Under the pieces are notes generated by a model. That model saw only the letters and a list, made by a program, of their open reading frames with translations. It was not told the DNA's origin and made no database searches. Of a stretch of 64,000 bases of DNA, positions 1 to 64,000 are shown in pieces. Location: assembly GCA_051313645.2 (NCBI GenBank), contig JBNRSN020000008.1, positions 169,198,001 to 169,262,000 of the forward strand, in the 5' to 3' direction. Each line of letters starts with the position of its first letter. The first letter of the stretch is position 1. A program made the position numbers and the translations under genes. This DNA is from Centroscyllium fabricii. Taxonomy: Eukaryota.

Positions 1-800
1 TTCAGGCTTGGGCTGACAAGTGGCAGGTAACATTTGTGCCACACAAGTGCCAGGCAATGACTATCTCTAACAAGCGATCGTCTAATCACTGCCCCATGAC
101 ATTCAATGGCATTATCATTGCCAAATCCCCCAACAATATCCTGGGGGGTCACCATTGACCAGAAACTGAACTGGACCAGCCACAGAAATACTGTGGCAAC
201 AAGAGCAGGTCAGAGGCTGGGTATTCTGCGACGAGTGTCTAACCTCCCGACTCCCTAAAGCCTTTCCACCACCTAGAAGGCACAAGTAAGGAGTGTGATG
301 GAATACCCTCCACTGGCCTGGATGAGTGCAGCTCCAAAAACACTCAAGAAGCTCAATACAATCCAAGACAAAGCAGCCCACTTGATTGGCACCCCATCTA
401 CCACCATAAACATTCACTCCCTCCACCACCGACGTACTGTGGCTGCAGTTAGTACCATCTACAAGATGCACTGCAGCAACTCGCCAAGGTTTCTACGGCA
501 GCACCTCCCAAACCCGTGACCTCTACCACAAGGGCAGCAGGCGCATGGGAACAGCACCACCTCCAAGTTCCCCTCCAAGTCACGCACCACCCCGACTTGG
601 AAGCATATCGTAATTCTATTATCGTCGCTAGATCAAAATCCTGGAACTCCCTCCCTAACAGCACTGTGGGAGTACCTTCACCACACGGACTGCAGTGGTT
701 CAAGGCAGCGGCTCACCACCACCTTCTCATGGGAAACTAGGGATGGGCAATAAATGCTGGCCTTGCCAGCAATGCACACATCCCATGAATGAAAATAAAA
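1..800 (+). mobile_element. 3' fragment of a CR1/L2-group LINE (family X)
   Basis: Degenerate RT C-terminus (YKAQVRSVMEYxPLAWMSAAP..KKL..IQDKAAHLIG), then AATAAA and an A-rich tail. The same family occurs at 1195, 32146 and 54245. Confidence 0.85.
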
Positions 801-814
801 ATTCCCCGAGTCCA

Positions 815-1170
815 AATTTATTGTGTAAATTGTGAAAAACGATGGCCCCAGCATCTATGCTTGTGGAATACCACTTTCGACCTTTTCCAAATGTGATTAA
901 CTACCTTTAGCCCCTACTCTCTGTTTTCTAGCCAGTATGCTATTCATTCTGCTGAAAGGTCATCAACCTGAAATGTTAACTCTGTTTCTCTCTCCACAGA
1001 TGCTGCCTGACCTGCTGGCTATTTCTAGCATTTTCTGGTTCTATATCCATTCTGCTATTTGTCCCCAACTCCACATGTTCTGACTTTAGTCATGAGTCTA
1101 CTATCAACCTTATCGAAGGCTTTTTCAAAATCCAAATCTATTACATCTATTGCATTACCCTCATCTACCC
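815..1170 (-). mobile_element. Old CR1 RT fragment interrupted by a Penelope-type 3' tail (about 950-1042, + strand)
   Basis: Minus strand shows SGxPQ..LGP-like and LDF.KAFDKV-like remnants. The insert ctgaaaggtcatcaacctgaaatgttaactctg..gatgctgcctgacctgctg matches the Penelope tail at 21430-21530. Confidence 0.6.
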
Positions 1171-1194
1171 TTTTTACTATCTTTTTTAAAATTC

Positions 1195-1612
1195 ATTGAT
1201 GGGATGTGGGCGTCGCTGGGTGGCTAGGCCTGCATTTAGTGCCCATCCCTAATTGCCCTCGAGAAGATGGTGGTGAGCCGCCTTCTTGAACCGCTGCATT
1301 TCATATGGTGTAGGTACACCCACAATGTTGTTAGGGAGTTCAAGGATTTTGGCCCAGCGACAGTGAAGGAGCAGCGATACAGGTCCAAGTCAGGATGGTG
1401 TGTGGCTTGGAGGGGAACTTGTAGGTGGTGCTGTTCCCATGCATCTGCTGCCCTTGTCCTTCTAAGTGGTAGAAGTCGCGGGTTTGGAAGGTGCTGTTGA
1501 AGGAGCTTTGGCGAGTTGCTGCAGTGCATCTTGTAGATGGTACACACTGCAGCCACAGTGCGCCGGTGGTGGAGGGAGTGAATGTTGAAGGTGGTGGATG
1601 GAGTGCCAATCA
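1195..1612 (-). mobile_element. 5'-truncated LINE family X, 3' end
   Basis: ORF 1236-1613 reads IGTPSTTFNIHSLHHRRTVAAVCTIYKMHC, homologous to 1-800. Confidence 0.85.
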
Positions 1613-1614
1613 AG

Positions 1615-1951
1615 TGGGCCGCCGAAGGACCGAGAGCCGCAGAACGAGCCTGGCACTGGAGGGAAGTGCCCGGCTCAGCTGAGGGAGAGCTCGCCCCGCT
1701 GGGGGAGCCGGAGACCGAGCCCAGTACTCGGGGGAAGTGAGGGCTCAGCTGAGGGAGGGCTCACCCTGCAGATTTTACATTTCCTGTCGAGCAGTGCAAG
1801 GGATGGAATGGGAATGTAATACTTACTACACCGGTATGATTCAAATTAACTTTCAAAATGGGTCAGGTTTGGCGCAACTCGGGTCATTTTGAAATTTCGG
1901 TTTTTGGAGCTTTTCGGTTTTTGGAGTTGCAGATAAAGGATTGTGCACCTG
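1615..1951. mobile_element. Truncated Tigger/pogo-like MITE, right end only
   Basis: Ends gataaaggattgtgcacctg|TA, the same terminus type as the MITE at 40852-41628. Confidence 0.6.
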
Positions 1952-2511
1952 TATAGGCAAATGTGGCAGTCATTTTATCCACACGAGTTCACCTAAATAA
2001 TATCAGTTTCTGGTAGTACAGGTTGAGCACCGGTAATCCGTTACCCGATAAGCCGGCTGCTTCAGTCTTCCGGAACAAATTGCCCCGACTGCCCTGCGGA
2101 TGCGCAAAATGGCTGCCATGATCGATGCTTCAGTGAATGATCTGCGCATGCGCAGATCATTCACAATGGCCGGCGCGAAGTTTTTAATGATCTGTGTGTA
2201 GTAACCATTATATGTCTACTATTCCTGTGTACCATTATGGCTAATGACGGTCTGTGCAGATGTTAGGCACAGCCCAGTATTCTGTGATTCTGTTGGGAGC
2301 CAGGTCAGCCACACCCCTAACTCCTCCCCCAGGTGAGGCCCGTTATAGGTAAGGTCTGACCAAGGCTCCTTCATTCCTGGACAGTAGTTCGTCTGGAGAG
2401 TAGCTCCATTCTTTAGCAATTAAAAGCCTTTAGTTTCGGCAACTACTCGTAGTCTCTTTTAATTGAAGTTACTGACGATACGTCAATTTTAATTGCTAAA
2501 TATTTTTAATA

Positions 2512-4424
2512 ATGGAGAGCAGCACAGTTAAACCGGAAAAGCTGGACATCAGCCCCCAGGACCCTGCTGCTCCCGTTACCTACGAACACTGGTTCGGCCT
2601 TCTGGAGGCCGACATGGACGCCGCCAAGGCTACAACAGACAAGGACAAACTGCATGTCCTATGATCAAGGATCTCCAGCAGAGTCTTCACCCTCGTCAGG
2701 AACGCTTCAACCTACGTAGCGACTATCGAAATCCTGAAGAAATGTTACGAGCGCCCGGTCCACTCAGTCTACGCCCGACATGTGCAAGCTACCAGACCCC
2801 AGTTACCGGGTGAGTCAAATGAGGAGTTCGAGCAAGCGCTCCTGGCCCTGGTACGGTCCTGTGGCTGCAAAGGCACAACGATTGCAGAGGAGGAAGAACT
2901 CCTCGTTCGGGACGCTTATGTTACAGGCCTGAGGTGTGGAGAAGCCCGCCAGCGGCTGCCAGAGAGAGACAATTTATCCCTCAACGAGGCGACTAAGATA
3001 GCCAGATTGGTAGAGGGGGCTCGAAGCAAGTTACAGGCGTATAGCGGCACTAACCCGCAAGCCTACAACATATGGGCCGCGCCACAACAGGTCCAGGCCT
3101 GGGCGCCACGGGCCGAGGCCCCCACGATGGCCGCGACGGCCACTAAGGACACTAAAAACAAGCGCTGCTACTTCTGCAGCCAGGGACTGCACCCTAGAGC
3201 GAAATGCCCAGCCAGAACAGCGACCTGCGACAAATGTGCGAAGAAGGGACATTACGCTAAAGCCTGCAAATCAGCCTCAGCAGCTCCCAACTCAAGGTAC
3301 AACAGTGCAGCCTGTGAGAGCACCGACAGAGACCAGGTAAGCTGCATTAGCAGCGCGATCCAGCGACGGTATGGGGGTAAACAACAAGCGCCCCCATCCC
3401 CCATCCCGATGCAGAAACGGCCGGCCAAGCGCGACCCCCCAACGCGGCCGGCTGCGTGCGAATCACGGGCACCGCCAACCCGACCACCGCAGCCCGCTGC
3501 GTGCGAATCACGGGCACCGCCAACCCAACCACCGCGGCCCGCTGCGTGCGAATCACGGGCACCGCCAACCCGATCACCGCGGTCCGCTGCGTGCGAATCA
3601 CGGGCGCCGCCAGCGCGTTCACAGGGCCCCACCGCGTGCGTCCCCTCGGCAACGCCATTTTGTATCCAGGGCCCCTCCACGTGCGAGCCAGGGGCGCCGC
3701 CATCTTGTATCCAGGGCCCCTCCATGTGCGAGCCAGGGGCGACGCCATCTTGTCTACGGGGCCCCACCAGGTGCGGGCCAGGGGCGACGCCATCTTGTAT
3801 CCAGGGCCCCTCCATGTGCGAGCCAGGGGCGTCGCCATCTTGTGCTCAGCCCCGATCAGCAGGGGCTGCAACAACCAGAATCAGGGTTAGCCAGGGCAAG
3901 CCCCATACCCTGTCTAATTCGATAATGCCGATTGCCATTAACAATCACACTGTCGACTGCCTTTTCGACACAGGCAGCAATGAGAGTTTCGTTCACCCCG
4001 ATACAGTGCGGCGCTGCGGACTGCAGGTCCTGCCCACCAACTACCAAGTCTCCCTAGCTTCACAGTCCCACACCGCGGACGTTACCGGCTACTGCTCCGT
4101 CACGCTCACTGTCAAGGGGCGCGTGTACCGTAATTTTAAATTGTATACCCTCCAACAGTTGTGTGCCCCAGCCTTACTAGGTTTGGATTTCCGTGCCACT
4201 TCAGGAGTGTGACAATGGAGTTCGGCGGGACCTTGCCCCCCCTCACCCTCAGTAGCCGGGACAATCTCCCCCCCAAAGCGGAGCCCGGCCTGCGGCCTCT
4301 CCACCCTGAAAATCGACCCCCCCTCGCTGTTCGCCAACCTCGATCCGAAGTGCAAACCCATTGCCACTAAGAGTCGGCGGTACAGTGAGGGGGCTCGCAC
4401 GTTTATCAGGTCGGAGGTCAGGCG
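2512..4424 (+). pseudogene. Element A gag-protease (5' part of polyprotein), disrupted
   Basis: ATG at 2512 with an in-frame TGA at 2662. Two CCHC knuckles (CYFCSQGLHPRAKC, CDKCAKKGHYAKAC), protease LFDTGS, and a 1-bp frameshift near 4190. Confidence 0.92.
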
Positions 4425-7400
4425 TGTAACCGTCAATAACGTCTTCGGAGTCGAATAGTTGGTTAGAATAATCAGGCTTTTATTAACTACGATGACAATA
4501 CACAAGTATCCAACAGTGAGGCTGACTGTCCCCGGAATGGCATGGGGGATGGGGGCAGTCACTTATATACCTCCTCCAGCGGGGGAGGAGTCATGGGCGG
4601 CGCCAGGTATGCTCCTGGGATCCCGTACAGGTATTACATAGTATTACATGGTGATTCGTTATATACAGTGATATATGGTTTATCACATTCACCCCTTCTT
4701 TAAAAACAAAAGTATAGTGGGGTGAACAAAACACGGAGATACAGCGAGGTGAAAAAAACTAATAATTACATGGTGATTCGTCAACAACAAGAAAAAAAAT
4801 ATATACACAATCAGAGTTCTTATGACTATAAATTCAGTCTATCAGGCGGTTTTGTTATCCACGCTGATCTTCGCACCGCTGGTGGTGCCTGTGGTGTTCG
4901 TTGTCGTGGAGTGGCTGGTTGTGTCGGTTGTTCCCTTGATGCCGGTCGACTGATAGTGGTTATATCACTGCTGTGTGGCGGTGGTGCCCTGATTCTGGCA
5001 GCAGGGGGCGCGGTCTCTACTTCGTCCTCTGACTCTAGGGGGCGCGCTTTGTGGATCCAAGCTTGGTGCTCATTCGTGCTGCTCGCAGGTGCCTTGTGGG
5101 CATACTGGGGTACTGGGCCCACGTGTTGGGGCGTGTCCTTCGGCTTCGGCGGCGCGGGGAGCGTCACAGGGCTTTTTGGGTGCGCGGGCTGCTTGGCGGG
5201 GCTTTTTGGGAGATCATGTTGCTTGGCGGGGCTGGGTTTTGGGACTCCTGCTGGGGCTAGGTCCTTTATGGACACGGTGTCCTCCCTCCCGTTGGGCTTA
5301 TGCTATGTAAGCGTACTGGGGATTGGCGTGCAGGAGGTGGACCCGTTCGACTAGGGGATCTGCCTTATGTCCCCTCACATGCTTCCGCAGCAGGACCGGT
5401 CCCGGAGATAGTAGCCACGATGGTAGCGAGGTCCCGGAAGCTGACTTCCTGGGGAAGGCAAAAAGTCTTTCGTGAGGGGTGGCATTGGTGGCAGTACACA
5501 GGAGGAACCGGATAGAGTGGAGCGCTTCAGGGAGAACGTCTTGCCATCGGGTGACTGGGAGGTCTTTGGACTTTAGGGCTAACTGGATGGCTTTCCAGAC
5601 TGTGGCGTTCTCTCTCTCTACCTGTCCGTTCCCCCGGGGGTTGTAGCTGGTAGTCCTGCTAGTCGCGATGTCTTTCGCTAGCAGAAACTGACGCAGCTCG
5701 TCGCTCATAAAAGAGGCCCCCCGGTCACTATGGATATAGTTCGGGTACCCGAACAGGGAGAAGATGCTACTGAGGGCTTTGGTGACGGTGGCGGAGGTCA
5801 TATCCTGGCAGGGGATGGCGAAAGGGAAGCGGTAGTACTCATCTATAACGTTGAGGAAATAGACATTCCTGTTGGCTGAGGGAAGGGGCCCTTTAAAATC
5901 GACACTGAGTCGTTCAAAGGGGCGAGTGGCTTTGATCAAGTGCGCCCGATCTGGCCGGTAGAAGTGCGGCTTGCACTCCGCGCAGACCTGGCAATTGCTG
6001 GTCATGGTCTTGACCTCCTCGATGGAGTAGGGGAGGTTGCGGGACTTCATGAAGTGAACCAACCTGGTGACCCCCGGGTGGCAGAGGTCATTGTGGAGGG
6101 TTTGGAGACGGTCAGCCTGTGCGCTGGCACAGGTACCGTGTGATAGGGCGTCTGGGGGTTCGTTAAATTTCCCGGGCCGGTACAAGATATCATAATTGAA
6201 TGCCGATAGTTCAATTCGCCACCTTAGTATCTTGTCGTTCTTGATCTTACCCCGCTCTTTGTTGTTGAACATAAAAGCGACTGAGCGTTGGTCAGTCAAC
6301 AGGGTAAAACGCTTGCCGGCCAGGTAGTGCTTCCAGTGCTGCACTGCTTCAACAATGGCCTGGGCCTCCTTTTCGACTGAGGAATGACGGGTTTCGGGGC
6401 CTTGGAGGGTACGTGAAAAGAAGGCCACGGGTCTGCCCGCCTGATTAAGGGTGGCGGCCAGTGCAAAGTCCGATGCATCGCTTTCCACTTGGAATGGGAC
6501 GGACTCATCCACAGCGTGCATCGTGGCTTTGGCGATATCGTTTTTGATTCTGCAGAATGCCGAGTTGGCTTCTGCAGAAAGGGGAAAAGATGTCGTTTTA
6601 AGTAGTGGGCGAGCTTTGTCCGCATAATTGGGGACCCACTGGGCATAATAGGCAAAGAATCCCAAAATCCGTTTAAGAGATTTGGGGGAGTGGGGGATGG
6701 GAAGCCCCATGAGGGGGCGCATGCGGTCCGGGTCTGGACCGATGACTCCATTCTCCACCACGCTGCCGAGGATGGCTAGGCGGGTGGTGTTAAACACACA
6801 TTTCTCCTTGTTATATGTGAGGTTCAGGGTTTTGGCCGTAAGGAGAAATTTTTGGAGATTATCGTTATGGTCCTGCTGGTCATGGCCACAGATGGTTACA
6901 TTATCAAGGTACGGGAATGTCGCTCGCAGCCTGTACTGATCAACCATTCGGTCCATCTCCCTCTGGAAGACCGAGACCCCGTTTGTGACGCCAAACGGAA
7001 CCCTAAGGAAGTGATAGAGGCGACCGTCAGCCTCAAAAGCTGTATAAGGACGGTCCTCTGAGCGGATGGGGAGTTGGTGATAGGCAGATTTTAAATCGAT
7101 AGTAGAGTACACTTTAAATTGTGCAATTTGGTTCACCATGTCCGCTATCCGAGGGAGAGGGTAGGCATCTAGTTGGGTGAACCGGTTTATGGTCTGGCTA
7201 TAATCCACTACCATCCTATTCTTTTCTCCGGTTTTTACTACCACTACCTGTGCTCTCCAGGGGCTATTACTGGCCTCTATGACCCCTTCTTTTAGGAGGC
7301 GCTGCACCTCAGATTTTATAAATACCATGTCCCCAGCACTGTAGCGCCTACTCTTGGTGGCGACGGGCTTGCAGTCTGGGGTGAGGTTGGCAAAGAGGGA

Positions 7401-9077
7401 TGGAGGGGCAACCTTAAGGGTTGAGAGACCACAGGTAGTGTACAGGGGGTGCCGCTTTGAGCCGCGGTTTGTGACCGTGAGAGGGGGAAGGGGTCCGCCG
7501 AATGCCATGGTAACGCTCCGAAGGTGGCACTGAAAATCCAGTCCCAGTAGTAGGGGGGCGCAGAGCTGCGGCAGCACGTAAAAGCTAAAATTATCGAACA
7601 TTGCGCCCTGTACATTAAGCGTTACAATACAGCGCCCAGTGACGTCAGCGGATTCTGACTTGGACGCCATAGATATTCTTTGGCGCGCAGGGGTTATTTT
7701 AAGGGAGAGGCGCTTTACAGTATTTGGGTGAACAAAACTTACTGTGCTCCCACTATCGAACAGGCACACCACCTCTTCACCATTGACTTCCACCGGCATC
7801 ATCGACCTCTCCAGTGGCTGAATCTTCCTCTGGTCTAGGTTCATGGATGCTAGTACCGGGTCCTCCGGGATGTCTTGATCCGGAGATTCTTCCAGATCTG
7901 CTCCCCAAGATGGCTGCCGCCATGTGTTGCGCTGTTGAGTCCAAGATGGCCGCTGTTGCTGCCACGAGTGCTGCCGAGTGGGGGATGGGTGAGCCCGATA
8001 TTGCTGCTCCCCTGTTCCACACGCAGCGCTGCCCAGTTTTGATTTAGCATTAGGGCCTTTGTAAACCTTCGCATAGTGTCCCTTTTTGTCACACTTGGAG
8101 CAGATCGCTTCTTTAGCAGGGCAGCTGCGTCTTGAATGCTGTGGTTGCCCACAGAAGTAGCATTTCGCTTTAGCGTGGGCCGCTGTGAGAAGTTCATCTG
8201 GCGGTCGTTGTGCCAGCGCTGTCCAAGATTGCGGGGCTGGGCCCGTATAGTTACTTGAGTAGGATGATAAGTCCGTAGAGGCGCTATCCAGCGCGTGTCC
8301 CAAGTCTGTAGTGGCCTGTAAGTCTTGGCCATTCTGTTCCAGCAGTCTCTGCCTGGCATAGTCCGATTTCAGGCCTGTTACATAGGCATCCCTGATGAGG
8401 CTCTCCATATGCACTAGAGCCGTTTGCGCTCTGCAGTCACAGTCCCGTGCCAGAATTCTGAGGGCTCTTAGGAACTGCACACTCGACTCTCCATTCTGTT
8501 GCTTTCGGGTGGCGAGTATATGTCTCGCGTGGACTCTGTTTGGTGCCCGATTATATTCCGCCTCGAGGGTCCTGAGGGCTTCTTGGAACGATGGGGCGTC
8601 CACTATCATTGAATATACTTGCGGGCCCACCCGGGCGTGGAGGAGTCGCCGTTTTTGCTCCTCGGTCAGTATGACCGCCGCGTTGGCTCTGATGTACCCT
8701 TCAAGTACATTTCGCCAGTGTGAGAAGGCGTTTGATGCTCCAGAAGATCGGGGGTCAACTTCGAACACCGATGGTTTCAACATTGTAGTATCCATTTCCA
8801 GCAGTTAATAAAATTGTAACCGTCAATAACGTCTTCGGAGTCGAATAGTTGGTTAGAATAATCAGGCTTTTATTAACTACGATGACAACACACAAGTATC
8901 CAACAGTGAGGCTGACTGTCCCCGGAATGGCATGGGGGATGGGGGCAGTCACTTATATACCTCCTCCAGCGGGGGAGGAGTCATGGGCAGCGCCAGGTAT
9001 GCTCCTGGGATCCCGTACAGGTATTACATAGTATTACATGGTGATTCGTTACATACAGTGATATATGGTTTATCACA
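4425..9077 (-). mobile_element. Ty3/gypsy LTR retrotransposon B, nested in A in the opposite orientation
   Basis: 263-bp LTRs at 4425-4687 and 8815-9077 (about 3 substitutions). TSD AGGCG/GGGCG. PPT next to 4688. Confidence 0.97.
4826..8795 (-). pseudogene. Element B gag-pol polyprotein with one late frameshift
   Basis: 1165-aa ORF (5298-8795) plus its C-terminus in ORF 4826-5275, separated by a 1-bp insertion near 5298 relative to element C. The second knuckle has C>Y (HYAKVY). Protease LFDSGS, RT YLDN. Confidence 0.93.
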
Positions 9078-9082
9078 GGGCG

Positions 9083-11426
9083 TATGCTAAAGGAGGGGAT
9101 TATTGAAACCAGCACCAGCCCCTGGCGCACCCAAGTTGTAGTGGTGAAGTCTGGCGAGAAGCAACGGCTGGTGATCGATTACAGCCAGACTATCAACCGC
9201 TACACCGGGCTCGACGCCTACCCCCTTCCCCGCATCTCAGACATGGTCAATCAGATCACCCAGTACAAGGTGTTCTCTACGATCGACCTTAAATCGGCGT
9301 ATCATCAGCTCCCGATTCGGAAAGCCGACCGCCCCTACACCGCCTTCGAGGCGAACGGTCGGCTCTACCACTTCCTCCGGGTCCCCTTTGGCGTGACCAA
9401 CGGAGTGTCAGTGTTCCAACGGGAGATGGACCGTATGGTTGACCAAAATGACTTGCAGGCCAATTTCCCTTACCTGGACAACGTGACCATCTGCGGCCAC
9501 GACCAGCAGGACCACGATGCCAATCTGTCCAAATTCCTCGCCACGGCGGACAAGCTGGACCTTACGTATAACAAAGACAAATGTGTCTTTAATACAACCC
9601 GGCTCGCCATCCTCGGATACGTGGTGGAAAACGGGCTCCTCGGCCCCGACCCACAGCGTATGCGACCCCTGCAAGAACTGCCCCTACCTCACAACCCCAA
9701 AGCCTTGAGGAGATGCCTAGGGTTTTTCTCCTATTATGCACAATGGGTCCCACAGTTCGCAGATAAGGCTAGACCGCTCCTCAAGGCTGCCGCCTTCCCC
9801 CTTTCTGTAGAAGCCCAAACGGCATTCGCAAGGATAAAGGAAGACATTATCAAGGCGACCATGCTCGCTGTTGATGAATCCATCCCTTTCCAGGTGGAGA
9901 GTGACGCTTCGGACTTTGCCCTTGCTGCCACCCTGAATCAGGCAGGCAGGCCCGTAGCGTTTTTCTCCCGCACCCTACAGGGACCTGAAACTCGCCACTC
10001 AGCAGTGGAAAAGGAGGCCCAGGCCATCGTGGAGGCCCAGGCCATCGTGGAGGCCGTGCGCTACTGGCGTCATTACCTGGCCGGTAAGCGTTTTACCCTG
10101 CTCACCGACCAACGGTCGGTGGCGTTTATGTTTCACAATAAACTACGGGGTAAAATCAAGAATGATAAGATCCTGCGGTGGCGGATTGAACTCTCGACTT
10201 ACGAGTACGACATTCTTTACCGACCAGGCAACCTCAATGATCCCCCGGACGCACTGTCCAGGGGACCGTGCGCCAGTGCCCAGCTAGACCGGCTGAAGGA
10301 CCTCCACGACCGCCTTTGCCACCCGGGTGTCACCAGACTCGCCCACTTCGTTAAATCCCGTAGCCTCCCCTACTCCATCACGGAGATCAAGGCTATGACC
10401 CGAGAGTGCCCTGTCTGCGCCGAGTGCAAACCCCACTTTTTCCGGCCAGACACGGCGCACCTCATTAAGGCCACCCGCCCCTTTGAACGTCTCAGCGTGG
10501 ACTTCAAAGGCCCCCTCCCCTCCACCGACCGCAACTCATACTTCCTCACGGTAGTGGATGAGTTCTCCCGCTTCCCCTTCACCTTCCCCTGCCCAGATAT
10601 GACGAGCGCCACGGTGATCAAACACTTCACCACGCTGTTCGCCATTTTCGGTCTCCCCAGCTACATCCATAGCGACCGGGGGTCATCGTTCATGAGCGAT
10701 GAACTGCGCCAGTTTCTGCTCCAGAGAGGGGTTGCCACGAGCAGAACGACGAGTTACAACCCCCGGGGGAATGGCCAGGTAGAAAGGGAGAATGGGATCC
10801 ACTGGAAGGCGGTCACCCTGGCTCTCAAGTCCAGAGGCCTTCCAGTGTCCCATTGGCAGGCAGTCCTCCCAGACGCGCTGCACTCTATACGCTCTCTGTT
10901 ATGTACTGCCACTAACGCCACCCCGCACGATCTGATTTTCTCTTTTAACAGGAGGTCGACTTCGGGGACAGCTCTTCCCCCATGGCTGACGACGCCAGGA
11001 TCGGTTTTGCTTAGGAGGCACGTCCGGAGCCACAAAACAGACCCCCTGGTGGACAAGGTACTGCTCCTCCACGCGAACCCGCACTACGCCTTCGTGCAGT
11101 TCCCAGACGGGCGTGAGGACACCATGTCCATCAGGGACCTGGCTCCCGCAGGAACCACCACCGCAGCGCCCCCTGCCGGCCAGCAGGTCGACCACCCACC
11201 AGACGCACGATGGCCCCTGAATTTTCCTGAATACGACCCGGACGACGGGGACCAGTCGAGCCCAGCGCCACCTGAAGTCGCAGTGCCGGCAGATGCGGGC
11301 TATTCGACCCAGGAGGCACCACCACCAACACCGGAGCTCCGGCGGTCCTCCAGGCAGACACGACCGCCGGACAGACTTATTGTTAACTGTTCTACCCATT
11401 CACCCCCCCCGACTCAAAGTTTTTAA
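9083..11426 (+). pseudogene. Element A pol (RT-RNase H-integrase), cut off from gag by element B
   Basis: 780-aa ORF with RT (IDLKSAYHQ, VPFGVTN, YLDN), RNase H (ESDASD, EKEAQAIV), integrase HHCC and DFKG/SDRG/VERE. It rejoins 4424 in frame as ..EVRRMLKEG.. Confidence 0.93.
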
Positions 11427-12218
11427 GAAGGGGTGAATGTAGTAACCATTATATGTCTACTATTCCTGTGTACCATTATGGCTAATGACGGGCTGTGCAG
11501 ATGTTAGGCACAGCCCAGTATTCTGTGATTCTGTTGGGAGCCAGGTCAGCCACACCCCTAGCTCCTCCCCCAGGTGAGGCCCGTTATAGGTAAGGTCTGA
11601 CCAAGGCTCCTTCATTCCTGTACAGTAGTTCGTCTGGAGAGTAGCTCCATTCTTTAGCAATTAAAAGCCTTTAGTTTCGGCAACTACTCGTAGTCTCTTT
11701 TAATTGAAGTTACTGACGATACGTCACTGTGCATGCGCTGCCGAACGATCCCGGGATGGGCCTTCCCGAGCCGGGCCTCGCCTCACCGAGCCGGGCGGGG
11801 GTTTCCCGAGCCGGGCCAGGGCTTCCCGAGCCGGGCCTCACCTCGACTTACCGAGCCGGGGCGGGGCTTCCTGAGACGGCCCTCGCCTTACCGAGCCAGG
11901 GCTTCCCGAGCCGGGCCTTACCGAACTGGGCCGGGGCTTCCCGAGCCGGACCAGCGCTTCCCGAGCCGGGCCTCACCTCGACTTACCGAGCTGGGGCTTC
12001 CCGAGACGGCCCTCGCCTTACCGAACGATAAGCGCATGTGCAGACCACTCAAAATGGCCGCCGGCTTTTCGCGGCCGCCATTTTGAATGGTGGCCTACTC
12101 CTGCTCCTATTTCTTATGTGTGCGCATGCGCTCGCCGAAGCTTCAATCGTTCGTGATTTTCACTTTCCCGGCACGGGCCTGGTCTCACCCATGCCGGATT
12201 AACAGTGCTCAACCTGTA

Positions 12219-12465
12219 TTAGTTAAGGGAGCAATGTTAGCCAGGACACTGGAAGAATTCCCTACTCTTCTTCAAATAATTGCTTATCATCCACCTAACC
12301 ATCAGAACAGGCAGACGGGGCCTCAGTTTAATGTTTTGAAAAACAGCACCTTCAACGATGCAGTACACTTCCTCAGTCCGACAGCCCAGATTAAATCCTG
12401 GAGTGAGGCTTGAAGCCACATTGTCTGACTAAGAGGGGAGAGTGCTGCTCTCTGAGTCAAACTGG
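12219..12465 (-). mobile_element. Old SINE remnant (DeuSINE-like), continuing 1953-2018 across the MITE
   Basis: ccaggacactggaagaattccctactcttcttcaaat..cctcagtttaatg..gaaaaacagcaccttcaac..cagtac resembles the Deu-domain SINE core, recalled from memory. Confidence 0.5.
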
Positions 12466-13879
12466 CAACAAACCTGATGATGTGATGGACAAGATACACA
12501 ACGAGGCAAAGTAAAATGAGCAATTGGTTCTATGAGTGAAAGTTACATAATTAATAACTGGCAAAGTCATAAGTGACTTACGAACATCTTATAAGTGGAA
12601 CATGGATGAATAACTTCTGCATCCTTCTAATAGTTGGAATCTCTACCATTTGCATGATTAAACTATTAAATTACTCAGTACACTGCATTCCTCGTGTATT
12701 ACATAATACAAGTAAAAATGTAAACAAATGATTACATTTATTTCAAATATACTTTTATTATGCAGCTGTAAGTAACAATTTGATTATCCAATGTTCTGAT
12801 CATTTGTTGCAATTGAATATAAAAAAATGAAATTCACTATTGTGAATTATCCACAAGCTTCAGGTGCATGCTAATAGCATTCACACACGATATATATACA
12901 ATGTTGTTACAACTATTTTTTCAGTCATGAAAAAGGCTTCTAAATATAAATGGTTCATGCAAGTTTTTTTGTGAACTGTTGTCACCAATTTGTCAGCCTA
13001 TATTTAGCTTATATTTGTCAGCATATAATTATGCATGTGTACTGTACTATCACACAAAGCACAGTCAATGCTGCCGCCCCATTTATAATTGGTACATGAA
13101 TTTATTGTACTAGGCAGAAATTATTTTGGACCTTTAACATAGAAATGTTTCTACTTTGCACATGCATGACACGTATATTTTTCTTGAAAATAAATAATAC
13201 CTGACTATTTTAAATGCATTTTTTTAATGATTAATTGATTGGACTAAACCTGTAGTTATCCTTCCAGGGCAGGCAGCCTACAGCAGCACAAGCCTTACTT
13301 TTACACAAGGACATAAATGAACTATGACTTGATAATTTCCTTTACATCAACCATTTCACTGAATATAAACTGGGTATATTTGTGCCATACAAGGTGAATT
13401 TTATTTATGGTGCTTGTATTATATTTGTCTATTACTACTGACAGAAAAACCTAAATAATGAGATCAGTTTCTGGTAGTACGGGTTGCGCACCATTGATCC
13501 GTTACCCGATAAGCCGGCAGCTTCAGTCTTCCGGACTTCCAAAACTTGTGACGGAGATGGCACCAAAAGTGAATGTATTTGTCTGTGTGTATATAAATTG
13601 CATAGGGCATGCACTTCCTGTTCACAAATCTTACTTCCTTTTTACACAATTTTTGGTCATGCGTTTTTGTCAACATTTACCACAGTAAATTGCTATTTCC
13701 CATTCAATTTTGCTGTCAGTGATTACATTGGGACAGGTTGGATGGACCAGCTGGTCTTTTCCTGTCCTTTTTCATACATTTGTACATGGTTGAAGGCTCT
13801 GGCTACTAGGTGGCTCTTCCAATGTTTCTCTTACAACTCAATCTCAAACACAATGGGCCAGTATGTAGATGAGGAAGAG

Positions 13880-14675
13880 GAGCGCGCTTCAGCAGTAATG
13901 GTGTGGGGGGGGCGGAAAGAGAAGACCATTACTAGAGGTGCCTTGGCTATGATTGGATAGATAAGAGTGGAGCCAAGAGAGGGTCGTCCCACAAAGCTGG
14001 ACAACGGAGATGGTGTGGTCCACTGTGTCAAAGGCTGCAGAGAGGACGCATAGGATGAGGATAAATAATGCAGCATGGTCACAGTCACAGAGGATGTCAT
14101 TTGTGACGTTGGTTAGGGCTGTTTAGTTGCTGTGGCAGAGGTGGAAACATGATTGGAGGGATTCAAACATAGAGTTGCAGGAAAGATGGGCATTGGGGAT
14201 GGGATGGTAATTTGCAAGGGCAGTGGGAACAAGGGTTGGTTTTTTGAGAAGGGAGATGGTAATGGCAGTTTATAAAGGTAGGAGGAAGTACCGGACGAGA
14301 CATTTAAGCATGTCAGCTAGCCAGCATGATGGTCAGGAAGGGAGGTTGAGTGGTCAGCAGTTTACTGGGAATGGGATCATGGGAGCACGAGTGGGTCTCA
14401 TGGATGCAATGAGCTCAGAGAAGGGATATGGGGAGGTGAAAGAGAAACTAGAGAGATGTGGGTCGGTGCTAGTGCATGGGGTCTGGGTGGGCAAGGGGAA
14501 GGGAGGGAAGAAGCAGCAGAGGTAGCTGAACAGATGGGCTCAACCATCGTGACAAAGAAATCCATAAGCTTCTTCCACCCGGTGTTGGGGATGAGTGTGG
14601 AGGATGCAGGGGAGAGGGGTTTAAGGAGATGGTTGATAGTGGAAACCAGAAGCCAGAAGTTATATTTGCACTCCT
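13880..14675 (-). mobile_element. Degenerate L2-type LINE fragment
   Basis: Minus strand reads KLMDFFVTMVEPICSATSAAS, with a remnant homologous to the L2 piece at 48085-48375. Confidence 0.6.
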
Positions 14676-14677
14676 TA

Positions 14678-16900
14678 GGAATAGGAGTAGGCCATTCAGC
14701 CCCTCCAGCCTGTTCCATCATTCAATTAGATCATGGTTGATGTGAACCTCAATATTTATCCATCTTTGATCCAAATCCCTTGATAACTTTACTCAACAAA
14801 AATCTGTCGCTCTCAGTCTTGAAATGTTTAATTGATCCAGCATCAACAGCCTTTTTGGGGATAGCATTCTAGATTTCCACTACCTTTTGTGTGGAAAAAG
14901 TGCCTCCTGATTTCACTTCTGAATACCCTTGTTGTAATTTAAAATTGTGCCCCCTTGTTCCAGACACGCCAGCGGAGGAATATATCTATATATAATTTTA
15001 AACACGTCAATTAGATCACCCCGCAACCTTCTAAACTCAAGGGAATACAAACTAAGTTTATGCAACCTGTCCTCATAATTTAAACCCTTAAACCCCGGTA
15101 TCATTCTGGTGAATCTAGGCTGTACCCCCTCCAAGGCCAATCTATCTTTCCTGAGGTGGGGTGCCAAAAACTGAATGCAGTACTCCAGATGGGTCTGACC
15201 AAGCCTCGATACAGCCCAAGCATCGTCTCCTCTCCTGACGTATCATCAATCAAACACAAAAGACGAGTAGTTACCCAAACTACAGGCTTTTATTCACTTA
15301 CAATGGGGCTAGTCTCCTGTCGAATTCAAGGCGAGAGTGAGCGGGGGCAGGGCAGCCCTCACCTATATGCTCCCACCTGAGGGGAGGAGTTAGAGGTGTG
15401 GCTGACCTGGCCTAGCGTACAATGTCCAGGTGAACACATCAATATATACATTGGTAATACACGGTTACCACATCTCCTTTGTATTCCAGCCCCTTTGAGA
15501 TAAAGGCCAATATTCCATTAGCCTTTTTGATTACTTTTTGTACCTGTGCACTAGCATTTAGTGATTTGTGTACTTGGATACCCAATACCCTTTGCTCCTT
15601 CGCAGATCAAAGTCTTTTGCCATTATTCAAATTTGTCTTTCTTGAATCCAAAGGGGACCAACTCACACTTTGCCACATTGAACTCCATCTGCCACAGTTT
15701 TTCCTATTTATTTAATCTGTCCATGTCCTTTGTAACTTCCTGCTCCCACTTACGCAACTTACTGTGCCTCCCAACTTTGTGTCATCTGCAAACTTGGATA
15801 TACAACTTTCTAATCCTTCATCCAGCTCATTGATATATATAGTGAAAAGCTGAGGCCTCAGTACAGATCCCTAGAGAACACCATTTGTCACATCCTGCCA
15901 ATCAGAGTACATTCCCTTTATCCTTAGTCTCTCTCTCCTACCTGACAACCAATTACCGACCACGTCACAAGGTTACCTCCAATTTCATGCGTTTTTGTTT
16001 TTGCTAATAATCTCTTGTGCGGAACCTTATCAAATGCCTTCTGGAAATCCATATAGACACTCCCCTATTCACCATGCTAGTTACCTCCTTGAAAATTCAA
16101 CTAGTTTAGTTAGCTATGCCCTACCCTTCACAAATCCATGCTCTCTGTGATTAGCTCAAACATGTTCCAAGTGCTCAGTCACTCTGTCCCTGATGAAAGA
16201 TTCCAGTCATTTCCCCAGAACTGACGTTAAGCTGACATGTCTGTAGTTTCCTGGTATCTCCCTCCTTCCTGTCTTAACTAATGGATTGACAGTGGCAATT
16301 TTCCAATCCAAAGACACAATTCCTAAATCTAGAGCGCTTTGGGAATTTAGGACAAGCGCATCTGAAATTTTCCCACCTGCCTCTTTTATTAACCCAGTGT
16401 GGAAACCATCAGGTTCTGGAGATTTGTCCATTAGAAGTCCCATTAATTTTTCCATTTTCATTTTTTTAAAACAGATATTAAATCCAATAAGTTCCACCCC
16501 ATGACCTATTTTTAGGTTCCCTGTATTGCTGGCATTTTGTCCTCTTCCTCTATTGCAAAAACGATACAAAGTACTCATTTAACAAGTCAGCTATTTCTTT
16601 ATTATCCATTATAGTATCATGTATGTCTTTAATGGGTCCACATTGCCCCTTAACACACTCTCTTAATATATTAATAGAACATTTTACTGTTAGCCCTGAT
16701 GTCCCTTGCAGGTTTTTACTCATACCCTCTTTTTGCACCTCACATTACTTCCTTTGCATCCCTTTATTACTTTTTATTGCTCTCTCAGTCTGCAGAATTT
16801 CTACGTTTCTTTGCATTTGGCTCTTACCCCATTTGTTGACCATGGTTGCTTAACTGCACAAGTGGAGCTTATGCATTTTAGGGATATGCACTGGTTTTGT
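14678..16900 (-). mobile_element. Degenerate CR1 LINE ORF2 and 3' tail
   Basis: DKSPEPDGFH..WKIATVNPLVK..GNYRHVSLTSVLGK; ALEGVQPRFTRMIPG..LYSLEFRRLRGDLI; tail gaatggcctactcct. Confidence 0.9.
15236..15472 (-). mobile_element. Solo LTR related to element A, inserted in the CR1
   Basis: 237 bp, TGTGGTAACC..GATACGTCA on the minus strand, with a perfect 5-bp TSD TCTCC. It shares AATAAAAGCCT and AACTACTCGT with the A LTR and has a TATA-like ATATAGGT. Confidence 0.92.
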
Positions 16901-17008
16901 ATTGTACCAGATACAATCCACGGTTAGTCTGTCGATTTACCCATTTACAACTGCAATCAATTAATTTCTCATCCTTTGTGTCTCTCGCTTCTCTCTCTCA
17001 AACCTATT

Positions 17009-17764
17009 GGCCTGTATTTTCCAATCGCGACAGGTGTGTACGCGCTGTGTACACACCAGTAGGCACCTCGCAAGTGCCAGTTTCAGGCATGCGAAGCGCA
17101 TGCACTGAAAACCGCCATTTCCGATCTGTCACGAATCCTCCCGACAGTTCGGACACCTGTCCTGGAGACAGGCCTCTGCAGGTGGAGAGTTCCGCTTTCT
17201 GCAGAACCTCCGCCCGCTGAAAACCCTTAGAAAACTTATGCCTGGTAAAAACAGGTGTAATGCCTGCTTTTACCAGCATAAGAGTTTTAAAAAGTTTTTT
17301 TTTTAAATTCCCCACCCCACTCACTTATAATTTTTTTTAATACTTTTTTAAAAAAGGTAACATTTATTTTTAGCCCTGTAAAAAAAAAATTTTTTTTTTT
17401 TTAAATATTAAATTTAATGTAACTTTTAACTCATTTTAAAAACATAATTTAAAAAAATGTATTTAATGTTTTGCTGTGTTTTTGGGGTGATCTCCATTCA
17501 TACTTTTGACAAGTCTAAGCTGAGATACCTGTCAAAAGTATGAAGGGAGATTCCCTTCTTTCATTGGTTCCCCATGGCCAACGTGATCCCAGGGACGCTT
17601 GCGAACTGCCTGCGCCCTGGGATACCTGGCCCCTGTGCATTTCGTCATGGAGAGGCCCAGGGTTGGAAATGGCTGGACCTCTGGAGCCCTCGGGTAAGGG
17701 CGTAAATTTTATGCAGATCGGAGGCCTCCGCACGCAGGCAGCCTCTGATCGGAAAATACGGGCC
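17009..17764. mobile_element. Harbinger-type MITE
   Basis: TIRs ggcctgtattttccaatc and gatcggaaaatacgggcc around an AT-rich core. The TSD is not clearly preserved. Confidence 0.7.
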
Positions 17765-17899
17765 AACGTCAAATTCAGTCATATTATGGTCACTATTTAC
17801 AGACTGATTATTACGGATGATCCTGGTGTTGTGGCCTTTTATTGCAGAGGAGAGTAAGGCCCGATAGCACTTGATGTGGTCCAGCCAGCCCAAGCTCAA

Positions 17900-19190
17900 G
17901 GATGGATGACTAAACCAATTGTACACCAGATTTGCTTATTTCTGCACACCTTGGACTTGAGGGGACAAAGATGGCGGGCCCTAGCTGGGTGGATGATTTG
18001 GATGGGGAGTAATGGTTTTGTTGGGGACAAGGGCTTCAAAGATAGAGGTGAGGAAGTAGTTGGGCAAACGACAGCTGCAGAGGTGTCACAGTGAGTGGTA
18101 GGCCAAAGGTAGTTGTGAGGTTGAAAGTGCAGTTGTAAACGGCTTGAGTAAGAGGACAGACACAGAAGGAAGTAGAGTTGGAAGGAGGCAAGGAAATGTG
18201 GGTGGTGAGCAAGGTTCCCTGTAATTTTTTATTGGGCCACGCGGCCCCTTTAGAGGATTGTGTGGCCCATTCAAGATACCGCGCAGGCGCGGTTTTTCTA
18301 TTTAAAAGCTGGCAAGCCAGCTCTGCAAGATCCCTGGAGTGCTGTGCGGGACCCCTGGAGTGTTGAGCGGGACCCCTGGAGTGCTGAGCGGGACCCCTGG
18401 AGTGCTGAGCGGGACCCCTGGAGTGCTGAGCGGGACCCCTGGAGTGCTGTGCGGGACCCCTGGAGTGCTGAGCGGGACCCCTGGAGTGCTGTGCGGGACC
18501 CCTGGAGTGCTGAGCGGGACCCCTGGAGTGCTGAGCGGGACCCCTGGAGTGCTGTGCGGGACCCCTGGAGTGCTGTGCAGCCGCGCAGCTTAAACCGCCG
18601 GTTGGTGGTGAGAGGTGCAAGGAAATAGTTGGTGATGGATTTGTCAGTGATCAAGACCACGGGAGTAGAAAGGTCACAGGAAAGGGCAAGGTCAAGGGGA
18701 TGGCCTTGAATATGGGTAGGAGTGTTTAAATGAAATGTTCAGGAAGAACAGGAGGGCAGTAAATTCAGAGGAGAGAAGGCATGAGGAGCTGATATTGAGC
18801 TTGAATTAACTGAGGATTAGAAGTCAGTCAGTGCAGGAGCTGAGGGAAGATATCTTGGTGAAAAGCCCGGAGTGAGGCGGGGGGGGGGGGAAGGGGGGGG
18901 GGGGGGGAGAGATACTGAAGTGGCCAATGAGGATTTTGAAGGAGAGGCGAGAGGAATGGAACAAGGTGAGGTGGTCAAAAGGAGGAGAATGTGCCAGGGG
19001 AGTAGGGGGAGAGAATATTGTGAGACTTGGTGATAAGGGGCACACCTGATGGTTTGGATGGGGCAGATGGTGAAAAGTATAGCCTGACGGAGCGACTTCA
19101 GTCAGGATCAAGGTGCAATCACACGTAAACCAAGTTTCAGTTAATGCCTGGATGTCAAGGCAATCATCCACAATAAGGTCCCAAAGTATC
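17900..19190 (-). mobile_element. Degenerate L2-type LINE endonuclease region, with an insert carrying a minisatellite
   Basis: Minus strand reads DLIVDDCLDIQALTETWF..PSGYTFHHLP, an APE endonuclease N-terminus. Confidence 0.65.
18332..18577. repeat. 21-bp minisatellite (cccctggagtgctgWgcggga), about 11.5 copies
   Basis: Near-perfect tandem units, visible directly. Confidence 0.97.
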
Positions 19191-19249
19191 CAAGAAGAGA
19201 AAAGTGAGAGGTGGCATGACAAGAGAGACAAGATTTAAAAAAGAGATAG

Positions 19250-19405
19250 AAGTCCAAAGATGTGCGGGTTAGGTTGATTGGCCAGGATAAATTGACCCTT
19301 AGTGTTAGGGGGATTAAATATGTGGGGTTACGGGGATAGGGTGGGATATGTGTCGGTGCAGGCTCGATGGGCCGAAATGGCCTCTATCTGCTCTGTAGTG
19401 ATTCT
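19250..19405 (+). mobile_element. HE1-type SINE 3' fragment
   Basis: agtccaaagatgtgcgggttaggttgattggcca.. matches the SINE body at 35150 and 62281. Confidence 0.8.
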
Positions 19406-19759
19406 AATGGGCTTGAGTGTCAGCCGAAAAGTGCATGTGAATGCATACAGAGGGAATTTGGATTAAGCATGATAGCGGTTAGAAGAAACATGGCCTGGTC
19501 GTAAACAGATATCCTTCTCCTTTACACCAGACAGTTACACGAAGTACACTTAGTACCTTAATGTTACAATAAAATGTTACACTTTTTAATTAACCAACTG
19601 TCAGCTACAGGTGAAAAGCTTCACTGGACCAACAGCCTCACCAAACACTAAAATACTAAACAAAGCAAGGTTTACAAATTCAACAGAAGTTGTCTTTTTT
19701 TATTTATTTCCCTCTTCGGAATCAGTGGATAAAGGCACCAATCCCTGGTCTGTAATGAG

Positions 19760-21530
19760 ACACCCTAGTCCACTCCTCTACTTCCCCCATCACCCCTTCC
19801 AACACCAGCAGATGCAACACCTGCCCTTATACCTCCCCCCTTCCCACTGTCCAAGGCCCCAAACACCCCTTCCAGGTGAAACAGCGATTTACGTGTACTT
19901 CCTGCAATTTAGTATACTGTATTCGCTGCTCACTATGTGGTCTCCTCTACATCGGGGAGACCAAACGCAGATTGGGTGACCGCTTTGCGGAACACCTCCG
20001 TTCAGTCCATAAGAGGGACCCCAAGCTCCCGGCGGCCTGTCACTTTAATTCTCCACTCCCGTTCAGACCTCACTGTCTGTGGCCTGCTGCATTGTTCCAT
20101 GGAAGCTCAGCGTAAACTCGAGGAACAGCACCTCATCTTTCGCTTAGGCACTCTACAGCCCTCTGGACTAAACACAGAGTTCAACAATTTTAGATCATAA
20201 CCTCGGCCCCTACCACACTCTTTTACAGATATATATTTTCTCTCTTTTTTCAATCCACACTTTCGTCTGGGCTTTTTTCTTTTTTCCTTTCTTTTCTTTA
20301 CTCTGCTAAAGCTGTTCACACCTATTCAGAGCCATCCTGTGTTCCTTTAATTTCTCTGAATATCTCTTCCCTTTCCCCGCCTTCCATCCGGTCACTGATC
20401 AATTTAAATTCAATTTTTTCAATTTAAAAACTTTATTGGCATGACAGGATACATCCCTATGTTGCCAAAGTATAAAACATAACATACATAGTTAAAATGC
20501 ATAGATACAGATATACAATGTATGGGCAGATACGCCCCTGTACATATGTATACATATACACACAATACATCTGTAACCTTTTATCGGTTGCTACACGTTC
20601 TTGCAGTTACAAACAGTATAATAATTAGTGTTGATTAGTCTCTGTTTGTGTGTGCGTGTGTGCATGTTGGTCATTCACTGTCTCTCAGGTTGTGGCATGC
20701 TGTTACGTATTGTGCACCAAGCTGTGCCCTATTTCCCTCACCAAGGATTATTCTTAGTTTTGATATATCATCTAGTTCTTTGAAATCTGGGATTGCCAAG
20801 CTTAATTTGTCAAAGTATGTTTTCCTTGTTTTGTTGAATTTTTTGCATTTTAGGAGGAAGTGCACCTCTGTTTCAACCTCATCTGTCAAACAGTGATCGC
20901 ATATTCTATTTTCTCTTGGCTGCCAGGATTTCTTCTGTCTTCCTTTTTCGACTGCCAACTGGTGGTCACTTAGTCTGTACCTGGTGAGGGTCTGTCTCTG
21001 CTTTATATTTCTGACAGTGGAGAGATAGTCTGGCAATTTATAATCTCTTTTTAGGGCACAGTAACATTCTAATCTGCTTTGGCTTTTGGTTACTTTATCC
21101 CAATGTTCCAAATAGGTTTCTTTGCATTGTTTGATGATTTGGTTCACTCTAATTGGTGTTTGGAAAGCAGTGTTGATCTGAGACTGGTCAAAGTTTGACT
21201 GAGTAGGGGTAGTTAGTCTCAATACCAACTGACACAGGGGACTCTTTTCTGGGTTCCGCTCTTGGGTTTGGAGGGCTTTAAACTGGAGGGTGTCTGGGGG
21301 ACTAGATTTAAGGTGATTCCAAAAATGTAATGCTCTTTTTTGGATATTTCCTTTGTTCTTTCACACCCCCCCCCCCCTTTCCCCAGCCCCCACAAGCTTT
21401 AAAATCTATCTCCCCTGCTGGCTTCTCCAGTTTTGAAGAAAGGTTATCGACCTGAAACGTCAACTCTGTTCCTCTCTCCACCGATGCTGCCTGGCCTGCT
21501 GAGTTTCTCCAGCATTTTCTGTTGTTATTC
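19760..21530 (+). mobile_element. Penelope-like element 3' part (GIY-YIG endonuclease and tail), interrupted by a LINE
   Basis: QRFTCTSCNLVYCIRCSLCGLLYIGETKRRLGDRFAEH..KLEEQHLIFRLGTLQPSGLN. The tail resumes at about 21310-21530. Confidence 0.88.
20400..21305 (-). mobile_element. 5'-truncated non-LTR retrotransposon with C-terminal CCHC (RTEX-like)
   Basis: ORF 20671-21228 reads RYRLSDHQLAVEKGR..RICDHCLTDEVETEVHFLLKC, followed by an (ATTGA)n-like tail. A second copy lies at 41716-48010. Confidence 0.75.
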
Positions 21531-21531
21531 A

Positions 21532-22660
21532 CTGGTCTGAGCCATGTCTCTGATGGTTTACTGTGTAAAGGCACCAATCCCTGGTCTGAGCCGTGTCTCT
21601 GATAGTTTACTGTGTGAAGGCACCAATCCCTGGTCTGTGCTGTGTCTCTGATAGTTTACTGTGTAAAGGGACCAATCCCTGGTCTGTGCTGTGTCTGATG
21701 GTTTACTGTGTAAAGGCACCAATCCCTGGTCTGTGCTGCATCTGATGGTTTACTGTGTAAAGGCACCAATCCCTGGTCTGTGCTGTGTCTGATGGTTTAC
21801 TGTGTAAAGGCACCAATCCCTGGTCTGTGCTGTGTCTGATGGTTTACTGTGTAAAGGCACCAATCCCTGGTCTGTGCTGTGTCTGATGGTTTACTGTGTG
21901 AAGGCACCAATCCCTGGTCTGTGCTGTGTCTCTGATGGTTTACTGTGTAAAGGGACCAATCCCTGGTCTGTGCTGCATCTGATGGTTTACTGTGTAAAGG
22001 GACCAATCCCTGGTCTGTGCTGCATCTGATGGTTTACTGTGTAAAGGGACCAATCCCAGGTCTGTGCTGTGTCTCTGATGGTTTACTGTGTAAAGGCACC
22101 AATCCCTGGTCTGTGCTGCATCTGATGGTTTACTGTGTAAAGGCACCAATCCCTGGTCTGTGCTGTGTCTCTGATGGTTTACTGTGTAAAGACACGAATC
22201 CCTGGTCTGTGCTGTGTCTGATGGTTTACTGTGTAAAAGCACCAATCCCAGGTCTGTGCTCAGTCTGATGGTTTACTGTGTGAAGGCACCAATCCCTGGT
22301 CTGTGCCGTGTCTCTGATGGTTTACTGTGTGAAGGCACCAATCCCTGGTCTGTGCCGTGTCTCTGATGGTTTACTGTGTGAAGGCACCAATCCCTGGTCT
22401 GTGCTGTGTCTCTGATGGTTTACTGTGTAAAGGCACCAATCCCTGGTCTGTGCTGCATCTGATGGTTTACTGTGTAAAGACACGAATCCCTGGTCTGTGC
22501 TGTGTCTGATGGTTTACTGTGTGAAGGCACCAATCCCTGGTCTGTGCCGTGTCTCTGAAGGTTTACTGTGTAAAAGCACCAATCCCAGGTCTGTGCTCAG
22601 TCTGATGGTTTACTGTGTAAAAGCACCAATCCCAGGTCTGTGCTCAGTCTCTGATGGTTT
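21532..22660. repeat. 49/51-bp minisatellite, about 22 copies
   Basis: Unit tctgatggtttactgtgtaaaggcaccaatccctggtctgtgctgtg(tc). Confidence 0.97.
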
Positions 22661-22695
22661 AATGATTAATCAGTTACAGTGAATATGAAGATTGC

Positions 22696-25600
22696 TGTAA
22701 CCGTCAATAACGTCTTCGGAGTCGAATAGTTGGTTATAATAATCAGGCTTTTATTAACTACGTTAGCAATACACAACTGAGCTGACTGTCCCCAGAATGG
22801 CATGGGGGATGGGGGCAGTCGCTTATATACCTCCTCCAGTGGGGGAGGAGTCATGGGCGGCGCCAGGTATGTTCCTGGGATCCCGTACAGGTATTACAGG
22901 GTATTACAGGGTATTACAAGGTATTACAAGGTGATTCGTTATATACAGTGATATATGGTTTATCACATTCACCCCTTCTTTAAAACAAAAGTACAGCGGG
23001 GTGAACAAAACACGGAAGTATAACGGGGTGAGAAAAAACTAATAATTACAAGGTGCTCATTAACACAATATATACAATCAGAGTTCTTATGACTATAAAT
23101 TCAGTCTGTCAGGCGGTTTCGTTATCCGCGCTGATCTTCGCACCGCTGGTGGTGCCTGTGGTGTTCGTTGTCGTGGAGTGGCTGGTTGTGTCGGTTGTTC
23201 CCTTGCTGCCGGTCGACTGGTGGTGGTTATATCACTTCTGGGTGGCGGTGATGCCCTTATTCTGACAGCAGGGGGCGCGTTCTCTCCTTCGTCCTCTGAC
23301 TCTAGGGGGCGCGCGTTGTGGATCCAGGCTTGGGGCCGGGTCGTGCTGCTCGCAGGTGCCTTGTGGACATACTGGGGTACTGGGCCCACGTGTCGGGGCG
23401 TGTACTTCGGCCTCGGTGGCGCGGGGAGCGTCACAGGACGTTTTGGGAGCTCGGGCTGCCTGGCGGGGCTGGTTTTGGGGACTCCTGCTGGGGCTAGGTC
23501 CTTTATGGACACGGTGTCCTCCCTCCCGTCGGGGTACGCTATGTAAGCGTACTGGGGATTGGCGTGCAGGAGGTGGACCCGTTCGACTAGGGGATCTGCC
23601 TTGTGTCCCCTCCCATGCTTCCGCAGCAGGACCGGTCCCGGAGATAGCAGCCACGATGGTAGCGAGGTCCCGGAAGCTGACTTCCTGGGGAAGGCAAAAA
23701 GTCTTTCGTGAGGGGTGGCATTAGTGGCAGTACACAGTAGGGACCGGATAGAGTGGAGGGCTTCAGGGAGAACGTCCTGCCATCGGGTGACTGGGAGGTC
23801 TTTGGACTTTAGGGCTAACTGGATGGCTTTCCAGACCGTGGCGTTCTCTCTCTCTACCTGCCCGTTCCCCCGGGGGTTGTAGCTGGTAGTCCTGCTAGTC
23901 TCGATGCCTTTTGCTAGCAGGAACTGACGCAGCTCGTCACTCATAAAAGAGGCCCCCTGGTCACTATGGATATAGTTAGGGTACCCGAACAGGGAGAAGA
24001 TGCTACTGAGGGCTTTGATGACGGTGGCGGAGGTCATATCCTGGCAGGGTATGGCGAAGGGGAAACGGGAGTACTCATCTATAACATTGAGGAAATAGAC
24101 GTTCCTGTTGGCTGAGGGAAGGGGCCCTTTAAAATCGACGCTGAGTCGTTCAAAGGGGCGAGTGGCCTTGATTAAGTGCGCCCGGTCGGGCCGGTAGAAG
24201 TGCGGCTTGCACTCCGCGCAGACCTGGCAGTTGCTGGTCATGGTCTTGACCTCCTCGATGGAGTAGGGGAGGTTGCGGGACTTCACAAAGTGAACCAACC
24301 TGGTGACCCCCGGGTGGCAGAGGTCATTGTGAAGGGTTTGGAGACGGTCAGCCTGTGCGCTGGCACAGGTACCGCGGGATAGGGTGTCTGGGGGTTCGTT
24401 AAATATCCCGGGCCGGTACAAGATATCATAATTGAACGCCGATAGTTCAATTCTCCACCTTAGTATCTTGTCGTTCTTGATCTTACCCCGCTCTTTGTTG
24501 TTGAACATAAAAGCGACTGAGCGTTGGTCAGTCAACAGGGTAAAACGCTTGCCGGCCAGGTAGTGCTTCCAGTGCCGCACTGCTTCAACAATGGCCTGGG
24601 CCTCCTTTTCAATTGAGGAATGGCGGGTTTCTGGGCCTTGGAGGGTACGTGAAAAGAAGGCCACGGGTCTGCCCGCCTGATTAAGGGTGGCGGCCAGGGC
24701 AAAGTCCGATGCATCACTTTCCACTTGGAATGGGACGGACTCATCCACAGCGTGCATTGTGGCTTTGGCTATGTCGTTTTTAATTCTGCAGAATGCCGAG
24801 TTGGCTTCTGCAGAAAGTGGGAAAGAGGTTGATTTTAATAGTGGGCGAGCTTTGTCTGCGTAATTGGGGACCCACTGGGCATAATAGGCAAAGAATCCCA
24901 AAATCCGTTTAAGAGATTTGGGGGAGTGGGGGAGGGGAAGCTCCATGAGGGGGCGCATGCGGTCCGGGTCTGGACCGATGACTCCATTCTCCACCACGTT
25001 GCCGAGGATGGCAAGGCGGGTGGTGCTAAATACACATTTCTCCTTATTATACGTTAAATTCAGGGCTTTGGCCGTGTGGAGAAATTTTTGGAGATTGGTG
25101 TTATGGTCCTGCTGGTCATGGCCGCAGATGGTCACGTTATCAAGGTACGGGAAGGTCGCTCGCAGCCTGTACCGATCAACCATTCGGTCCATCTCCCTTT
25201 GGAAGACCGAGACCCCGTTCGTGACTCCAAACGGAACCCTAAGGAAGTGGTAGAGGCGGCCGTCAGCCACAAAGGCAGTATAGAGACGGTCCTCTGAGCC
25301 GATGGGGAGCTGGTGATAAGCAGATTTAAGGTCAATGGTCGAGAACACTTTAAACTGGGCGATTTGGTTCACCATGTCCGCTATCCGGGGAAGGGGGTAG
25401 GCATCTAATTGGGTGAACCGGTTTATGGTCTGGCTGTAATCCACTACCATCCTATTCTTCTCCCCGGTTTTCACCACGACTACCTGTGCTCTCCAGGGGC
25501 TATTACTGGCCTCTATGACCCCTTCTTTTTGGAGGCGCTGCACCTCGGATTTTATAAATGCCATGTCCCCAGCACTGTAGCGCCTACTCTTGGTGGCGAC

Positions 25601-27366
25601 GGGCTTACAGTCTGGGGTGAGATTGGCAAAGAGGGATGGAGGGGCAACCTTAAGGGTTGAGAGACCACAGGTAGTGTACTGGGGGTGCCGCTTTGAGCCG
25701 CGGTTTGTGACCGTGAGAGGGGGAAGGGGTCCACCGAATGCCATTGTAACGCTCCGAAGATGGCACTGGAAATCCAGTCCCAGGAGTAGGGGGGCGCAGA
25801 GCTGCGGCAGCACGTAAAAACTAAAATCATTGAACATTGCGCCCTGTACATTAAGAGTTACAATACAGCGCCCAGTGACGTCAGCGGATTCTGACTTGGA
25901 CGCCATAGATATTCTCTGGCGCGCAGGGATTACTTTAAGGGAGAGGCGCTTAACAGTATTCTGGTGAACAAAACTTACTGTGCTCCCACTGTCGAACAGG
26001 CACACCACCTCTTCACCGTTAACTTCCACCGGCATCATCGACCTCTCCAGTGGCTGGATTTTCCTCTGGTCTAGGCTCACGGATGCTAGTACCAGGTCCT
26101 CCAAAAAGTGTTGATCCGGAGAGTAGTTATCTTGGTCCGGAGAGTAGTTATCTTGATCCGGAGAGTAGTCCTCCAGATCTGCTCCCCGAGATGGCTGCCG
26201 CCATGTGTTGCGCTGTTGAGTCCAAGATGGCCGCTGTTGCTGCCTCGAGTGCTGCCGAGTGGGGGATGGGTGAGCCCGATATTGCTGCTCCCCTGTTCCA
26301 CACGCAGCGCTGCCCAGTCTTGATTTAGCGTTTGGGCCTTTGCAAACCTTCGCATAGTGTCCCTTTTTGTCGCACTTGGAGCAGATCGCTTCTTTTGCGG
26401 GGCAGCTGCGTCTTGGATGCTGTGGTTGCCCACAGAAGTAGCATTTAGCTTTAGCGTGGGCCGCTGTGAGAAGTTCCTCTGGCGGTCTTTGCGCCAGTAC
26501 TGTCCAAGATTGTGGGGCTGGGCCCGTATAGTTACTAGAGTAGGATGATAAATCCGTAGAGGCGCTATCTAGCGCGTGTCCCAAATCTGTAGTGGCCTGT
26601 AAGTCCTGGCCATTCTGCTCTAGCAGTCTTTGCCTAGCATAGTCCGATTTCAGGCCTGTTACATAGGCATCCCTGATGAGACTCTCCATATGCACTAGAG
26701 CCGTTTGCGCTCTGCAGTCACAGTCCCGTGCCAGAATTCTGAGGGCTCTTAGGAACTGCACACTCGACTCGTTATTCTGTTGTTTTCGGGTGGCGAGTAT
26801 ATGTCTCGCGTGGACTCTGTTTGGTGCCCGATTGTATTCCGCCTCGAGGATCCTGAGGGCTTCTTGGAATGATGGGGCGTCCACTATCATCGAATATACT
26901 TGCGGGCCCACCCGGGCGTGGAGGAGTCGTCGTTTTTGCTCCTCGGTCAGTATGACCGCTGCGTTGGCTCTAACGTATCCTTCAAGTACATTTCGCCAGT
27001 GTGAGAAAGCGTTTGATGCTCCAGGCGATCGGGGGTCAACTTCGAACACTGATGGTTTCAACATTGTAGTATCCATTTCCAGTAGTTAATAAAATTGTAA
27101 CCGTCAATAACGTCTTCGGAGTCGAATAGTTGGTTATAATAATCAGGCTTTTATTAACTACGTTAGCAATACACAACTGAGCTGACTGTCCCCAGAATGG
27201 CATGGGGGATGGGGGCAGTCGCTTATATACCTCCTCCAGCGGGGGAGGAGTCATGGGCGGCGCCAGGTATGTTCCTGGGATCCCGTACAGGTATTACAGG
27301 GTATTACAGGTATTACAAGGTATTACAAGGTGATTCGTTATATACAGTGATATATGGTTTATCACA
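22696..27366 (-). mobile_element. Full-length, apparently intact Ty3/gypsy LTR retrotransposon C (same family as B)
   Basis: LTRs at 22696-22967 and 27096-27366 differ by 1 substitution and a 1-bp indel. Perfect TSD ATTGC. PPT AAAGAAGGGGTGAA. Confidence 0.98.
23093..27076 (-). CDS. Element C single-ORF Gag-PR-RT-RNaseH-IN polyprotein (1327 aa)
   Basis: Uninterrupted ORF with two CCHC knuckles, LFDSGS, IDLKSAYHQ/YLDN, ESDASD, HHCC (HNDLCH..CQVC) and D-D-E (DFKG, SDQG, VERE). Confidence 0.97.
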   Translation of the reverse strand: MDTTMLKPSVFEVDPRSPGASNAFSHWRNVLEGYVRANAAVILTEEQKRRLLHARVGPQVYSMIVDAPSFQEALRILEAEYNRAPNRVHARHILATRKQQNNESSVQFLRALRILARDCDCRAQTALVHMESLIRDAYVTGLKSDYARQRLLEQNGQDLQATTDLGHALDSASTDLSSYSSNYTGPAPQSWTVLAQRPPEELLTAAHAKAKCYFCGQPQHPRRSCPAKEAICSKCDKKGHYAKVCKGPNAKSRLGSAACGTGEQQYRAHPSPTRQHSRQQQRPSWTQQRNTWRQPSRGADLEDYSPDQDNYSPDQDNYSPDQHFLEDLVLASVSLDQRKIQPLERSMMPVEVNGEEVVCLFDSGSTVSFVHQNTVKRLSLKVIPARQRISMASKSESADVTGRCIVTLNVQGAMFNDFSFYVLPQLCAPLLLGLDFQCHLRSVTMAFGGPLPPLTVTNRGSKRHPQYTTCGLSTLKVAPPSLFANLTPDCKPVATKSRRYSAGDMAFIKSEVQRLQKEGVIEASNSPWRAQVVVVKTGEKNRMVVDYSQTINRFTQLDAYPLPRIADMVNQIAQFKVFSTIDLKSAYHQLPIGSEDRLYTAFVADGRLYHFLRVPFGVTNGVSVFQREMDRMVDRYRLRATFPYLDNVTICGHDQQDHNTNLQKFLHTAKALNLTYNKEKCVFSTTRLAILGNVVENGVIGPDPDRMRPLMELPLPHSPKSLKRILGFFAYYAQWVPNYADKARPLLKSTSFPLSAEANSAFCRIKNDIAKATMHAVDESVPFQVESDASDFALAATLNQAGRPVAFFSRTLQGPETRHSSIEKEAQAIVEAVRHWKHYLAGKRFTLLTDQRSVAFMFNNKERGKIKNDKILRWRIELSAFNYDILYRPGIFNEPPDTLSRGTCASAQADRLQTLHNDLCHPGVTRLVHFVKSRNLPYSIEEVKTMTSNCQVCAECKPHFYRPDRAHLIKATRPFERLSVDFKGPLPSANRNVYFLNVIDEYSRFPFAIPCQDMTSATVIKALSSIFSLFGYPNYIHSDQGASFMSDELRQFLLAKGIETSRTTSYNPRGNGQVERENATVWKAIQLALKSKDLPVTRWQDVLPEALHSIRSLLCTATNATPHERLFAFPRKSASGTSLPSWLLSPGPVLLRKHGRGHKADPLVERVHLLHANPQYAYIAYPDGREDTVSIKDLAPAGVPKTSPARQPELPKRPVTLPAPPRPKYTPRHVGPVPQYVHKAPASSTTRPQAWIHNARPLESEDEGENAPPAVRIRASPPPRSDITTTSRPAAREQPTQPATPRQRTPQAPPAVRRSARITKPPDRLNL

Positions 27367-27509
27367 ATTGCATCCTTCCCTGAATGGGTAAGATTCCATT
27401 TGCTTAAATTCTGGCACACCAGCCACAATAAAATAGTAATTCACCCTTAAGATCCCGGCATCAGCCTTCCTCAGCTGCTGGTCCAAGTTAATCCAGAGAT
27501 TCTAGAACG

Positions 27510-28925
27510 GTTCCCACTATTTAAGAAAGGCAGGAAAGAGAAAACGGGGAACTACAGACCAGTCAGCCTGACATCAGTCGTAGGGAAAATGCTAGAATCT
27601 ATTATTAAGGATGTGGTAACCAGGCACTTAGAAAATAATAACAGGATTAGGCAGAGTCAACAGATTTATGAAAGCAAAATCATGTTTGACAAATTTGTTA
27701 AGAGTTTCTTGAGGTTGTAACTCGCAGAATAGATAAGGGGGAACCAATGGATGTGGTGTATTTGGATTTTCAGAAGCCATTCGATAAGGTGCCACACAAG
27801 AGGTTATTAAACAAAACAGGGGCTCATGGGATTGGGGGTAATATACTAGCATCGATTGAGGATTAACTAACGGACAGAAAACAGAGAGTAGGAATAAATG
27901 GGTCATTTTCGGGTTGGCAGGCTGTAACAAATTGGGTACAACAAGGATCAGTGCTTGGGCCTCAGCTATTCACAATCTACATCAATGATTTGGATGAGGG
28001 GACCAAATGTAATATATCCAAGTTTGCTGATGATACAAAACTGGGTGGATATAGAAGTTGTGAGGAGGATGCAACAAGGCTTCAAGGGGATATAGACAGG
28101 CTAAGTGAGTGGGCAAGAACATGGCAAATGGGAATATAATATGGAGAAATGTGAAGTTATCCACTTTGGTAGGAAAAATAGAAAAGCAGAGTATTTTTTA
28201 AATGGTGAGAGATTGGGAAATGTTGGTGTTCAGAGGGACCTGGGTGTCCTTGTACACAAAAGGTTAACATGTAGGTACAGCTAGCAATTAGGAAATCAAA
28301 TTGTTGGCCTTTATTACAAGAGGATTTGAGTATAAGAGCAAAGACATTTTACTGCAATTATATAAGGCCCTGGTGAGACCACACCTGCAGTACTGTGTAC
28401 AGTTTTGATCTTCTTACCTCAGGAAGGAAATAATTGCCATAGAGGGAGTGCAACAAAGGTTCACCAGAATGGTTCCTGGGATGGGGGGTTGTCCTATGAG
28501 GAGAGATTGAGTAGACTAGGCTTATATTCTCTAGAGTTTAGAAGAATGAGTGGTGATCTTATTAAAACATACAAATTTCTTACAGGGCTTGACAGGGTAG
28601 ATGCAGGGAGAATGTTTCCCCTGGTTGAGGAGTCTTGAACCAGGGGTCACAGTCTCAGAATAAGGGGTCGGCCATTTAGGACTGAGATGAGGAGAAATTT
28701 ATTCACTCAGAGGGTGGTGAATCTTTGGAATTCTCTACCCCAGAGGGCTGTGGAGGTTCAGTCGTTGAGTATATTCAAGACAGAGATCGATAGATTTTTG
28801 AATATTAAGGGGATCAAGGGATATGGGGATAGTGCAGGTCAGGTAGAAGATCAGCCATGAACTTATTGAATGGTAGAGCAAGTTCAAAGGGCCAAATGGC
28901 CGACTCCTGCTCCTATTTCTTATGT
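27510..28925 (+). mobile_element. Degenerate CR1 LINE 3' half
   Basis: GNYRPVSLTSV, VLGPQLFTIYINDLDEG..SKFADDTKLG, LYSLEFRRM, and the CR1 tail. Confidence 0.92.
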
Positions 28926-29136
28926 TTGGCAGCTTTGCTTTGTCCTCTTAATATCAGGGACATCCAAATATGTAAAAACTGGCACTGCAAACTAGTCTAT
29001 TTTTAAGCCTCCATAGCAGAGCCCAGTCCTACCTTCACCAGAGGTCATAGAAACATGAAAGTAAATGAATCCTTTATATTTAAAGTTAATAAATGGTGAT
29101 TATTGATAGTTAAACATCTTGATCTTCTCGACATAC

Positions 29137-29250
29137 CTGTAGTCCTTGCCCATCCACTGTTGTCGTATTATATTTGAAAGCTGGATTATCATCTGAACTT
29201 GTGGTTGTTGGTGAATCGCTTTCAGCCTTTTTCTGATTGGGCTGTCTATC
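29137..29250 (-). CDS. DGKG: Diacylglycerol kinase internal exon: linker between C1b and the catalytic domain
   Basis: 114-bp phase-0 exon between acceptor tttttctgttttaaAG and donor GTatgt. It translates DRQPNQKKAESDSPTTTSSDDNPAFKYNTTTVDGQGLQ; the VDGQGLQ ending is typical of DGKB/DGKG. It is in phase with the 37948-38046 exon. Confidence 0.85.
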
Positions 29251-29334
29251 CTTTAAAACAGAAAAATAATCAAAACACTTAAGCAAATCTGGTACTGGCT
29301 TCTCTATATTTTGTTGGACGCACCGGCCCAGAAA

Positions 29335-29943
29335 TAGAATCGTAAAATGGTTACGGCACAGAAGGAAGCCATTCAGCCCGTCGAGTCTGTACCGGTTCTC
29401 TGCAAGAGCACTTCAACTAGTCCCACTCCCCCATCCTTTCCCCGTACCCGGCAACATCTTTTTCCTTCAGGTACTTATCCAATTCCCTTTTGAAAGCCAT
29501 GATTGAATCTGCCTCCACCACCCTTTCACGCATTGCATTTCAGATCCTAACCACTCGCTGCGTAAAAAAGACTTTCCTTACGTTGCCTTTGGTTCTTCTA
29601 CCAATCACCTTAAATCTGTGTCCTCTGGTTCTCGACCTTTCCGCCAATGGGAACAGTTTTTCTCCATCTACTCTGTCTAGCCCCTCATGATTCTGAACAC
29701 CTCTATCAAATCTCCTCTTAACCTTCTCTGTTCTAAGGAAAACAACCCCAGCTTCTCCAGTCTATCCACGTAACTGAAGTCCTTCATCCCTGGAACCATT
29801 CTTGTAAATCTTTTCTGCACCCTCACGAAGGCCTTCACATCCTTCCTGAAGTGTGGTGCCCAGAATTGGACACAATAGTCCCGTTGAGGCCGAACCAGTG
29901 TTTTATAAAGGTTCATCATAACTTCCTTGCTTTTGGACTCTAT
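29335..29943 (-). mobile_element. CR1 LINE 3' end; continues at about 35611-35670 beyond the Harbinger insertion
   Basis: LYKTLVRPQRDYCVQFWAPH..VQKRFTRMVPG..LEQRRLRGDLIEVF. Confidence 0.88.
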
Positions 29944-30159
29944 GGCCGCAAATTTAATTGAGAAGACGGGTTGGAGTCAGGTTGCCTGGAGGGCGGGTTC
30001 TGGTCCCGTTTCTGCTTTCAGCCGCTCCCGATTTCAGATTTTAGTTTAAGTGCCCTAATTAGTCCCATCGTACACGCTACCCGGCCCAGTGAGTGGCAGC
30101 GTGTCTGTTGCTCTCCACCGATGACGTCATTGCTGCAGTTGTTTTTAAGGGGCCCATGT

Positions 30160-30497
30160 TTAAGATGATGAAGGGGATCGATAGAGTAAACGTGCAGAGA
30201 CTGTTTCCACGGGTGGGAAGAACGACAACAAGAGGGCACGAACACAAGATTCAAGGAGGAAGATTCAGAAGGGATGGCAGGGGCAAGTTCTTTACACAGA
30301 GAGTGGTCGGGGAGTGGAATAGGCTACCATCTGAAATAGTGGATGCGGACAGTCTGGGAGCTTTTAAAAGGATGATAGATAGGTACATGGAGGGGAAGGA
30401 AGAGTAGGGGGGACAGGAAAAATCAGAGACGGACTAAGCGCGGCACTACATTGAGGGCCCAAGGGCCTGTACAGTGCTGTATATTCTATGTTCTATG
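30160..30497 (+). mobile_element. CR1 3' fragment inserted in the Harbinger
   Basis: FKMMKGIDRV..TRGHEHKI..FFTQRVVGEWNRLP, followed by a (TTCTATG)n tail. Confidence 0.85.
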
Positions 30498-30546
30498 TAG
30501 CCTCAGCCTCTCATTTCTGCTGCTGTTTGAATGGGCCCAGGCTACA

Positions 30547-33210
30547 ATGGCTGCTGCCAAAGCCAAGGCTGCTCCAAGGTTCAATGAGGACTCGCTCCAA
30601 GCTCTTGTGGAGGGAGTAAGAGGGCGCAGGGATGTTCTGTTCCCTCCCGATGGCCAGAGGAAGCCTCCTCAGCAAACAATGGCAGCCTAGCTGCACATTG
30701 CTGTGGAGGTCAGCGCAAAGTCCTTATGCTCACGCACCTGGGTCCAGTGCCGGAAACGGTTTAATGATCTTCTGCGATCATCAAAAGTGAGTATCACATC
30801 ACACTGACTTTCAATCTGCTTCCCTTCTCTTCTCATCACCAGCACTCTGCTTTGTCAGCCTGCTCCTCCACCACCCACCTTACATCCCTTGCACCCTTAC
30901 CCATCCATCTCACTCTCTGTACTGAATTGCCTCACCATCCTATGCACCCCTCACACTCGCTCTCACTGTTATGCAATGCCAACTAACAACGTACAGGGAG
31001 GCAGCTTCCTCTTGGCACCTCACTCCATCTTGGTTTCCCTATAAACTTCCATTTTATGGATTCTTCACATTCACTCCATTACTCTCGCTGAAACGCCACG
31101 TGTCTCTCCTTGCAGGAAAAGAAAGCCTACAATAAGAGAGAGCGCATCGACAGGAGAAGGCCCACCATCCCTGGCGACACTGACCAGCGCTGAAGAGGCT
31201 GCTTGCGAGATTGTGGGAGGTGGCGAGAAGCTGGAAGTGGGGGACGGAGAGACGGGCGCACTAGACGAAGCTGGTGACAGAATGGTTCTTCAATCCACGC
31301 ATTTAAATTTCATGATTGACTGCAATGGCATATGATGTTCATAGAGATTGACTTTTGATCATCTGCACAATAGGATGTGTCTGCTAACTAAAAATCAGAT
31401 ATCTAATTCATGCTTTTGCTCTCCCACATGACCATCAAGAGCCCCCCTCCCCACTGTCCAGGAGGAAGAGTCGGACGAATCATCAGAGGAAGCCGCAGCC
31501 TCTAAGGGAGCAGCGCCACCAGGACTCAGCGCACCCAGCACCAGCGCAGAAACGTACACTGCGGCGGGGCCTTTGCAACATAGTGTTGTCACCTGGTGTA
31601 TCACAGCTCACAAGTGAGCATCAGCAGATGGTGGAGACAGCGACCGCAGTGGAGATTTCTCATTGGACGTCGCGCTTAGCTGTGCTCAGCTGCATGTGGA
31701 CCCTGTGCCTCTGGGGCCATCCAGAAAGAGAGCGGTGCTGGAACTTCAGCAACAAGTGTAGGAGTCTCTTGCAGGGTTTGCATCCAGGGTAACTGCGAGT
31801 GTGCAGAGAATGGAGGAGTCCATCTCCAACATGAGTACTGCCTTTGTGGGGACAATGGCGCATGAACATGCTGCCGTGGAGAGGGTGGCAACCTCCGTGG
31901 AGGACATAAGTCACCAGACTCAGGAGAACATGGTGACTCTGCTAAATAGATGGTCTGCTATGGAGGATAGATGGGCATCTATTGAGGAGACACACCAGAG
32001 GTACATGGACATCCCCGTTATGAGGATTGTCAGTACAGAGATGGGTCCTCATGGCCCCACTGATGTGTAGCAAGGTGCTCTCCAGTCACTTGCAAGCACT
32101 GAAGTGTGGGTGACCCATGAAAGGGATGTTGGTGGCAGACAACAAAGAAGTGGCAAGTAACATTCGCACCACACAAGTGCCAGGCAATGACCATCTCCAA
32201 CAAGCGAGACTCTAACCATCTCCCCTTGACATTCAATGGCATTATCATCGCTGAATCCCCCACTATCAACATTCTGGGGGTTACCATTGATCAGAAACTG
32301 AACTGGACCAGCCATATAAATACTGTGGCTACAAGAGCAGGCCAGAGGCTGGGAATTCTGCGGCGAGTGTCTCACCTCCTGACTCCCCAAAGCCTTTCCA
32401 CCATCCATAAGGCACAAGTCAGGAGTGTGATGGAATACTCTCCACTTGCCTGGATGAGTGCAGCTCCAACAACACTCAAGAAGCTCGACACCATTCAGGA
32501 TAAAGTAGGCCGCTTGATTGGCACTCCATCCACTCCCTCCACCACCGGCACACTGTGGCTGCAGTGTGTACCATCTACAAGATGCACTGCAGAAACTCGC
32601 CAAGGCTCCTTCAACAGCACCTTCCAAACCCGCGACCTCTACCACTTAGAAGGACAAGGGCCGCAGACGCATGGGAACAGCACCACCTACAAGTTTCCCT
32701 CCAAGCCACACACCATCCTGACTTAGACCTGTATCGCTGCTCCTTCACTGTCGCTGGGCCAAAATCCTGGAACTCCCTTCCTAACAACATCGTGGGTGTA
32801 CCTACACCATATGGACTGCAGCGGTTCAAGGCGGCGGCTCACCACCATCTTCTCACGGACAATTAGGGATGGGCGCTAAATGCAGGCCTAGCCAGCCAGC
32901 GACGTCCACAACCCATCAATGGATAAAAAAAAGTGTGGGCTCCTCTCCAAGCGCTCACATGACCATGCCACTGCGAAGCCCTCCGTCAGAGCCCCGGATT
33001 CCTCACCCAACTGAGATGGCCATATCAGCCCTTGCAGTGCCGCAGGAACAGCAGACTGTGGAGGAACCCTCCCAGGCTCCCAAACCTAGAGGACGCCTGC
33101 CAAAGGTGTCTAAGCAGGCGCAGCATCAAAGTGAGCAAGGTGCCTCTACATCTGCTGAAGCAACAGGGGAAGCACCACGTAGAAGCACGTGTAAGAAGTT
33201 AACACACAAA
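30547..33210 (+). pseudogene. Harbinger Myb/SANT-like DNA-binding protein gene (multi-exon, disrupted)
   Basis: MAAAKAKAAPRFNEDSLQALVEGVRGRRDVLFP..(W>stop at 30688)..RTWVQCRKRFNDL, donor GTGAGT at 30787, next exon EKKAYNKRER from about 31115. The 3' end is approximate. Confidence 0.8.
32146..32932 (+). mobile_element. LINE family X 3' fragment inserted in the Harbinger
   Basis: INILGVTIDQKLNWTSHI..AGQRLGILRR..QVRSVMEYSPLAW, followed by an A tail. Confidence 0.9.
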
Positions 33211-33469
33211 TAGTCACAAGGGTAGTCACTTGGGTGTTTTGACTGTTGCAAAATATCGATCGTCATCCTTCTGTGATGTGATTAAACAAAAGTAATGTCA
33301 AAGAGTTGAAGTTCTGGCTTATGTGTTCTGGGAAATGGAAGTTGCACCGTGAGGGCTCAGGGCGACTTGCATTTGTAATGATGGTGCCGAGAGTGATAGG
33401 AAAGCACCATTTATTGAAAAGATGATGTATGGCGTGTTAAGAAGGTCGTCCACACATTCATAGCCATAT

Positions 33470-34520
33470 GCCAGCCACCTGTAGTTGAAGTGTAAGCTTA
33501 CGCGAATCTGGCATGGATGAGTGCATTCCTCTCCTGACGGGCAGCAATGTGGTCGAGTGCTGCTGCATTGGCCACATCCGGCCCCGCAAGGCATGCCTCC
33601 TCCTCCTCGTCCTCCTTCTCTTCTTTAGAGGAGGCTCTGTGCTGAGCCACTTGTTCCTCAGGCAGCTGCAAGCCATGCTGCTGTGCAGGGCTTAGCAAAC
33701 CACGATGATTCTGGACACCTTGGGTGGTGCATACTGCTGGGCTCCACCAGATCTATCGAGGCATCTGAATCGCATTTTGAGCAAGCCGATGGTTTGCTCT
33801 ATGCTGCTTCTGGTGGAAATGTGACTTGCATTGTACCGCTCCTCAGCCTCGTTTGATGGCCTCGTCAGTGTCATGAGCCACTTTTTCAGGTGATAGCCCT
33901 TGTCGCCAAGTAGCCATCCAGAAAGTTGCGTTGGCAGATTGAAGAGCTGAGGCACAGTAGACTACTGCAGGATGAAGGAGTCATGGCAACTGCCAGGGAA
34001 CTTGTGCAAACATGCATAATGTTCTTCCTGTGGTTACACACCAGCTGAACATTAGGGGAGTGGTAGCCCTTGTGGTTCACACATACAGCTGGATTGTGAT
34101 GGGGTGCCTCAATGGCCACATGTGGGGTCTATGACGCCCTGCACCCTTGGCAAGCCTGCCATATTTGCAAAGCCAACCGCACGCACGGTCACACTTGCTT
34201 CATCCGTGGAGAAGTGGATGTAATTATGTGACTTTGCAAAGAGGGTATCAGTGACCTGCGTGATACAGGTCTGCGGCCGACTGGGAGAGGCCACTGATGA
34301 TCCCTGGAAGGACCCTGAAGCACAGTATTTGAGTGCGTTGGTGACTTTGACAGCCACTGGTAAGGGGTGTCCATCTGCTCCTCTGGGCTCCAGGTGTGGG
34401 TGCAGCATTGTGCAGATGTCAGCGACTACGTCTCGCGGAAGTCTCAGCCTCCTTTGGCACTGCTACTCTGTCAGTTGAGGAAGCTCACCCTTGGCCTGTA
34501 AACCCTGTGTTGGGGGTATC
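33470..34520 (-). pseudogene. Harbinger (HARBI1-like) DDE transposase, frameshifted
   Basis: Fragments [37 protein letters not shown] and [18 protein letters not shown]. Confidence 0.9.
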
Positions 34521-35149
34521 TGGTGCGGCGAGGTGCAGGCCTGAGCTGTTGCCCTCTGCAACATCAGGTGGGTGAGGAGGAGGTTGGCACTCGTGTTGTT
34601 ACTTTTGTTGTTGTGACTGGTTCTGCTGCCGCCGCGGCTGCTCTTCCTCCAAATCGGACGACCAGGATGAAAGGATATAAATGGTTCCCATCCCGCTGGT
34701 ATATATCTCAGTCGAGGAATGGAGGTTGTGAGTGCTCAGACAAAGTGGCCAGAGGGTATTCTAAGGAGGTCACATTGCAGATGGATTTCGGCATCAACAC
34801 ACACAAGATTAGCAGAGCTGCAAAAAGTGTCCCAAACCTTAAAGCACGAAGTTGCAGCTCTGAAACTATGAGAAATTGCAGGACCGCTTTTGAGCTGATC
34901 GAGCAGCCGCCAACAATTCAGGTCCTCGCTAAACCCGGCTCGATTCAGCTGGCGTGTTTTTCTGAAGGCGGGCAGCACACAGAAAAAGCTGCAAAATTCC
35001 ATCAGGCAGTTAAAATATTATCCGGGCACTTAACAAGCCGTTAACTGCCTTAAGTGCCTGTCCTGCCGTTTGGTGTTGGGTCTGGTTGGGAGTTGCTGAC
35101 CCGACATTTGCCAAAGTAGCGTGGAGGCGGGTTCGCAGCCCGTTGTCAA

Positions 35150-35547
35150 GGGGCGGCACGGTGGCACAGTGGTTAGCACTGTTGTCTCACAGCACTGGAG
35201 ACCCGGGTTCAAATCCAGCCTCGGGTGACTATCTGTGTGGAGTTTGCACATTCTCCCCGTGTCTGCGTGGGTTTCCTCCGGGTGCTCCGGTTTCCTCCCA
35301 CAGTCCAAAGATGTGCGGGTTAGGTTGATTGGCCATGATAAATTGACCCTCAGTGTTAGGGGGATTGAATATGTGGGGTTACGGGGATAGGGTGGGATAT
35401 GTGTCGATGCAGGCTCGATAGGCATATGGGGAGAGGGCAGGGACAGGGTGCTGGGTTTGGATGATCAGCCGTGATCTCATTGAATGGTGGAGCAGGCTCG
35501 AAGGGCCGAATGGCCTACGCCTGCTCCTAGTTTCTATGTTTCTATGT
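35150..35547 (+). mobile_element. tRNA-derived HE1-type SINE
   Basis: A box tggcacagtgg, B box ggttcaaatcc, V-SINE-like core (tgtgtggagtttgcacattctccccgtgtctgcgtgggtttcctccgg), and a CR1-like tail (TTTCTATG)n. Confidence 0.9.
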
Positions 35548-36556
35548 TACCGATTTTCGCTACCAACCCACCTCCAAACCCGCCCTCTGAGGTCTATTAC
35601 ATTTGCGGCCTATGCCTTTATTTATAAAGCACAGGATCCCATATGATTTTTTTAACTGTTTCCACCCATTCCACAGAACTGTTTAGTGCAACTGTGGCGC
35701 AAGAACGGAGTTATGCTGTACTTATCCATGGAAATTCACACGTAACTGATTCACCCCAGTTTTATGTTTAAACTTCCCTATGCGCAAATTTGCTTGTTCG
35801 TTTGTGCTGCCAAAACCCTCTGTTACTCATTAACATAGCTCCATCATCCATGCAAAAGATCAGCTCATGCCAGTTTTCGGCATTTACTTGAATAATGCAC
35901 TGTCGGAGATCGACACCCAAACAGTTAGACGCAGCACAACGTAAAATCTCCTTATATCGTCGTAACTGATATTTTGAGAGTTTGATGGCAGTTTTATTTG
36001 CTAGTGCAAGGCTCAGTAAAAAAGAAAAATTGCAAAGTGCTGTCGGTGTCAGATGCCCACCTCTACCCCTCACATGTTCCGAGTGGGCTTCCCAATGGGA
36101 ATAACCCGGTTGTGCATAATAATGGCAGAGGAGCAGCAGAGACAAGAGGCTCTGAGAGTAAGGCACCCTGGCAGAAGACGGCAGCTGTTACCCCTACTGA
36201 TGTCACTGCATTTACGCTTGCTGTACACTGGTTTTCCGTTCTGGCGTAGACAGAGGAGATCTACAGGAAATTTCTGCATAAGTTCCTGTTGGCAAAATCG
36301 GCACAGAAACCAGCGCAAAATTGGACCTAATTTTTGTCTAAGTGCAATCCAGGAGATTAGATGCCACTACTCCGATTGTATTCACTTGATTTCATACAAT
36401 CTTCACCTTTATGCTTTCATTTTATAATCAGCTTACTTGTAGGTTGGTTCTTACAACTGGGGCAGCAAGTAGGGGAGCTGGATTCCTATGCTATACCACT
36501 GGTTGACCAGCAGGACAAGTATATTCATGAGACGAGACAGATGGATAAAACATTAA

Positions 36557-37220
36557 GGGGGCTAAATTCGGTGGATTTGCACCTCCCCATTAGCGCTAAC
36601 GGGGCGCAAATCAACTAGCGACTGGGTGCGGCGCCGCTAACGCCTCCCGTGAAATTCAGCGGGAGGTTAGCGTTGGCGCTAACCATTAGCGCCGCGCGGC
36701 GCTGCCGGAAATGTCATGGCTGTGCGCAGCACCCAAGCTGTAGTATTGGGTGGTGGCCCCTGATTTACCACCGGACGCTATGTCTGCCAGGGTCGGGGGG
36801 CCAACCTGCAGCCGGGGCGGCATTCGTTAAAGGGGAGGTGGCAGGCAGCCATTTTTGTTGCTGGACACCTGCCAGCAGCTGTCCCCGGCCCCAGTGAAGT
36901 GCCCCCGTGGGGTGCTGGCTGCTCTCCGTGAGTCTGGCACTCGAGGAATGCCAGGCTCGTTTGCCGGCAGTCCCGATCCTGGTGGGCCAGCTGGGCCCTG
37001 GGTCGCGCTGCGCCAGGCCCCTCCCCTTTAATAAGGGGAGGAAGGCCTGCAGTACTGCAGCACGATGTGCCGCAGTGCCAGGTAGCGTCGCGATATTGGC
37101 TCGCAGCGCCCCAAGAGGGACGCGAGGCGCTTCCAGTAGCGCCACTCCTCCCTCTCGGGGCGATACCTGGGAAAACCGCCGTGGGGGTCCTAAATTTTTC
37201 GGGGCGCTAATTTTTACCCC
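36557..37220. mobile_element. Harbinger-type MITE
   Basis: TAA|gggggctaaatt ... aatttttacccc|TAA, with subterminal tagcgc/gcgcta repeats. Confidence 0.8.
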
Positions 37221-37947
37221 TAAATCTCTCAAACATAACTGAACCTTTTAAAATAAACTGGTGATTACTAATAAATCTGATCATATTTGCAATCAACAAG
37301 TTGCAGCAGGCCATTAATGAATTCAAACCTAACTCCATATTCGTATGAGCTTTGTAACTATACAATCCTCTTATTACTCCAGCATCTAGCCATGAAAATA
37401 CTCAAGATTTGATGAATTTATAAACTAATATCTTGCTTTATCACACACCAATAGAAAAGTTCCAAATACCCAAACCTGCTCAGAGCATTTACGCTTTAAT
37501 ACCTGTAGTAATTTTCCTGCATGAAAACAATTAGCATATAATTATTCACAATATCCAAACTGCGCCTGCACTTGAAATAAAATATACTTGAAGAAATTGG
37601 GGACTTTTTAAAAAGCAAAAAATGGTGACTAATTTCATTATTTACTTCTAACAATAGAAGTATTAAAACCACAGAAATGAGAAAAGATCATTCAATGTGT
37701 TCTTTCACTCAGGATTTTTATCTTCCTCCTGCTTTTGCACCTACATGCCTTTACTACCTGTTGAATCAAGAATTGGTTCATTGCTTTGTGAACATTTCAA
37801 TCAAGTCAACATTTATTATGTGTGAAAAACGCCAAAAATGGAATTCAAGCAGCAGAGGAAGCTGAAAAGCTCAGGGGAAAGTAAAGCAAAATTAAACTTG
37901 AAATATTCAGGCACTGTTCAAGAAATTCTAAACTGTTGAAGTCTTAC

Positions 37948-38046
37948 CAGAACTACAGGACATATGTAGGAAGGAAGTAAAATGTGGTCTTTTAGTTGGC
38001 CACCATCACATTCAGGTTTAGTATGTGGGACACATTTGTTGTGAAG
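37948..38046 (-). CDS. DGKG: Diacylglycerol kinase (type I, most likely gamma) internal exon: end of second C1 domain
   Basis: 99-bp phase-0 exon between acceptor tttctttattgcAG and donor GTaaga. It translates [33 protein letters not shown], the C1b-ending exon of type-I DGKs. CDGG and HILLP favour DGKG over DGKB (CDCG, HILPP), from memory of those sequences. Confidence 0.88.
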
Positions 38047-38116
38047 CTGCAATAAAGAAATACAAGCAATAAGTAACTCAAGCTAGACATGACGAACAGC
38101 TAAAGATAAATATATT

Positions 38117-38986
38117 GGGCCAGAAATTCGGGTGCCTCGCAGCAGTTGCCCACGCACGGAGGGGGGCCAATATGCCCCGTGCGATGAATGCACGGGGGAT
38201 GCCCACGGATCGGAGCTTTCCGATGCTGAGGGAGAAGGGCCCTCAGCATCAAACGCAGGAGTGAGTTGCACCCAAAAATTCGGATGGAAGAGGGTGATAA
38301 TTGCTGCGTGATTCTGTGGGCAACGGGCCCACAAGCTGCACGGGAGAAAAGCAGTAGTAACTCGTGCGTGAGGGAGAGCAGTGCGTTCCTAAACAAGGTA
38401 AGTTACTTTTTTACCTTTAATTTTAAGTTTTAACAGTTTTTGGGAGTAATGTGGCCAGATCGGTAGCATTAACTTTGGAAGTTAAAGTTTTAAAACAAAA
38501 TTTACAAATCCGATTTTCAATTACTATACCTGTTGCAAATCGCTAATTTTTAAATTTAAAGTTCTGAAATTTTTAACTATTTTAGTTAAGTTAAAAAACT
38601 AAGAGAAAAAATCGCTGACTTACCTCCGGTGAAAAGCTGCTCTAGCCGCGCTGCTCACTGCCGAGTCTGTGGGTGCAGCGCCTCACGTCCCTGCTCTCTT
38701 AAAGGTCCGACTCTGAAACAGGGGGCGTTTTTTAATTTAAATTAGGGATCTGTGGGCGTTTTTTAATTTAAATTAGGGATCTGTGGGCGGGGCATCACTG
38801 CTGCCCATGCACGACGGCAGCGCATACACTGCGCTCCTAGCGTGGCTGGACTGCCACGCAGCGCAGGAACGGGGCGGAGCCAACCCGAAGGTCTGGGAGT
38901 AAAAAATGTGCGATGTTGGTGCGGTTCGAAAGGTGTCCGCAGGGTCCTAGCATCCGCACCAACCGGCACACCCGAATTTCTGGCCC
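38117..38986. mobile_element. Harbinger-type MITE
   Basis: Perfect 18-bp TIRs gggccagaaattcgggtg. A related copy in the opposite orientation lies at 41870-42720. Confidence 0.85.
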
Positions 38987-39444
38987 AATGATCAATGATC
39001 GAGGGTGATACAACAAAATATATTCTAATGTAATTCACCGAAGACAAGAATCGAAGCTCAAGGATCATATGTTGATATATTACGATTAAAACAATGTGTA
39101 CCCTTTTCAAACAATTATTTTTATCGAAAATATTGCAACCACAAAGCAAAAGACAAGGAGTGAAAGTACATGAAGTCCTCGGTGCACAAGTAGCCGAGGA
39201 CTGGAAGCAGGTTGCCCATAAGCTGCAGAGCAAAATATGGCCTGGAGAAAAATAAGAGCATTTGGTAAGCGAGGAAATAAAAACAAGGATCAATAATTAA
39301 TAAAAAACTAAACTCGGGCTATGTTTGACACATTAGCTTAGAAATTAAGGTCGTCTTCATACTGGGTCATTTCAGGTAGCACTGATGTATCTGTGAATAA
39401 AGTCTGTATGCTGAACGCAGTCATTTGTGAAAATGCAGTAGATT

Positions 39445-40580
39445 TCACAATCTGTGGATTTTCTGAAAGGTGTTTGACAAGGTGCTGCACAAGATGCTTG
39501 TGGATAAAATTAAGGTCCATGGTATTATAGGAATTGGGGCTGCACGGATTGGAAATTGGTTGAAAGATAGAAAACAGAGGGTAGTGGTGAATGGATTTTT
39601 ATTGGACTGGGGATATATAAACACTGGCATTCCTCAGGAGTCAGCGTTGGGTCCATTGACCGTCTTTATTCATATATAGACGAGCTGGTTATAGGGGCAC
39701 AATATCAACATTTGCAGACCACACTAAAATAGAGACTGTGATTAACTGAAAAGGATCGTCAATGATTTCACAAAGACACAGATAGGCTAGTAGATTGGAC
39801 AGATGTCAACTGAAATGTAACGCACAGAGATGTGACATGATACATTTTAGGAGGAAAAATTAAGGCTTGGACATAAACATTAAATGATGACTTTAAGGAA
39901 CAAAGACACTTCGGAGTTTCCAATACACAAATCTTTAAAAGTGGGAGAACAAGTTGATAAAGTTGTACAAATTGTATATTGGATCCTAGCTTTCATAAAT
40001 AGGGGCATAGAGTACATAAGCAATGAGATAATGCAAAACCTATATAAGTTATTGATTATGGTTAGAATACTGTATCCAGTTTTGGGTGCTCTACTTCAGG
40101 AAGGATGCCAAGGCCATACATGGAGAGGGTACAGAAGATAGTCACTAAGATATCAGGGATGAGAACTTTGTGGTTTTGAGATGAGACTAGAAAACTGAAC
40201 CAATTATCATTAGAACAGAGAAGGTTAAGAGGAGATCTGATATGGTGTGCACAATTAAGAGGGATTTTGATAAGGTAAATAAGGAAAAAGGAAAAAACTA
40301 TTTCCACTGATTGGTGAGTCAGTAACCAGAGGGCATAAATTTATCACCACCTATAGAAAAAAAGGAGACATTAGGAGAAACTTTTTATCCAGAGATTTTT
40401 TAGGACCTGAAGCAATGTTGGAAGCAAAAGGCATAATTGATTTTAAAAGGGAAGACTATAAGTACCTGTATTTGAAATAGTCAATTTTAAAAGGGTTTGG
40501 GAAAATGACAGGGAAATAGAACTAAGTGTATAGTTCTTTCAGTGAGCGCTGGCTCATGTGATGGGCCAAATTGCTGCCTG
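39445..40580 (+). mobile_element. Highly degenerate CR1 LINE fragment
   Basis: FDKVLHKML..WLKDRKQRVVVNG..GIPQESALGP. Confidence 0.8.
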
Positions 40581-40851
40581 TAAAACTCTGTTTATGTGAA
40601 TGCCAATAATGCAGAAGTTGTTTCTTACAGGTGTATTTCACAAACCTGCAGCAAATTTGGCAATACTGAAGGATATTTCTGTATGACCATAGTCCAGCTG
40701 ATGTACATTCTCTGTGCTAGGTATAAAATTCCAATTTGTGCCATTGCCCCTTCTATGCTAATAGTCTCACTGGTTTGCTTTTACCTGCATCATTTGATTC
40801 CAGTTCCAAAGTGACACTTTTGCTGAATAAATGAGCTAAAAGGTAGTTGTA

Positions 40852-41628
40852 CAGCTACACAATCCGTTATCCAAAACCCTTGGGACCGGACGGGCCTCGG
40901 ATTTCTTCGGTTTTCGGAATGGTGCCCTACACTCGGAGATACCCGGCCACTACACACATGCTGGGCTGAATTTTGCCGACACTCAGAGGGCGGGTTTGGA
41001 GGCGGGTCCCGCTGCCAAAATCAAAAAGATTGACAGCGGACTGGTATCCCGCTCTGAATCCACCTCGATAGCGGGCTGGTATCCCGCTCTGAACCCAACT
41101 CCTTGACAGTTTCCCCAAGTGCCGTTTCTACCTGTGCTTTGCAGACACGTCACTAGGCGATTGTGCTCGTTGGGCAGGGGGGGGGGGGGTGTTTATAAAG
41201 TAATTAAATCCCCATTTTCTCAGCTCCAAAGCATTTTGCTAAGTTTTCTACGAGGTTCCTGTTGCTCAGGGATCACACCAGGTAAGTATGTTGTGTTCTA
41301 ATCAACTCTGCATTTCTTTCATAGGTGACAGCTGCAAAAGTGGTTGAAATTCTGCCATTTTACAGCTGGTCAGTTTCCAAACTCAGAAGCGCAGATCGCA
41401 CGTGCATTGCCGTGTTGACGGCCCAGTGCGCAGGCTGAAACGGTAGGAGATTGTGGGCTCGGGGAGGAATTGGACCCGCGGGTCCATTAAAAAAAATTGT
41501 TATGTGCTACTATCTTGTTAATTTTACTTTTATCACTGGATTATAATGAATTAGCTTTCAAAACGGGTCATGGGACCTCCGAAACAACTTTCGGTTTTCG
41601 GAGGTACGGATAAGGGATTGTGTACCTG
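40852..41628. mobile_element. Tigger/pogo-like MITE, probably with an internal Harbinger-MITE fragment
   Basis: TA|cagctacacaatccgttatcc ... ggataagggattgtgtacctg|TA. Confidence 0.8.
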
Positions 41629-41869
41629 TATTGTAATTCATATATGGTACTTCACTGGTAAAGCACAGAAATGTAGAATTAAGAAAATGCTTTGGGCTCC
41701 CAACCCATGGTAATATTCAATTCAATTTCAATTTAAAAAACTTTATTGGCATGACAGGATACATCCCTATGTTGCCAAAGTATAAAACATAACATACATA
41801 GTTAAAATGCATAGATACAGATACAAATATACAATGTATGGGCAGATATGCCCCTGTACATATGTATAT

Positions 41870-42720
41870 GGGCCAGAAATTAGGGTCTCCCGTTTGGTGC
41901 GGGTGCCTGTCCATGCGGACCCCTAATGCACCGCACCATAAAAATCGCATATTTTTAACGGTAAAAAATTGCAGTCTTCTACTTACCGTTCCTGGGCTGC
42001 ATGGCAGTCCAGCCACGCTAGGTGCGCTATATATGCACTGCCGTCGTGCGTGCGTTGGAGTGATGCCCCGCCCACTAATCCCTAATTTAAATAGAAAACG
42101 GCCCCTGCTTCACAGACGGACTTCGCAGGGAGCAGGGACGTGAGGCCTCGATTAGCACCACGCCCACTGCTGCACACACAGACTCGGCAGTGAGCAATGG
42201 CGGCCAGATCAGATTTTCAACGGAGGTAAGTCTCAGCGATTTTTTTCTCTAACTTTTTTAAATTAAGGAAATAGTTAAACATTTCGGAAGTTAAAATTTA
42301 AAAATAACTAATTTGGAACAGAAAGCAGTGTGTTTAAAAATTGAAAATCCGATTTTAAAAATTAATAAAAAAACTAACGACCAATTTAAATTACTCAGAA
42401 AAATTGATAAAACTTAAAATTAAAGGTAAAAAAGTCACTTACTTTGTTGAAGAACGCACTGCTCTCACCAACGCAGTTAACGACTGCTTTTTTCCCGTGC
42501 TAATTCAGGCCCATTAGCGCACAGATAGCACACAGAATAACACCCAAAAACATCGGGATTTTTGGGTGCTATTCTTTTGTGCGTTGGATGATGAGGCCTC
42601 CTCTGCCTCAGCATCGGAAAGCCCGGATCCCTGCGCTATCCCCGTGCGATGGCTAGCACGGGGAAATCGGCCCCTCTCCGTGCGGGTGCTAATGGTGCGA
42701 GGCACCCGAATATCTGGCCC
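41870..42720. mobile_element. Harbinger-type MITE
   Basis: TAT|gggccagaaattaggg ... cccgaatatctggccc|TAT. It is absent from the paralogous LINE copy near 20550. Confidence 0.88.
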
Positions 42721-42756
<36 letters not shown>

Positions 42757-43126
42757 ATACATCTGTAACCTTTTATCAGTTGCTACACGTTCTTGCAGTT
42801 ACAAACAGTATAATAATTAGTGTTGATTAGTCTCTGTTTGTGTGTGCGTGCATGTTGGTCATTCACTGTCTCTCAGATTGTGGCATACTGTTACGTATTG
42901 TGCACCAAGCTGTACCCTATTTCCCTCGCCAAGGATTATTCTTAGTTTTGATATATCATCTAGTACTTTGAAATCTGGGATTGCCAAGCTTAATTTGTCA
43001 AAGTATGTTTTCCTTGTTTTGTCGAATTTTTTGCATTTTAGGAGGAAGTGCACCTCTGTTTCAACCTCATCTGTCAAGCAGTGACCACATATTCTATTTT
43101 CTCTTGGCTGCCAGGATTTCTTCTGT

Positions 43127-46100
43127 TGTAGAGGTATGCAGGCCTGAAGAACCACGCTGGACACAGAGGATTCGGAAAACAATCATTTAATGTTAACACA
43201 ACTAGGGCCAGGTAGCAAAGAGACTGAGCCACCTGGATCCAAGGTATTTAAAGGACCCGCGGTTGGTGACGTCACTGCCGGGTGTCCACCTGGCGACGTC
43301 ATCACGCCGGAAGTCGCGGTGACGTCATCACGCTGCCCGGCGGGTGGGGCCGTCTCGCAGTACTCCCGAGGCGGATTCGATGGTCCTGGTGGGTGTGTCG
43401 CCACACAGCTCCCCCCCAGAATCTGTGAGGGAGAGCGAAGTTTAAGCTAAAGTAGAAAGGAGCATAAAGTAAAATAAAAAAATGGAGCATAAAAGTTGAG
43501 TCTCAGGCGAGGTGTTGAGGTGGCCTGATGATGCGGCCCGCCCGTGTAGTCTCAGGCAAGGTGTTGAGGTGGCCTGATGATGCGGCCAGCACGTGTCGTG
43601 CGCTGCTCCTTGTTCTGCGTGGGAGTGTGGGCGGGCTTTGGTGCGGTAGGATGTCCGCGCTTTGGTGGCTGCGCGGGGACTGTTGTCTCCCCCGCCATTA
43701 CATGTGCCGGTTTGAGCCGGTCGATTGAGACAGTCTCAGCTCTGTTGCCCATTTTAATCTGGAATGTTTTAGGTCCCGCCCGAAGCACTCTGTACGGTCC
43801 GTCGTACGGTGGCTGTAGTGGTGTTCGATGTGCGTCGTGGCGGACAAACACATACTTGGCATTTTCGATGCCGTCTGGAACACGTGCTGCCGGCTCTCCG
43901 TGCCGGGCCACCGGAAGTGGTTTGAACGCCGCTGCCTGGTTATTGAATTCATGAGGCAGCGGTCGGCTGACCAGGGGGCGTTGGTTTCTGCGACGAACTC
44001 GCCTGGTACGGTTAGGGGTTGGCCATAGACAAGTTCCGCCGCTGAGGCGTGCAGGTCTTCCTTGGCCGCTGAACGCAGGCCGAGCATTACCCAGGGCAGG
44101 CGGTCGGTCCAGGTCGCGTCTTTGAGGCTGGCCCGCAAGAAAGCTTTGATGGAGCGGTGGAACCGTTCGCAGAGGCCATTGGCCTGTGGGTGGTAGGCGG
44201 TGGTTCGGTGCAGGGTTGCCCCGAGGTCGTGGGCGATGGTTGCCCATAGGGTTGAGGTAAATTGGGGGCCCCTGTCTGATGTGATGTCGGAGGGGACGCC
44301 GAAACGTGCGACCCAAGTGGCAATGAAGGCCCTGGCCAGGTCCGCGGTGGTGGTACCGGTGAGGGGGACCGCTTCTGGCCAGCGGGTGCTGCGGTCGACC
44401 ATGGTCATGACATGTGTATGTCCCCGTGATGGTGGTAGTGGTCCGACCAGGTCGATGTGGACGTGGCTGAAGCGTCTAGCTGGGATGGCGATCGTTTCCA
44501 CTGGTGCCTTGATGTGCTTATGCACCTTGGTGCGCTGGCAGGCATTGCAGGTGTTGGTCCAGGCGCGGACATCCTTGCGCAGGCCGCGCCAAACGAATCG
44601 CGCAGAGATCAGCTTTGTGGACGCGCGGACACCAGGGTGGGACAGGTCATGGAGGGTCTGGAAGATGTGTCGCCTCCATGCGTGGGGGACGATGGGTCTG
44701 GGCTGCGGGAGGGAGACGTCGCAGCGGACCGCCGTGGCTGTGGGCCCGTGTGCTACGGTGGCCAAGAGCAGGCCGGGGAGGTTGGTAGCTGGGTCGAGCA
44801 GATCGGGGTCGGTCAGTTGGTCGGCCGCCAGTTTGGCGTAGTCGACGGCCGTTTGAACGGAGTTGATGGTGGGGCGTGAGAGGCAGTCAGCGACCACGTT
44901 GTCGCGGCCGGCGATGTGCTGTATGTCGGTGGTAAACTCCGACACAGCCGTGAGCTGGCGCTGCTGCCTGGCCGACCAGGGTTCGGCGATCTTAGCCATT
45001 GCAGACACAAGTGGCCTGTGATCTACGAAGGCTGTAAAGTGGCGGCCCTCTAGGAGGAAGCGGAAGTGGCGCACTGCGAGGTAGAGAGCGAGTAGCTCCC
45101 TATCGAAGGCACTGTACTTGACCTCCGGGGGCCGGAGTTGTCGGCTGAAAAAGGCCAGGGGTTGCCAGGAGTCGCCTGTCCACTGCTCAAAGACTGCTCC
45201 GACGGCACGGTCGGAGGCGTCGGTGGTGAGGGCTACTCTGGCGTTGGGCCTAGGGTGGCTGAGGAGCGTGGCGTTAGCCAGGGCGGTTTTGGTTGCGGTA
45301 AAGGTGGTGGAGGCTTCGGCCGTCCACTCGACCGCAGCCTTGTTGGACTGCCCGCGGGTGGCCTGATAGAGGGGTGCCATGAGGGCGGCTGCTCCTGGGA
45401 TGAAGCGGTTATAGAAGTTAACCATCCCGAGGAATTCCTGCAGCCCCTTGATGGAGTGCGGGCGGGGGAATTCCTGAACTGCCTGCACCTTGGAGGGCAG
45501 GGGTATGGCCCCGGTCTGGGAGATGTGGTGGCCGAGGAAGTCGATCGTCTCGAGGCCGAATCGACATTTGGAGGGGCTTAATATAAGGCCGTGTTCGGCC
45601 AGGCGGTTGAAAAGGGCCCGGAGATGGAGGAGGTGTTCCTGGGGGGAGGTGCTGGCCACGAGGATGTCGTCTAGGTAGACGAACGTGAACTGCAAGTCCC
45701 GCAGGACTGAGTCCATGAGGCGTTGGAAGGCCTGGGCCGCGTTTTTGAGTCCGAAGGGCATTCGGAGGAATTCAAATAATCCAAATGGGGTAATGACGGC
45801 TGTCTTAGGGACGTCCGCCGGGTGCACTGATACCTGGTGGTAGTCCCGTACCAGGTCGATCTTGGAAAAGACCGTGCAGCCGGCTAGCCTTGCTGAGAAA
45901 TCTTGGATGTGGGGGACGGGGTACCTGTCCGGGGTGGTGGCGTTGTTGAGGTGGCGGTAGTTTCCGCAGGGGCGCCAGCCGCCGCCGGGTTTGGGGGCAA
46001 TGTGGAGGGGGGAGGCCCAGGGGCTGCTGGAGCGGCGGATTATGCCGAGTTGTTCCATGATGTGGAACTCGGCGTGCGCGATCTCCAGCTTGGCCGGGTC

Positions 46101-47727
46101 CAGCCTGCGTGCGTGGGCATGGACTGGGGGGGCCTGTGGTGGTGATGTGGTGCTCCACCCCGTGCTTGGCCGTACGGGCTGTGAAGGTGGGGTTAGTAAG
46201 GGCTGGGAACTCTGCGAGGAGCGTGCCGTACGTGTCGGAGTTCCGGGCTCGGCAGTGGGACGCTGCGTGGGTCTGGTGTGCCGGCCCTGTGGAGCATGGG
46301 ATGGTCGACATGTTGTGGATGTCGACCAGGCGGCGTCGGGTAACATCGACCAGGAGGCCGTGGGCGCACAGAAAGTCAGCCCCGAGTAGGGGTATTTTGA
46401 CTTGGGCTGTGATGAAATCCCACTTGTACGTGTGGCCTGCTAGCTTGATGGTAAGCTGGCGGGTGCCGAACGTAACTATCTCGGAGCCGTTTGCTGCTTC
46501 GAGTGGTGGGCCTTGGGTGCCTTGCTTGGTCTCTGCGGGGGAGGCTGGCACGATGCTGTGCTGCGCGCCTGTGTCACAGAGGAAGCGGAGGCCTGAGCCA
46601 CTGTCCGTGACGAAGAGCAGTGCTCCGGAGCGGCCTACGGACATGGTGGGGCTTGGGTTGGTTTGGGGTTTGAAGGTGCAGGGCTGGACGCAGCGCTGCA
46701 CTTTAGCTTCAAACCTGGTGTGGTAGTAGCACCAGCCAGGGCCTGTGGTGCGTGGCTTTTTATGGGTCCGCACCGGTCTGGGTTGGGACCTGTAGCCGGG
46801 CCTGGGGTGCGCGTAGTACTGCTCCGGTGGAGCGGCGGTGGGTTGGCACGTGGCGGCTCGGGTGCGCTCGGCCCTCATCAGCTTGTCGGCCTCCTGAGCC
46901 AGTTGCTCCTTGGTATAGTGCTCAAGGACCGTCAGAGCCGGTCTGACGGAGGGGGGCAGTTTAAGGAGGAACAAGGCACGCTTAATGGTAGCCGGGTCGC
47001 AATTGAGCGCTTCCATTTGGGCCCAGAGGTCCGATGGGTCTGCGTCCCCGAGTTCGGGGAGGTTAATGAGCTGGCAGTCGCGCTCAAATTGGGTGGGGGT
47101 GAATTTTTGTAGCAGCGCGGCCTTAAGCGTTTCATACCTGCTAGCAATTGGTTCGTGCTGTATCGATGACCACATTCGGTCGATCATAGGCTGTGAAAGG
47201 GCCGCGAAGATCAGGCTGTATCGATCGTCCCTCTGCACGCCATGGATGCGGTAGGTGTTCTCTGTGTTGAGGAACCAGGCCGCTGGACGGAGTTCCCAGA
47301 ACTCTGGTAAGTTTGGGATTTGGCCGTAGTTCTGGCCCCGTCTGTGGAGTCGTGCTGTTTGGCTCCCTGCTGGCATGGTGGTTGTGATTCAACTGAGGCA
47401 GCTTGGCCCTCAGTCCTGCAGCAACTGCTTCATTATGTTCCCTTGGAATTCGTTCCAAGTATCGAGGTCACCACTGTAGAGGCATGCAGGCCTGAAGAAC
47501 CACGCTGGACACAGAGGATTCGGAAAACAATCATTTAATGTTAACACAACTAGGGCCAGGTAGCAAAGAGACTGAGCCACCTGGATCCAAGGTATTTAAA
47601 GGACCCGCGGTTGGTGACGTCACTGCCGGGTGTCCACCTGGCGACGTCATCACGCCACCCGGTGGGCGGGGCCGTCTCGCAGTACTCCCGAGGCGGATTC
47701 GATGGTCCTGGTGGGCGTGTCGCCACA
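43127..47727 (-). mobile_element. Ty3/gypsy LTR retrotransposon D, CsRn1 clade
   Basis: LTRs at 43127-43405 and 47475-47727. The 4-bp TSD CTGT is confirmed by the empty paralogous site near 20935. PBS TGGTGACCTCGA (tRNA-Trp-like, 47462-47473), PPT GGGGGGGAG, and a CHCC-type gag motif CYYHTRFEAKVQRCVQPC. Confidence 0.95.
43552..47376 (-). pseudogene. Element D gag-pol with frameshifts (near 46130 and near 43920-43950)
   Basis: Protease LCDTGA; RT KIDLVRDYHQ/MPFGLKNA/YLDD; RNase H TTDASD; integrase HDLSH..CNAC, IDLVG/SDRG/CERFH; GPY/F module PPYDGPY. Confidence 0.92.
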
Positions 47728-48084
47728 CTGTCTTCCTTTTTCGACTGCCAACTGGTGGTCACTTAGTCTGTACCTGGTGAGGGTCTGTCTCTGCTTTATA
47801 TTTCTGACAGTTGAGAGATAGTCTGGCAATTTATAATCTCTTTTTAGGGCACGGTAACATTCTAATCTGCTTTGGCTTTTGGTTACTTTATCCCAATGTT
47901 CCAAATAGGTTTCTTTGCATTGTTTGATGATTTGATTCACTCTAATTGGTGTTTGGAAAGCAGTGTTGATCTGAGACTGGTCAAGGTTTGACTGAGATGG
48001 GGTAGTTAGTAATATCTACAATTTTACAACGGCTGCAGATCGCGATCTAACAGTCCTTGCTGCCTTAGCCCTGTACCGCATCGT

Positions 48085-48375
48085 TCTCAAGTTTCTCGCC
48101 TATCTTCCCTCATGCCCTCTCTGAGCCTATCCTATCCATGAGACCCACATCCTGCTCCCGCGACCCTATTCCTACTAAACTGCAGACAACCCAACTTCCT
48201 TTCCTGGCCCCCATGTTAGCCGACATTGTAAACAGTTCTCTCTCCTCAGGTACTGTCCCCCTCCCTTTCAAAACCATCATCACCACCCCACTTCTCAAAA
48301 AATCCACCCTTGACCCCTCTGTCCTTGCAAACTACCATCCCATCTCCAACCTCCCTTTCCTCTCCAAAGTCCTGT
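48085..48375 (+). mobile_element. L2 LINE RT fragment
   Basis: PTSCSRDPIPTKL..DIVNSSLSSGTVP..PLLKKSTLDPSVLANYHPISNLPFLSKVL. Confidence 0.85.
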
Positions 48376-48404
48376 GGGGGCGGGGGGGGGGGATGCTAAA
48401 TTGC

Positions 48405-51400
48405 TGAGATACCTCAATTACGACTGAAGTGAGTTTCTTAATAAAGAGGCTTTTATTAACAAAGAACTGAACCGTATCCCCGATGAGTCAGCCTGGTATG
48501 AAAGACAAGTGGGCGGAGCGTATTCCTTTATACTAGCACCCAGAGGTGGGGTCAGCCGGGACAGGTCCTCACAGAAAGATAAAGGCATTAACAGATATAC
48601 AATAACAGTACAGTGTGAACCAGAGGTTCATCATATTCACCACTTCCTTAAAAACAAGTCCCGCGGGCTGAATATCAGCACTGTGTTGTAAGTCTCTGTG
48701 GAGGTTTAATAGTCCGAACAGTTCGGCGAGGCAGTGTCGGTTCTGGCGAAGAAGCGGGAGTAGTTGTAATCGGAGAAGATGCTGACGGGGCTCCCGACGT
48801 GAACAGAGACTCCACTGGTGGAAGAGGTACCTCAGGTACGAGAAGAGCTGGTGGAGGTGTAGCAGCATCCGGAAGAGCAGGCTGAACAAAGCGATGAGCT
48901 CCGTCGTGCATCGGAAGTGATGAGGGCCCCGATGTGGTGTGCGCAGGTGAATGAAAAGACGGCCCCTGTTGTGAAAATGTGACCTGGGGGGGCAAGGGCT
49001 CCGCCAACGACTCAGCGTGAACGTCTCCAGCGAGCGCAAGGTCTCTAACCGAGACGGTATCCTCACGCCCGTCTGGGTATGCCACGTAGGCATACTGAGG
49101 GTTGGCATGCAGAAGGCGCACACGTTCGACAAGAGGGTCCGTCTTGTGCCAACGGACATGTGTTCTAAGCAAAACCAGCCCGGGGTTGGTCAGCCACGTC
49201 GGCAGGGACGTTCCCGAAGTCGATTTCCTGGGGAAAGAGAAGAGTTTCTCGTGAGGTGTGCAACCGGTGGCTGTGCACAAGAGGGACCGGGTAGCGTGGA
49301 GCGCATCCTGGAGGACCTCCTGCCAATGGGAGGTTGGAAGGCCTTTGGATTGAAGGGCCAGGATGATGGCCTTCCAGATGGTCCCATTATAACGTTCTAC
49401 CTGACCGTTCCCCCGGGGGTTGTAACTGGTCGTTCTGCTCAAGGCAACCCACCTCGCGAGCAGAAAATGATGCAGTTCGTCACTCATAAATGCGGACCAC
49501 CGGTCGCTGTGTATGAAGCCGGGAAGGCCGAAAATGGCGAATAGCGTGATAAGATGCTTTATCACTGTTGCACTCGTCATATCTGGGCATGGGAATGCAA
49601 AAGGGAACCGGGAGAACTCGTCGACCACAGTGAGAATGTACGAGTTACGGTTGGTAGAGGGGAGGGGACCATTGAAGTCCACACTCAGGCGCTCGAATGA
49701 GCGGGTGGCCTTGATGAGGTGCGCCCTGTCAGGCCTGTAAAACTGGGGCTTGCACTCAGCACAGACAGGGCACTCCTGCGTCATCGTCTTGATCTCCGCA
49801 ATGGAATAAGGGAAATTGCGGGATCTAACGAAATGAGCAAGCCTGGTGACCTCCGGGTGGCAGAGGTTAGCGTGGAGGGTTTTCAGACTACCTGACTGGG
49901 CGCTGGCACACGTTCCTCGGGACAGGGCGTCCGGGGGATCGTTAAGCTTCCCTGGCCGGTACAGAATGTCATACTCAAAAGCGGAGAGTTCGATCCGCCA
50001 CCTGAGGATCTTGTCATTCTTGATTTTGAGAATAAGCAATTTGGGCCTCTAACGGGAGTGGGAAGGAAGTAGCCCTGAGGAGAGGCCGGGCCTTATCAGC
50101 ATAATGGGGAACCCATTGTGCATAGTAAGAGAAAAACCCCAGGCATCTCCTCAAAGATTTGGGGGAGTGCGGTAGGGGCAGCTCCTCAAGGGGACGCATA
50201 CATTCGGGATCGGGGCCGAGGACCCTGTTCTCAACCACGTAGCTGAGGATAGCCAACCGCTTAGTGCTGGAAACGCACTTATCCTCATTATAAGTGAGGT
50301 TCAGACGCTGGGCTGTACGGAGAAACCTGTCCAAATTGGCATCATGATCTTGCTGGTCATGGCCGCAGATCGTGACATTGTCCAAATTTGGGAATGTGGC
50401 CTGCAAATCATACTGGTCAACCATTCGGTCCATCTCATTGGAAAACCGAAACTCCGTTGGTAACCCCAAAGGGGACCCGGAGGAAGTGAAAAAGGCGCCC
50501 ATTTGCCTCGAAGGCAGTGTATTTACGGTCCTCAGCTCTGATGGGGAGCTGGTGATAGGCCGATTTAAGGTCGATGGTGGAGAAGACCTTATACTGGGCG
50601 ATCTGATTGATCATGTAATTGATTCTAGGAAGCGGATAAGCGTCGAGCCCAGTGTAGTGGTTAATAGTCTGGCTATAGTCGATGACCATGTGCTGTTTGT
50701 CGCCAGACTTAACCACCACCACCTGGGCCCACCACAGGCTGTTACTGGCCTCAATGATGCCCTCCCGCAACAACCGAGCAACCTCTGCCTTGAAGAAGGT
50801 CCGGTCCCCCGCGCTGTATCGCCGACTCTTGGTTGCAATGGGCTTGCAGTCAGGGTCAAGGTTGGCGAACAGCGAGGGGGGGTCTATCTTCAAGGTAGAC
50901 AGACCGCAAGAGGAGTGTGGTTGTGAGGCAGGGCAGTCGCGGCTGCTGACCATGAGAGGAGGCAGGGGACCGCCGTACACCATCGTCACGCTCTGCAGGT
51001 TGCACTGGAAGTCCAGGCCAAGCAACACAGGGGCGCAGAGCTGGAGGAGGACGTCCAGTTGAAAGTCGCGGTATGTCGACCCCTTCACGGTAATGGTGAC
51101 TGTACAGCAGCCAATGACATCCACAGTCTGGGACTCGGAGGCGAGGGAGATTTTACGATGTGTGGGCCTAACCCTGAGGGAATAACGGCACACCGTATCA
51201 GGGTGTATGAAGATCTCCGTACTCCCAGTGTCGAACAGACATCGGGTGAGGTGCCCCTCCACGCAGATGGGCATCATCGATGACATGAGAGGATGAGGTA
51301 GAGACTGGTTGAGGGTCGTAGAGGCAAGTGTGGTGTGCGCGCTGGGGCCCTTGTGCAATGCAGGATCCGGCGTTGTCAGGTCTGCGAACAATGGCAGCGC

Positions 51401-53087
51401 CCGTGATTCGAATGCGGCAGGCCGCGGTGACGTTTTGGGCCATTGAGAGGACCTCTGGGTGGGTCGCTGGGAAGGCCGTTGGGAGGACTGACGGGCTCGT
51501 GGCGCGCAAGCGCCAGAATGCTGAATTGCCCCGGAGTTGCCTGTTGCTGCTGCCAGGATTGGTAGAGGTGCTCCTGAGCTGCCTGTTGCTGTTGCCAGGA
51601 TCGGTAGAGTTGACTGGATCAAAGATGGCGGTGCCCTGGGCTGGGACTGGGCCGCTGCTGCCAGGATCCGAGGAGTTGACTGGATCAAAGATGGCGACGT
51701 CATTGGTTCCGCCCCGGGGTCAGACGGGGCCGGCGCTGCCAGGATCAAAGATTGCGCCCGCGTTTCGCGGCAAACCGGCAATGGAGAAGATGCCCGCGCC
51801 CCCAAAGATGGCGGAGCGTGGGAAACGATGATGGCGGGCCGCCGCTGAGGTAGGGTGGGTGGCGATTGTTGCGAGGGCCGCTGTAGCGATGTCTGCGACG
51901 GCCGCGATTTCGGTGAGTTCTGTGAGGATCGCTGTCGGGGTGCGCTAGGTACCTGAGGCCACTCTGTGGCGTGGACATCGCAGGCCGCTGCCATTTTCCG
52001 GGCTGATTCCGGGTCCGATCGGCAGACCTTTGCAAAATGGCCCTTCTTGCCACATCTGGAGCATGAAGACGCCTTCGCTAGGCAGGAGCTTCGTGGATGG
52101 CATTTCTGGCTGCAAAAGAAGCATTTTGGAGGCGCTGCCGGTCTAGATGGTGTCATGGCCGCAATGGTCACCGTCAAGGGCGTCGAACGCGAGTCCCAAC
52201 CGTGTGGGAGCTGTGCCCAGTGTACGAATCTAGGCTCCGGAGGGCCCCATCCACCGCGTTGGAAAGTTTCACCGCCTCATTAAGGGATAAGTTATCCTGC
52301 TCGAGCAGGCGGGTGCGGGCTGGGACCGATCTGATGCCTGCCACGTAGGCATCACGGACGAGGAGGTCCATGTGCTCCTGGGTGTTAACAGGGGCGCATC
52401 CGCAGCGCAGAACAAGAGCTTGAAGAGCCTCCAGGTACTGCTCATTCGACTCACCATGCTGTTGCCACCGCGTGGCGAGGAGATGGCGAGCATAGACCGC
52501 GTTGACCGGCTGGAGATATCGAGCCTTCAGCAGCTCCATCACTGCATCGTATTCCGTGGCGTTCTTAATTAGGGAATACACCCTGCCACTCACGCAGGAG
52601 ACCAGGACCCTTCTCTTGTGCACGTCGCTGACTCCGGCCACGACAAGGTATGACTTGAAACAGCTTAGCCAGTGTTCAAAATCATTCGACGCGTTCGGTG
52701 CCTGGGGGTTGAGGTCGAGAGTTTTCGGTTTCAGAATGGTCTTCCACCTCTCCGATGCTGCTGGCTGCTGATTTTCGTTCTGCTGCTGATTTTCATTCTG
52801 CAAGGCGCCCTGCTACTGTTGGTCCATTTTAAAATCTTTGTTAATAAAATTGAGATACCTCAATTACAACTGAAGCGAGTTTCTTAATAAAGAGGCTTTT
52901 ATTAACAAAGAACTGAACCGTATCCCCGATGAGTCCGCCTGGTATGAAAGACAAGTGGGCAGAGCGTACTCCTTTATACTAGCACCCAGAGGCGGGGTCA
53001 GCCGGAACAGGTCCTCAGAGAAAGATAAAAGCATTAACAGATATATAATAACAGTACAGTGTGAACCACACCAAAAGGTTCATCACA
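48405..53087 (-). mobile_element. Ty3/gypsy LTR retrotransposon E (third family related to A and B/C), older and internally deleted
   Basis: LTRs at 48405-48635 and 52851-53087 (roughly ten substitutions and a 6-bp indel). Perfect TSD ATTGC. PPT AAGGAAGTGGTGAA. Confidence 0.95.
48675..52826 (-). pseudogene. Element E gag-pol, frameshifted, with most of RNase H deleted near 50025
   Basis: ORF pieces 52174-52803, 50435-52177, 50014-50502 and 48675-50039. LFDTGS; NLDNVTICG. The sequence jumps from FPLPLEAQIA to KIKNDKIL. Confidence 0.9.
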
Positions 53088-53171
53088 ATTGCCTCTTTCA
53101 ATCTGCCACGGTGTTTCTCATACTCGCCCCCATGTTAATTTTAATCGGCAACAACTTTTAAAGTGGTATTA

Positions 53172-53707
53172 CAGGAAACTCTTGTTTAAACGGCACCTAA
53201 ATATCCGAAATTCTCTATTAACTGGCAAAATTCTCATCCGAAAACACCTCAATAACCGGCAATGTTGCAGAGTCCGAGTCTCCTGTGGTGGCTGAGTTAG
53301 TCAGTGGGGGTAGTTCTCCAAATTGCCACTACTCGGCTTCTTGGCACTGTTGGGAGTCAGAACACCTCAATACCCCTGTAACAGGAGTCTGGCTCTCCCG
53401 CGCTGCCGGTAGTCTCTTCTGATCTGCCATTTTACAGGGGTACTGTGTGCCTCCAACGCTGCTGGTTGTCATTGCATTGCATTGCCCTCAGCTGGCAGTC
53501 CGGTACTTAATCAAGCATCTTCCACCATTCATTTAACACAACATTCTGTAAGTGAGTACCCATTTACTGTATATTGCACATTTCTTGATTTTTACATTTT
53601 TCTTTGTTAAAAATAGCCTCGGTAGATAACCCTCTCTGTCATCTGGAATTTTTGATCAACTGGCAACACGCTGGTCCCGTCGGTGCCGGATACCAAAGAG
53701 TTTCCTG
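53172..53707. mobile_element. Tigger/pogo-like MITE
   Basis: TA|caggaaactct ... agagtttcctg|TA. Confidence 0.75.
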
Positions 53708-54244
53708 TACTCTGTCTTTCTCCAGCCAACAGAGCATGAAAGAAGTTACCAGCAGCTACTATACTCACACTCTGAAATATGCCATATGTGAAAATATGAT
53801 GTTTGAAGATTATTGCCAGATACAACTCCAGCCAGCATAGAAAGCATCAGAGTCTTGCGGCTTTACTCATGCAAGTTGTTTGGCCTTTATTTTTTATCAT
53901 TCAATCATTTCTGTTAAACCTGTAGACTAAGTAGAGTCATAAAATTGAAGACTTCACCATGTAGCAAACACAGAAAACCCTGCAGGAGCTGGACATCAGA
54001 ACATACACTTCACACTGCTTCTGACTGACACATGGAGAGGGGAAAAACAGTTGTTAAATCACACAAGCGCTACATCTGCGAGTGTTTTCTGTAGTTACAG
54101 TGAACTTACTGCATCAAGCTTCTGCAATACAAATAACTGACAAAAAGTACATTCTACACCAGTATATCATCACCTTCTCCTAAACTATGTAGCAGCAAGC
54201 ACTAGCTTTGCAGTTTGCTGTCAACCCACAGATTACATTTTTTT

Positions 54245-55645
54245 AAATATTCGTTCCTGGGACGTGGGCATCGCCGGCAAGGCCAGCATTTATTGCTCAT
54301 CCCTAGTTACCCTCGAGAAGGTGGTGGTGAGCCGCCTTCTTGAACCGCTGCAGTCTGTGTGGTGAAGATACTCCCACAGTGCTGTTCGGGAGGGAGTTCC
54401 TGTATTTTGACCCAGCGGTGATGATGGAACGGCGATATACTTCCAAGTCAGGATGTTGTGTGACTTGGAGCGGAACTTGGGAGGTGGTGGTGCTCCCATG
54501 CATCTGCTGCCCTTGTCCTTCTAGGTGGTAAAAGTTGCGGGTTTGGGATGTGCTGCTGAAGAAGCCTTGGCGAGTTGCTGCAGTGCATCTTGTAGATGGT
54601 ACACACTGCAGCCACAGTGCGCCAGTGGTGGAGGGAGTGAATGTTTAAGGTGGTGGATGGGGTGCCAATCAAACAGGTTGCTTTATCGTGAATGTTGTCG
54701 AGCGTCTTGAGTGTTGAGCTGCACTCATCCAGGCAAGTGGAGAGTATTCCATCACACTCCTGACCTGTGCCTTGTAGATGGTGGAAAGGCTTTTGGGAGT
54801 CATGAGGTGAGACACTCGCCACAGAATACCCAGCCTCTGACCTGCTCTTGTTGCCATCGGATTTATGTGGCTGGTCCAGTTAAGTTTCTAGTCAATGGTG
54901 ATCCCCCAGGCAGGGCCGGCCCTACCATATAAACGATGTAAACATTTGTTTAGGGCCCCCGATTTGGGGGCCCCCAAAATACCTTGTTTGGGGCCCCCAA
55001 ATACCTTGTTTGGGGCCCCCAAAATACCTTGTTTGGGGCCCCCAAAATACCTTGTTTGGGGCCCCCAAATACCTTGAGCCGGCCCTGCCCCCAGGATATT
55101 GATGGTGGGGGATTTGGCGATGGTAATGCCGTTAAATGTCAAGGGGCAGTGGTTAGAAGCTCGCTTGTTGGAGATAGTCATTGCCTGGCACTTGTGTGGC
55201 GCAAATGTTATTTGCCACTTATCAGCCCAAGCCTGAATGTTATCCAGGCATGGACTGCTTCATTATCTGAGGAGTTGCGAATGGAACTGAACACTGTGCA
55301 GTCATCAGCAAACATCCCCACTTCTGACCTTATGATGGAGGGAAGATCATTGAAGCAGCAGCTGAAGATGGTTGGGTCTAGGACACTGCCCTGAGGAACT
55401 TCTGCAGCGATGTCCTGGGGCTGTGATGATTGATCTCCAACCACCGCAACCATCTTCCTTTGTGCTAGGTATGACTCCAACCAGTGGAGAGTTTTCTCCC
55501 CGATTCCAATCGACTTCAGTCAAGAGCAGTCACTCTCACCTCACCTCTGGAATTCAGCCCTTTTGTCCATGTTTGGACCAAGGCGGTAATAAGGTCTGGA
55601 GCCGAGTGGTCCTGATAAGATTCCAAACTGGGCATCAGTGAGCAG
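54245..55645 (-). mobile_element. LINE family X, RT 3' half
   Basis: ESYLAQRKMVAVV..VPQGSVLDPTIFSCCFNDLP..MFADDCTVF; AGQRLGIL. Confidence 0.9.
54911..55087. mobile_element. 177-bp hAT-type MITE made mostly of a 25/26-bp palindromic tandem repeat
   Basis: 8-bp TSD CCCCCAGG on both sides, TIR cagggccggc, and internal (ccttgtttggggcccccaaaata) units. Confidence 0.88.
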
Positions 55646-57034
55646 GTGTGTGTTTGTGTGTTTTCTAAGAGCAAAACTATTTAAAATATTTCCCTGTAGG
55701 GTACTTACCTAATATTAAGCATTTCAGAACTTTTGGGGATTTTCAAGAACAAGTCACCTTTTGATCCCAAATCATAAAAGAAATCTGGAAAACAGTTATC
55801 ATACAAGGAGCCCCCTTGTCCAAAGTGGGGTTTTGTTCCCATCTATTTTTGACAATTTTCTCCCTTTCTCCTGAAGATGTTGAATCCCTGCTAGGGTGTG
55901 TTACCATGTCCTTTGGCAGAATCAGAAAAAAACTGACTGCAAGCCAAAAAAAGATATGAGGCGAGTTGACTAAAGCTTGGTCCAAGAAATAGATTTTAAG
56001 AAGGGTGTTAAAGGAGGAGAGAGGAGTAGAAAGGTAAGGAGGTTTATGGAGGGAATTCCAGAGCTTTGTGCCTATATGGCTGAAAGGCACAGCTGCTAAT
56101 TGTATAGCATGATTTAAATGCCATCAGCAATCAAAAATAATGAAGGAAAGCAATGGCAGGAAGAAACTCTTAAAATGCAAAAATGGCAGAATATCCAGCA
56201 AAATGCAGTTGAAACTGCAAAAGGAACAACTTTTATCAACAACAACATTCCTTTCAGAAGCCTGCTTAAGCAGGCCAAGATTGTGAAATCCTAAGGGCCC
56301 AGTTTACATGGGCAGTGGCACACCAAAGTTGGAAAAGTCAATGTTGGACCGTTTAAACTCAATTTTAATACAGAAATGAGGCCCACGTATATTAGTAGCA
56401 AACTGCCCATGGGAAAACTGGGTGCCCACAAACTGGATACGCATCTGATTTTCTGACCCACAATGGGTTTCAGTTGAAGCTTTGGAAAAATTGAGTCTAA
56501 AATATTCTACGTGACTCCATCGGAGGTCTGAATATTCTGCAGCAAGATGTCTAACTGCAGAAGCCATCTGTTACTTCTCCCGATGACATGAGCCTACACA
56601 AACACTTCACAGCTTGTCACCTACAGAAACATCTAAATACATAAAAATTTACTTCCATAGCTTTTCCTTACCTCTGCTACTCACCCACCAGTGTCCCATT
56701 GAATTCTTTAAACCACTTCTGCAGCTGTCACATATACACAAAAATTACAGTAGACCCACATCACGCCTCACTTACCCTGGCGGGGTTCCCAGACGTCAGG
56801 AAGCCCGCAGCAGCAGTGGGAAAAGGGGAAAAAGCCTCTTAACCACAGGCAGTTAAGTGGCTGCAATCTTCTTCCCGCCTCTTGGAGTCGGGAGCCTGCG
56901 CAAATCGGGGACCCGACTCCCGGGAAGATTGGTTGGAGGCGGGTTGGGAGCAGGTTTGGGAACTGCTCCCATTTTTGGGAATTTTCCCAGCAGTCCCCCC
57001 TCCTCAAAATCCAGCCCAAGGAGTCTGCTTTGGA

Positions 57035-57476
57035 AGGCAGGAGTGTTCCCTCCCAGTCGGGGAACACTTCAGCAGTCAAGGACATTCAGCCTCCGATCTT
57101 CGGGTAAGCATTCTCCAAGGTGGCCTTCGAGACACACAACGCAAAATCGTCGAGCAGAGGCTGATAGCCCAGTTCCGCACCCATGAGCACGGCCTCAACC
57201 GTGATATTGGATTTATGTCGCGCTACATGTGACCCCGCCTGACGTAGAGTCATCCAGACTCGAATCATCTTTGGCTTGTTCTGTGATTTTCAGTAAGAAA
57301 AATCCTTGTTTTTAAAAATCATTCTGTGGGATTTTCACAGACAGCAGACTGTAACATTTGACCCTTTGTAACTGCACCCTTTGATCTCAGGCTGACTGAT
57401 ATGTTAGAACACCTTTGATTGCTTTGATGTCCCTCAGCGGAGGTGTGATGTGGAACAGTTGGAGAGACCACATTGT

Positions 57477-57527
<51 letters not shown>

Positions 57528-57640
57528 TATGTTTAAATGAATCTCGACACTTCACCTGACGAAGGAGCAGCGCTCCGAAAGCCTGTGATTTAAAATAAAA
57601 CTGTTGGACTATAACCTGGTGTTGTGAGACTTCTTGCATT
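57035..57640 (+). mobile_element. Penelope-like element 3' end (second family)
   Basis: PVGEHFSSQGHSASDLRVSILQGG..EQRLIAQFRTHEHGLNRD (GIY-YIG C-terminus). The tail carries a (CT)n(AT)n microsatellite and a hammerhead motif. Confidence 0.82.
57551..57588 (+). ncRNA. Minimal type-I hammerhead ribozyme motif in the Penelope tail
   Basis: tcac-CTGACGA-a-GGAGC(agc)GCTCC-GAAA-gcct-gtga: core boxes, stem II and stem I (tcac/gtga) are present. The stem III palindrome is mutated (GCCT versus GCTT). Confidence 0.65.
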
Positions 57641-58680
57641 TGGAAGTTTACAGTGCATTTCCACATGGCTCACAACACACTGATAAGATTGCAAGTCATT
57701 CTTTCTCTGACAATGTGAGGAAGATCTTTTGGCTGTAGCTTCTTTTGTGTGTAAACTGGGCACAGCTAGAGCCATGTTGAGAATAAGGTGAGAGCAACTC
57801 AATCCACATAAAAAACAAATACATCGGGAGGATCACTCTTTTGGATCCTTTAACTTATTACTGTGGATTTTTCCCAAGTGTTGAAATGTATCCATCCATC
57901 CAAAGTATTATTGATAATTTTGTTTACAAAGATGGCAACTATTGCATAGCTGTCTTCTTTTTAATTTAAATATTAAAAAAAGATATGGGGGAAATAATTG
58001 AAACTGAATTCTGAGTGGGCTTGATTGTTCCTAGATTTGAAAGTTTACCATATGTAGGCCAGTGGCACAACAAAGGGTTTCTTTAAATTAATCACAGATG
58101 CCTAATGTCACAAAATACATTTTATTCAGAAAGTATTATTTATTACATGCTGTCAACAATTAGAGTTTAACTTAAAAAAAATGTCTAGCAGGGGTTCAGA
58201 AACTGCGAACACACTAGGGATATGATAAGAGTTCATAGTAGGTGCACACTTCAAAGAGATATATCCAAGATCACAAATACAGAAAACAAACTCTGGATCC
58301 TACATAATTAATGCTCTGGTGATTGCAGTTTCCAAGAGCCACCCTTGGCACAAACAACAGAATCCATTTGACTTCAATCGAATTACTAGGCAGCTTAGAT
58401 CTACTTCTGCTGATATTTAACCCTCTCCCACTCAACTGCTGAAAACACCCACTCAAACATGTTCGCAAGCATCCTTCTACAGCTGAAGAGATTTTCTTTC
58501 CATTTCAATTCTCAGTTTTATCTCATTCCTTGTCTTCTCAAAGGCACACAAGAGTCATTTAATTATTTGATTTCCCTCCCTCATTATGGGGATAATGTGG
58601 AGGTGCCGGTGTGGGACTGGGGTGGACAAATGCAAGAAGTCACACAACACCAGATTATAGTCCAACGGTTTTATTTTAAA

Positions 58681-58717
58681 TCACAAGCTTTCGGAGCGCT
58701 GCTCCTTCCTCAGGTGG
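58681..58717 (-). ncRNA. Minimal hammerhead ribozyme motif in an isolated Penelope terminus (about 58595-58720)
   Basis: Minus strand reads cac-CTGAGGA-a-GGAGC(agc)GCTCC-GAAA-GCTT-gtga. Confidence 0.65.
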
Positions 58718-59814
58718 ACAGACAGAAGAGACTGACTTAAAGATCACACATATCGGAGGAAGGGAGAAATCCGACCTCTTCCACATCTCACCCCAGCAGA
58801 GACTGAGAGCACACAAAGGCACATTAACATATTTTAACACCTCAGTCTGCGAGCAATGAGGCACAGTCGCAAGGGGGGTCAAATGCTGCAAAACACACAG
58901 AATGATTTAAAAAAAGGAATTTCCTTAAAAGACAAAGATGTCCCTAGTCCGGATGACTCTACGTCAGGCGGGACATCAAAGCAGTCCAAGATTTTCCAAC
59001 ATATCAAAAGGGTGCAGTCACAGGGTCAAATGTTAGTCTGCTGTAAGTCCCACAGAATAATTTTTTTTAAAACCATGATTTTTCTTACTTAAAATCGCAG
59101 AAGCAGCCTTCCAACATTGATTTTGAAATGAGGAAATTGCCATGTTGGGGGAATAGTAAACATGCGTCTTACTGCTCAAGGTATGAGGAATTGGAGAAAT
59201 GATCAGATTTTATTTTCTAAGTATCACTTAACCCGTTTTAATTTTACATAAATATAAAGTTAATACTGATTATTAAAACTACATTTTTGGGAATTGGAGG
59301 TTGCAGTGGGTTATCGCACCATATATTCATCCCTGGAACTTGTCTTCAGTCTAAACTAATGTGTCTTCTCTCTGTACGGGTTCTATATGAACTGACTTAG
59401 GACAGCCTCAACTCAGTTACGAATGACCAGGAATCCATGGCATAAAGGTCCCCCAAATCTGGCACAATGCTGAGGCAGTTGAGGAAGATTTGCTCCGCTT
59501 CTAATTGTGCTATGTCTACCTCGGAGTGAGTGATGCTGGTACTGGGTGCCGAGTGAAAGGTAGGTTACTCTGAGCACTGACATCGCTCAGCTTAATGAGT
59601 GCAAACATGGATATTTCTTTGAAATGCATGTTCCAAGGCACAACTCGCAATGTTAACTGAGTGCGTCATAAACAGAGTGGGAAGTTGAGAATTTAGTGAG
59701 AGTGGGTCTCTCTGGTAAGCTGGAGAGCAGGTCAAATTGAAATTTAGTCTTAACATTCAGAATTTAACTTTGAATGTTAAAAATTGCAAGACAGTTAGCA
59801 GTTGAGAATTTTGT

Positions 59815-61603
59815 GAGAATGGTGAAGTCATAATGGGGAACAAAGAAATGGCAGATGAATTGAATAAGTACTTTGGTTCGGTGTTTACTGAGGAGGACAT
59901 AAACAACCTTCTGGAAATAAAAGGGGTCAGAGGATCTGGTAAGACGGAGGAGCTGAGGGAAATCCTTATTAGTCGGGAAAAGGTGTTGGGGAAATTGATG
60001 GGACTGAAGGCTGATAAATCCCCAGGGCCTGATGGTCTGCATCCCAGAGTACTTAAGGAGGTGGCCTTGGAAATAGTGGATGCATTGACGATCATTTTCC
60101 AACATTCCTTAGACTCTGGATCAGTTCCGATGGAGTGGAGGGTGGCTAATGTAACCCCTCTTTTAAAAAAAGGAGGGAGGGAGAAAACAGGGAATTATAG
60201 ACCGGTCAGCCTGACATCGGTGGTGGGTAAAATGATGGAATCAATTATTAAGGATGTCATAGCAGACCATTTGGAAAGTGGCGACATGATAGGTCCAAGT
60301 CAGCATGGATTTGTGAAAGGGAAATCATGCTTGACAAATCTTCTGGAATTTTTTGAGGATGTTTCCAATAGGGTGGACGGGGGGGAACCAGTAGATGTGG
60401 TGTATTTGGACTTTCAGAAGGCTTTCGACAAGTTCCCACAAAAGAGATTGGTGTGCAAAGTTAAAGCACATGGGATTGGGGTAATGTGTTGAAGTGGATT
60501 GAGAACTGGTTGGCACACAGGAAACAAAGAGTAGGAGTAAATGGGTACTTTTCAGAATGGCAGGCAGTGACCAGCGGGGTACCGCAGGGTTCGGTGCTGG
60601 GGCCCCAGCTGTTTACATTATATATTAATGATTTGGACGAAGGGATTAATTGTAGTATCTCCAAATTTGCGGATGACACTAAATTGGGAGGCAGTGTGAA
60701 CAATGAGGAGGATGCTAGGAGGCTACAGAGTGACTTGGACAGGTTGGGTGAATGGGCAAATGTATGGCAGATGAAGTACAATGTAGATAAATGTGAGGTT
60801 ATCCACTTCGGTGGTAAAAATAGAGAGGCAGACTATTATCTGAATGGTGACAGATTAGGGAAAGGGGAGGTGCAACGAGACCTGGGCGTCATGGTGCATC
60901 AGTCACTGAAGGTGGGAATGCAAGTGCAGCAGGCGGTCAAGAAAGCAAATGGCATGATGGCCTTCATAGCAAGGCGATTTGAGTACAGGAGTAGGGAGGT
61001 GATGCTACAGTTGTACAGGGCCTTGGTGTGGCCACACCTGGAGTATTGTGTGCCGTTTTGGTCTCCTAACTTGAGGAAGGACATTCTTGCTATTGAGGGA
61101 GTGCAGCGACGGTTCACTAGATTGATTCCCGGGATGGCTGGACTGACATATCAAGAAAGACTGGATCAACTGAACTTGTATCCTCTGGAGTTCAGAAGAA
61201 TGAGGGGGGATCTTATAGAGACGTTTAAAATCCAGACTGGTTTAGACAAGTTAGATGCGGGCAGAATGTTTCCAATGTTAGGGAAGACTAGAACCAGGGG
61301 TCACAGTCTAAGGATAAAGGGGAGGCCATTTAAGACTGAGATGAGGAGGAACTTCTTCACCCAGAGAGTGGTGAATCTGTGGAATTCTCTGCCACAGAAA
61401 GTTGTTGAGGCCAGTTCGCTAAATATATTCAAAAGGGAGTTAGATATAATACTCACAACTAGGGGGATCAAGGGGTATGGCGAGAAAGCAGGAATGGGGT
61501 ACTGAGGTAGCATGTTCAGCCATGAACGCATTAAATGGCGGTGCAGGCTCGAAGGACCGAATGGTCTACTCCTGCACCTAATTTCTATGTTTCTATGTTT
61601 CTA
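59815..61603 (+). mobile_element. Relatively young, 5'-truncated CR1 (HER1-like) LINE
   Basis: ORFs 59833-60492 and 60486-61505 (one frameshift) cover RT: YLDFQKAFDK, SGVPQGSVLGP, FADD. Tail (TTTCTATG)n. Confidence 0.95.
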
Positions 61604-61689
61604 ATTCAGTGCAGATGAGGAAGGAAGTGCTCCTTTTCGTTGAACTAATTAGTTTAAAATAAACCAAGTAAATTAATTACATAAAACTT

Positions 61690-63570
61690 TAATTAATTAA
61701 ATATATAAAACAAGGTTACATGGAGATGCCAGTGCAGGAGGTATGCCGCATCAGCAGCATGTGGGAGTTTGTGGAGAGCAGTGGGGTCCCAGGCAACCAC
61801 ATCTGCAGTTAGTGTTTGCAACTTGAAGAACTTTTGAGTTGTTATTGAGCTGGAGTCCAAGGTGCAGACATTGCGATGCATCAGGGAGGGGGAAGAGTTA
61901 CCTGGACATTTTGACCCAGGAGGGGTAGTTACACTCCTTAGGTTAGGTAGTGGTTTAGATTTGGTTAGTGGTCAGGGACAGGAGGGTGTGATTGCGACTC
62001 AGACAGGTAAGGGGACCGCAGATGCAGTGGTGGAGGAACCTCAGCCTTTGCCATTGTCCAACATTCAAAATAAAGACTGTAGGGAGAATGGGCAAATGGA
62101 CCATGGCACTGTGGTATAGGAGGCCATTCAAGTCGGGGGGGGGGGGGGGGTGAAAAAGAATGTGGTAGTGGTATGGGCTAGTATAGTCATGGGGCTAGAG
62201 ACTGTTCTCTGCAGCTGCGACTGGGAGTCCGGAAGGCTGTGTTGCCTGCCCAGTGCCAAGATTAAGGACATCTTAATCCTGGGCAGCATGGTGGTACAGT
62301 GGTTAGCATTGTTGTCTCACAGCACTGGAGACCTGGTTTCAAATCCAGCCTCGGGTACTACCTGTGTGGAGTTTGCACATTCTCCCCGTGTCTGCGTGGG
62401 TTTCCTCCGAGTGCTCCGGTTTCCTCCCACAGTCCAGAGATGTGCGGGTTAGGTTGATTGGCCAGGATAAATTGACCCTTAGTGTTGGGGTGATTAAATG
62501 TGTGGGGTTACGGGGATAGGGTGGGATATGTATCAGTGCAGGCTCGATAGGGATATGGGGAGAGGGCAGGGGCGGGGTACTGGGATTGGATCATCAGCCA
62601 TGATCTCATTGAATGGCGGAGCAGGCTCGAAGGGCCGAATGGCCTACTCCTGCTCCTAGTTTCTATGTTTCTATCTTCTCGTGGCTGGAGAAGAACTTGG
62701 AGAAGGAGGGGGAGGATCTAGTTGTTGTGGTCCACATCGGAACCAACGACATAGGTAGAACTACGAATGAGGTTCGGCTGAGGGGATTTGAGGAGCAATG
62801 GTATAAATTAAAAAGTAGAACCTCAGGTAATAATCTGTGGATTGTTACCTGAGCCACTTGCAAATTGGCATAGGAACAAACAGATTCGAAGTTTAAATGC
62901 ATGGCTGGAAGAATGGTGTGGGAGGCTGGGGTTTCACTTCATGGGGCATAGCATTAGTACTGGGGAAAGAGCTGTTCTGTTGGGACGGACTCCACTTAAC
63001 CGGGCTGGGACCAGTGTCCTGGCGAATTGAATAACTAGGGCGGTAGATAGAGGTTTAAACTAATGAGGGGGAGGGAGGGTTCAGATGAGGGTAAATGTAT
63101 AAGTCTGAGGAGAAAAGTCAAGTTTGTAGAGCAAAGTAGCGATTTGGGTTAAATCAAGCGGGTTACGTCAGGAAGGAACAAAGAGTTTAATAACGGTAAT
63201 ACGGCATTAGCAACTAAGGTCACATCAGGGAAAACTAGTAAAAAGTTAAAATTAAAGGCACTGTATCGGAATGCATGAACATTCATAACAAGATAGATGA
63301 ATTCATGGCACAAATAGAGATAAATGGGTTTCATCTCATAGCCACTACTGTGGTGTGGTTGCAGGGTGACCAAGAACGGGAACTAAATATTCCAGGGTAC
63401 TTGACTTTTAGAAAAAAGATAAGCAAAATGGAGAAGCAGGGGGAGTAGCCCTGATAATAAAGGATAAAATAAAGACAGTAGTGAGAAAGGATCTTAGCCT
63501 AGATAATCAGGACGTAGAATCAGTATTGGTGGAGCTAAGAAATAGCAAAGGTCAGAAAATACTGGTGGGC
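61690..63570 (+). mobile_element. Degenerate CR1 5' region (ORF1 esterase and start of ORF2 endonuclease)
   Basis: VVVVHIGTNDIG (SGNH esterase motif), LPEPLANWHRNKQIRSLNAWL, then APE-like remnants at about 63255-63570. Confidence 0.8.
62281..62672 (+). mobile_element. tRNA-derived HE1-type SINE
   Basis: Collinear with 35150-35547, with A/B boxes and a CR1-like tail. Confidence 0.9.
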
Positions 63571-64000
63571 CTAATTATATGTTCAGCAATTTAATTTTCT
63601 TCAAAAACTAACGTGTAATATTTAATCATGTGAACATTTCAGATGGACTACTCAACTATTTGATCAGCACACATTATAATACATTTCTAATACTGACAAT
63701 AGTCATGAGGAAACAGCTGTACAATAAACATATAAACTGGCATAACATGAAATAAAAAAATTACTTCTACTTGAGTGCACCACTTGTGAAATATGTATTT
63801 GTATGTATTTTGATTTCTACAGTGCTCTGCTAGATATCTCACACATTGCACAATAGCCTTCAAGGTCACAGGTATTGAAGTATTTTACATAAACTTGATA
63901 TGAACTGATAATTACACAGTACATATGATTTTAGTACCTCAGAAGTGTTATTCATTGTATTAACTCTGACAGAGACAGAGAGGTCCTGATGTTTGTAAAG

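Follow-up and report, generated by a model that had tools for sequence, protein, structure and literature searches.

The role of the third aspartate of reverse transcriptase (RT) is an open question; its change to Asn leaves the Ty1 and Ty3 enzymes active in vitro and stops transposition. The passages of the Ty1 study that treat the mutant (PMC2148107) describe D211N as keeping polymerase activity in vitro, with kpol reduced 223-fold, metal preference shifted to Mn2+ and transposition abolished; the initial annotation of this locus had given the in vitro activity and the block to transposition accurately. The corresponding passages on Ty3 (PMC5371799) describe D214N as active in vitro and lethal for transposition. 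The window, a 64-kb stretch of the Centroscyllium fabricii genome, holds four LTR retrotransposons with the same residue at the same position, whereas the laboratory mutants block transposition. Does such an enzyme work, and is the change tied to the unusual primer site of these elements?

Elements of the window

Residues of element C are numbered from the Asp after the first Met (Asp = 1). Its features are as follows.

23093..27076, minus strand: single open gag-pol ORF, 1327 aa, no env
27096..27366, minus strand: 5' LTR, 271 bp, TG...CA ends
22696..22967, minus strand: 3' LTR, 99.3% identical to the 5' LTR
27367-27371 and 22691-22695: target site duplication (TSD) GCAAT
22968..22981, minus strand: polypurine tract
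25136..25147, minus strand: RT motif C, Tyr-Leu-Asp-Asn, residues 643-646 (six-frame scan, Ty3 alignment)
25138-25136, minus strand: Asn codon within motif C, inside the interval singled out by the initial annotation
25331..25333, minus strand: RT motif A catalytic Asp581, intact (alignment)
25337..25339, minus strand: Thr579, two residues ahead of the motif A Asp, candidate permissive neighbour
25130..25132, minus strand: Thr648, two residues past the Asn, candidate permissive neighbour
24386..24715, minus strand: RNase H, catalytic Asp787, Glu824, Asp849 and Asp896 intact
27149..27161, minus strand: fold-back arm in the 5' LTR, including the poly(A) signal AATAAA
27082..27094, minus strand: primer-site position, 13 nt, 1 nt past the LTR end

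The other elements are these.

2197..11726, plus strand: element A; LTRs 2197-2485 and 11438-11726, TSD CTGTG, 14-bp fold-back, YLDN at 9471-9482; interrupted by nested element B
4425..9077, minus strand: element B, nested in A; YLDN at 6911-6900, TSD matching at 4/5 positions
43127..47727, minus strand: element D, Ty3/gypsy of a different clade; YLDD at 45677-45666, ends approximate
48405..53087, minus strand: element E, decayed, broken ORFs; NLDN at 50388-50377, TSD GCAAT, 15-bp fold-back

A six-frame scan gave FPYLDNVTICG in A (from 9471, plus strand), B (from 6911, minus) and C (from 25147, minus), FPNLDNVTICG in E (from 50388, minus) and the canonical FVYLDDILVAS in D (from 45677, minus). 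The motif codons are TAC CTG GAC AAC in A, TAC CTT GAT AAT in B, TAC CTT GAT AAC in C and AAT TTG GAC AAT in E. Elements A and C thus encode the Asn by AAC, and B and E by AAT, as first described. None of these four elements has a TGG-type tRNA site after its 5' LTR, also as described. The TSDs, said to be perfect, are so in A (CTGTG), C and E (both GCAAT) but not in B (CGCCC/CGCCT). Element B belongs to the family of element C, with 91% DNA identity, and its ORF stops late in integrase. Identity between paired LTRs is 99.3% in C, 99% in A, 98.9% in B and 95.4% in E.

The Asn of element C aligns with the second Asp of the Ty3 RT YLDD, and all its other RT and RNase H catalytic residues are intact. 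The motif A catalytic residue is Asp in 187 of the 191 aligned rows having a residue there, and an AlphaFold model of the RT (pLDDT 88.2) has an ordinary RT fold.

Affiliation of the elements

Element C has the TG...CA LTRs, short TSD, polypurine tract and protease-RT-RNase H-integrase order of Ty3/gypsy elements (Metaviridae). A Pfam scan placed protease at residues 352-439, RT at 539-695, RNase H at 759-884 and integrase at 975-1071; two CCHC knuckles can be read from the Gag protein, which is followed by the aspartyl protease. Among solved structures Ty3 RT is both the top sequence match (E about 1e-49) and the top fold match, and the likeness to Ty3 (PDB 4OL8) includes the LTR ends, the 5-bp TSD, the polypurine tract and the Gag-PR-RT-RNase H-IN order. 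Canonical YxDD and a tRNA primer site, which are usual though not strictly defining marks of Ty3/gypsy, are absent from C. These elements differ from Ty3 in four respects: the second Asp of YxDD is Asn, the DYR motif has lost its Arg (DYSxT[IV]N), NG[VS] stands for NAP, and a fold-back onto the poly(A) signal of the LTR takes the place of a tRNA site. In the tree element D falls among the outgroups; after its 5' LTR it has a TGG-type tRNA primer site starting GTGGTGACC, and no fold-back was found in it.

The clade is possibly the Cigr-1 clade, an identity put forward here as a lead. The passages on Cigr-1 in PMC6238403 and PMC8556966 place its founder in Ciona intestinalis and report it from molluscs and annelids; they mention neither the motif nor the primer site, and Llorens 2009 does not mention Cigr. 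Three Ciona intestinalis proteins (P0142, P0286 and P0287), all of which have YLDD, and a mussel (Mytilus) protein fall inside our clade, although Ciona may have other gypsy clades. Cigr-1 has 245-bp LTRs and a 3,630-bp ORF, and short LTRs together with one ORF of about 1200 aa are in keeping with this layout. Tf1/sushi chromoviruses carry a chromodomain at the integrase C-terminus; none was found in C by the Pfam scan.

Natural YxDN motifs are known from another superfamily. The relevant passages of PMC554778 and PMC9094657 describe YVDN in nematode BEL/Pao RTs (Cer7-Cer12; Atlas virus), including an intact element with identical LTRs, and PMC554778 (2005) left it to be determined whether such RTs retain activity. 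The second Asp had been called nearly invariant, to which YVDN is a published exception. It is a natural Asp-to-Asn change at the position considered here; in BEL/Pao, however, it is a group hallmark, whereas the present clade switches both ways and has over 200,000 matches in one genome. Because BEL/Pao is another superfamily, the two origins are independent. The triple Cys-His box Gag and Pao-type pol of BEL/Pao (Belpaoviridae) are absent from C, which has two CCHC knuckles and only gypsy-type Pfam matches. In the literature searched no Ty3/gypsy YxDN precedent was found, and the fish, tapeworm and errantivirus papers among it gave no match to motif or primer site.

Asn is the family state in the genome

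The pattern YLDN[VI]T[IV]CG matches the genome 222,611 times and its reversed control 0 times; YLDD-type matches number 445, a difference of about 500-fold. YLDN was found in all 30 of the fetched loci, and the proposal that Asn is a family state is upheld by these loci and the genome count. All of the 150 RT matches listed are 98-100% identical to C and stop-free over the matched stretch, and many sit in open frames of 1330-1348 aa. RT dN/dS is 0.096 for C-B and 0.066 for C-A, indicating purifying selection. Decay and sequencing error as the source of the Asn are ruled out by the counts, the fetched loci and this selection. LTR pairs are 95.9-99.6% identical in 8/8 C-family loci, which with the window pairs bears out the recent movement that had been proposed. 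Match density is about one per 32 kb, with an upper limit of about 14% of the genome if each match is taken as a full 4.5-kb element.

One 26-nt YLDN sequence occurs 95,713 times. Among its one-base variants, 269 differ at the first base of the Asn codon, 355 at the second, and 616 at the central base of the codon for the essential Asp. About 20% of the variants in those two Asn-codon positions give Asp. Estimates based on the first 100 matches listed in each set put the Asp variants at about 124 and the Ser variants at about 142; Asp is no commoner than Ser here, so Asp variants of YLDN have not been amplified. YLDD as the family consensus is excluded, the YLDD matches being mostly either scattered one-base variants of YLDN, whose loci adjoin A, B and C on the tree, or one decayed family. 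The latter is a separate YLDD family of the same clade with 123 matches (Asp in 96 of the first 100 listed), and its open frame at the motif spans 59-661 aa in 19/19 loci. A search of a viral contig collection found no relatives.

Asp and Asn across the clade

YxDN is present in sharks, rays, a tunicate, cnidarians, a mussel and prawns, and the clade in which Asp and Asn switch spans at least five phyla. The wide invertebrate and vertebrate range that had been suggested is thus borne out by the homologue and protein surveys. Asn and Asp numbered 100 and 20 among 120 homologues, 56 and 44 (with 2 Tyr) among 102 in-clade stretches, and 51 and 56 among 107 further proteins from an Asp-seeded search; when the query has Asn, Asn lineages are over-represented in the results. 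Stretches of less than 43% identity had Asp in 94/94 cases.

The clade has SH support of 100 against 32 outgroup rows. Its 21 basal rows all have Asp, as do the outgroups, and its crown (SH support only 94) comprises 129 rows with Asn and 52 with Asp, between which the tree shows 23 changes. Only 5 of the changes are forced by starred branches on the 215-column tree, while on an IQ-TREE subset, picked by hand after earlier trees, 11 are required, every one forced by starred branches, and a single Asn clade is rejected (AU p = 4e-5). Parsimony in the crown gives 16 changes from Asn to Asp against 9 from Asp to Asn. The YxDN elements belong to one metazoan Ty3/gypsy clade, in whose crown Asp and Asn switched repeatedly (11-23 changes); as a shared marker of that clade, which it had been suggested it might be, YxDN is not supported, Asp and Asn being interleaved.

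The fold-back and priming

The 13 nt at the primer-site position of C are a perfect complement of the LTR arm and lack a tRNA-type TGG, and all four YLDN/NLDN elements of the window have such a fold-back. In nearly all families the primer-site arm begins 1 nt past the terminal CA of the LTR, although the letters of the stem are entirely different from one family to another. An AATAAA-like signal lies within the LTR arm, or at its end, in nearly all families as well; in most families the partner arm lies about 36-66 nt upstream of the primer site. The stability of the C stem alone is nothing unusual (z = -0.97).

Asp members have the same arrangement. A fold-back is present in 11/19 loci of the genome's YLDD family and, among metagenome loci with an ORF of at least 589 aa, in 5/6 with YLDD and 19/20 with YxDN; controls gave 0/37 and 0/240. 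Its register matches in YLDD members on several separate branches (L049, L063, L066, L072, the genome's YLDD family and, with an unclear LTR end, L053). The strict scan by itself scored 20/34 Asn and 2/13 Asp loci. Its Asp misses were mostly broken or truncated, and one long-ORF locus, L052, was assigned neither way. Within the clade, this DNA-level survey covered the crown, and no Asn member with a tRNA primer site was found among the loci examined.

Passages of PMC5445492 describe Tf1, without a tRNA site, as pairing its primer site with the first nucleotides of its mRNA, and fungal GalEa as having a Conserved Hairpin Site downstream of the LTR. The clade resembles both, as so described, in lacking a tRNA site and in having self-complementary sequence at the primer position, but here the primer site pairs with an arm inside the LTR, located at the poly(A) signal. 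The LTR arm of C begins about 68 nt past a TATA-like box, a spacing that would argue against pairing of the Tf1 type. Priming is likely to be self-priming from this arm, in Asp and Asn members alike.

Alternative explanations

The fold-back might instead serve only to mask the poly(A) signal of the 5' LTR, priming being by other means. The AATAAA-like signal on the LTR arm and the distance of the C arm from the TATA-like box, which makes it probably not the RNA 5' end as in Tf1, are consistent with masking; but no TGG tRNA site is present, and the register is fixed despite the changed stem letters, as a primer would need and masking would not. We consider masking alone rather unlikely, and it is compatible with our preferred explanation of the motif. 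The initial annotation had also connected YxDN with the priming mode, Asn being adapted to, or tolerated through, self-priming. All four YLDN/NLDN elements of the window have the fold-back and element D does not, and every long-ORF Asn locus but one has it. In a weaker version Asn would merely require self-priming to be in place beforehand, which is consistent with finding no Asn member with a tRNA site. The window contrast is, however, confounded by clade, D being an outgroup; YVDN arose in unrelated BEL/Pao elements too; and the YLDD members that share the fold-back register on separate branches refute the strict form, an outcome that the initial annotation had itself named as removing the link. 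The connection appears quite unlikely.

Less credible still is a scheme in which the YxDN enzymes have little or no activity and a YxDD enzyme copies the elements in trans. The block to transposition described for Ty1 D211N and Ty3 D214N would fit this, as would a YLDD family of the same clade in the genome (123 matches), but that family is small and decayed against more than 200,000 YLDN matches. The YLDN RT is under purifying selection and keeps its other catalytic residues, the site is almost only Asp or Asn whereas drift would be expected in a dead enzyme, and Asp accounts for only about 20% of the variants in the first two positions of the Asn codon. Positive favouring of Asn in the crown, for example through metal use, fidelity or pyrophosphate handling, seems unlikely, if less so than a priming link. 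In its favour are the majority of Asn rows (129/181), the roughly 500-fold excess of YLDN families, the lack of amplification of Asp point variants, and the shift to Mn2+ described for Ty1 D211N. Against it, parsimony has more changes to Asp than to Asn, many hosts still carry Asp families, the number of copies in a single genome is a product of each family's history, and Asn-seeded searches are biased, the Asp-seeded search giving 56 Asp and 51 Asn.

Candidate enabling residues

Because Ty1 D211N and Ty3 D214N stop transposition, real compensation is needed in the clade. The earlier suggestion that the lineage has compensated is plausible solely in the sense of a permissive background of long standing, since the individual switches were not accompanied by any consistent residue change. 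None of 770 column-residue traits in RT and RNase H changed with each Asp/Asn switch, nor did any of 327 RT core traits track the switches. The suppressors of Ty1 D211N described in the source passages map to RNase H and restore 5-10%, but compensation of that kind was rejected for the clade, where no RNase H residue tracked the Asn state. Glu711, the best trait, at first went the same way in 5.6 of 10 pairs; it showed no enrichment in representatives (9/29 Asn, 13/38 Asp rows) and a median p of 0.375 in the RT core test, and a third set leaned the original way (24/51 Asn vs 15/56 Asp), so that it is not an established tracking residue.

Two neighbours of the site are tentative candidates for enabling Asn, Thr579 and Thr648. 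Lys, Arg or Gln at 579, a class defined after inspection of the data, occurs in 0/128 Asn rows and 27/71 Asp rows, and 0/7 gains of these residues were on an Asn background, the best result among 73 columns. Held-out rows gave 0/48 Asn against 5/51 Asp (one-sided p = 0.033, ignoring relatedness). Thr648 is present in 91% of crown-Asn, 83% of crown-Asp and 33% of basal rows and in 0/32 outgroup rows; 12/129 crown-Asn rows lack it. Independent-pair tests of both residues against the site state gave no support (8 pairs, median p = 1). The cross-strand geometry around the RT active site is taken from HIV-1 RT.

A probable permissive active site

These elements have a Ty3/gypsy RT with Asn at the third catalytic position that very likely works, in a clade that switched often between Asp and Asn with its fold-back unchanged. 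Because of these many switches, either residue very likely gives a working enzyme, and the sequences suggest that the natural YLDN enzyme is very likely active. A permissive active-site background, independent of priming, is a good explanation and quite probably the right one. The catalytic metals would be held by two aspartates, that of motif A and the first one of YxDD or YxDN, as Ty1 and Ty3 mutagenesis indicates; the third side chain would mainly position the primer end and stabilise the active complex, for which an amide likely suffices in this clade. Tolerance probably had a single origin at the base of the crown, in an already remodelled palm (SPWRAQ, DYSxT[IV]N, NG[VS]). The small hydroxyls on the same strand face (Thr579, Thr648) would be the leading enabling candidates, and a basic residue at 579 seems compatible with Asp only.

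A bolder joint reading, which we hold to be possible but on balance improbable, is that a two-carboxylate RT, made fully competent by palm remodelling, and self-priming at the poly(A) site together built a large share of the 7.2-Gb genome. If so, hydroxyl residues would flank the third position in an old metazoan Ty3/gypsy clade whose own RNA is cut at the LTR poly(A) signal, one hairpin both hiding the 5' poly(A) site and giving the primer. Independently of the motif, the clade shares a priming arrangement open to testing, the covarying fold-back at the poly(A) signal. Annotation pipelines that equate loss of YxDD with inactivity would misjudge YxDN elements. In this clade, recent transposition on a massive scale has gone together with YxDN, which is evidence at the population level that the two are compatible, and its numerous natural sister pairs with Asp and Asn could be compared biochemically with no need for engineered mutants.

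The YLDN elements of the window

A six-frame scan of the window finds YLDN at the reverse transcriptase (RT) active site of the Ty3/gypsy elements A, B and C. The decayed element E has NLDN there, and D, a gypsy element of another clade, has YLDD. The Asn codons named in the initial annotation were confirmed, and the YLDN feature is real. B is nested in A, is 91% identical to C, and has a target duplication with one mismatch. Element C, on the minus strand, is complete at 4,671 bp.

Features of element C
LTRs: 271 bp, 99.3% identical to each other
Flanks and tract: GCAAT target duplication; polypurine tract
Coding: single 1327-aa ORF encoding protease, RT, RNase H and integrase

In an alignment to Ty3 RT, the Asn of C (Asn646, counting the Asp after the first Met as the start) falls opposite the second Asp of YLDD. 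The Asp of motif A is intact, as are four carboxylates of RNase H. The AlphaFold model of the C RT, built from a 77-row alignment, has a pLDDT of 88.2, and its top fold match is Ty3 RT.

The linker between the Gag knuckles and the protease carries a short DNYSPDQ repeat in C and is expanded in E much as in A. The GCAAT duplication is common to C (22691-22695) and E (48400-48404), probably by chance, since other copies of the C family show varied targets. Other repeats of the window are as follows.

3456-3843 (+): 45-bp tandem repeat in the knuckles-protease interval of A, with in-frame ACESRAPP-like units
11731-11997: tandem array, period 20-25 bp
18278-18634: tandem array, period 21 bp
near 20541-21217: uninterrupted copy of the repeat in which D is inserted
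21498-22664: tandem array, period about 47/49 bp, ending right next to the 3' LTR of C
43127-47727 (-): D, frameshifted, carrying a DUF7041 Gag and a primer site of the TGG type; we take it to be probably CsRN1-like
59806-61505 (+): two frames that overlap and match RVT_1; these probably belong to a broken non-LTR retrotransposon, which has related copies near 27513-28927

Distribution and phylogeny

Of 854 homologues, the top 120 have Asn (100) or Asp (20) at the site. The nearest named homologues are from sharks and rays, so the source genome is probably that of a cartilaginous fish. In the top 150 cluster representatives, RT stretches of at least 43% identity (n = 102) comprise 56 with Asn, 44 with Asp and 2 with Tyr; all 94 stretches below 43% have Asp, but they come mostly from multi-RT proteins, a biased outgroup sample that includes one clade member, P0259. 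Starting from an Asp member, a further search added 107 new proteins, 56 with Asp, 51 with Asn and none with a third residue. Among named hosts, Asn occurs in Scyliorhinus, Hypanus, Mobula, Narcine, Styela, Actinostola, Hydra, Mytilus, Macrobrachium and Palaemon, and Asp in Ciona, Ischnura, Vanessa, Cydia, Trichuris and Trichinella. Two proteins labeled in the database as bacterial MAG products (P0013 and P0033) are members of this animal clade, and their labels likely reflect eukaryotic contamination of the bins.

A tree of 194 rows, calculated with the trait column omitted and after removal of 12 point variants picked by hand from the source genome and 2 non-Asp/Asn rows, requires 14 changes at the site versus one at the first Asp. 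In a wider tree (234 non-redundant rows out of 373), a branch with SH 100 separates the clade from 32 outgroups. Each of the 21 basal rows has Asp; the 129 Asn rows all fall in a crown (181 rows, SH 94), along with 52 Asp rows. This tree has 23 site changes, 5 of them forced by the starred branches; a 34-row tree of 401 columns has 11, all forced. A single Asn clade was rejected on the latter data (p-AU 4e-5), a test made optimistic by the choice of rows for their interleaving. YxDN had been proposed as a shared marker of the clade, but it is not constant, as Asp and Asn both occur in the crown. The constant marks are SPWRAQ and DYSxT[IV]N, with NG[VS] added in the crown. At residues 545-551 of C, the Arg of the common DYR motif is replaced by Ser with a one-residue insertion, a replacement common to Asp and Asn members. 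In this Ty3/gypsy clade, Asp and Asn alternate at the third catalytic position.

Primer site and fold-back

Directly 3' of the 5' LTR, elements A, B, C and E carry bases complementary over 11-15 bp to the LTR arm containing the poly(A) signal. This fold-back was surveyed in the 48 of 80 metagenome loci with enough upstream DNA (L107 was removed because its motif was misaligned). A strict scan detects it in 20/34 Asn, 2/13 Asp and 1/1 Ser loci, and in 0/37 downstream and 0/240 shuffled controls. A relaxed scan, which allowed one mismatch and contig permutation and was restricted to loci whose frames reach 589 aa or more, detects it in 19/20 Asn and 5/6 Asp loci; the LTR end of L053 is ambiguous and L052 could not be scored. 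It is also present in 11/19 loci of the YLDD family of the source genome. Because Asp and Asn loci both have it, the fold-back does not track the site, and the proposed link between YxDN and unusual priming fails in its strict form. The survey covered crown members at DNA level, and the fold-back is a property of this crown clade, independent of the Asp/Asn state.

The stem sequence is entirely different from family to family, while almost all families retain the register. Taken by itself, the C stem is no more stable than shuffled sequences (z -0.97). The arrangement likely serves self-priming in the crown clade. The rival role, masking of the poly(A) signal of the 5' LTR, is compatible with self-priming. 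In most families (window 27149-27161, loci L031-L066 and L151) GCC or ACC directly follows the LTR arm, possibly as a cleavage or end signal.

Candidate compensating residues

Column tests on the RT and RNase H alignments found no column that tracks individual Asp/Asn switches, which fits a permissive background that would be old. A few columns separate crown from basal rows, including Thr648, Gly620 and Thr579. The AlphaFold model places 579 and 581 in one strand and 646 and 648 in a second; presumably, as in HIV-1 RT, the strands are adjacent and the four side chains share a face. Lys, Arg or Gln occurs at 579 in 27/71 Asp rows and 0/128 Asn rows. None of 7 inferred gains of these residues falls on the Asn background, which makes up 66% of crown branch length (raw p 0.0005, the best of 73 columns, with the residue class chosen after inspection). 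Held-out rows give 5/51 Asp versus 0/48 Asn (p 0.033, uncorrected for relatedness), and independent-pair tests gave nothing for Thr579 or Thr648. The threonine context at 579 and 648 is a lead for compensation. The compensation suggested in the initial annotation is plausible only in the form of a long-standing permissive background.

Comparison with known elements

Ty1 D211N retains polymerase activity with a 223-fold lower kpol, prefers Mn2+ and does not transpose, and RNase H suppressors restore 5-10% (PMC2148107); Ty3 D214N has activity at low processivity, and the change is lethal to transposition (PMC5371799). Nematode BEL/Pao elements are naturally YVDN, a precedent for the motif, their activity having been left open in 2005 (PMC554778, PMC9094657). 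Tf1 self-priming and the GalEa hairpin are treated in PMC5445492, and the Cigr-1 clade in PMC6238403 and PMC8556966. The available portions of PMC2774666, PMC12471100, PMC13524379, PMC11117352, PMC10415136 and PMC3315495 contain nothing on the motif. In literature outside most subscription journals and Repbase reports, no description was found of YLDN/YxDN in Ty3/gypsy, which supplementary alignments might show, or of the fold-back primer arrangement.

Copy number and function in the source genome

The pattern YLDN[VI]T[IV]CG has 222,611 matches in the genome (7.21 Gb), which are not equivalent to whole elements, and its YLDD version has 445; controls gave 0 for both. All 150 listed RT matches are 98-100% identical to C and stop-free over the matched stretch, and YLDN is present in 30/30 fetched loci. 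Eight places from this list were retrieved in full; each has an LTR pair (95.9-99.6% identical), and in seven the frame spans 1330-1348 aa. RT dN/dS is 0.096 for C-B and 0.066 for C-A, in a comparison where 3 of 10 pairs are saturated. A single 26-nt YLDN sequence occurs 95,713 times; variants number 269 at the first and 355 at the second base of the Asn codon, and the codon of the essential Asp has 616 at its middle base. Asp variants (~124) compare with Ser variants (~142), as estimated from the first 100 listed matches of each, and are therefore at mutational background, without spread. The one true YLDD family of the clade found in the genome is an unlikely helper of the YLDN elements because it is small (123 matches) and broken in 19/19 loci examined. 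Copy number, intact frames, LTR identity, dN/dS, the variant counts and the broken YLDD family together suggest that the YLDN enzyme is probably functional. YLDN-type matches occur about once per 32 kb, and the clade may therefore make up a substantial part of the 7.2-Gb genome.
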